Below, one piece after another: positions 1 to 37,310 of a stretch of DNA of 37,310 nt. Source of the stretch: a virus (Duplodnaviria > Caudoviricetes); IMG/VR virus record IMGVR_UViG_3300030330_002505, positions 1 to 37,310 of that record; one strand, given 5' to 3'. How positions within the stretch are numbered: position 1 is the stretch's first letter; each line of letters opens with the position of its first letter. Below the pieces are notes generated by a model that saw only the letters and a program-made list of their open reading frames with translations, was not told the DNA's origin and searched no databases. Position numbers and translations under genes: made by a program.

Positions 1-1
1 A

Positions 2-302
2 TTTTATTATGTTTTGTTGTTTATATTTGGGTTATTAACAACTCACTCATTCAATAAAACAAAAAGACCTACTCGGTGTTCTTTGATTAGTTGTCCCTCG
101 CAAGGGGCTGCACATTAAACAAACCTCTCGGTTCACTTTTGTTGTGTCTTGTCTTTTGTGTGTTGAAATCTATTTATCTCCTGCTGTGTTCCAGATCATT
201 CACGTATCTCAGGATTTCTGCTATGGTTTCCTTTTCGGGATCGGTGAACGAATGGACTTTCAGTTTCGAGATGAAATGGGGAATCTTGCTCTTCGGGGGG
301 CT
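2..302. repeat. Terminal direct repeat copy 1 (301 bp, same as 37008-37308); probably an assembly circularisation overlap
   Basis: Read-through comparison shows identity at offset 37006, with mismatches only at the extreme ends (1 vs 37007, 303 vs 37309). It lies between the spanin-like genes and the capsid gene, not where T7-like physical ends are expected. Confidence 0.93.
59..159 (-). promoter_or_regulatory. Putative structured 5' leader of the major capsid gene (multi-hairpin)
   Basis: Minus-strand RNA: AACC-GAGA-GGUU (122-133), CCCU-UGCG-AGGG (95-106) and ACC-GAGUA-GGU (67-77), enclosed by ACAAAAGAC/GUCUUUUUGU (151-159 with 59-68). Through the terminal overlap it lies upstream of the capsid ATG at 36985. 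Confidence 0.5.
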
Positions 303-374
303 GGTCACTATACAACCACTCATCAATAAGATCAGCGTTGCGACTGCGACTGCGATTGTAAGCTTCTTTTTCAT
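174..374 (-). CDS. Lipoprotein, probable o-spanin (Rz1-like), 66 aa
   Basis: Start at the internal Met MKKKLTIAVAVATLILLMSGC gives a basic N-region, a hydrophobic H-region and lipobox LMSGC; it overlaps the 196-450 ORF in another frame, as in Rz/Rz1 pairs. Confidence 0.65.
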   Translation of the reverse strand: MKKKLTIAVAVATLILLMSGCIVTSPPKSKIPHFISKLKVHSFTDPEKETIAEILRYVNDLEHSRR

Positions 375-450
375 AAGCCTCAACAACCTTGAAAAAGTAC
401 TCGCAGATCTTCGGGAAGTTGAATAGAAAGCCTACGAGTAACTTAATCAT
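196..450 (-). CDS. Putative i-spanin (Rz-like) or hypothetical protein, 84 aa
   Basis: Hydrophobic N-terminus followed by a charged helical region; the lipoprotein gene is largely nested within it; follows a holin-like gene. The N-terminal hydrophobic stretch is short for a TM anchor. Confidence 0.5.
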   Translation of the reverse strand: MIKLLVGFLFNFPKICEYFFKVVEAYEKEAYNRSRSRNADLIDEWLYSDQPPEEQDSPFHLETESPFVHRSRKGNHSRNPEIRE

Positions 451-458
451 GGTGCTGT

Positions 459-641
459 TTATTCTTTTGGTTTTGCTTTGCCAACATTTATGGCAAGCCA
501 GTTGATGAGTTTTAAAAGAACTGCTGTTATCTTATTGTCAGCCTTGTTTGGTGTAAGTGCTGATATAAGACTAGCTGCTGTAACAACAGCCGTAGCAATG
601 CCAATAAGCTCTGCTTGGTTTTCAATAATATACGTTATCAT
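459..641 (-). CDS. Small membrane protein, holin-like, 60 aa
   Basis: Hydrophobic segments LIGIATAVVTAASLISALTP and ITAVLLKLINWLAINVG, basic C-tail; adjacent to the spanin-like pair. Confidence 0.6.
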   Translation of the reverse strand: MITYIIENQAELIGIATAVVTAASLISALTPNKADNKITAVLLKLINWLAINVGKAKPKE

Positions 642-649
642 AAATTTTA

Positions 650-1435
650 TTATACCCTTGTAGATACTGCTAATCGTCTTTCAACTTCTTCACGATATGC
701 AGGATCATTTTCATATCTCTTGTCTCTCATAGCCTCGACTACTTGAGCGTTACTTTGAAATGGTTGTACTGCTGATCCAGAGGTTTGTCCTTGTCTAATA
801 TTTGGTTGTTGCCCTCCTTCACTTAGAAAGCGAGCATACAGTCCTTTAACAGCCATCTTAGCTGCCTCTGGTGTACTGGACTCAACTATCTGATCAAAGC
901 TATCGATCTCTTCGCCTGGAAGATTATTTCTTGCCCACTCAGCCATAGCCTCGTAGTTCTCTTGGCCACCAATAGAGTTTGTTATCTCTACCTCTTCAGC
1001 AGATATAAGTGCCTGTTGGCCTCTGATGTATGTGTCAACAATATCCTTAGTGATGTTAAGTTTCTCTAGCTCTTTGTAATTGTCTTCTGATAACTCACCA
1101 TTTTCAGCGTAAGCAATTGCAGCGTCTTCTATTGCGTTTGACACATCAGTAGACTCGCTGTTCGGATCTCCCTCATCTTCTGTTTGCGTCTGCTGTTCTT
1201 GGGATTGTTTCTCGCCAAGTTTCTTCTCAAGATTCTCGTACGCTTCTGCAAGGTCTTCTTGTGACTTGAACTTACCAAGAATCAAGTCCTCCTCCTCTTG
1301 CTGTTGTTCCTCCTCGGACCCAGAAGGGCTTTGCTGTTGTTGCTGTTGTGCTTCTTCTTGTTGTGCCAGTTGCTCCTCCAAGCTTATGTTGCCTTCTTCG
1401 GTTTCTTGCTTCTCGTTTATTGTGTATTGTTCCAT
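650..1435 (-). CDS. Capsid assembly scaffolding protein (T7 gp9-like)
   Basis: Very acidic; motifs LGKFKSQEDLAEAYENLEKKLG, GGQENYEAMAEWA and DKRYENDPAYREEVERRLA typical of T7-like scaffolds; directly downstream of portal. Confidence 0.93.
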   Translation of the reverse strand: MEQYTINEKQETEEGNISLEEQLAQQEEAQQQQQQSPSGSEEEQQQEEEDLILGKFKSQEDLAEAYENLEKKLGEKQSQEQQTQTEDEGDPNSESTDVSNAIEDAAIAYAENGELSEDNYKELEKLNITKDIVDTYIRGQQALISAEEVEITNSIGGQENYEAMAEWARNNLPGEEIDSFDQIVESSTPEAAKMAVKGLYARFLSEGGQQPNIRQGQTSGSAVQPFQSNAQVVEAMRDKRYENDPAYREEVERRLAVSTRV

Positions 1436-1451
1436 ACTTATTTACTCCCAT

Positions 1452-3020
1452 TTATTCAGTTATTGGTGGTTCTTCTTCTTCTCGCCCTTCTTGGGCAATT
1501 GATTGATCACTAGCTGCTTTGATTCCAGCAGGGCCAAGCTTCTCAGCCATCTGCATGAGTTGTGCTTGTTGTTGCTCTTGTGCCAACTGCTCTTGAGTCT
1601 TTATAAGTCCTGCTGTCTTGATACCAAGTGCTGTGGCTCTTCTCTTGATGTATTCAGATACGTTAACAAAGTTAGCTACCGCCTCTGGTCCTAACACCTG
1701 ACTGGAGCCAAGAAGGAATGAATCGAGACTGTTAAGATCCCCTTGTCTTCCAAGGCTATCAAGACCTGTAACAATAACAGGATTTACTAGATCCTTTGGA
1801 AGCTTTGGCATCTTCTTGTTCTTTTCCATAACACTCATCAAACGACTCAACAAAGGAGCTTGGAGATCATTGCTAAGTAAACTAAAGATACCACCAAGGG
1901 CTGCGTTAAGTTCCTGCGAGATCAATCGGATTTCTTCAGCAGTTACTCGCTCGGCATTCCTGATTGCACTGCTAGTAAGCAGGAAGTTCTGAGCAAGCCT
2001 GTCTTTGATCTGGTTGATTGTTTCCGCAGCAACTCTGAAATCATTAAACTTGTTGAGTTGGAGAGTTGATACATCCCCTGCATTACCTTGTACAATAGCT
2101 CCGTTAGGTGACTCAGAAAGACTCTTGTGTCTTGTAGTTCCATTTGGGTTAACCAGGAATAACACCTTGGCTGCTGCTGCACTGCCTTCAACGATTGCTC
2201 TAGTAAGAGACTCAAGGGACTGCAAGTCACCAAGGTACTCTTCTACATATGAGCGTCCGAAGTTCTCTCCATCAACTCTACTGAATCTAAGAGGAATGTA
2301 TGGGTTCTTATCAAGAGGAAAGGTTGTACCTGTCTCTGGAAGAACAACACCATTGATGTCCTGCTTCAACATCCACTTGTCCCCATACTTACACATCGCT
2401 GTATAGAGGTTACAGTTGCCTCCATCACCTACTCCAGAATCCTGTGGTTTCTGTATGGCTGCTTTAATATCCTCATCAAGAGCTTCGTAGTTGAGTGTTT
2501 CCTTGGTTGCTATCGTCAGAACATTATCCATAGGATCTCTTTCAATAACAAACCTATCCAACCTAAACACTCTCATGCCTCCGTTCTGATCCAAGTAAAG
2601 CAAACAGTTTCCTGTAACAATGAGTTGTTTGAGCGCTTCGTGAATAACTACTCGATAACGCTCCTTGGCTATCTCATCCATTACAGCGTCTTCAACTTTG
2701 CGTAGTGCTGAATCTATCTCACTCACTACTTCCTCTGGCGCACCTTCCTGTTGTAGCTTGTTGGTGTCTACCTGGAGTCTAAAGAAACTTATGTTGGGTG
2801 GAAGAAGTGCCAACAATAGCTTGGACGCAAGGTTGTTGACACCTCTGGCCCCCACGCCTTGAAATGGTGTATTGAGTCGTGAGTGTGATCCAAATCCTTC
2901 ATCAGGTAAGATGTAAGGTATTGTAAGTTTGGAACACTGCCTAGCTCTATCCAGGTAACTATGTCTTCTGCCTTCAAGAACTGAATAGATCTGCTCGGCT
3001 GTTTGGTTTTCGTAATTCAT
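1452..3020 (-). CDS. Head-tail connector / portal protein (T7 gp8-like)
   Basis: PFQGVGARGVNNLASKLLLALLPP, GENFGRSYVEEYLGDLQSLESL and RNAERVTAEEIR motifs; 522 aa. Confidence 0.97.
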   Translation of the reverse strand: MNYENQTAEQIYSVLEGRRHSYLDRARQCSKLTIPYILPDEGFGSHSRLNTPFQGVGARGVNNLASKLLLALLPPNISFFRLQVDTNKLQQEGAPEEVVSEIDSALRKVEDAVMDEIAKERYRVVIHEALKQLIVTGNCLLYLDQNGGMRVFRLDRFVIERDPMDNVLTIATKETLNYEALDEDIKAAIQKPQDSGVGDGGNCNLYTAMCKYGDKWMLKQDINGVVLPETGTTFPLDKNPYIPLRFSRVDGENFGRSYVEEYLGDLQSLESLTRAIVEGSAAAAKVLFLVNPNGTTRHKSLSESPNGAIVQGNAGDVSTLQLNKFNDFRVAAETINQIKDRLAQNFLLTSSAIRNAERVTAEEIRLISQELNAALGGIFSLLSNDLQAPLLSRLMSVMEKNKKMPKLPKDLVNPVIVTGLDSLGRQGDLNSLDSFLLGSSQVLGPEAVANFVNVSEYIKRRATALGIKTAGLIKTQEQLAQEQQQAQLMQMAEKLGPAGIKAASDQSIAQEGREEEEPPITE

Positions 3021-3031
3021 ATAAAAATTTT

Positions 3032-3376
3032 TTAGTCAGGTTGTACGAGTTCTTCTAATTCTTCGGGAGGATACGCCCAGTCGCTTGGAAGGGATTCCAA
3101 AACCTCGTCTTCATCTGTGAGAATGTCTTTATCAACGGCAACAACTTCTGAAGAGATTACTTCAAATGTTTCTGGGTCTGTTTCTGTTTCTGTTGTTGTT
3201 TTAAGTACAAGAGCAACTCTAGGGTTCTCCTCTTTACTCTCAACTATCCAACCCCACCAGTATCGACTTCCAGTTCCGTTAAGTGACCAACTAAGTCCAC
3301 GCATAGCTCCTGCCTGTTCACTGCGAATATGTGCTTGGTCTTCGTTGTCGTATATAATGTAAAATGGATCGGTCAT
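3032..3376 (-). CDS. Hypothetical acidic protein, possible chaperone/partner of the upstream fibre-like protein
   Basis: Clean ORF packed between the 949-aa gene and portal; C-terminal LPSDW and aromatic GSRYWWGW resemble small genes that follow phage lectin-like fibres. Confidence 0.7.
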   Translation of the reverse strand: MTDPFYIIYDNEDQAHIRSEQAGAMRGLSWSLNGTGSRYWWGWIVESKEENPRVALVLKTTTETETDPETFEVISSEVVAVDKDILTDEDEVLESLPSDWAYPPEELEELVQPD

Positions 3377-3385
3377 GATTATTTT

Positions 3386-6235
3386 TTAGAAAATGTTATG
3401 GAAGTCATTGATATCCTTTTCAATGGAAGTCCTATTGGCTGACTGGTTAGAGTCAAAGAAGATCCATTCGGAGAACTTTCCTGTGAATCCAAAAACTTTA
3501 TGGGAGTTAACACTAGGGCCATCACCATACCAACCCATTTGCAATTTAGTCCACGTAGTCGTTTGAGCATCTTGGTGATGAACTAATTTCCTTCCATTTA
3601 GGTTTGTGTAAATAGAATCTCTTGTTGCTCCTGATGGAGCTATTAAAGTGCCGTTAGCATAAAGCTTTGAATCAGGCGCTCCATAGGTTCCATTTAAAGA
3701 TCCATGTGCAAGAGTATTTGCTCCTTGTAAGGCTACCCATCCGAACTTAGAACCAGCTTGAAAATTAGTAGGATAAATATATGTATTGTCGGCAGTATCA
3801 GCTACAAACCAAGCATCTAGACGATCAACTTCAATTTGACCAAACAATTCTAAGTTGTGATAAGGATCGCTATTTATAAACTCAATAGCAGGACTACTTC
3901 CAGATCTTACAAGCAACCCTGCATTATACAATAACGGCTGATGTGCTTGAGTAGCTTGGATAGCATCTTCCCCTCCCGTTTGGTTGTATAACGTGACGAT
4001 TGAAGCGTTTCCGTCTCTTGCTGTGCCTGTTGTGGGTTGGTACTTCTTGAGTGAGTCGGTGTTTAGCTGTGCGCCAAACAAAAGAACTTCAGTAAGAGTT
4101 GTATCCCCAGATCTGAAGTCTACTCCATAAACATGGTTACCTGCTGATTCTGATGTATCTACAACGAAGTCGAACCGCTGCCATTCTTCAGTTAAAGTTA
4201 CTCCATAACGTGCTACAGATTTTACTCCTAAAACATCTACTACTCCAGTACCACTTACAGTCCTTGCATAAATTGATTTTACCTGACCTGTTGTGGCAAT
4301 CGATGTTCTTACTAGGTGAGCATTAGTACCTGTCTCAGTTATTTTATAAGCCCCAGTACCTCCAAAGGGATCGGTAACATTACTAGCTACTGCTGTGCAG
4401 TCGGTTTTAGCCCAAAAGTTATTAGAAAAGTCTTCAGAATAATCTAACAAATTCTCACCGCCAACAAAGTCATCAAGTGTACTTTCGACAAATTGAAGTC
4501 CATCATTGGAAACTACGGGGGTGCTTATGTATTCGGAAGGGATTGGATCGAACTCCTCAACTTTTACGTCATCAAGCAATAACTCGAATGGCCCTTTGGT
4601 TCCGTCGAATAAAAAGTCAAGAAAGTTTAAATTACCTCCTGCAAGAGTAGTAAAAGTTTTTGTTAAAGTGTAAGTTTGTGCTGTTGTTGTGAAATTCTGA
4701 TTACCTGCAAAGAGCATGTTTAGTGTAGCAGTTCCAAACCTGATATCACACTCTGCTGTTCCGCTAATTAGTTTAGCTTTGAAACTCACACGATACTTAA
4801 CACCTATCTTTGCATCTGACCCCATAGAGACTCTTACTCTTGGGTGAGATGCGTCACTTCCAGTGTTTGTTAAATGAATCTTTAAAGAACCACTTCCACT
4901 TATAGGGTTTGTAGTCTCATGGCTTAGTGTTGTACTGCTACCTCCATTTTCAGATTTTACCCAACCACCTGTGTCATCATTGAAGTCTCCACTGTAGGTT
5001 ATACTAGGAGTGGACTCGTAAGTGACTGTTTCCTCAAGCTGCGCTCCGAATATAGTCCTAGCTGATCCTGCTACAGCCGAAAGAGATGTGCCGTTTGATG
5101 AGAATCCAGAATAGATTTTTACATTTATTGTATTGTTTGAGTGAGTGTCTTTTAAAGTCACTGCAAATCTATACCAACCCGATACTGGCTCAGTAACGCT
5201 AATGTGAGGAGTGTTAGAAGTCGTACTCAAAGTGTTCGTAATTGTCCCATTCACTTCGTCAAAAGACACGTAACAATACTTGGTAGTCCCTCCTGTGAGT
5301 TCTAAAGCAATGCCTCCAAAGTTTGTTTTGCTTGTTTCTTTTTTTACATACCAAGAAAGAGTATGAGTAGAGTTTGCTGTAACTGATGCAGTACCGCTAC
5401 TTACGTGGTGATAAGACCCTGATGTAAGAGACTTGATAGACCACGCATTGTTACCTCCAAATGGATCTGCAAGACCCCCTATGCGTTCTGGAGTAGTCCC
5501 CAGTGTCCACTCACCAAAGTCCTCACTGAAGGGGATCAAATTCTGTGAGGTATTCCTCACGACCGAAGACTCGCTCACTCGATTACTAGCATCAAACATC
5601 ACCTGTGCCTCGGTGTTGTCGCTTGAGCGTCTTATTCTTGCTGCGTACGGAGAAACGTCTCCAAGCTTTCGAAGAGAAAAGGCTGCTACTGGTGCTTGCT
5701 TGATTACTTCTTTGACTGAGATGTTATCAAGAGAAAAGTCTGCTCCACCCGTCCCATAGAAGGCTAGACGAGCCGTTGAAGTAGCAGTTATAGTATATGA
5801 ATAAGAACCTGCGGAAGTTTGTGAAATAACCAAGTGCGACCCCCCGAAAGAGACGTTATTCCACCCTGCTGAAGTGAAGTCGCTTACATCAAACGAAAGT
5901 CTGTAAGTTTTGCCTACGACTGGGTTTACTTGAGGATCAGTAAATACCCATCCATTTGAGCTTCCAGAAAAGTTTAGCTTACCATTTGCTACGCTCCACC
6001 CTGCGTCCGAAACATCCCAACCTGTAGATCCGTCACTTAAATCTCCATTAGTTACCAACTCAGTGTTACTCAAAGTCAGCTTAAACTTCTCAAGAAACAA
6101 CTCCTCAAGTTCTGCACCTGTTAGCGGTCTTGTTAGCTTTGCTGTAAGAGGTGTTGTCAACTTGGACGATGGCCTACTAGCTGAACTACTGCTACTGCTA
6201 CTTGAAGAAGAAGAGGAAGACGATGAATAACTCAT
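3386..6235 (-). CDS. Large virion appendage/fibre-like protein with carbohydrate-binding (CBM4/9-like) and ConA/LamG-like modules, 949 aa
   Basis: Ser/Thr/Gly-rich beta protein; ELVTNGDLSDG..GW...LDNISVKE module; two NL(I/L)xxSEDF...FGAQL repeats; AAFSLRKL..RIRRSSDN and TLYNQTG..A.Q...QP motifs; poly-Ser N-terminus. Confidence 0.75.
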   Translation of the reverse strand: MSYSSSSSSSSSSSSSSSASRPSSKLTTPLTAKLTRPLTGAELEELFLEKFKLTLSNTELVTNGDLSDGSTGWDVSDAGWSVANGKLNFSGSSNGWVFTDPQVNPVVGKTYRLSFDVSDFTSAGWNNVSFGGSHLVISQTSAGSYSYTITATSTARLAFYGTGGADFSLDNISVKEVIKQAPVAAFSLRKLGDVSPYAARIRRSSDNTEAQVMFDASNRVSESSVVRNTSQNLIPFSEDFGEWTLGTTPERIGGLADPFGGNNAWSIKSLTSGSYHHVSSGTASVTANSTHTLSWYVKKETSKTNFGGIALELTGGTTKYCYVSFDEVNGTITNTLSTTSNTPHISVTEPVSGWYRFAVTLKDTHSNNTINVKIYSGFSSNGTSLSAVAGSARTIFGAQLEETVTYESTPSITYSGDFNDDTGGWVKSENGGSSTTLSHETTNPISGSGSLKIHLTNTGSDASHPRVRVSMGSDAKIGVKYRVSFKAKLISGTAECDIRFGTATLNMLFAGNQNFTTTAQTYTLTKTFTTLAGGNLNFLDFLFDGTKGPFELLLDDVKVEEFDPIPSEYISTPVVSNDGLQFVESTLDDFVGGENLLDYSEDFSNNFWAKTDCTAVASNVTDPFGGTGAYKITETGTNAHLVRTSIATTGQVKSIYARTVSGTGVVDVLGVKSVARYGVTLTEEWQRFDFVVDTSESAGNHVYGVDFRSGDTTLTEVLLFGAQLNTDSLKKYQPTTGTARDGNASIVTLYNQTGGEDAIQATQAHQPLLYNAGLLVRSGSSPAIEFINSDPYHNLELFGQIEVDRLDAWFVADTADNTYIYPTNFQAGSKFGWVALQGANTLAHGSLNGTYGAPDSKLYANGTLIAPSGATRDSIYTNLNGRKLVHHQDAQTTTWTKLQMGWYGDGPSVNSHKVFGFTGKFSEWIFFDSNQSANRTSIEKDINDFHNIF

Positions 6236-6250
6236 TGAAAAATTTTATGA

Positions 6251-6589
6251 TTAATCGAGTGGTGAAATAGCGACGTAAAGATCGTCTCCTGAGTCTCCAG
6301 ATCCTCCAGAAACAACAAGCTGTATCTCAGTCTGTGTTGATGTAAAGACACTTCCTCCTGGTGCTGTAAGTACTGCATCAGGTCCAATGGTTACAAACGC
6401 ATCCCCTACTTTGTGTTGTAGAGTGAGTGTTCTACCAGAACCAAATGTACCACTTGCAAGGAAACAATAAGATCCTGCTTTGGTCTTGTTGACCGCTGGA
6501 GTGCTTGTTGCATTAAGTGTTCCGTTACCATCACTGTCCAGCGTAGTGCTGTTTTTCAGGTTAATGTTAGTTATGTATGATGATGCCAT
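6251..6589 (-). CDS. Hypothetical beta-rich virion-associated protein, 112 aa
   Basis: Clean ORF, Gly/Ser/Thr-rich, ASGTFGSG.TLTLQ motif; immediately upstream of the 949-aa gene. Confidence 0.7.
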   Translation of the reverse strand: MASSYITNINLKNSTTLDSDGNGTLNATSTPAVNKTKAGSYCFLASGTFGSGRTLTLQHKVGDAFVTIGPDAVLTAPGGSVFTSTQTEIQLVVSGGSGDSGDDLYVAISPLD

Positions 6590-6614
6590 AATAATAATAT
6601 ATCTCTTCTAATTT

Positions 6615-6827
6615 TTAATAGTTTACGTTTGCTCCGCTTCCTTCACTCGGAAGGCTAACTGAAGGTCTTCGGATTGTAAGGGAAGATGTGCCTCTTCTAC
6701 GTGGATCTTTTTTCTTTTTCCTCTTGTCCTCTACCTCTTCAGCAACAGGCGTTGGTGGTGGTGGGGCCATTGGTGCTGGCTGGTTTACAATTTGAGGCGA
6801 AGGCATCCTAGGTCTTCCTATACACAT
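6615..6827 (-). CDS. T7 gp6.7/gp7.3-like small virion protein
   Basis: MC- start, Pro-rich N-half, basic RRRGTSSLTIRR motif, GSGANVNY end; positioned before portal. Confidence 0.75.
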   Translation of the reverse strand: MCIGRPRMPSPQIVNQPAPMAPPPPTPVAEEVEDKRKKKKDPRRRGTSSLTIRRPSVSLPSEGSGANVNY

Positions 6828-6830
6828 AAT

Positions 6831-7034
6831 TTAATCTCGGTTGTTTGTTAAAATATTTTCGTTTTGCTCTGCGTTTTTTGCTCGCAGAAAGTTTACAATG
6901 TTACGTTGTCCAAAGTAATAATCCATATCTCGCAGATTATCCTTTGGGCTAAATTCTTTCGGGGGGAACAACTCATCCAACTCATTCACTAACTCACTTG
7001 ATACAATTGGAAAAGGTTTGATAGTATTATCCAT
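6831..7034 (-). CDS. Conserved T7-like hypothetical protein (gp6.5 position)
   Basis: ELDELFP...YYFGQRNIVNFL pattern recalled from small genes preceding the gp6.7-like gene in marine T7-like phages. Confidence 0.7.
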   Translation of the reverse strand: MDNTIKPFPIVSSELVNELDELFPPKEFSPKDNLRDMDYYFGQRNIVNFLRAKNAEQNENILTNNRD

Positions 7035-7039
7035 GTTCT

Positions 7040-7294
7040 TTAGGCTCTCTTTATCTTCAGCTTTACTCTAGCTGCTTTTGTGTTAGCTACAAACTGTTTG
7101 CCCTTTGAGCCTTCTCTCTTCTTTTTCTTTGCAGTGGTTGCTCTTTGAGACTTGGTAAGACTTCTGGCCTTTGACATAGGAAGACATCTGTCTGGGTTCT
7201 TTTTGTTCTTGCTAGTTCCGCATGGGCCTTTGATGCTTCCATCAGTTCCTATGCGTACCCAGTTTTGTCTTCTCCACTTTGCTAACTCACCCAT
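7040..7294 (-). CDS. Small basic protein (resembles the C-terminal part of DUF5872-type viral proteins), 84 aa
   Basis: LAKWRRQNWV...GPCG...RCLP motif, K/R-rich; family assignment from recall. Confidence 0.75.
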   Translation of the reverse strand: MGELAKWRRQNWVRIGTDGSIKGPCGTSKNKKNPDRCLPMSKARSLTKSQRATTAKKKKREGSKGKQFVANTKAARVKLKIKRA

Positions 7295-7300
7295 ATATTC

Positions 7301-7462
7301 CTATTTCTTTTTCCTAATTTTTAATTTCTTTCTCTTGCTCCCTTTGGCGTAGTTTGGGTCTTTGCAGTACTTAGACGCTGCCATGTTAGCGTATGCCGAA
7401 GGGTACTTATCAAACGTTCTCTTGGCCCAGGCTATTCCTTTAGGACATATTTTGTTTCCCAT
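7301..7462 (-). CDS. Small basic protein, 53 aa (PSAYAN motif); not in the ORF track
   Basis: Manual translation: MGNKICPKGIAWAKRTFDKYPSAYANMAASKYCKDPNYAKGSKRKKLKIRKKK*; fills the gap exactly. Confidence 0.8.
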   Translation of the reverse strand: MGNKICPKGIAWAKRTFDKYPSAYANMAASKYCKDPNYAKGSKRKKLKIRKKK

Positions 7463-7467
7463 AACAC

Positions 7468-7632
7468 TTATTTACCTACCTCCTTCATGGCTTTCTTATG
7501 TGCCTGAGTGAATGTCATTCCACCTAACATAGACTTACGCATGGAAGCGAGATGCTTTTTCGTATGGTGCTTTGCGTGCCTCTTCATGGTTTTTTCCTGC
7601 CTAATACTTAAACTTTTCCTTGGTGTTTTCAT
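7468..7632 (-). CDS. Small basic His/Lys/Met-rich protein, 54 aa; not in the ORF track
   Basis: Manual translation: MKTPRKSLSIRQEKTMKRHAKHHTKKHLASMRKSMLGGMTFTQAHKKAMKEVGK*; ATGA overlap with the upstream ORF. Confidence 0.78.
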   Translation of the reverse strand: MKTPRKSLSIRQEKTMKRHAKHHTKKHLASMRKSMLGGMTFTQAHKKAMKEVGK

Positions 7633-7733
7633 TTCTTTGGTTGTTTCTTACCATATTTGGCAGGTTTCTTTTTCTTTGCCTTCTTAGTTATTGTAAGAGA
7701 ATTTCTTTTTTTACCTGATGATGAATAATTCAT
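7629..7733 (-). CDS. Lys-rich peptide, 34 aa; not in the ORF track
   Basis: Manual translation: MNYSSSGKKRNSLTITKKAKKKKPAKYGKKQPKK*; its stop overlaps the next start (ATGA). Confidence 0.65.
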   Translation of the reverse strand: MNYSSSGKKRNSLTITKKAKKKKPAKYGKKQPKK

Positions 7734-7749
7734 AATTTTTTTTTTTAAA

Positions 7750-7989
7750 TCAACATTTCCACCTACGCAGGGCAAGAGCTTTTCTAGTAGGTCTTCCTTT
7801 TGAATCCTTCATTGGCCCCTTAACTCCGCTCATCCTTGCACAAAAGCTACGCTTCCTCGCACCTCCTCCTGGCTGTGGGCGTTTAAGATTAGAACCTGTT
7901 TTACTGTTGTAGTACTTACGTCCTTTTTCGGTGAGTCCACCTTTCTTAGACTTGTGTTCTTTTCTTAATGAAACCTTTTTTCGTGCCAT
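7750..7989 (-). CDS. Small basic protein (DUF6321-like), 79 aa
   Basis: KGGLTEKGRKYYN...NLKRP...RKRSFCARMSG...KALALRRWKC pattern; family from recall. Confidence 0.8.
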   Translation of the reverse strand: MARKKVSLRKEHKSKKGGLTEKGRKYYNSKTGSNLKRPQPGGGARKRSFCARMSGVKGPMKDSKGRPTRKALALRRWKC

Positions 7990-8007
7990 GCGATAGATGT
8001 TTTATTT

Positions 8008-8028
8008 CTTCATATACAGTCATAAATT
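8008..8028 (-). promoter_or_regulatory. Candidate phage RNAP late promoter AATTTATGACTGTATATGAAG
   Basis: 20/21 identical to 21346-21366, same orientation; T7-like layout (AT-rich, GAC, TATA, purine start); at the boundary between replication and late genes. Confidence 0.7.
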
Positions 8029-8395
8029 AAATATCCCTTAATTTATCGGGTAGCTTACCCTGCTTTACCCACTCGTCTGTTTGATATAAACACATGGCAT
8101 TCCAGATCACTGCACTGAGGTGATCTTCATCTTCAAAGCCTTCCATGTATGCCCAAAGATGTCGATAGATTGCATCGATATACCTGCTGTAGAACTGTCC
8201 CTTTTCCCAGTTACGTGAGCCATACTTGTAAGCTCCATCCTCAAACCTTTTACTTGCTGCCTTCAACGCAGCGATGGGCAGTTGGTTAGGAAAACCTTTG
8301 CCTTTCATTGAATCCCTCACCGAACCTGTTTCAAATTCAGTGCGTTCTCCGCTATCTGGTAGTTCATTTACTTTTTCTGTGTTGGTGGTGTCCAT
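8027..8395 (-). CDS. DUF5664 family (dATP/dGTP diphosphohydrolase-like) protein
   Basis: FETGSVRD...KG...LP...GAYKYGSRNWEKG...AIYRHL...EDHLSAVIWNAMCL motifs. Confidence 0.85.
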   Translation of the reverse strand: MDTTNTEKVNELPDSGERTEFETGSVRDSMKGKGFPNQLPIAALKAASKRFEDGAYKYGSRNWEKGQFYSRYIDAIYRHLWAYMEGFEDEDHLSAVIWNAMCLYQTDEWVKQGKLPDKLRDI

Positions 8396-9117
8396 AGTCT
8401 TATTTCTCCTTCTTTTTCGTTATATTCACTGAGGCTTCTCAAGATGTATGAGAGCCTTGCATTTAATAAAGCTTCTTCTTCGTTCTGACCTTTTGATTCA
8501 TACGCATCCACAACAGTCCTCCAGGTTGCGCCATGCTTATCAAGAAGTTTCATTGCAGTCTTTGGGCCTATGCCAGAAGCACCAGAAAACCCATCAACAG
8601 AGTCACCAGAAAGTGTTTGAACTAGGTGATTATAGTCGGCTTCTTCTTTTGTTGTGTAGTTGGTTTCTGCTTTTAAAAAATTAAACCACTCACAATTAAG
8701 AGTGCCAAAGTCCTTGTCTCCACTGACAGCAACCATGTTCTTTTTCCCACAACACATCATGCCAATAACATCATCAGCCTCTAGGTTGTGCTTGTGGTAA
8801 CCATTACGTTTCTTGTAGCACCACTCCTTAACAGCCTTTATACCGAGAGGTTTTCTTTTGCCTTTCCTGTTAGCTTTGTATTCTGGGAAGATGTCATAAC
8901 GAAAGTTACGGCTGTCAGAGAACACCATCTGGTAATCATCGGTATCTGTTTGTGTCTGGATGTAATCAATAGTCTCATCAACAATCGACTTCATCTCGTT
9001 CATGTCTGTCTGTAATGTCCATATGTCATCATCCCATTTGATCTCTTGTTCAGATGCAAAGGCACTTCTCCAGACAACCATGTCTCCATCTATCACTGCT
9101 GTTCTTTTCTCGCTCAT
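8368..9117 (-). CDS. 5'-3' exonuclease (T7 gp6-like)
   Basis: IDGD, YKANRK, LEADDVIG, SGDKD and GDSVDGFSGASGIGPKTA motifs. Confidence 0.95.
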   Translation of the reverse strand: MSEKRTAVIDGDMVVWRSAFASEQEIKWDDDIWTLQTDMNEMKSIVDETIDYIQTQTDTDDYQMVFSDSRNFRYDIFPEYKANRKGKRKPLGIKAVKEWCYKKRNGYHKHNLEADDVIGMMCCGKKNMVAVSGDKDFGTLNCEWFNFLKAETNYTTKEEADYNHLVQTLSGDSVDGFSGASGIGPKTAMKLLDKHGATWRTVVDAYESKGQNEEEALLNARLSYILRSLSEYNEKEGEIRLWTPPTQKK

Positions 9118-9122
9118 AAATA

Positions 9123-10979
9123 TTAGTGTGTCTCCGCCCAGTTGTTACCGATCTTAAAGTCACCATCAATCGGACACTTGATGCCAAGGGTCTTCCCTGC
9201 CTTTTCCATTGCAGCTACAAAAGTTCTTCCAAGATCCTTTGCGTGTTTCTCGTCGCATGAGAACTGAACTTCGTCGTGAACGTTTGCGTGCATCTCGTAG
9301 GGATGTTTAGCCATTAACGCAAACTCGATAAGACTCTGCTTCATTATGACAGCACCACAACTCTGTAACAGGAAGTTGAGTAGTGAGTGTGTTGACCTTG
9401 ATCTAATCACCCTGCCATCGATGCCTGTAAGATGCCCATGTTTTTTTGCGGAAGCTTCAACATCACTTAATAGTTTCTTGAACGCTGGCATCTTAGCCAT
9501 GAAAGAATTTCTTAGTCTCTTTCCTTGTAGTCTTCCTCCACCAACTGACTCACCTAACCTAGTATCACTAGCACCATATATGAGTGAGTAGATAAATGTC
9601 TTAGCCTGATCTCTTGTAGACAACCCAGCAGCATTCTGATTAACTGTATGAATGTCACCTTCTAGGATTTCTCTAACATACTTACCAGAGTCATAAGGAA
9701 ACAGGTAATGTGCAAGACATCTAAGTTCCAGTTGGGATGCATCAGATCCTACAAGAACCTTTCCTTCTGGAGCAATAAACAACTCACGACACTCCTTTCC
9801 GTACTCCGAACGTACCGCAGGAATCTGTCCAAGGTTTGGTGCGTTGTGTGTACACCTTCCAGTAATAGTTCCAGCAGTGTTGACTGACCCATGAATCCTT
9901 CCTTCATCTGTAACAGCATTCAACCAGGCGTGTCTTCCTTCCGCTAACATTCCAAGACGTTTCTGTAACAACAGATACTCAAGAAGTTTAAGAGATTCCT
10001 TTGTGTTTATCTTTCTAAGCACTCCCTCATTTATCTCTGGACGTTTGCCTTCATACGCTGCTGGCTTCCATCCAGCTTCCATAAGTCTTTCAGCAATCTG
10101 ATCTCGGCTTCCTGGGTTAAAGGGAATTGTTTTTGTTTTGTTTCCCATCTTCTCTGCAAGATCACTGATGTTTTGTTTTAGCCCTGCCTTCTTTAGCTGA
10201 CCCTTCAACGCAACCTTAGTTTTGCCAGTGTACTCGATGCCGTCTACTTCAACCTTCCAACCAGTGACACTCTTCATCGTCTCTACCTTTGGAGGGAACA
10301 CCTCTTGCATCTCGTTTTCTATCTCCACCCGACGTACCATAAGTTCCTTTGCAAGCTCCTTGGCTTTATCAACATCAAAAGGAAACCCGTTCATCTCTTG
10401 CACTCTGATAAGCTTTGCAAACTCGTGTTCAAGAACAAGGGACTTAGGGGATGTACTGTTTTCCAGAAGATACTTGTAGAGTGCTAACGTTGTCCTTACA
10501 TCCTGGTTGCAATACCTCTGCATCTCTGGACTAAAGTTCTCCCAGTCTTCATCTTCACCATGTGAATCCTTATGCACACCAATACGAAGACCCCAAGCTT
10601 TGAGTGAGTGAGATCCTCTCAACTTCTTAGGGAAACCTTTATCGTATCCTCTCTTGTCATCTTCATCACCTATGTCAGGGAACAACACCTTTGCCATAAG
10701 CATTGTGTCCACGATTTTGTTAAAGCGTATTCCGTACAATCGATAGAGTGCAGGAGCATCAAAGCCGATGCCATTGTGAAAGCAAACATACTCAGATTCC
10801 TGTAGCATCTTTAAGCCCTCATCAATATTCTCTTTCATTGTATTAAACTCATACAACTCACTTGTTGTAGGGTCTATAACTGTGAAGCAATGCAACCGAT
10901 CAAGACCATCAAGTGTCTGCCAGTTCTTTATTGCGTTCGTTTCTATGTCACTGATTAGGATGTTATATTTGTAACTCAT
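9123..10979 (-). CDS. DNA polymerase family A (T7 gp5-like) with 3'-5' exonuclease
   Basis: Exo motifs DIET, HNGIGFD and YCNQDV; Pol motif A DASQLELR, motif B RDQAKTFIYSLIYG, motif C VHDEVQ. Confidence 0.97.
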   Translation of the reverse strand: MSYKYNILISDIETNAIKNWQTLDGLDRLHCFTVIDPTTSELYEFNTMKENIDEGLKMLQESEYVCFHNGIGFDAPALYRLYGIRFNKIVDTMLMAKVLFPDIGDEDDKRGYDKGFPKKLRGSHSLKAWGLRIGVHKDSHGEDEDWENFSPEMQRYCNQDVRTTLALYKYLLENSTSPKSLVLEHEFAKLIRVQEMNGFPFDVDKAKELAKELMVRRVEIENEMQEVFPPKVETMKSVTGWKVEVDGIEYTGKTKVALKGQLKKAGLKQNISDLAEKMGNKTKTIPFNPGSRDQIAERLMEAGWKPAAYEGKRPEINEGVLRKINTKESLKLLEYLLLQKRLGMLAEGRHAWLNAVTDEGRIHGSVNTAGTITGRCTHNAPNLGQIPAVRSEYGKECRELFIAPEGKVLVGSDASQLELRCLAHYLFPYDSGKYVREILEGDIHTVNQNAAGLSTRDQAKTFIYSLIYGASDTRLGESVGGGRLQGKRLRNSFMAKMPAFKKLLSDVEASAKKHGHLTGIDGRVIRSRSTHSLLNFLLQSCGAVIMKQSLIEFALMAKHPYEMHANVHDEVQFSCDEKHAKDLGRTFVAAMEKAGKTLGIKCPIDGDFKIGNNWAETH

Positions 10980-10989
10980 GGTAATAATA

Positions 10990-12603
10990 TTAAAATTCTT
11001 CTGATATTTCTGTTTCGGTTAACCTTCCTGTTCTTTGGCAGTACTCAAGGTGACTGCAAAGTCCTGTTTCCCCACTGAACCTGTTCTTCAAAACAGATAG
11101 CTTTGTTGTATTTTTATCTTCACCTTGAAGATCCCTGGAAAGGGCTATGCAAATGTCGCTTAGTTGACTGAGGGCTTGGCTGCCCCTAAGTGCTGATAGG
11201 TTAGGCATGATTCCGTCTTCGTACCCTCGGTTCCCTTCTGGTCGCTTTAGGTGGCTAACAAGTATAAGTGCAAAGTTACATTCCTCAACAAGTGTTCTTA
11301 GTTTTGTCATTAAAACATCAATAGCTCTTCTTTCATTGCCCATCTCTGACTCACTCATTCCACTCACTACAATCGAGATGTGATCGAGAACCACGTACTC
11401 AACTCCAAGTGCCTTTACTAAATAACGAATGTGCGAAAGTAACTGATCGGTATTAAGAGAACCCCAGTGGTCGTAGAGAAAGAACCTTCCAGAGCCAACA
11501 GTTTTCTTGAAGGCTGATCTGTACTTGTCATCAACAACAAACTCATCAAGGTGCAATAGCTTTCCTAGCTCAAGTCCAAGAACACCTTGTGCAGATCGCT
11601 CAATGTTTTCTTCGAGGGCTATGTAGCCTACCTTCTTATCTTTTGTTTGAGTGAGTAGATGATGAGCAATCTGCCTACAGACTTGCGATTTTCCAACACC
11701 ACTTCCTGCACAGAACAGAGAAATTTCACCCTTGCGAATGCCCTTTGTTTTTTCCGTAAGTCCTTTGAAGGGATACGGAACTGAATCATTCTTTTTAACT
11801 GTGGAGATACGTTCAAATAAATCAGCACCATCAATGATGTTTGTTGGACTCCACTTCTTCGCATCAAACATGGCCCTAACAACATCCTGTGCTTTGCCTT
11901 GCATCAATAACTCATTAGGATCTTTTCCAGGAAGCTTTGCTATGAGTGCTTTTCCAGGAGGAAGAATACCAACACACTCACTCATTGCCTTCTGTCCTGG
12001 CTCGTCCATGTCAAACATGATGACTACTTCGTCAAACAATTCTAACCACTTTAGGTTCTTCTTAAAGACTCCCTTGGCACTGTTAGTTCCTGATGGAATT
12101 GAGATGCAGGGATATTTGTTAGACCCCAGTTGGCTGACTGTTAGGCAATCAATCTCGCCCTCACATATAATTAACTTCTTGCCTCCGTTAGGCCACAAAT
12201 GCTGACCAAAGAAACAATCAGTTATGTTCCCCTTTATCTCAAAGTTTTTGTCTTTGTCTCTTATCTTCTGACCAACTAACTCACCTTCAAAGTTTCTGTA
12301 GTTGGCTATATGAACTCTCTCTCCCTTGTAGTCACCAACGTAGTAACCATACTTCTTACAGGTATCGAGGTGTATCCCTCTAGGAGCTATGGGTAACAAA
12401 TCCCCATATAAAAAATTATCGTTTTCTTTTCTTTTCGTTTTCACTTCTAATATTGGTTTGGTTGTTTCGGTTTTAGCAGGAGTGTACTTCCCACAACTAA
12501 AACACTTAGTGCTTCCGTTTTCATTTACACACAAAGCATCACTGCTGTCGCAATCAGGACAGGGTAAATGTGTTTCTATGAATCCTGCGTCATTGTTGTC
12601 CAT
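10990..12603 (-). CDS. Primase-helicase (T7 gp4-like)
   Basis: Zn ribbon CPDC..CFSC, TOPRIM EGEID/FDMD, Walker A AGSGVGKS, LDHISI, LRGS, KNRFSGETG. Confidence 0.97.
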   Translation of the reverse strand: MDNNDAGFIETHLPCPDCDSSDALCVNENGSTKCFSCGKYTPAKTETTKPILEVKTKRKENDNFLYGDLLPIAPRGIHLDTCKKYGYYVGDYKGERVHIANYRNFEGELVGQKIRDKDKNFEIKGNITDCFFGQHLWPNGGKKLIICEGEIDCLTVSQLGSNKYPCISIPSGTNSAKGVFKKNLKWLELFDEVVIMFDMDEPGQKAMSECVGILPPGKALIAKLPGKDPNELLMQGKAQDVVRAMFDAKKWSPTNIIDGADLFERISTVKKNDSVPYPFKGLTEKTKGIRKGEISLFCAGSGVGKSQVCRQIAHHLLTQTKDKKVGYIALEENIERSAQGVLGLELGKLLHLDEFVVDDKYRSAFKKTVGSGRFFLYDHWGSLNTDQLLSHIRYLVKALGVEYVVLDHISIVVSGMSESEMGNERRAIDVLMTKLRTLVEECNFALILVSHLKRPEGNRGYEDGIMPNLSALRGSQALSQLSDICIALSRDLQGEDKNTTKLSVLKNRFSGETGLCSHLEYCQRTGRLTETEISEEF

Positions 12604-12974
12604 TCAGTCGGTATCCTTTTATGACACCACATAAAGCCATGCCTATCGCACCACTTTGCGTATGTCGTGTTACTGTTTTTTGTGAGTCGGTTATATGCGT
12701 TTTGGAAAAGGAATCTGATATCGTAATTGGTCTGTTCAGCAATTAAAATATGCTTAGTCCTATCACTCGGCTTGAAAAACCCCTTGGCTTCTATGATAAC
12801 ACCATTAGGAAAAATAAAGTCAGGGGTATACGTTGCCAGCTTGGTGTAACTGATCTTCAAAGTTTCGTACTCAAATTCAACCCCCTCCCGTTTAAGGGAG
12901 AGGGCTGTATCTTTTTCAAACTTAGAACGGAACTGCACTCGACGATGTTTCACTCGCTTCTTCGCTCTCTTCAT
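12576..12974 (-). CDS. Endonuclease I / Holliday junction resolvase (T7 gp3-like)
   Basis: FRSKFE, YTPDF, IIEAKG, DRTKH, DIRFLFQ and TTYAKWC motifs. Start moved to ATG 12974 because the upstream extension lies inside the SSB gene. Confidence 0.93.
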   Translation of the reverse strand: MKRAKKRVKHRRVQFRSKFEKDTALSLKREGVEFEYETLKISYTKLATYTPDFIFPNGVIIEAKGFFKPSDRTKHILIAEQTNYDIRFLFQNAYNRLTKNSNTTYAKWCDRHGFMWCHKRIPTEWTTMTQDS

Positions 12975-13548
12975 CACTTTCTTCTTGTTCGGTGTCTTCA
13001 GCAACAAAGCCCCCTTTGACTTGATCAAAACCAAAAGACTCTGCATTGTCTCCACCACCTCCACTGTACTCAACCAACTCAACAACCTGGACTGCACGTA
13101 GTCTAAGACTGTACCCAAAACCAAGGGCAGGAACATACCAAGTTGCAAGCTCAACACTCATTCTAACTTGTGAGCCACTGCCAACATTTGTATCTGCTGG
13201 AAGCTTGTTGCCTTGACTATCATAGATGCCAATAGAAAAGGTTCTCTCACCTTTGGCAGTCTGCTTCTTTGCTACCTGCTTTGCGTAGATCTCGTTGTCA
13301 CCATCATCAGTGATACGAATAGGAGGCGTGTTGAATTGCTTCAACTTTTTCTTGCCTTGTTTGACAAGCTCTTCCTTGTAGGCCTGCTCTACAAGTTTAT
13401 CTACATTTGCAGCGAACTCATTGAATATGCCCTCATCATCAATGTGAATCTTGCAGGAGTATTGTCCGTTCTCATCCCATTTATAGTCGGGTTGTAACTT
13501 CGGATAGAATGCCTTTCCGATTGGTGTGGTTAGTTTATGTATTTTCAT
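12922..13548 (-). CDS. ssb: Single-stranded DNA-binding protein (T7 gp2.5-like)
   Basis: TTPIGKAFYPKL.PD, GYSLRLRAVQVVELVEY, and an acidic tail ending in Phe. Confidence 0.93.
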   Translation of the reverse strand: MKIHKLTTPIGKAFYPKLQPDYKWDENGQYSCKIHIDDEGIFNEFAANVDKLVEQAYKEELVKQGKKKLKQFNTPPIRITDDGDNEIYAKQVAKKQTAKGERTFSIGIYDSQGNKLPADTNVGSGSQVRMSVELATWYVPALGFGYSLRLRAVQVVELVEYSGGGGDNAESFGFDQVKGGFVAEDTEQEESDEESEEASETSSSAVPF

Positions 13549-13605
13549 TTTCTATTTTTTCTTTCTATTTTTATTTATGTTTATTTATTTCTTTAAGTTT
13601 TCCTT

Positions 13606-16020
13606 TTAGGAAAAGAAGTACGGACTATCTCGTATCAATGAGATGTCGGCTGAACCATACTCAGGTGGCTCTGGAAATTCTAAGTCAGGGTTTTGTTCTC
13701 TTATCTCACTCAACCACTCACGCAATAAATCAGGAGTAAACATCTTGACTGCTTCAGATCTAATAGTGTCTGCAAGTAACTGTGCTTTGTTTGAGTGAGT
13801 TCCAAATGAGTCATGGATCATACAGAAATCATACAAACCAAGCTTGTTACTTTCGCATACAACCTTGTGCAACAAAGCTGAGTCATATGAGTGAATTGTA
13901 TTTGGACTTACGCCATTCTTTTGTTTTACAACACTCAATGTATTGGTACTGTCCTGAAAGTTTACATGAATCGCTTGTCCTGTAATCCAAGTGCTAATCT
14001 TGTTCTCTTTAATTTTTTTGTAGTCCTGTTTTACAATGAAACCACTAGGTGTTGTCCATTGAAGTGGTCTTCCCTCTCCACTAACAATTTGTGCAACCTC
14101 AACAAACCAGTCCATGCACTGCTTCGGAAGATCAAGGATCTCCTCAATAGCTCTCCATACATTCGATGAAAGATAATGTATTGCCTTGTAGTATTCCTTT
14201 TCACAAAAGGGACTTGGACAATCATCTCCATGTATCTTGTCTTCAAACCAATCAAGAACATACTGCCTACATGAGTACTCCGTAAGCCCATAAGCTTTTG
14301 TCATTGTTGGACGTTTTAGACAGTTCCTATCAATGCCATAATCCAACCAGGCTTGAGCAAAAGGATGTCCCTTCTTTGCATCTTCACTCATGTAGGATTC
14401 ACAACGCAACCTTGCAGTGGTATAGATGTCAGCAGGAATGTCTTCATCGTTTGGCGTTACGTTAGTTGCTGCACATCCATACTCACATCTTGTAAGAATA
14501 GACAACAACTGTAGTCCATTGTTTGTTGCATCCATCATCACTGGAATCTTTGTTTTAAGTTTTCCTTTTTCAAGAAACACTCTCCACTCAAAACAAAAGG
14601 CTAAAAAACTAAAAGGTGCATCAGCTTGTATCCACCTCAAGTCACCTATGGGATCGATAGCAATAGACTTAATCATGTCGGCATTATCGTATGCCCACTG
14701 CTCTCGATCAGTTAAAGATACCTTGTCGTTGCCATAGGAATTAGATCCATGTATTGCAAGCCATCTAGCTTCCTCTTTGTTGCGTATCTTTTCTTCTCTC
14801 CAAAACTGTAACAACCCCCTAGATAAATCATTGCCCATAGGATTACAAAATGATGGGGCATAATAAACACGCCCTCTGAAGTCCACATTGCATGGTAAAA
14901 AAATTCTCTCTCCTGCAAACTTTTCTGCAAGGTACACAACCTTTGTAGTCAACATCCTCTTAGATCTTGTTGATAAATTTCTTCGGTGTATCTTGCTGGC
15001 TACTTTGGCCCATGCGTTTCTTGAGTCCCTGTTTTCATTGGCATCAATAGGAAAAGGAGGAAGCTCTTCATCTTCTTTGGAAGGCAATCCCTCGACCTCA
15101 ACGTTGTTGTCCCATGCCCATAATATAACTGCCAACACATTCTGATTGACCTCCCAAGGCGTACGCTGAATAAGGTTAACAGCATTCATTGGAACCTCTA
15201 ATTTCTTTGGGTCAATAGATCGCAGGAATTTTTTATCGTAGCTTTTAATAAATGGAAAGTCAGGAAGAAACCCATCTTCTTCACTTGCTTTGTAACCCCC
15301 ATCCCAAACATTCTCCCAGTTTTCTGGAGGGTCAATCATGGGCATCCAAAAAGGATCGAGTAAACTATGATGAGTGTTGAAGTTCTCTAACCAATCAAGA
15401 GTTTCTTTTGTGGCTGCAACAAATCTTATAAGCTTTCCTCTTGCGTGTTTTTTAATATAAAGATATTCAATCAGTCCTGTGGACACACGCAACAACTCAA
15501 CCAAATTAAGACCACAAGATAACCTGTCTCTCTTAGCCCAGTGATCGAAGTTCTTCATGCCCTCCTTCTTTTCTTCGTTCCTCATGGACAACTGAATGTG
15601 CCTGTACTGACTAGCCTTGGATCTTGTCTTGGCTCCCTTGATAATTCCTTTACCTTTTGGGTTGGTCTTAACAAGGTAGGTACACATAACCTCTCGCTCA
15701 ATATGCTTGCCAACCGCATAGGCTAAGGATGCTAAAGATTTCTTTTTAGGCAACTCATCCAGCACCACCTTGAAACATATGAATGCAGCTTTCTTTGCAT
15801 CATACTTTCTAAGATCCTCCTGCCACCTTGTCGGTCTTCCTGGGCCTTTCTTGAGTAGTTGTCTTACTCTCTTGTGGAACTCAGGTAACAACTCACGCAT
15901 TATACGTTGCCCTGCTTTGCTTCTTGAAATTTCATCATGTTCTCTCGCACTCTCCCACTGCGCATTGAAACGTCCTACGCCTATCTCAGACATCTCTTTG
16001 TTGAGTTCACTTTGATCCAT
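13606..16020 (-). CDS. Single-subunit DNA-directed RNA polymerase (T7 gp1-like)
   Basis: DFRGRVY, motif A DATNNGLQ, motif B RNCLKRPTMTKAYG, PNTIHSYD, motif C IHDSFGTH, C-terminal YFFS. Confidence 0.98.
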   Translation of the reverse strand: MDQSELNKEMSEIGVGRFNAQWESAREHDEISRSKAGQRIMRELLPEFHKRVRQLLKKGPGRPTRWQEDLRKYDAKKAAFICFKVVLDELPKKKSLASLAYAVGKHIEREVMCTYLVKTNPKGKGIIKGAKTRSKASQYRHIQLSMRNEEKKEGMKNFDHWAKRDRLSCGLNLVELLRVSTGLIEYLYIKKHARGKLIRFVAATKETLDWLENFNTHHSLLDPFWMPMIDPPENWENVWDGGYKASEEDGFLPDFPFIKSYDKKFLRSIDPKKLEVPMNAVNLIQRTPWEVNQNVLAVILWAWDNNVEVEGLPSKEDEELPPFPIDANENRDSRNAWAKVASKIHRRNLSTRSKRMLTTKVVYLAEKFAGERIFLPCNVDFRGRVYYAPSFCNPMGNDLSRGLLQFWREEKIRNKEEARWLAIHGSNSYGNDKVSLTDREQWAYDNADMIKSIAIDPIGDLRWIQADAPFSFLAFCFEWRVFLEKGKLKTKIPVMMDATNNGLQLLSILTRCEYGCAATNVTPNDEDIPADIYTTARLRCESYMSEDAKKGHPFAQAWLDYGIDRNCLKRPTMTKAYGLTEYSCRQYVLDWFEDKIHGDDCPSPFCEKEYYKAIHYLSSNVWRAIEEILDLPKQCMDWFVEVAQIVSGEGRPLQWTTPSGFIVKQDYKKIKENKISTWITGQAIHVNFQDSTNTLSVVKQKNGVSPNTIHSYDSALLHKVVCESNKLGLYDFCMIHDSFGTHSNKAQLLADTIRSEAVKMFTPDLLREWLSEIREQNPDLEFPEPPEYGSADISLIRDSPYFFS

Positions 16021-16034
16021 AATTTTATTAGATT

Positions 16035-16296
16035 TATGTCAGGAATTTGTCAGTTACAAAGACTTTCCAAAGACCATAAATTCACGTTTGTCGGCTGACA
16101 AAGCGTTGCAGGGCTTGAGTTTGATGAGTTGTTTAAAGAATGCGGAGAACCTAAATCTGGCGAGTCTACCAATTTCTCCACAGCCGCATTTAACTTGTAT
16201 CCCTTTTCGACCATACATCTAAGCTAGTTTTTCTCCCTTCTTTTCCTTACCAGAATTGTCAGCATATTCAGACAAATTTGTCACCTTTTTGTCAGG
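16035..16296. promoter_or_regulatory. attP region with candidate integrase arm-type sites (TTTGTCA-like repeats)
   Basis: Left of the core: TATGTCAGG 16035, TTTGTCAGT 16046, TTTGTCGGCTGACAAA 16087-16102. Right of the core: ATTGTCAGC 16255, GACAAATTTGTC 16271-16282, TTTGTCAGG 16288. Confidence 0.7.
16146..16187 (-). other. attP core: 5' half of a tRNA-Leu(TAG) gene (42 bp; not a complete tRNA)
   Basis: Minus strand GCGGCTGTGGAGAAATTGGTAGACTCGCCAGATTTAGGTTCT: acceptor 5' strand, D-arm with TGGTAGA, anticodon stem CCAGA and loop TTTAGGT; tRNA-like sequence then stops; about 30 bp downstream of the integrase stop. Confidence 0.88.
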
Positions 16297-17337
16297 ATAC
16301 TCCAGAGCATTGTCTAAAGCGCAAAGTGCTTGCCTTAAATTATGTGGCGCAAGCTTGGCGTACCTCATCGATTGCTCCAAAGATTTATGCCCTAACATCT
16401 GCTGTACCAAAGGAATTGAACCAGTTGCCTGTATGATCCTTGAAGCACAAGTATGCCTTGTTAAATAAAAGACAAAGTTTTTGTCAGTCGTTCTGTTCAT
16501 GTGTTCTCGCACCTTATCCCACACTGATCTAATCCTTTCCTTAGTCCAATACTTCCACAAATATTCTCTATGTGCGTTGTTTTTGTACGCCAACAAAGCT
16601 CTTCGAGTCAACGGAACAGTTCTTTGTTCTCCGTTTTTTGTATGAAACAAATCAACAACATACCCTAACTGCTCATCCCTACGAATATGATGTGGCTTTA
16701 TGTGCCTTGACTCAATAGGTCTACAACCAGTGTCTATCTGCCAGGAAAAGAAATCCGTAAAATAATCTTCACCTTGCTCTTCCAAATAACTCAATATATC
16801 AATCTCTTCTTCTTTGGAAAAGAAAACCAATCTCTCATTCTTTACCTTTATCTTCGGAAACGTTGGCTTCTTGTCAAGATACCCACGCTCAACACAATAC
16901 GTCATAGCAGTACTAAGTGATGCCAACTTTAACTTGATGGTTGCTGGAGCATTACCCGAATGCCTACAGTCCTCAACAAAATCATCAATCATTATTGTGG
17001 TGATGTTAGAAATCTTGCAGTTATGCCCGAATGCATTCTCAAACATCTTTGAGTGACTAAACCCGTTGTCCCAGTTTGGTAAGCCTTTCCACTTTCTTTC
17101 CAGGACAAGATCAAACATTTCCCTAACAGTCATACTATTGGTTCCTGTTTCCTTTTTAACAGTCTTTACTCCCTCAACCTCTAAACCATATTTTAATCGT
17201 CCACGGCTCTCATACTCCCAATTAGATGCTGCCTTTTCATCCTTAAAATATTGTCTGTATCTTTGCCCCTTAAACATGAAATCTGCTAAATATGATACGA
17301 TTTCACCCCTTTTGTTATATTGAGGTCTTGTTGCCAT
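16219..17337 (-). CDS. int: Tyrosine recombinase / phage integrase
   Basis: Catalytic residues TGCRPIE (R), TKNG (K), YLTRH (HxxR with His replaced by Tyr), LGH and MRYA (Y); adjacent to the tRNA-derived attP. Confidence 0.95.
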   Translation of the reverse strand: MATRPQYNKRGEIVSYLADFMFKGQRYRQYFKDEKAASNWEYESRGRLKYGLEVEGVKTVKKETGTNSMTVREMFDLVLERKWKGLPNWDNGFSHSKMFENAFGHNCKISNITTIMIDDFVEDCRHSGNAPATIKLKLASLSTAMTYCVERGYLDKKPTFPKIKVKNERLVFFSKEEEIDILSYLEEQGEDYFTDFFSWQIDTGCRPIESRHIKPHHIRRDEQLGYVVDLFHTKNGEQRTVPLTRRALLAYKNNAHREYLWKYWTKERIRSVWDKVREHMNRTTDKNFVFYLTRHTCASRIIQATGSIPLVQQMLGHKSLEQSMRYAKLAPHNLRQALCALDNALEYPDKKVTNLSEYADNSGKEKKGEKLA

Positions 17338-17506
17338 TCTCCTTACTCCTTTCGGTAAATGTTGCTAGGTTATATCTATTCGTTTTTTTTTTAGGTTTTA
17401 AAAGTGAGGACAAGGAATGAAAACGAACTAAACGTTCCTTGCCCCCACTAATTTAACCTAACACCAAATGACAAGCGACCCTACCAAAGAGACTCCACTA
17501 TAAAGT

Positions 17507-17656
17507 CTAAAAATCGCTTGCATCCAATGACTCATTATTTTCTCCGCTCTTTATGTGTTTGTCAACATCACAAACGGAAAAAAATCTTAGTATCAATACG
17601 TTTATGATAACCCAAGCTCCTAACAAAAATAACGCAATCATATCTCTTCTACTCAT
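17507..17656 (-). CDS. Small single-TM hypothetical protein, 49 aa; not in the ORF track
   Basis: Manual translation: MSRRDMIALFLLGAWVIINVLILRFFSVCDVDKHIKSGENNESLDASDF*; starts 8 nt after the upstream stop. Confidence 0.55.
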   Translation of the reverse strand: MSRRDMIALFLLGAWVIINVLILRFFSVCDVDKHIKSGENNESLDASDF

Positions 17657-17664
17657 TAAATATA

Positions 17665-18039
17665 TTAAAGTACAATGTAATCAACAAGCCTGTTCACATA
17701 TGGCAACAACAAATGCCTCCTACCCTCAGTTGCCCGAATGCCCTCAAGATCATCAAGGGCCACTCCTACAAGCACCTTATCTTGCCCGAATGCATCACAA
17801 ACTTCTTCCAAGTTACAACCAAACTCACTCACTAATGTATAGATGATGATGTTTCTCCAACGGATTATATAGTTCTTTTTTAGTTTCTTTAGCTGGTCTG
17901 GAGAATACCCAGTCATTTCTGATGCACCCTTTAACATTGCGTCAATGAGGCTATCAAGATCACCCGAATGCTTTTGCCCGAATGCATCTATGTTTTGTTC
18001 TTTTGTTTTTTGAGTTAGTGGTTGTTTTAATGTTTTCAT
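17665..18039 (-). CDS. DnaA C-terminal (domain IV)-like HTH DNA-binding protein
   Basis: ASEMTGYSPDQLKK...IRWRNIIIYTLVSEFGCNLEEVCDAFGQDKVLV aligns by eye with the DnaA domain IV pattern VAEYY.IS.EDL...ARQIAMYL.RELT..SLPEIG..FGRDHTTV. Confidence 0.6.
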   Translation of the reverse strand: MKTLKQPLTQKTKEQNIDAFGQKHSGDLDSLIDAMLKGASEMTGYSPDQLKKLKKNYIIRWRNIIIYTLVSEFGCNLEEVCDAFGQDKVLVGVALDDLEGIRATEGRRHLLLPYVNRLVDYIVL

Positions 18040-18053
18040 ATAAATGTTATTTG

Positions 18054-18311
18054 TTAATCTTTTGTTAAGTCGTTTATAATGTTTAGTCCCTCGATTGTTT
18101 CCGCTTCTATCTCTATTGGTTCACCTATTATTTGATTGCGTAAACTATCCATAGTGAAATCACTAACGTCCCCATACCTAGCTTCTTTTTCGCCTGGCTC
18201 TGGACTAAGGTTATATTGCTTAAATGATTTAACCTTGCCCGAATGCTTACAATAGATAACCTCAAATATTACGGGAATGCCGTTTGGCCTTAGTTGTCTT
18301 AGAATGTGCAT
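18054..18311 (-). CDS. Hypothetical early protein, 85 aa
   Basis: Clean ORF co-oriented with and packed against its neighbours; no recognisable motif. Confidence 0.7.
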   Translation of the reverse strand: MHILRQLRPNGIPVIFEVIYCKHSGKVKSFKQYNLSPEPGEKEARYGDVSDFTMDSLRNQIIGEPIEIEAETIEGLNIINDLTKD

Positions 18312-18378
18312 AAATTAGATTGCCCGAATGCCCGAATGCAATAATAAAAAATTTTTTGGTTGAGTTAATTTTTGAGTC

Positions 18379-18415
18379 AAAAAAAACCTGGAATTATTTT
18401 TATATAAAACCAGGT
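18379..18415 (-). terminator. Putative intrinsic terminator in the early region
   Basis: Minus strand ACCTGG...CCAGGT inverted repeat followed by a T run; the plus strand also has a T run; lies just after the 18431 stop. Confidence 0.55.
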
Positions 18416-18430
18416 CTTTTTAATTTTGTT

Positions 18431-18682
18431 TTAATGCTTTATTAGATTGTCTCTATTTGCAAGGTATAAACCTTTATAAATAGAATCTATAATTTTAATC
18501 ATTTCATTTTCATTACTTGAACTGATAAAATCATCTAAACAATCACTTCCAGAATAACAAGTTTTTAAATAAAATCTAAAATCGTCTTTAATGACAATAA
18601 ATTCTATTTCATTTTTTAGTTCGTTGTTTAGTCGTTTTAATGAAAAATCAATTTCATTAATATTATTATTATTATTTGTCAT
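18431..18682 (-). CDS. Hypothetical early protein, 83 aa
   Basis: ORF in the AT-rich early block, preceded by the AACTAACCA leader motif. Confidence 0.65.
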   Translation of the reverse strand: MTNNNNNINEIDFSLKRLNNELKNEIEFIVIKDDFRFYLKTCYSGSDCLDDFISSSNENEMIKIIDSIYKGLYLANRDNLIKH

Positions 18683-18723
18683 TTATTTGTTCTATTTGGT
18701 TAGTTAGTTAATAAAATTATTTT

Positions 18724-19623
18724 TTAATGGGTAGCTATTGCAATGGTAACACCTTTAAAACGATCCGAGCCACACGCATGGCCGTTGGGCGTACATGAAC
18801 CGCATAAACCAGGACAAACAAAAGCCCGTCGATCTCCTAGGGAAGTTTTAACGGCGTTATTATAAGCCTTTGTTCTAGCTCCAATTGGGGCATCAAATTG
18901 CTTGTTTATTTCAACCGCTACAAATTCACCACGCACACATGATAAACCGTTCATTCTTTTTTTAACCTCATTATTATGAATTGAACCGCTGGAAAGATTG
19001 AGCTTGTAGTTCTCTGGAAAGGTCAAATTGAGTGAGTCATAAATTAAAAACTCTTTCCAGCTTTTAGAATATCCATAAGCTTTTATCTCAGGACGTAAAA
19101 ATAAAAGATTCATCCAAAAAGTTAAATCGTTTACGTTCCTAAAATCTCCATCCACGTAAAGACGCAAGTTTAGAAAAGACTTTCCCTTTTTTAATTTAAG
19201 GCTTTTAAATTCACTTGCTATTATATCCCTACCCTTTTTTGAATTCATCAAATAGAAATTTTGAAGCTGCCTAAAAAAAGCTGCTGGATAACGCCAGGCC
19301 TTAAACGAGTAACAAAAATCAAGGCAATCGCCAGCGCCTGGGCACGTTGCGCCTGGAATACTTGAGAAGCTAACAAACGGAAGTTTAGAATTCCCACCAT
19401 TTGCAAATATTGAAAATGGAATAGTTTTATATTCATCATCTAATAACAATGATTTAAATTTATTGGCATAATAACCCCAGGTACCACGTTTAATTCCTGA
19501 TTGCTTTTCTATATCTTCAAGAGCTTTTAATACTGGATCAATTCCGTTAGTTTCTATTTGGTCAACAAGGTCAACCAGTTTAAGGGCCATTGAACGATTA
19601 AAGGCCCATTTCTTTTTTTGCAT
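18724..19623 (-). CDS. GP88-like Cys-rich protein (radical-SAM-like fold suspected), 299 aa
   Basis: GNSKL...FSSIPGATCPGAGDCLDFCY, LRLYVDGDF, YGYSKS and C-terminal FVCPGLCGSC..HAC match the recalled Gene product 88 family pattern. Confidence 0.7.
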   Translation of the reverse strand: MQKKKWAFNRSMALKLVDLVDQIETNGIDPVLKALEDIEKQSGIKRGTWGYYANKFKSLLLDDEYKTIPFSIFANGGNSKLPFVSFSSIPGATCPGAGDCLDFCYSFKAWRYPAAFFRQLQNFYLMNSKKGRDIIASEFKSLKLKKGKSFLNLRLYVDGDFRNVNDLTFWMNLLFLRPEIKAYGYSKSWKEFLIYDSLNLTFPENYKLNLSSGSIHNNEVKKRMNGLSCVRGEFVAVEINKQFDAPIGARTKAYNNAVKTSLGDRRAFVCPGLCGSCTPNGHACGSDRFKGVTIAIATH

Positions 19624-19751
19624 TGTATTGGATGGTTTAGGTTAAAACCAGTTATCAAGATTATAGGATTGTATCTTTAATAACTGAATACAGATAACCA
19701 AGAAAAACCCTGGCTATCTGTTTTCAATAATTAAAAAAAGGGATATCAAGT

Positions 19752-19829
19752 TTAAAAATATTTCTCTGATATTCCAGCAACAACGCAAAGTATGCACGTT
19801 CCAATTAAAACGAGTAATAAAAATGCCAT
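19752..19829 (-). CDS. Putative 25-aa hydrophobic peptide; not in the ORF track
   Basis: MAFLLLVLIGTCILCVVAGISEKYF*; starts 10 nt after the upstream stop; short enough to be chance. Confidence 0.35.
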   Translation of the reverse strand: MAFLLLVLIGTCILCVVAGISEKYF

Positions 19830-19839
19830 GATGATAATA

Positions 19840-20121
19840 TTAATTAAGAACTAATAACAATCCAAATTGACTCTTTACAATTTTATTAGATGCAATACAA
19901 AAATCTAAGAATCTTTTTTGTCTGCATTGAAACTCTAAATCTTGAATCTTTTCTTCGTCCATTTTTTCAATTTCAGAATCTGAATAACCCAATTGCTGGA
20001 GTCTTGTATCGTCGTTAGATGCTAAGTATTCATCTTCCACTAATTCATAATGGTCATTATATGCCTCACTTAGTGAATTTAGAATTACTACTTCTTTATC
20101 TTCTAGATGTCTTGGTAACAT
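19840..20121 (-). CDS. Hypothetical acidic early protein, 93 aa
   Basis: Clean ORF preceded by the AACTTAACCA leader. Confidence 0.7.
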   Translation of the reverse strand: MLPRHLEDKEVVILNSLSEAYNDHYELVEDEYLASNDDTRLQQLGYSDSEIEKMDEEKIQDLEFQCRQKRFLDFCIASNKIVKSQFGLLLVLN

Positions 20122-20144
20122 AATATTAATGTGGTTAAGTTAAG

Positions 20145-20306
20145 TTAAATTATTTTGGAGTATTTGTTTACGTGCTTTTCTAGTTCTTCAACAGTAGTGA
20201 AAAAACCTGTAATTGTTAAGATATCAATATTGTCTATTGTATTTTGAATTTTAAGAAGCTTGTCAAATAACAAGTTCCATTGCTCAGATTGTCTAATATT
20301 GTTCAT
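20145..20306 (-). CDS. Hypothetical early protein, 53 aa; not in the ORF track
   Basis: MNNIRQSEQWNLLFDKLLKIQNTIDNIDILTITGFFTTVEELEKHVNKYSKII*; preceded by AACTTAACCA. Confidence 0.6.
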   Translation of the reverse strand: MNNIRQSEQWNLLFDKLLKIQNTIDNIDILTITGFFTTVEELEKHVNKYSKII

Positions 20307-20411
20307 TTTTATTTGGTGTTATTTGGTTAAGTTTAGATAGTTAGGTTAAATAACTGCGCCTATTATTGCACTGATAAAAACAAGCGCAAATAATTTTCTC
20401 TACTTTTTTCA

Positions 20412-20735
20412 TTAATTTTTAGTAATGTTCTTTTTATACCTGGCAAACTGGTTTTTCACTATTGGAATATAAAGCGAGTCTATGCATCTAATAAGAGCTT
20501 CTTCTGTATCTTCATTATTTAATAGGTACGACAAGCCACTGACGGCCAGGCATGCATGCAAGGATTCGTGCAAGATCGTTTCTAGTGTCTCCTGGGCCGT
20601 TAACGTATCTCGGATTGTTATGGTCTTTTTGTCAATGTCACATAATCCAAAGTCATTCATGGATTTGTATTGGATCTTGAACAGTACCCCAGCAATTGAA
20701 ATTGATTTAGGTCTGTAAGTTTCTTTATCAGTCAT
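20412..20735 (-). CDS. Small HExxH zinc-metallopeptidase-like protein (ImmA/IrrE-like); probably the first early gene
   Basis: FGLCD...TITI...ETILHESLHA...EEAL: HExxH plus a downstream Glu. Confidence 0.7.
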   Translation of the reverse strand: MTDKETYRPKSISIAGVLFKIQYKSMNDFGLCDIDKKTITIRDTLTAQETLETILHESLHACLAVSGLSYLLNNEDTEEALIRCIDSLYIPIVKNQFARYKKNITKN

Positions 20736-21077
20736 TAATTAAAATAGTTTAGTTGTTTGAGTGTGGTTACAAAGTGAATACGTTACAAAAGCAAAAACGA
20801 GCATAGAAAAAAAGACACCCAAAAAAAAGAAAGGCTAATTAATCCAATCAATTAAGTAATAAATCATTAACTCAATATGTAGGATCTGGCGTAAATACTA
20901 TTATAGTAGGATCAATTTCGGATCCTGACAATTTAGCCAGACAATAGCCCCCATTGTAATTGTTTAGATGTCTTGATATTTTAACAACCTGACCCCCATT
21001 GGGGTACAATCGAATCCGTATACCATACGTTACCCCTTCAGATTTTTGCACCAAAAGAAAGGAAGGGTAGATTTATT

Positions 21078-21240
21078 AACAAACTCACTCAAACACTCAA
21101 CATCAAGGTGCTAACATACTTATAGACTTATATAACATATATAACATATATAACATAAAGCTAACACCTTTATACATATATACATATATAACACCTATAA
21201 CACCTATAACATATCTTTTAGAGTGAGTTATTGAGTTGTT
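21078..21240. repeat. Short tandem repeat array (TATAACA-type units) flanked by inverted AACTCACTC boxes; probable genome-end region
   Basis: Tandem ATATAACAT, TATACATA and TATAACACC units between AACAAACTCACTCAAACACTCA (21078) and GAGTGAGTTATTGAGTTGTT (21221-21240); non-coding, between the last late gene and the first early gene. Confidence 0.75.
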
Positions 21241-21345
21241 ATTTAAACTACTTATCCAATTGACCATATTTCATATATCCAATTTATATAAGTAATGGAT
21301 TGTTGACCTCCCCTTTGGGGTTTTTAAGCTCCCCTTTCCTCGCTC

Positions 21346-21366
21346 CTTCATATACAGTCGTAAATT
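21346..21366 (-). promoter_or_regulatory. Candidate phage RNAP promoter, phiOR-like: AATTTACGACTGTATATGAAG
   Basis: 20/21 identical to 8008-8028; lies right after the last late gene and points into the terminal repeat array, like T7 phiOR. Confidence 0.7.
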
Positions 21367-21380
21367 CAACGCCCCTATTT

Positions 21381-22094
21381 TTATAGGATAACGTGTTCAT
21401 CGCTCCATTGCTTAATTCCTGTGGCTAGTGCTTGGCTGAGAATGTGTTCATTGTTAGCGAATGTAGTCCAATCTGGCTCGAAGCAAGTTCCGAAGAAAGG
21501 CTCAGTGATGACAGCAGGGCAATGGGTTCCTCTGAGGAATGTAGCACCTCTATCACCGCTCTTTCTGCTTTTGGCTCCTCGACTTTTAATAAGTGGGAAA
21601 TATTTCTGGCAGCCTCTAAGAAGATACTCAGCGAGGCTTAGACCGATCCTAGAGGTATTCCAGTAGAGCATTTCCATTCCATTGGCCTTCGAGTTGCTTG
21701 AGGCATTGAAGTGGAGTTCTATGGCGATGGATGCTTTTTCTTTCTTTAGGTGTTTTATGAGCCAGTTCATGGCAGATGTGTAGGAGCCATAGGTTCCTCC
21801 GTAGTCATCTACGACAAAGCTACTGATGCCATATTCCTGGAGGTCTGACTTCAGGTATTCAGCGACCTTCTTATTGTAGGTCCACTCGTTGATTCCTCCA
21901 CATGATACAGCACCAGTATCTCCCTTCCTTGAGTGTCCTACGCATATAGCGACATTTAGGTCTTCTCTAGGAATGCTGTTGGTGGGAAAGGGTACAGTGG
22001 GTTTCTCCTTTAGCTTTTCTATTTCGTTGATGTGTTCAATGGCGTTACTGATGTGTTCTTGAGCCTTGAACAGGTCTTCTTTAATGTCCTTCAT
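21381..22094 (-). CDS. N-acetylmuramoyl-L-alanine amidase (Amidase_3) endolysin
   Basis: VAICVGHS...GA...INEWTYN, IELHFNA and PAVITEPFF Zn-amidase motifs; about 45-aa helical N-terminal extension. Confidence 0.92.
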   Translation of the reverse strand: MKDIKEDLFKAQEHISNAIEHINEIEKLKEKPTVPFPTNSIPREDLNVAICVGHSRKGDTGAVSCGGINEWTYNKKVAEYLKSDLQEYGISSFVVDDYGGTYGSYTSAMNWLIKHLKKEKASIAIELHFNASSNSKANGMEMLYWNTSRIGLSLAEYLLRGCQKYFPLIKSRGAKSRKSGDRGATFLRGTHCPAVITEPFFGTCFEPDWTTFANNEHILSQALATGIKQWSDEHVIL

Positions 22095-22171
22095 ATTTCC
22101 TCTACAAATCGTCGTTGTTAAAAAATGGTATATAGTGAGTGAGTTATTGTTCTAAGCCCACCTCGTTAATC

Positions 22172-23833
22172 CTAGAGCCAGTTAGGGCTATTCCTATGGT
22201 TCTTCTTGTTCCCAAAGTAGCTGTCAGCCATCTTTTGTAACTCCTGGTCTAGTAAATCCTCCTTGCGATCCTTTATCTTCTTTTCGGCATCCTGTGCCAT
22301 CTGTTCAGACCAATAGCTCACTGCCATTGCTAGGGCATCCAATCGGTCATCGTGGGTGATAGCACCTCTGTCCCTAGTGATTCTGGACATTTGATAAATG
22401 AGTTGGTATTTGAGTTGGGATTCAAGAGGGTAGTTCTGAGCAGTCTGAAAGTCCTGTCGGATAACATCAGGTGATATAACAAGCTTATGCTGACTCATTA
22501 CTGGCTCAAGGGTGTCAATGATCCTCTTCTCCTTCTGGATGCTGTGGCGTACTTCTTCAATCGAGCAGGGGTGTATTTTGTTTAGGAAAGGTTTAAACAA
22601 CTCACTAAACATACCATCACCAAAGTTACTCTCAACAATGATGTAGTTGACCTTATGGGTCTTTGCTTTCATTGCAAGCACCTTGAGGACATCTTCTCCG
22701 TAGCCCCCTTGCATTCCTCCTGCATCAGGAACGTATAGGTATCCGTTGAGCATCTTTACGATAGCCCAGGAGGTTTCATCTCGTCCTCTTCCTGATGGGT
22801 CAATGGACATCACTGATCCAGTGAACTCAACCATGTCACCAACTTGCTTGAAAGGTCTATAGAATCTATCTCCACTAAAGCCTACATTAGGGACATCTCC
22901 AGTCCAAGCTAGGTCTGGTGATTGCGCCCACACTACTTTCTCAGGAGCCACCTCATTGTCTATGTCCATTACAAGCAAGTCGTTGACCTTAAGGGGGAAG
23001 CGATCAACATCTGACAGTTTACTATCGAGCATGAACTGCATAGCAAAGCCAGCTTTTCCGTAGCTGACCTCCCGTTCTGCCAGATCTATCTCACTAAACC
23101 TTATAGGTTCTGTGGACTTGTTCTTCTTTTCTTCAGACACGCAAAGTGGGCTAACTCGTCCATAATAAGTTTTCTCATTATCTTTGGGAGTTATGTACTT
23201 GCAGGGCCATATGCAAGCGGTGTAGTCTCTCTCCATCAGTTTGTTGTAGAGTGAGTCTTCACATTGAGGCGTACCCAGAAAAACAATCTTGGATTCCTTA
23301 TCAGGTTTTAATATGGACTCGAACTCCTTTACCTGCTCTCCAAGCTTATCTCTCATGCCTTGCGTGGCTGAGTTGTTTGGAACCTCCACATCGTCGGCCA
23401 CTATGATGTCAGCCCTACTTCCAGTTAGTTGGGAGGTAATGCCTAGTGACTTAACACTCGGAGCATGACTAGCTGGTGCAGGGCCAACATCAAAACTTAT
23501 CTTTGAAAATCGTTGTTTATCTGTGGGGATCAAGTGGGCTAGTAGAGGCATCTCATGGATTAGCCTCAAAGTGAACGTGGAGAAATCGTCGGCTCTAGTT
23601 TTACTGGCAGAGCATACCAGGATGTTTTTTGATGGGTCCAGAAGTAGTTGGTGTACAACGTATGCTGAACATATCCAAGATTTACCTACGCCTCGGAAGC
23701 CTTGGATAACAGCCCTTCTAGGGCCATTCTGCATCCAGTCAGCAATCTCGTATTGTATGTCTGTGGGGTCTGGGAGATTGAGGTGCTTCCAAACGAGGTA
23801 AAGGAAATTTCTGAAGTCCTTTAACTCTTCCAT
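22172..23833 (-). CDS. terL: Terminase large subunit (T7 gp19-like)
   Basis: GFRGVGKSWI Walker A, TGSRADIIVADDVE Walker B, LGTPQ, IDPSGRGRDE, HDDRLDALA. Confidence 0.98.
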   Translation of the reverse strand: MEELKDFRNFLYLVWKHLNLPDPTDIQYEIADWMQNGPRRAVIQGFRGVGKSWICSAYVVHQLLLDPSKNILVCSASKTRADDFSTFTLRLIHEMPLLAHLIPTDKQRFSKISFDVGPAPASHAPSVKSLGITSQLTGSRADIIVADDVEVPNNSATQGMRDKLGEQVKEFESILKPDKESKIVFLGTPQCEDSLYNKLMERDYTACIWPCKYITPKDNEKTYYGRVSPLCVSEEKKNKSTEPIRFSEIDLAEREVSYGKAGFAMQFMLDSKLSDVDRFPLKVNDLLVMDIDNEVAPEKVVWAQSPDLAWTGDVPNVGFSGDRFYRPFKQVGDMVEFTGSVMSIDPSGRGRDETSWAIVKMLNGYLYVPDAGGMQGGYGEDVLKVLAMKAKTHKVNYIIVESNFGDGMFSELFKPFLNKIHPCSIEEVRHSIQKEKRIIDTLEPVMSQHKLVISPDVIRQDFQTAQNYPLESQLKYQLIYQMSRITRDRGAITHDDRLDALAMAVSYWSEQMAQDAEKKIKDRKEDLLDQELQKMADSYFGNKKNHRNSPNWL

Positions 23834-23852
23834 ATTTGGGGTGTGTTATTTA

Positions 23853-24098
23853 TTAGTTAACTTTACTTGTAGGGGGTTCCTCTTCTTCCTCTTTAAACGG
23901 AAGAATACTTACAAGGTCTTGTATCTTAGTGTCTTGCTTAAGTCCTGAGTGTACTCCGTTGTCTTTAAGGTACTGCCTAGCAGCGTTTAGTAAAGAAGGT
24001 TCTGCGTCTCCAAGTTTTATCCTTTCTATGAACTCATCTGTTAGAAGATCCTGTAAAGTATACATTCTCTTCATGCTGTCTTTTTCGTTGTTATCCAT
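23853..24098 (-). CDS. terS: Terminase small subunit (T7 gp18-like)
   Basis: LLNAARQYLKDNGV motif; directly upstream of terL. Confidence 0.85.
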   Translation of the reverse strand: MDNNEKDSMKRMYTLQDLLTDEFIERIKLGDAEPSLLNAARQYLKDNGVHSGLKQDTKIQDLVSILPFKEEEEEPPTSKVN

Positions 24099-24102
24099 GT
24101 AG

Positions 24103-24264
24103 TTATTTATCCTTTTTACGTAATTCTGATATTATCTTTAAGATCATGTAAACAAGAGTAGCAGCACCAACTAATATAGCTAATATCTCATTGACATCGT
24201 TAAGTGTTATATTTGCTAAAAGACCTAAAACACCGACTGTGGGCGTTGTGAATTGATTGTTCAT
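24103..24264 (-). CDS. Holin (T7 gp17.5 position), 53 aa; not in the ORF track
   Basis: MNNQFTTPTVGVLGLLANITLNDVNEILAILVGAATLVYMILKIISELRKKDK*: hydrophobic segments and a basic tail, between the fibre gene and terS. Confidence 0.75.
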   Translation of the reverse strand: MNNQFTTPTVGVLGLLANITLNDVNEILAILVGAATLVYMILKIISELRKKDK

Positions 24265-24275
24265 GTACGTGGGGA

Positions 24276-25247
24276 TTATGCTAGTTGAAAGACTCCAAAA
24301 GCTGCGTCTTGAGCATTTATGCTTAAAGTTCCTGCTCCAGAATTAGCTTTGACTCGCATCTTAATAGGTTGGTTTGTTGTTAAGAAATCAATAGCAAAGG
24401 TACTTACTGACGCTGTAGTCATGTTTGTGTTAGACCCACCGCCTCCTGAAGAATCGCCATGTCTTTCAGAAAGTCCTTGAGTTGTCCCATTTATAGGACT
24501 GTCACTTTTTGTTAATAATAATTCTACAAGGGATAGATCATTAGGATCGGTACAAGTAACTCTAACTTGTCCTTGAATACAATAATAACCATTGGCAGGA
24601 GGTGTGAAGGTATTGTTTGCAAATGAGTTTGTATTATCTCTTTCTTCATCATTTAGAACAACATCAGTCAATGTGTTAGCTGATAAAGTTTGAGGTGCGC
24701 TATTAGTTACAAACAGTTTAGCAAAATTAGAATTTGGTATGCTTACAGTTCCAGTAGCAGTTAGGTTATTAACACTCAAGTTTGTGCTTGAAGGGAGACT
24801 TACTGTACCTGTAGCAGTCAGGTTATCTACAGTTGTAGTTCCGCTCAGTGACAGGTTGTTGGTACTCGTAGTTCCAATAGCTGCTGCATCCTCTGCAACT
24901 TCTTGTGCCACAAACAGTCCTTGCTTGTATGCAGTATCCAGATCGCTTTCGGTCAGCCTTGCGCCATCTACAAAGTCTACGAGTGCGTTTGAAGTTGTCT
25001 GTCGATAGACTCGTATCTTTGTGTACTGTAGGGCATCTGAAGCAGTAAGGGTAATTTTTTTATTAGCGGAACTGTCCAAAGATCCTTGACTAGCAAGAGG
25101 CACATCAGTCCATGCGTTCATGAGCAACCCTTTGCACTTAATATCGTTTGCGTTGAGTACTTCTATGTTTGCGTAACTAAATTGGTTTTGACCTCTTTGA
25201 TTTGTTCCTGTTCCTAGTTCGGAATATTCAATGTATGTATTTGGCAT
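24276..25247 (-). CDS. Tail fibre protein (T7 gp17 N-terminal adaptor, short shaft, C1q-like tip)
   Basis: RVYRQT...LVDFVDGARLTESDLD...QGLFVAQE adaptor motif; NLTATGTVS repeated twice; FTPPANGYYCIQGQV C1q-like motif. Confidence 0.88.
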   Translation of the reverse strand: MPNTYIEYSELGTGTNQRGQNQFSYANIEVLNANDIKCKGLLMNAWTDVPLASQGSLDSSANKKITLTASDALQYTKIRVYRQTTSNALVDFVDGARLTESDLDTAYKQGLFVAQEVAEDAAAIGTTSTNNLSLSGTTTVDNLTATGTVSLPSSTNLSVNNLTATGTVSIPNSNFAKLFVTNSAPQTLSANTLTDVVLNDEERDNTNSFANNTFTPPANGYYCIQGQVRVTCTDPNDLSLVELLLTKSDSPINGTTQGLSERHGDSSGGGGSNTNMTTASVSTFAIDFLTTNQPIKMRVKANSGAGTLSINAQDAAFGVFQLA

Positions 25248-25283
25248 AAGTAATTGATTGTTTTTGTGAGTTGTTAATTTGTT

Positions 25284-28200
25284 TTAAGATTGAGGTGTAG
25301 TAAATGCTTCGTTTCCTTTCTGAATAGCTGCTTTGTAACGCTCCAAAAGCTCTGGGTTTTCTTGTAAAACTTGTTCTTGTGCTTTGCTTCTGTAAGCTCT
25401 GATAATGTTGTTGATTATGTCTATCTTAGGAGATTTTTCTCCTGTAGTCTCAAATACACTTAGGTTAGGAATATTTTTGTATTCTTTAGAACTCATAACT
25501 TCTTTTAAATACTGCCTAAGAGTTTTATCGCTGATTTTAACTGTACCAGTGAGTTCTTGAAGTCTGTCATATACATCGTATTTACCTACGCTTGATTCAA
25601 CTTCTTCAAGGTTTATATCTCTTATACCAAATAAATATTTGGGAGGTAGTTTATAACCTTGTCTAGTTTTAGCTATTTCGTTAAAGACTAGATCTTTTTT
25701 ATCAGGAGATACATAAAATGGATTTACTAATCCTAGCACCCCTGTTGGATTTGCTCTATAAACTTCTTCTCCTAATATATTTCTTTTAGGTGCTACTTTT
25801 TTATCTAAGCCTGGAACTCTTTTTGTAAGCGTATCGCTAAAGCTTTTTGCTTCTTTAACAATAATTTCAGATTTAGTATTTCTTGCTTGGTTTATAAGGT
25901 TAGGTACAAGTCCTGAACTTACATCTTTAAATAATTTAGGACCATAATATTCAGGATCTCTCATTACATTGAGCATATTGTTAACACCCTGTAAGAAAGT
26001 TTTATCTGTTAAGTTTACGGCATAAACTAAAGTCATTGCTGAAAATAGTTCAAAAGCACCTCTATCGTCATCATCTTTTACTTCATATATAAGATAGTCT
26101 CTGTAGTCTGCTGCCATTTGCATCATTGTTGCTACAGGATCAAGACGCTGATAACTGTAGTAAGTATCTCCAACTTTTATGGAATAAGGTTGCCATCCAG
26201 TTTCTCTTAGGGCATCTCTTTCCTGTCTGTTTCTTGGACCACCTCCTGTAATTGCTTGACTGCCTGAGTTGAGATATAAAAGAGTTGCTGCTGTAGTTAA
26301 TGTTCCCAATGAGAGTTGACCTAATGCGTCTGCTTTTTCTATATCAGTTCCCTCAAAGTATTTTCTTCTGTATTCTTTACTTACGTTTTTAAGTAAGCCA
26401 AAGGGTGATCTATCAAATCCAAATTTAAGAATATTGGCAGGAGTTCTAAGGAAAGGTACAACAAACTTTAGAACTGGGTGTTTTGTAAGTAATCTTGATA
26501 TAGGCTCAACTATAGATGCATTTTCTATTTTATTTGTAAATGTAGCTGTCTCTGCTCTTTGCCTGGCTTTTTCAGATCGAGCGTACACTTTGTCTAGAAT
26601 TGTAGCATTTTTATTAAACTTGTTTTCTGCTTTACGCATATAGTCTCTTATAAACTTTTCTTGGCCTTTACCAAAAGTTTTACCAGCTTTTTCCGCTGCT
26701 TGTTTTGCGCTCAACAGTAAACCTTGTTCACTCATATAACGACCTGATGCAGTGATGTAACTGTTTAAGTTTTTCTCTACATACTTTGCGACTTCATCCA
26801 TTTCTCTGCCAACAGATTGAATTTCATCATTCACATCTAGAAGTTCTCCTGCTGACTTGTTAGAGCCTTCTCCCTTACGAATCTTTTCATAAGCTTCCAT
26901 TGCGAGTTCAGTTCTTATTTCTTTCCTGTATGCTAGGTTTTTGAAGAACTCATCAAATGATGTTAGCAACCTTGACGGAAACCTTGTTACCTTTCCTATA
27001 GTATTTATACCTGTACCTAAAGTACTACTATCTGGTATTGTAGGTTTTCCAGGTAAAGCTTTTCCTATATTACTCGCTGAAATAGCTACGTCTCCTTGAC
27101 CGCTTGACTCGTTAAATTGTTTGCTTCCACTTATAAGAACTGGATCATCATTTTTTAGTGATAATACAGCAGCGTTTACTGCTTCTTTAAATGACTCGAT
27201 AGTGTAAGTAAGATTGAAAGTAGCTTTAAGAAGCTCAGTGTTTCCGCTGAATGCTGCACCCAATCCTCTTTCTGCTGAAAGCATAGCCCCAGTCAAGGCG
27301 TTACCTATTACGTTAACGACCTGTGTTGCAGGGCCACTGAGAATACTGTTGATCCAATACTCTTGAGTTATGTCTAATAGTCTTCTACCAGATGTCTTTT
27401 GTGCTAAATCAGCAGCCCTTCTAAGGTTAGCTAGATCGTCAAAAGATCCTACTGCTGCCATTTGTCTTGCAAGTTTTACTGGGTCTTTAGAACCAACTCT
27501 CTCATACAAAAACTTTGTGTAGTCAAGATCGTCCATTTTATCATCTAAAGACTTTATAGTTTTGTTTTTGTATTTATCATCTTTAAATGCGTTTTTTAAA
27601 TATTTTCTTTGAAGCAAGGACATTGAATCTCTTCTTGCTCGCTGTGCATTTACATCTACAGCTAACTCATAAAGAGTCATGCTATCTATAAATTCTCTGT
27701 AGGCATCTCCATCTGTAATCTTTGCTCCTGCATCCACCCATTTCTTCGCAGAACCTACAGCAATCTCTCCTGCTTCTCTCATTACTTGGTGGCTAGCAGC
27801 ATTCTGTCTCAACCATTGTTCGTGGAAACCAAAATCATCTTCACCTTTAAGGATTGCTTCAATAGAGTCTTTTGCTTGCCCTGTCATGTCTCCGCTGACA
27901 AAATCTATTTCTCGTTCTATCTCTTTGAATTTTTTTGCAGATATTTCTATTTTTTCTTTATTAAGGTCTGATCTTAAAGTCCAATCATCCATAATAGCTT
28001 GCATCTCAAAAGCATTTTCTGTTCTTCTAAGAAGACTACTAAGAATTGCTCTAGCTCCTCCAGTTTCAATTTTACCTGGTTTTATTTTCTTGTATGCATC
28101 AGCAGTGTCTTTCTTTGTTTGTTGATACGTTTTATTATCAACATCTAAGTACATAGGTTCAGATAGTTCTTTATCGCTTGCTATCTTTGCCTTTTTCAGT

Positions 28201-29252
28201 TTGGGTAAGTTCTCTCCTTTTGCTCTAGCTATTGCTCTTTTGAGTGTTGTTACAGCTTTTAGTTTTCCGTCTTTTCTTCTAGGATCTATGCCAAATTCTT
28301 CAGCCTCTTGTGCTAGCTTTTCTTGCGGAGTAATGAAAACATCATCAGGATCGTTTGGTATTTCATTTCCTAACGAAGGTTCTTCTTCCTCTGTTTTAAT
28401 ATTATCAAGAGTTTCATCAGGCTTGTTCATTGCGTCTGCTCCAGCCTTTTCTGCTTCTTTTGGAGTCTTACCTTTAGCCAAAGCATCTCTATAAGCTTTT
28501 AGCCCTTTAACACCTAGTCCAAATCCAAACAGCAAACCTCCAGTAATCCCTTCAATAACTGCTCCTTCCATTAGGTTTTTAAATCTTCCAACGTACTCAG
28601 AGTCTCCTTCGTTTCCTTCGTACTGTAAGAATTCTGTAAGAGGGTTGGCTAATCTTGTGTCTTGAACAAGGTCACTAAGTCTCGCCTCCTGTCCTTCAAA
28701 GGCTACAAAGTCAGAGAAAGCTGAAGCTCCAACTATTCTACCAAAGCTTGTTTTAGTATCCTTTTCAGCCATAGCTTTTCTAGTTGCTAGAGTTGACTGG
28801 TAATGTTTATCGGTCTTACTGCCCTTCATAAACTTAGTAATGAACTTACCTTTTGCAGCTTTGCCTAAGTATCCAACACCTTTAGCGACTTTTAACCCAG
28901 GAATAAATCCAACAATAAACTGAGACATTCCTTCTACAAATCCTCCAACAGTACTCTTACTATCGCCAAGAGGATTTAATGTAACGTCTACTCCTGGTAG
29001 AACATTAGCAGCACTTTCAAAAGCCTCGAAAGCACCCCTAATAGGAGCAAGTGCAACATCTCCAACAGTCTCAAGTAAAGTTAAACCTTCTTCTGTTTCC
29101 TGTTGTCCTTCTTGCATTTGAGGAACAGGACTAGGAGTGCTTTGACTTGCCTGTGTAACCCCAGAGCCAGCTTTGTTTCCTATAGCTCTAGGATTAACAG
29201 TTTCGCTAGCAAAAGCTGATGCTCCTTTTTTATATAGATCTGAAAATGCCAT
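25284..29252 (-). CDS. Internal virion protein (T7 gp16-like), 1322 aa
   Basis: Size and position; YWINSILSGP.TQ.VN, PFLRTPANI and GWQPYSIKVGD.YYSYQRLDP motifs recalled from marine T7-like gp16 homologues. Confidence 0.85.
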   Translation of the reverse strand: MAFSDLYKKGASAFASETVNPRAIGNKAGSGVTQASQSTPSPVPQMQEGQQETEEGLTLLETVGDVALAPIRGAFEAFESAANVLPGVDVTLNPLGDSKSTVGGFVEGMSQFIVGFIPGLKVAKGVGYLGKAAKGKFITKFMKGSKTDKHYQSTLATRKAMAEKDTKTSFGRIVGASAFSDFVAFEGQEARLSDLVQDTRLANPLTEFLQYEGNEGDSEYVGRFKNLMEGAVIEGITGGLLFGFGLGVKGLKAYRDALAKGKTPKEAEKAGADAMNKPDETLDNIKTEEEEPSLGNEIPNDPDDVFITPQEKLAQEAEEFGIDPRRKDGKLKAVTTLKRAIARAKGENLPKLKKAKIASDKELSEPMYLDVDNKTYQQTKKDTADAYKKIKPGKIETGGARAILSSLLRRTENAFEMQAIMDDWTLRSDLNKEKIEISAKKFKEIEREIDFVSGDMTGQAKDSIEAILKGEDDFGFHEQWLRQNAASHQVMREAGEIAVGSAKKWVDAGAKITDGDAYREFIDSMTLYELAVDVNAQRARRDSMSLLQRKYLKNAFKDDKYKNKTIKSLDDKMDDLDYTKFLYERVGSKDPVKLARQMAAVGSFDDLANLRRAADLAQKTSGRRLLDITQEYWINSILSGPATQVVNVIGNALTGAMLSAERGLGAAFSGNTELLKATFNLTYTIESFKEAVNAAVLSLKNDDPVLISGSKQFNESSGQGDVAISASNIGKALPGKPTIPDSSTLGTGINTIGKVTRFPSRLLTSFDEFFKNLAYRKEIRTELAMEAYEKIRKGEGSNKSAGELLDVNDEIQSVGREMDEVAKYVEKNLNSYITASGRYMSEQGLLLSAKQAAEKAGKTFGKGQEKFIRDYMRKAENKFNKNATILDKVYARSEKARQRAETATFTNKIENASIVEPISRLLTKHPVLKFVVPFLRTPANILKFGFDRSPFGLLKNVSKEYRRKYFEGTDIEKADALGQLSLGTLTTAATLLYLNSGSQAITGGGPRNRQERDALRETGWQPYSIKVGDTYYSYQRLDPVATMMQMAADYRDYLIYEVKDDDDRGAFELFSAMTLVYAVNLTDKTFLQGVNNMLNVMRDPEYYGPKLFKDVSSGLVPNLINQARNTKSEIIVKEAKSFSDTLTKRVPGLDKKVAPKRNILGEEVYRANPTGVLGLVNPFYVSPDKKDLVFNEIAKTRQGYKLPPKYLFGIRDINLEEVESSVGKYDVYDRLQELTGTVKISDKTLRQYLKEVMSSKEYKNIPNLSVFETTGEKSPKIDIINNIIRAYRSKAQEQVLQENPELLERYKAAIQKGNEAFTTPQS

Positions 29253-29289
29253 AAATTTTAATTATTAGTGATTGATTGAGTGAGTTGTT

Positions 29290-31740
29290 TTATTCTTGTT
29301 CGGGTAAAGTGTAAGCGTTAATTATCTTTTCTTGTGCGTCTACAAACTCTCTTGGTGTAACAGGTATATCGTTTTTCTTAATAATTTCTTCTACAGTGTT
29401 TACTGCGTCTATAATATTTTCGTTGAAGTTTGCTATCGTATTCAATGTAAGTATAGGCATCTTGTCGTAGCTAACTCTTATAAGATTATCTACAGGATAA
29501 CCAACATCGTCTCCTTCAAATCTTGCTATACCTTGTCTTGCTTCTTCTTCTGTAAGCCCAGAGGTAAGTATTAACCTTCCCATTTGTCTTCTTCTTTCAG
29601 TCATTATTTCACCAGAAGCTTCCTCAGTTGCGTCAACAGCCCCAAGGGTTCCAGGGTATCCACCTATAAGAGGAGAAACTACAGTACCTTCTCTTATGGT
29701 TTTTAAATAAGAAGGAGCGTAATCTATTTTACTCCGTATTATTTTTAAATTAGTAAAGAACTCATCTACCTTTTCTTTATCATCTCTGAACAGCCCTTCT
29801 TTCCTTACATTATTAAATTTAGTGTTGTAATTATCTAAGTCGGATTGCTCATAATTAACGTCAAAAAGACCTCCCAAAAATGTTTCATCGTTATCGGCAA
29901 TTCCAAAGTTGCTTTCTAGGCTAACATCAGGCTTGTTGTTACCATCGTTTGGAAAAGTATCCTTTCTTGATAGAAGTTCCCTGTCTTTATTTTCGATAAG
30001 CTCTTCTTCTGTTATACTTCCAATTGCTATGTCTTGTTGTTCCTCTGGTGTAAGTCTGGGATTTAGTTGCGATTGGTTTGTTTGATTTGCGGAATCTCTT
30101 TTAAGAAATTGTTCTTCATTCAGGTAATCTATAAACTTGGTTCGAGCTTCTTGTTGTAATTTTTCAGCTATTTTTGGAGCATACTCTTTTAAAAAGTTTT
30201 CTCTTCCTGAATCTCCTAAATTATCATCATCTTCAAATACTAGCTCTCTTGCTTTTGAACGCATTTCACTATCAAATTTTTGATTAGCTTCAGCGAAAAG
30301 TTTTCTTCTAGTTTGATATATTTCTGGGTCATTGAAAATGTAATCAACACTAAGAGGATCGTCTATTTCACGTTGAAATTTTGTAATTAACGACTTATAT
30401 TTCTTGAAGCCTTCTTCGTTTTCAAAGTCTCCTAAACTAACCTCGTTTGGCATAACAGCCTTCAAAGCTATCCCAACATTTGAGTCTTGAGTTAGTCCTT
30501 CAATGTCAGCTTCTTCTTGTTGGCTTAGTCTTATCTTTTCGTCGTTTAAGTATTCTCTAAAATCTTCGATAAGTTTTGGATTACCTGCTAATCTTTGATA
30601 TGTTTTTGCTAATTCACCATCATCAAGGTTTCTTATTCTTCCTAGTTCTCTTATCTTTGGGTTTACAAAATCTGTTTCTGGTACAACATCAATACCAGGA
30701 AATACGTTGAAGACAGCTTGAGGATCTTGTGGTTTTATTGTCCTAAGTTTAGGTCTTATCTCAGTGTCAAAAATGTTCTCTACAACTTTGTTATTTAACT
30801 TCGAGTTCTTTGCTAACATTCTGTCCTCTTCGTCATTGACAAATCTTTGAAGCTTTTCAATTTTCAAAGAAGTAACTTTGTCATTAAACAGAGGTGTTTT
30901 ATTTACTTTTGTTTTTTGTAACGTATCAATTAGAAGTCTAGCCTCATTATGTCTTTCATCCATTGCTAGTGCTTCTATCCTGCTACTTGTCATGTCAATG
31001 AACAGGGATTTTATCTTACTGTTTGAAATCCCTTGGCTTTGAAATACTTTGTCAAAGCTATCAAAGTAAGTTTGCATCTGAGTAAAAGTCGCCTGTTCAT
31101 CATTTGGTATGGGATCTGGAAAGTTTCTTGTGAAAACATCAAATGTTGCGTCGGTCAGATAAGCATCTCTCCTCTTATCATAAGTTTCTGATTCTTGTGT
31201 ATAAAAGTCAGCACTTGCTTTGGACCACATTGCATTATGAATGTCAGCCATGAAGGGCTTATCTTTAATGTTTTCTCTTATCTGTTGGTCAATGTTTTTA
31301 AGGCCACTGTTAATATACTCATCAAACAACCCACGATCAGCCAGTCTTTCTACTCCTTGTTTTTCTATGTCAGAGGATAACTTTGAAAACAAAGGTTTTA
31401 CAGTTAATTCAAACCCTCTACTGTAAAGTGTTTCGTTGTATTTCTTCTCATAACCTATCTTGTCTAAGAGGCCCATTTCTTTACCTTCTGCTCCTGCCAT
31501 CTGAGCTTTTACTTCTTCATTACTAACTTTAGTTAATGCGTCAATTTCTGCTCTTTGTTGTTGAACGTTACTAAACTGTCCAAGAACTGTACTGAACTGA
31601 GCGAGGTTTTTTGCTAAAACTTGTGCTTGAGTTAATCTTGGTAAAGGAGCAGCAAACACTTGGTTTCGTCCTGCACCTCTAACTGTGGGCTGTAAGCTTA
31701 CTTGATTTAGATCTAAGTTTGTCTGAGGTCTTGTTGCCAT
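29290..31740 (-). CDS. Internal virion protein (T7 gp15-like), 816 aa
   Basis: Position between the gp14-like and gp16-like genes; helical; N-terminal LAKNLAQFS..L motif. Confidence 0.75.
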   Translation of the reverse strand: MATRPQTNLDLNQVSLQPTVRGAGRNQVFAAPLPRLTQAQVLAKNLAQFSTVLGQFSNVQQQRAEIDALTKVSNEEVKAQMAGAEGKEMGLLDKIGYEKKYNETLYSRGFELTVKPLFSKLSSDIEKQGVERLADRGLFDEYINSGLKNIDQQIRENIKDKPFMADIHNAMWSKASADFYTQESETYDKRRDAYLTDATFDVFTRNFPDPIPNDEQATFTQMQTYFDSFDKVFQSQGISNSKIKSLFIDMTSSRIEALAMDERHNEARLLIDTLQKTKVNKTPLFNDKVTSLKIEKLQRFVNDEEDRMLAKNSKLNNKVVENIFDTEIRPKLRTIKPQDPQAVFNVFPGIDVVPETDFVNPKIRELGRIRNLDDGELAKTYQRLAGNPKLIEDFREYLNDEKIRLSQQEEADIEGLTQDSNVGIALKAVMPNEVSLGDFENEEGFKKYKSLITKFQREIDDPLSVDYIFNDPEIYQTRRKLFAEANQKFDSEMRSKARELVFEDDDNLGDSGRENFLKEYAPKIAEKLQQEARTKFIDYLNEEQFLKRDSANQTNQSQLNPRLTPEEQQDIAIGSITEEELIENKDRELLSRKDTFPNDGNNKPDVSLESNFGIADNDETFLGGLFDVNYEQSDLDNYNTKFNNVRKEGLFRDDKEKVDEFFTNLKIIRSKIDYAPSYLKTIREGTVVSPLIGGYPGTLGAVDATEEASGEIMTERRRQMGRLILTSGLTEEEARQGIARFEGDDVGYPVDNLIRVSYDKMPILTLNTIANFNENIIDAVNTVEEIIKKNDIPVTPREFVDAQEKIINAYTLPEQE

Positions 31741-31746
31741 ATAATT

Positions 31747-32274
31747 TTATTTAATGAGTCCTGCGTTCTTCATTACGCTGTAGTTACTAAGTCCTGTTTG
31801 TATCCCTCCAAATACAGAGCCAATATAATCAGGTTGTTCTATCGGTCTGTTAATGCGAAGCATGTTTCTGTTAAATCCTATTCCTGCTTCCTTTAATTGA
31901 ATCTGCCTGTTAACATCAACCATCTCTGCCTGTTGCTGTTCTGAAAAATTGTATTGAGCTTCTTGTCTAGAAAAGTCTCCTAAAAGTGCTTGAACACTTA
32001 GCCCAGATACCCCAGACTCTCCTGCTGCAACTGTGGCTCTTGCTCTAGCTTCCATAGCTCTCTTAGATGCCTCCTGTATCCTCTGCGCTCTTGCAACCAT
32101 CTCTTGTTGCTGTTGGGTTCGCATTGCAGATACTTCTGCCAGATATCTTTGACGTTCTTGGACTGAAGCCGTTGCTTGGGCTTGTTGCTGCATTTCTGCT
32201 TGCTGTCTTTGGCCTATAATCGAGGTAGCCGTTTGAGCAGCCCCGATTGCTACTGCTGCTAAAGGTGTACACAT
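31747..32274 (-). CDS. Internal virion protein (T7 gp14-like)
   Basis: MC-P start, Ala/Gln-rich, ARATVAAGESGVSGLSV motif. Confidence 0.88.
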   Translation of the reverse strand: MCTPLAAVAIGAAQTATSIIGQRQQAEMQQQAQATASVQERQRYLAEVSAMRTQQQQEMVARAQRIQEASKRAMEARARATVAAGESGVSGLSVQALLGDFSRQEAQYNFSEQQQAEMVDVNRQIQLKEAGIGFNRNMLRINRPIEQPDYIGSVFGGIQTGLSNYSVMKNAGLIK

Positions 32275-32280
32275 AAATTA

Positions 32281-32775
32281 TTATTTTTCTTCTTCGTTAT
32301 TGTTAATTAATATAAAATTGTAAAAAGGTTCTTTGTTGAACTCGACTTCTTCTAGGAACTCTGCTCCAACCCAACGAAGCCAACGCACTGCTGGTCTGTT
32401 GTATTTATAGACAAAGTTTCCTGCCATTCCTCCCACTAGTTTCAACAACTCATTAACCCAAGTCTTTGAGTACTTCACAAATTCTTTCTTGTATCTCTTG
32501 GATATCTCATCAGTCCCAAGCATCCATAGGTAAGGGAACATGTCTCCTTCACCAACACCAAACATTCCGATTGGTTTTCCTTTGTTGTTAAGGACTGTTA
32601 AGGTAGCCAAGTCATACTTGAAGGCATCGTGAAGAGCATCTATGGGTTTCCTTCCCATGCACATGCATTCCATGTTGTCTCCTGCACGAAGCTTTGGTGC
32701 AAGGTAATCAGCGTGATCTGGATGTGCTTCAACAATCTCAAGCGATGGATACTTAATTACTGATTGATCAAACAC
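32281..32775 (-). CDS. T7 gp13-like protein (GNAT-like fold)
   Basis: LR..D..EC, GMFGV, WMLGTD and N.VYKYN..AVRWLRWVGAEF motifs. Start may be GTG 32775 (used here) or ATG 32805. Confidence 0.82.
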   Translation of the reverse strand: MFDQSVIKYPSLEIVEAHPDHADYLAPKLRAGDNMECMCMGRKPIDALHDAFKYDLATLTVLNNKGKPIGMFGVGEGDMFPYLWMLGTDEISKRYKKEFVKYSKTWVNELLKLVGGMAGNFVYKYNRPAVRWLRWVGAEFLEEVEFNKEPFYNFILINNNEEEK

Positions 32776-35269
32776 GCCTACTTCTAGTGTGGATAAATGA
32801 CTCAAACTCTGCTGACTGGAAGTTACCAGGCAACGCTGAATCGTTTACTATTTTTATTGTAGTGTCTTTTGCTGAAGACATGATGGGGAAACTAAATGAA
32901 CCAGACTCGATAGGAAGCGTTCCTACAACAGTACTTCCAACAATATTGCTAGAGAATACATTGTTATATGTCTGTCTGGCCTTTGGTGTGACTTCTACTT
33001 TGAAGCTTGCAGTGTCATCAAAGAATAAAGTGCCTCCTTTTAGGAAGTGCCTTTGGTATCCTGATGGACTCTTTCTTTGGTTAGCACGTTGCTTGAACAT
33101 CTGCTCACTGAAGGTGTAACTCATGGTGTATTTAACACCTACCCACACTGGGGTGTTGTTATGACTAGCGTCTACTGTAACAGTGGTTCCGTTAACAGTA
33201 CAAGGTATCAAAGCTCCTGCTTTAGTGCTACCAGCTTCTCTTGTGTATACTTGTATTTCATCATCACTTTCTGGAGTGAATGAGAGAGTGATTTGTCCGT
33301 TTGCAATAGTAGCTTGTTGTCTTAAATCAAGATAGGTGTTAAAACTTGTACCAGTGTCCACAAGCTTCTCTTCCATAGGCATTACAAGTAACTCAGTCTT
33401 ATTGCTCTTGGTTGCTATAATGTAAAGATCACTTTCAATAAATTCAAAGCCTACAACAGAGAAGGGGAAGGTAAACTTACTCCAACTTGCTAGTATCTTC
33501 TGTGCGCCCTCCCAGTAGTACTTGTAGACATACATGCTTTTATTATCAGACTCACTCACAACACAAATGCAGTTCTCTGTAGTAGATCCTGCCATGTCCA
33601 TGATGTTTGATGGGATGTATTGAGGTACGTGTGCTGTTATCTCAACGGAGTCGTAAGTGTCTGTGTTTGCATTTATGTTGAACTCACGCACTCCTGAGAA
33701 ACTTCCTCTGGTAAACGGAAAGTAGATGTAGCTACCAAGCTCAAGAGGTGGAGTACTTGTATTAGTCTCGTAGTTTGTAACAGGTGTTATTGAAACTGTT
33801 TTGGGAGTGAGTAGATCTCCTCCTCTAAGAACAAACTGACCACGCTCTCCAAAGAGTATAAGGTTCTCTTGGAATCCTACTGCTGACTTTAGCTTAGTAA
33901 CTCTAGTACTGGCTACGTTGACATCGATGGGGTCTGAGTCCAATAAGGTTCTTACAGTGGTTCTGAAGAAGTTAAAGTACTCTCCTGCTTCTGACAGAAT
34001 AACACTGCCTTCTGAAAGAAAGCCTAGTCGGTTCTTGTAGAAGAATATGTCAGAGATCTTTCTGTCTCCATTGTTTCCCGATGATACATTGAAGAAAGAA
34101 GGGAAGGGGTTCGTGTTGTCATCTCCTGCTTGTTTGGTTGTCCAAGAACACGCTGCTAAATTAAAATTATTTACTGATGTGTTGACAAGTTTAAATGGAA
34201 GTGTATCTGCGTCTAGTTGTATGAACTCATCAAATCCAACGTCTTCAAAGTAACCTCCATCACCTATTGCTGACCCGTCGTTTGTTTCAAACTTTACGTA
34301 GTAATCGTCCTCGTTGTCATCAACAGATCCTCGTACCTTTATTCTAAAATTGTTTGGAGCTACCTTTGGTAAGTCAGAGATAGCATCAACTTCCTTGTAA
34401 GCTACTCCAAGTGCTGTTCCAGATTTACTGTCAGATACTCTTATCTTAAAAGGAGAAGAAGAGCTAGAGGATATGGTAAAGAAGTTGTCTGGTCTTCCAA
34501 AGTCATCTATACCATCGGGATCTGCGTCATTTCCGCTTTCATCTTCAAAGAATACTTCTGTACGAGCATGAGCAGCTTGTAAAGATGAAGGAGTAGAAAC
34601 AGAAAATATAGAACCACTTATTGCTTGTCCTAATTCAGTGTTGAGCTTTGCAGCGATTACTCCAGACCGAAGGCGTGAGTCTTTTATTTTATTAGTTGGT
34701 TGTTGACCAGAAACATAAGTTGCTTTGTACGTAGTTCCCCCGTCATCTGTCACTTCTACAGTGTATTCGGTTGCGTAATCTGCTTGCTTTATAAATACTA
34801 TTGCTTTGTTATCGGCTGCTATAATAGCACTCTTGGTAGAAGCTCTGTCTATATCAACTGTTGTGTTTAGGATAAAAGTCGTATCACCAACTGTAAGAGC
34901 TTTATAAGATTCTCTAGGCTTTAGATTGTTCGCTAGGTGAAGGTAATGTCCACTAGTAAAACTTACTGTTCCTGTAAGTGTAACTGAAGCAAAGTTCAAG
35001 ATGTCATATACCTGTGCAACATTGCTGTTAATAATCAGAACATAACGCTCTTGCTTGTCTCTGTTGATAAAATGTACAAAAGCATCATCTTCAATAGCAG
35101 AACTTACAAGCTGTGTTAGATACCTTGTATTGGGCCTCTTCTTCAATCCATCAGCTACCGAAGACAAAGCGTTTATCTGATCTTCACATTGTCCATCAAA
35201 TCTGAGCGTGTCTGGTTGTTGACTAACACCCTGGACAAGGTTTGGAAGTGAAGTATTTATCAAAGCCAT
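32768..35269 (-). CDS. Tail tubular protein B / nozzle (T7 gp12-like)
   Basis: PNLVQGVSQQPD, GLKKRP, AGDDNTNPFPSF, FFYKNRLGFLS and FNFFRTTV..LLDSDPIDV motifs. Confidence 0.96.
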   Translation of the reverse strand: MALINTSLPNLVQGVSQQPDTLRFDGQCEDQINALSSVADGLKKRPNTRYLTQLVSSAIEDDAFVHFINRDKQERYVLIINSNVAQVYDILNFASVTLTGTVSFTSGHYLHLANNLKPRESYKALTVGDTTFILNTTVDIDRASTKSAIIAADNKAIVFIKQADYATEYTVEVTDDGGTTYKATYVSGQQPTNKIKDSRLRSGVIAAKLNTELGQAISGSIFSVSTPSSLQAAHARTEVFFEDESGNDADPDGIDDFGRPDNFFTISSSSSSPFKIRVSDSKSGTALGVAYKEVDAISDLPKVAPNNFRIKVRGSVDDNEDDYYVKFETNDGSAIGDGGYFEDVGFDEFIQLDADTLPFKLVNTSVNNFNLAACSWTTKQAGDDNTNPFPSFFNVSSGNNGDRKISDIFFYKNRLGFLSEGSVILSEAGEYFNFFRTTVRTLLDSDPIDVNVASTRVTKLKSAVGFQENLILFGERGQFVLRGGDLLTPKTVSITPVTNYETNTSTPPLELGSYIYFPFTRGSFSGVREFNINANTDTYDSVEITAHVPQYIPSNIMDMAGSTTENCICVVSESDNKSMYVYKYYWEGAQKILASWSKFTFPFSVVGFEFIESDLYIIATKSNKTELLVMPMEEKLVDTGTSFNTYLDLRQQATIANGQITLSFTPESDDEIQVYTREAGSTKAGALIPCTVNGTTVTVDASHNNTPVWVGVKYTMSYTFSEQMFKQRANQRKSPSGYQRHFLKGGTLFFDDTASFKVEVTPKARQTYNNVFSSNIVGSTVVGTLPIESGSFSFPIMSSAKDTTIKIVNDSALPGNFQSAEFESFIHTRSRRV

Positions 35270-35276
35270 TTTATTA

Positions 35277-35870
35277 TTAATATAAATCGTAGTTTCTATT
35301 GATACCTATTCTAGTGACGGCATCGAAGTTATCAAAAATTGTTCTGTCAGCATTGGAACTATCTGCTCTTTCCAGATTAGCTTTTGCTGCAAATTCATCT
35401 CTTATTATGAGAGCTTCAAGTTCTCTAGAGCCAACCAATCGTGACTGTAGGGATCTTGCAGCTTTTAGTGCTATGTATCTTCTTGCTTGTTCTGGTAAAT
35501 CATCCCAGTCCAACAGAAATGTTATAGTCACCTTTATGTCGTTTGTGAAAGTAGTTGTCTGGTTCTTTCTGTCAAATAGAGAAAGCCCTCGTTGCACTAG
35601 GTCAACATCCTCAGTGCCATCATGGTCTACCTGTAGTGTATTATTAGGTAGAGTGATTGAGTTGTTTGTTGGAGAAAGAACGTAGTCTTTAACAGTATTA
35701 AAATGCCAACCTTCACTCTGCACCTCTCTTGAAACTTCATCAAGGATTGATACAGCGTTAGCAGCCGACACTGGAAGCTCAGAAGTGTTACTTATGCTGT
35801 TGACTGGAGCTTCTCCTATGTATCCCAACATAGTGTTAACAGCCTCTAGCTGCGATGTAAGTGTTGCCAT
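35277..35870 (-). CDS. Tail tubular protein A / gatekeeper (T7 gp11-like)
   Basis: LEAVNTMLGYIGEAPV, VQSEGWHFN and DLPEQARRYI motifs. Confidence 0.96.
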   Translation of the reverse strand: MATLTSQLEAVNTMLGYIGEAPVNSISNTSELPVSAANAVSILDEVSREVQSEGWHFNTVKDYVLSPTNNSITLPNNTLQVDHDGTEDVDLVQRGLSLFDRKNQTTTFTNDIKVTITFLLDWDDLPEQARRYIALKAARSLQSRLVGSRELEALIIRDEFAAKANLERADSSNADRTIFDNFDAVTRIGINRNYDLY

Positions 35871-35898
35871 GTAAAATTAATGAGTTGTTTGTTTATGT

Positions 35899-35936
35899 AA
35901 AAGAAAAGGGCAGGAGCCATATTACGACTCCCACCC
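35899..35936 (-). terminator. Intrinsic terminator after the capsid gene (T-phi-like)
   Basis: Minus strand GGGTGGGAGTCGT-AAT-ATGGCTCCTGCCC followed by TTTTCTTTT. Confidence 0.85.
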
Positions 35937-35971
35937 AATCCTCTGTGTATGATTATATGTAGATTATTCTA

Positions 35972-36985
35972 CTACAGTCTGTACTCGACAGCGCACTCTG
36001 GTCTAAGAATACCATGTCCAAGGGCATACTTTGCCACGAACAAGGTTCCCTGGTGAGCTACTGAGTAGTCTTCCTCGGTCGCAAGATCGAGAAGCTTAAC
36101 AGTACCTACCGCCTGTGGATGGCCACCGATCAGACCTGTATCGGAAATGTCTCCGTTGTAGCCTGTTCCGTTTCCACCGAACACATCGTTAGATGCGTTG
36201 TCATCGTCCTGATCTTGGTTAGCTTCTGCTCCAAGAGCTTGAAGATCCGCAAGGTGCTGTGACTTGAATATCTTAATTCCTGCTACCATCGGCACTGTAC
36301 CTTTACTTACAGAACCAATACCATCTACGTCACGATTGACTGCGATGTTATCAGATGTAAGTAACTTGTAGTACTGTGCTGGTGTAAGAACTGCAAAACG
36401 CTGTCCATCATTTGGTACGTCCTTCTCGTCAAGGCTTTGAGCCATTCCGAAAAGTGCATCAATGATTTCAGCAGCAGTGTCAAGACCATTGCCAGTGTTT
36501 ACAGATGTTCCTGCGTTACCACCAGTTACGTTAGGTGTACTTGTTCTAGCAGCAGCTACCCAAGTCTTCATCACTGCAAGGTCAAATCGCTTGGCAAGTG
36601 CCTTTCCGATCTCTTTTGCATAGATTGAACGAACTGAGTAGTGGTTCTTAACTTCATCAATATTGGCGATGAAAGTTGAACTCACTAACATATCGTCAAT
36701 GTTAATGATTTTCTCATTGTGCTTGATTGCACTGAGGTAACTATTGCCAGCATCAAGAATGTCCTGACCTGGTGTATGGTACTTAGCACTTGCTACTCCA
36801 CTAACTGGGAACTGTGCGCTTTTACCTGATGATATAGACCTGACTGTATGCAAGTCTTTCATTATGTTTACCTCATCAAAAGTTGTGAGGATCTCGTTAG
36901 AAAATACTTTTAGGAATAACGCATTTGCATCACCTGAAGCATTTATCTGACCCAATCTTGATGGGCTTGTATCTCCATTAGCCAT
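35972..36985 (-). CDS. Major capsid protein (T7 gp10-like)
   Basis: ALFLKVFSNEILTTF, RSISSGKSAQFP, IDDMLVS and AKYALGHGILRPECAV motifs. Confidence 0.98.
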   Translation of the reverse strand: MANGDTSPSRLGQINASGDANALFLKVFSNEILTTFDEVNIMKDLHTVRSISSGKSAQFPVSGVASAKYHTPGQDILDAGNSYLSAIKHNEKIINIDDMLVSSTFIANIDEVKNHYSVRSIYAKEIGKALAKRFDLAVMKTWVAAARTSTPNVTGGNAGTSVNTGNGLDTAAEIIDALFGMAQSLDEKDVPNDGQRFAVLTPAQYYKLLTSDNIAVNRDVDGIGSVSKGTVPMVAGIKIFKSQHLADLQALGAEANQDQDDDNASNDVFGGNGTGYNGDISDTGLIGGHPQAVGTVKLLDLATEEDYSVAHQGTLFVAKYALGHGILRPECAVEYRL

Positions 36986-37007
36986 AATTTAATATGTCCT
37001 TTCTGTG

Positions 37008-37308
37008 TTTTATTATGTTTTGTTGTTTATATTTGGGTTATTAACAACTCACTCATTCAATAAAACAAAAAGACCTACTCGGTGTTCTTTGATTAGTTGT
37101 CCCTCGCAAGGGGCTGCACATTAAACAAACCTCTCGGTTCACTTTTGTTGTGTCTTGTCTTTTGTGTGTTGAAATCTATTTATCTCCTGCTGTGTTCCAG
37201 ATCATTCACGTATCTCAGGATTTCTGCTATGGTTTCCTTTTCGGGATCGGTGAACGAATGGACTTTCAGTTTCGAGATGAAATGGGGAATCTTGCTCTTC
37301 GGGGGGCT
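37008..37308. repeat. Terminal direct repeat copy 2 (same as 2-302)
   Basis: Direct sequence identity with the window start. Confidence 0.93.
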
Positions 37309-37310
37309 TG

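Follow-up and report, generated by a model that had tools for sequence, protein, structure and literature searches.

Closest described systems

T7-like phages with an integrase abound in the ocean: the integrase gene (int) is carried by 625 of 1,143 marine populations of T7-like phages in the survey given in PMC12361551, where the usual layout places int directly before the RNA polymerase (RNAP) gene with a tRNA-type attP between them. In the account of PMC10134795, silencing of the polymerase and upkeep of lysogeny in T7-like phages are only hypothesised, through a MarR model; the temperate Autographiviridae module described there runs MarR-int-attP-RNAP, with an HTH gene just upstream of int (LUZ100, HTVC019P, RHEph01, CRP-804 and S-SRP02). 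Oriented short words have been described in other phages. The stoperators of Cluster A mycobacteriophages (L5 gp71, Bxb1 gp69, TipsytheTRex repressor) are asymmetric, follow the direction of transcription and have a lineage-specific consensus; they measure 13 bp, number 23-36 genome-wide and are mostly intergenic in the cited accounts (PMC3029335, PMC9283540). The Chi arrays of the lambdoid phage LLS and of Pseudomonas phage MD8 consist of an oriented short word laid over coding sequence near a genome end, and are patchy among relatives in the description available (PMC12315714).

The locus analysed here lies in a DNA stretch of 37,310 nucleotides, hereafter the window. Its boxes resemble Cluster A stoperators, as far as these are described in the cited accounts, in the many copies of an asymmetric word oriented with transcription in a temperate phage, in the lineage-specific consensus and in the promoter-like position of some copies. 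They differ in length (10-12 bp), in number and spread (3-13 copies in 1.4-3 kb around int), in lying mostly in coding sequence and in being carried by a podovirus with its own RNAP; moreover, no repressor of the Cluster A family was seen, and no HTH repressor tracking the word was found among the relatives. Based on the sequence comparisons below, we tentatively read the boxes as stoperator-like polar operators for a putative small phage protein that would control read-through into int and RNAP; the originally proposed operator or roadblock on transcription towards these genes is still the best reading.

The integrase region and its carrier

The window represents a marine T7-like phage that carries an integrase and has its attP in the 5' half of a tRNA-Leu. 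A T7-type RNAP, T7 gene order, int before RNAP and a tRNA-type attP between them place it in the integrase-bearing Autographiviridae, with the usual layout (Table 1). ARAGORN detected no whole tRNA in the window, and a promoter scan of it remained at chance level. The predicted attP core is flanked by TGACA arm-type repeats, which are unrelated to the boxes. The gene near the position that MarR occupies in cultured temperate T7-like phages, upstream of int, is ORF124, whose HTH protein is DnaA domain IV-like, in contrast to the MarR protein of the module described in PMC10134795.

Table 1. Coordinates of boxes, hairpins, genes and attP core in the window.
Feature	Position	Strand	Remark
Two overlapping boxes (8-bp period), intergenic, 12-28 nt before ORF85 start	18323..18339	-	
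Box in ORF85, HSG frame	18238..18246	-	
Two boxes near ORF124 5' end (AFG, HSG)	17963..17985	-	
Box in ORF124, AFG frame	17785..17793	-	
Box in ORF124, IRA frame	17733..17741	-	
Box in int, AFG frame	17026..17034	-	kept in L206 at 66% DNA identity
Box in int, HSG frame	16955..16963	-	kept in L206
Terminator-like hairpin with U-run, upstream boundary of array	18381..18421	-	region z -2.4
Strong terminator-like hairpin between ORF49 and int	17403..17449	-	z -4.4
ORF85	18054..18311	-	without family match
ORF124, stand-alone DnaA domain IV-like HTH protein	17665..18039	-	
ORF49, small hydrophobic protein without boxes	17507..17656	-	
Tyrosine integrase	16219..17337	-	PF00589, phrog_1
Predicted attP core, tRNA-Leu(TAG) 5' half	16146..16188	-	compensatory D-stem changes among relatives
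T7-type RNA polymerase gene, no boxes inside	13606..16020	-	

A polar array of nine boxes

An exact count over the whole window finds nine copies of GCATTCGGG, confined to 1,385 bp of the genome and to a single strand; written as CCCGAATGC, they lie on the plus strand at 16955, 17026, 17733, 17785, 17963, 17977, 18238, 18323 and 18331. Shuffling yielded a mean of 0.08 copies and a maximum of 1, which confirms the clustered, one-stranded array noticed in the original prediction. Allowing one mismatch adds a single copy in the whole window (32242, same strand) and none on the opposite strand. The spacings are irregular (8, 85, 261, 14, 178, 52, 707 and 71 bp). Public DNA-run contigs at least 99% alike cover the stretch (X4 and X5 are apparently one data set) and the array recurs in independent contigs, hence it is not an assembly artefact.

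Seven of the nine boxes lie inside ORFs, where they are read as AFG (three), HSG (three) and IRA (one), and two are intergenic, a frame assignment that agrees with the one first given. The claim that selection acts on the nucleic acid and not on the peptide is borne out by the use of three frames and by synonymous-codon resampling with the three peptides fixed, which produced at most three copies in 20,000 trials against seven observed. The site at 17785 says little by itself, since the AFG peptide there recurs throughout the family. A longer consensus, GCATTCGGGC followed by A (40/50) and A (37/50), emerges from 50 distinct contexts drawn from 12 related loci, so that box information spans 11-12 positions. 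The tandem intergenic boxes before ORF85 number two in the window and three in L001 and L002.

Two hairpins punctuate the region. The early terminator said to border the array is a real hairpin, whereas the stronger one inside the array had been missed; seven boxes lie upstream of the latter and two downstream. Seven boxes before a strong terminator ahead of int, the sense-strand position of every box, and flank variation chiefly of the C/T and A/G kinds that G-U pairing would tolerate all suit an RNA-level signal, with boxes as early-mRNA targets of a small RNA or RNA-binding protein in immunity, antitermination or decay. The immunity types of P4 CI and P1 C4 offer models for such a signal. 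We consider it quite unlikely: the coding strand holds no complementary copy, even at one mismatch, the boxes form no stable hairpin and have no Rfam match at gathering score, which also leaves the RNA hairpin or antitermination element proposed at first unsupported, and the relative L112 has a box that the expected transcript would not include, as it occupies a promoter spacer immediately after a terminator.

Words, limits and turnover among relatives

Clustered arrays had been expected in relatives, and a polar array is indeed present in 40 of 92 related loci, each built from one of five lineage-specific words, labelled G, A, T, K and C. The A word is AAACCGCC and the T word ATTAACCGC; they have AACCGC in common. 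Array polarity is near absolute, with strand ratios of 13:2, 13:0, 12:1 and 9:0 for AAACCGCC in four whole records and of 6:0 and 5:0 for GCATTCGGG in two further records. An L148 TTGCTTTG tract and the CACACA tracts of L125 are low-complexity and were not counted as arrays.

In the family the arrays extend from about 1-2 kb before int through the int stop. AAACCGCC has a density of 4.1/kb over the last kb ahead of int and of 2.4-2.6/kb within int, falling to 0 in the 13.5 kb between int and RNAP, while GCATTCGGG is absent from 6 kb at -3000..-2001 and from 27 kb of RNAP. The limits of the array thus follow int, not attP or RNAP. The int-less relative L112 nevertheless keeps boxes, so the role of the box is not strictly tied to integration; one of them, with one mismatch, lies between TTGACA and a TA..T hexamer, directly before RNAP and just behind a strong hairpin.

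Sites are both conserved and replaced. Between the window and L001 all eight sites are kept (background 0.33, P 1.4e-4), one pair having slipped within the tandem, and between the window and L206 both sites are (background 0.04); L004 and L005, for example, have gained sites in the N-terminus of int. An identical 42-nt attP tRNA half accompanies different words in L203 versus L002 and L233. L174/L176 and L214/L207 are near-identical pairs with the array on and off, and in L176 none of the nine alignable sites remains, against a survival of 44% for 8-mers in general (P 0.005); its int has changes at the four AACCGC(C) sites, at positions that we read as synonymous. The sub-words show no genome-wide avoidance. 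At this locus the related lineages have either switched to another word or lost the array altogether, which makes a docking site for a regulator the likely role of the word.

The position beside int and RNAP also brings the core phage machines into question, i.e. integrase arm or core sites, phage RNAP promoters, or stop signals for terminase or ejection proteins; in addition, in gp13 and gp14 the G-array phages resemble one another more than they do array-less phages. This possibility is very improbable on the comparisons made. Lambda-type arm sites were rejected, as the boxes lie 770-2,150 bp from the att core on one side, and the separate TGACA repeats that flank the core are common to lineages with different words; the retention of boxes by L112 equally disfavors the integrase as cognate binder, as had been suggested. 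T7-type promoters were discarded because late genes have no boxes upstream in a whole-window count and there is no covariation with the RNAP specificity loop: one word goes with three such loops, and the loops of L174 and L176 are identical. Phages with G, T or K arrays and those without any have TerL proteins that share 89-92% identity, and gp15/gp16 of L174 are 84-88% identical to those of array-less L176, which in turn share 25-37% with array-bearing L166.

Candidate readers of the word

DnaA boxes and iteron origins of the lambda O type are a further comparison, sharing with this locus an asymmetric 9-mer core, a DnaA domain IV-like gene, here with four copies, and an AT-rich flank, which adjoins the array. 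The DnaA domain IV-like fold attributed to ORF124 is upheld: DnaA proteins fill the first nine rows of the Foldseek result (best E 0.014; TM 0.76 relative to the target), and Bac_DnaA_C is matched by homologues with E values as low as 5e-7, short of the curated cut-off; a sequence search of the ORF124 profile against the PDB returned nothing. Domain IV binds asymmetric 9-mers, and the original prediction accordingly took the boxes for iterons or operators of ORF124, or for an origin within an initiator gene. That model is scarcely credible now, being largely refuted by covariation. The recognition helix of ORF124 is highly variable and does not covary with the word, one word being found with DKVLVGVAL, DDEVIAKITM, DHTIVSKIV and SEPMVIEAV (the last two from proteins at 30-32% identity), and L207 and L214, 90% identical and with the same helix, differ in their arrays. 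Every one of the 12 superclade loci without an array has the gene, and no AAACCGCC locus does. Unlike an initiator ATPase, ORF124 is a DNA-binding domain only, without an AAA+ domain, and spacings of 8 to 707 bp are not those of an iteron origin. Another, non-polar 9-mer follows the DnaA-like protein type better. This neighbour is probably not the reader of the word.

All 16 loci with G or T arrays have ORF85, as do 3 of 12 loci that lack such an array; F7, a helical protein of 57-65 aa, is found at 12 of 13 A-array loci and at 2 of 15 others. Both associations come from related loci and few independent events. ORF85 would accordingly be the best co-occurring candidate reader in the superclade of the window, and F7 a candidate in the AAACCGCC lineage. 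The structure model of ORF85 predicts a beta-sheet and two helices, with no HTH; its acidic residues outnumber the basic ones, and an Atlas search returned nothing. The associations have exceptions: L192, L193 and L226 have ORF85 and no array, L176 retains F7 at 89% identity with the array absent, L162 has 13 sites and no F7 in 2.1 kb of sequence, and L214 has a weak array and no ORF85. Among ORFs of about 38 aa and longer, no single family is present in all array phages, nor in all array-less ones.

The stoperator-like reading would work as follows. A phage-encoded protein, possibly ORF85 here and F7 in the AAACCGCC lineage, would bind the boxes on DNA. Bound boxes would block initiation, at the tandem boxes behind the upstream hairpin and at the promoter-spacer box of L112, and would also block elongation in a polar manner, so that host RNA polymerase would be barred from reading into int and the phage RNA polymerase gene. 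The outcome would be prophage silencing and superinfection immunity, in which the different words would be immunity types and the erased arrays escape mutants. The location of seven of nine sites inside genes, all within 1.4 kb, counts against this reading.

Hosts and the possibility of a host signal

Among GTDB genomes, 32 contain the attP tRNA half and almost all of these bear an Alphaproteobacteria title, though the matches are only to the L002/L003 variant of this half and never to that of the window. Members of the integrase cluster are labelled Opitutae TMED67 in one case and Idiomarina, Pseudomonadota or Altibacter in others, MAG labels that look like binned phage contigs. The integrase tree was built in a quick version. 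L121, L125 and L127 have what we take by eye to be PEP-CTERM-like tails. No attL/attR junctions appeared among 12 metagenome loci, 3 viral loci and the contigs of 4 runs.

The main rival explanation of the array, though rather unlikely, is a host directional signal. The word would be a host motif comparable to Chi (RecBCD/AddAB) or KOPS (FtsK-type), concentrated close to the left end, which is predicted to enter first, and would tame end-degrading enzymes or recruit a host translocase to pull the genome in. The word is asymmetric, 8-10 nt long and strictly oriented, about 2-4 kb from that predicted end, which would suit such a signal. No phage protein tracks the word cleanly, and one word is kept across phages whose RNAPs are only 56-60% identical. 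A host reader also fits better the AACCGC common to the A and T words, as these lineages share no candidate reader. Oriented terminal Chi clusters exist in LLS and MD8, and also in phages without recombination modules, in the account cited (PMC12315714), and Roseobacter phage CRP-804 has a polar CCCTTG excess (15 versus 1.6 expected, 0 reversed).

Nevertheless, the word is not a known Chi, and no excess was found in alphaproteobacterial genomes, which may not be hosts: the 9-mer has 0-32 copies in the 32 genomes sharing the attP tRNA half, the 10-mer 0-17 in 121 genomes of one order, and the 11-mer 0-10 in 151 genomes of the class (a tally that includes G196, marked unpublished, on which alone no claim rests). 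The 2.7 kb nearest the predicted left end is box-free, the array lying about 2.7-4.1 kb from it, and, irrespective of how far away RNAP lies, the array ends with the int stop codon; array phages, in contrast to the LLS and MD8 of the cited account, encode their own exonuclease, endonuclease and SSB. Information reaching 11-12 positions likewise counts against such a signal, and one that had simply become dispensable would not be expected to undergo the active local loss of L176. In the 37 kb of LUZ100, GCTGGTGG occurs just three times on the bottom strand, with two copies near the left end, and GCTGGCGC is absent.

In a further, rather unlikely variant the early, non-HTH beta-sheet proteins of the ORF85 family, or a recruited host DNA motor, would read the polar array as an immunity/entry switch of a kind not described so far, and ORF124 would read a second, non-polar, genome-wide 9-mer, TGAGTGAGT. 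T7 couples genome entry to transcription, and the switch would decide if transcription, and with it transcription-driven entry, proceeds to the phage RNAP gene; lineages would rewrite or erase the word.

The array is a concrete control element of integrase-bearing T7-like phages that lends itself to testing, and nature supplies the controls: five words, the on/off pairs L174/L176 and L214/L207, and L112 as a carrier without int. Should the reader instead be an enzyme of the host, each word would forecast a Chi- or KOPS-like motif in uncultured marine bacteria and could serve as a host marker.

Occurrence of the words beyond this clade

No report of such arrays in T7-like phages was found in the main texts of the literature, and none of eight cultured phages scanned has an 8-9-mer array of comparable strength (best -log10 P 7.7 versus about 25 in the window on a similar score). 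A paired-box scan for other phage families gave 65 loci, 3 of them from this clade, and 10 others inspected in detail were set aside as tandem, coding or unoriented repeats. A scan for triple AAACCGCC gave 108 loci, none matching int, RNAP or terL; 12 of the 108 had at least three dispersed groups.

Oriented boxes at the integrase locus

The window represents a circularly assembled T7-like phage (300-nt end overlap). Its minus strand carries the genes for RNAP, SSB, endonuclease I, primase-helicase, DNA polymerase, portal, capsid, tail and terminase; the RNAP has 40% identity to its closest annotated counterpart, that of Ayaqvirus S45C18, and the stretch is present in marine metagenome runs. 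The same int-attP-RNAP arrangement, with a tRNA-type attP, is described as the usual one for marine integrase-bearing Autographiviridae (PMC12361551).

There are exactly nine copies of the word CCCGAATGC, which reads GCATTCGGG on the coding strand, and all are on a single strand, against 0.08 copies expected from shuffles, so the nine same-strand copies of the original prediction are real; a search tolerating one mismatch finds a single further copy, also on this strand, and the opposite strand of the whole window has none. Seven copies lie within ORFs, in three frames (three read as AFG, three as HSG and one as IRA), and two, mutually overlapping, are intergenic ahead of ORF85. Codon resampling that preserved the peptides gave at most three boxes in any of 20,000 trials, and HSG is found three times in the 581 residues of box-bearing ORFs versus none in 9,258 other residues; hence, codons and peptides are both bent to suit the word. 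The longer consensus, derived from 50 distinct contexts in 12 related loci, is GCATTCGGGC plus two favoured A. The array begins directly behind a terminator-like hairpin and spans a second, stronger one before int. A promoter-like TTGACA stretch, present just before int in the relatives L001-L005, is missing in the window, where int may rely on read-through of the hairpin. The early GP88-family gene is box-free, though found in several G-clade phages.

Features of the window and of related loci (L-numbers)
Feature	Position	Remarks
Predicted attP	16146-16188	between int and RNAP; tRNA-Leu(TAG) 5' half; compensatory changes among relatives; TGACA repeats on flanks
Tyrosine integrase gene (int)	16219-17337	directly before RNAP
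Boxes	16955 to 18339	
Missing TTGACA stretch	about 17340-17400	
ORF49	17507..17656	minus strand
ORF124	17665..18039	minus strand
ORF85	18054..18311	minus strand
GP88-family gene	18724-19623	PF17338; early region
Predicted left end	about 20.7-21.4 kb	physical end; between amidase and first early gene, from gene order
gp15 and gp16	25284-31740	
TGAGTGAGT (examples)	4048, 5138, 9581, 11648, 13792, 17823, 19029, 22136, 29277, 33550	
L112, int-less junction	6293-7018	
L148, low-complexity tract	8491-8570	directly before int
L019, tandem repeats	5001-5200	
L396 (phage CRP-804)	1-3720	early region

Arrays and their words across the family

Scanning 92 loci (the window and its relatives, 10 duplicates removed, many with little upstream DNA) for a single oriented word repeated at least three times near int yielded arrays in 40, built on GCATTCGG(G) in 17 loci, on AAACCGCC (the A word, up to 13 copies) in 17, on TTAACCGC in four, and on CATTGCAA(G) and ATCGTTGG(G) in one each. 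In whole records the words are restricted to the int region and to a single strand. Their density is maximal in the kb before int, continues through int, and is zero from the int stop to RNAP (A word: 0 in 13.5 kb), in the RNAP gene itself and, for the G word, 2-3 kb upstream.

Five relatives with integrases 77-96% identical carry 5-10 exact copies each, on the same strand and in the same genes; L004 and L005 have new boxes in the N-terminal part of int, and L001 and L002 have a tandem of three. Compared with the window, L001 keeps 8/8 boxes while 33% of all 9-mers are intact (P 1.4e-4), L003 keeps 7/8, L004 5/6 and L206 (66% identity) 2/2; boxes survive above background. The array is real, selected and family-wide, and the earlier claim of selection on it is supported.

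Arrays also switch off. L176 and L177, which nest within the A clade in a quick tree, have int DNA 92.5% identical to that of L174, yet boxes are kept at 0/9 alignable sites (P 0.005), and this loss is accompanied by no genome-wide avoidance of box sub-words. A second, weaker case is L207 versus L214 (0/2 sites). The int-less L112 retains boxes, three of them exact and three with one mismatch; one lies between both hexamers of a promoter-like site immediately ahead of RNAP.

In L112, whose RNAP is 96% identical, ORF49 is joined to RNAP via a hairpin and this promoter-like site, and record 2 of the public sequencing run X10 is a contig across a similar int deletion. The tract in L148 is composed of TTGCT/TTGGT beside a reversed early gene block. 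The unrelated phage L019 repeats the 8-bp unit of the tandem boxes four times, exactly and in tandem, within a stretch that holds several short tandem repeats, probably a coincidence.

attP types differ across the family (varying loci include L121/L123 and L158-L182). Besides the tRNA half of the window there are reversed 3' parts of other tRNAs; L129 has a whole tRNA-Leu just before RNAP, and the sites of L162-L178 are of a non-tRNA kind, with TGACA arm repeats accompanying every type. Where attP is a 5' half, the lysogen's intact tRNA would need phage-side transcription. Concerning gene content, gp15 and gp16 are just 37-42% identical to those of L004 (record G055), versus 89-100% for adjoining structural genes, which points to a swapped ejection module.

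Possible function of the array

Strict polarity at irregular spacing requires a directional process, which two known systems provide. Stoperators are described as polar repressor roadblocks, in which site reversal abolishes repression (PMC9283540), with a lineage-specific consensus and heteroimmunity (PMC3029335). We tentatively favour a stoperator-like role, in which a repressor bound to the boxes would form a polar roadblock, since the array limits follow int and not the genome end, different words occur in phages that share an attP half, one box lies inside the spacer of a promoter-like site, and local erasure of the sites in a close relative is what an immunity-escape mutant would show. 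Binding, repression and immunity by the array are what we infer here. Against this reading, no HTH reader was found, the sites sit in coding sequence, and an AACCGC core is common to two lineages without a common candidate protein. Although the array would work like stoperators, it is coding, local and without a covarying HTH repressor, and hence does not belong among them.

Chi arrays clustered at the genome end have been described in phages (PMC12315714), and an end-clustered Chi-like or KOPS-like host signal is the main alternative, which we consider less likely. The word shows no excess in 32 genomes with the tRNA half (0-32 copies, roughly what chance predicts for a 9-mer), 121 genomes of one alphaproteobacterial order (0-17) or 151 of the class (0-10). 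These counts are of the full word, and the true host may fall outside the tested groups, so they weaken this alternative but do no more. The tRNA half matches those 32 genomes, almost all titled Alphaproteobacteria, only in a relative's variant; among host hints from protein labels one is Opitutae and the rest are mutually inconsistent.

Candidate readers and a second word

The roadblock proposed in the original prediction is plausible, but its proposed reader is probably wrong, as the word does not follow ORF124. This protein appears to be DnaA domain IV-like, judging from sub-cut-off matches of its homologues to Bac_DnaA_C and from its model (pLDDT 77), whose nine best structural matches are all DnaA, none with E under 0.001. 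Several observations speak against it as the reader: G-array phages have four unrelated recognition helices, L207 and L214 combine the same helix with different array states, and the gene is present in 12/12 array-less loci of the broader superclade and missing from the A lineage. Since it sits near the position of MarR regulators in 6/8 cultured temperate T7-like phages, ORF124 likely regulates something other than the boxes. The integrase, the RNAP specificity loop, terminase and gp15/gp16 do not track the word either, and in gene presence/absence no family sorts the phages cleanly into those with and those without an array. Lineage-specific small early proteins show the strongest association, namely ORF85 (16/16 G/T-array loci versus 3/12 without array) and F7, a 57-65-aa helical family (12/13 A-array loci versus 2/15), counts that come from related genomes and few independent events. 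None of 38 ORF85 homologues has a Pfam domain; a four-stranded sheet with two helices is predicted (pLDDT 80).

A second selected word, TGAGTGAGT, has 16 matches in the window (15 distinct), on both strands and genome-wide, against 0.5 expected, and is a candidate target of ORF124. Close relatives have it at 1.5-6.7 copies per 10 kb, other loci at 0-1.1; neither the 36.6-kb record of L206 nor the 7 kb of L232, both with the G array and with other ORF124 types, contains it. CTCCCGAG/CTCGGGAG, with 17-18 dispersed copies on both strands in the L201 and L203 records (G041 and G042; about 4-5 expected), is possibly its T-clade counterpart.

Arrays in other T7-like phages

No such arrays in T7-like phages came up among the papers searched, and of eight cultured temperate ones scanned none showed an array of this strength, the exception being a polar hexamer of Roseobacter phage CRP-804: 15 copies of CCCTTG stand on one strand, with 1.6 expected, and none is reversed. 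Being cultured, with a known host, CRP-804 would be a practical system in which to test polar early arrays.
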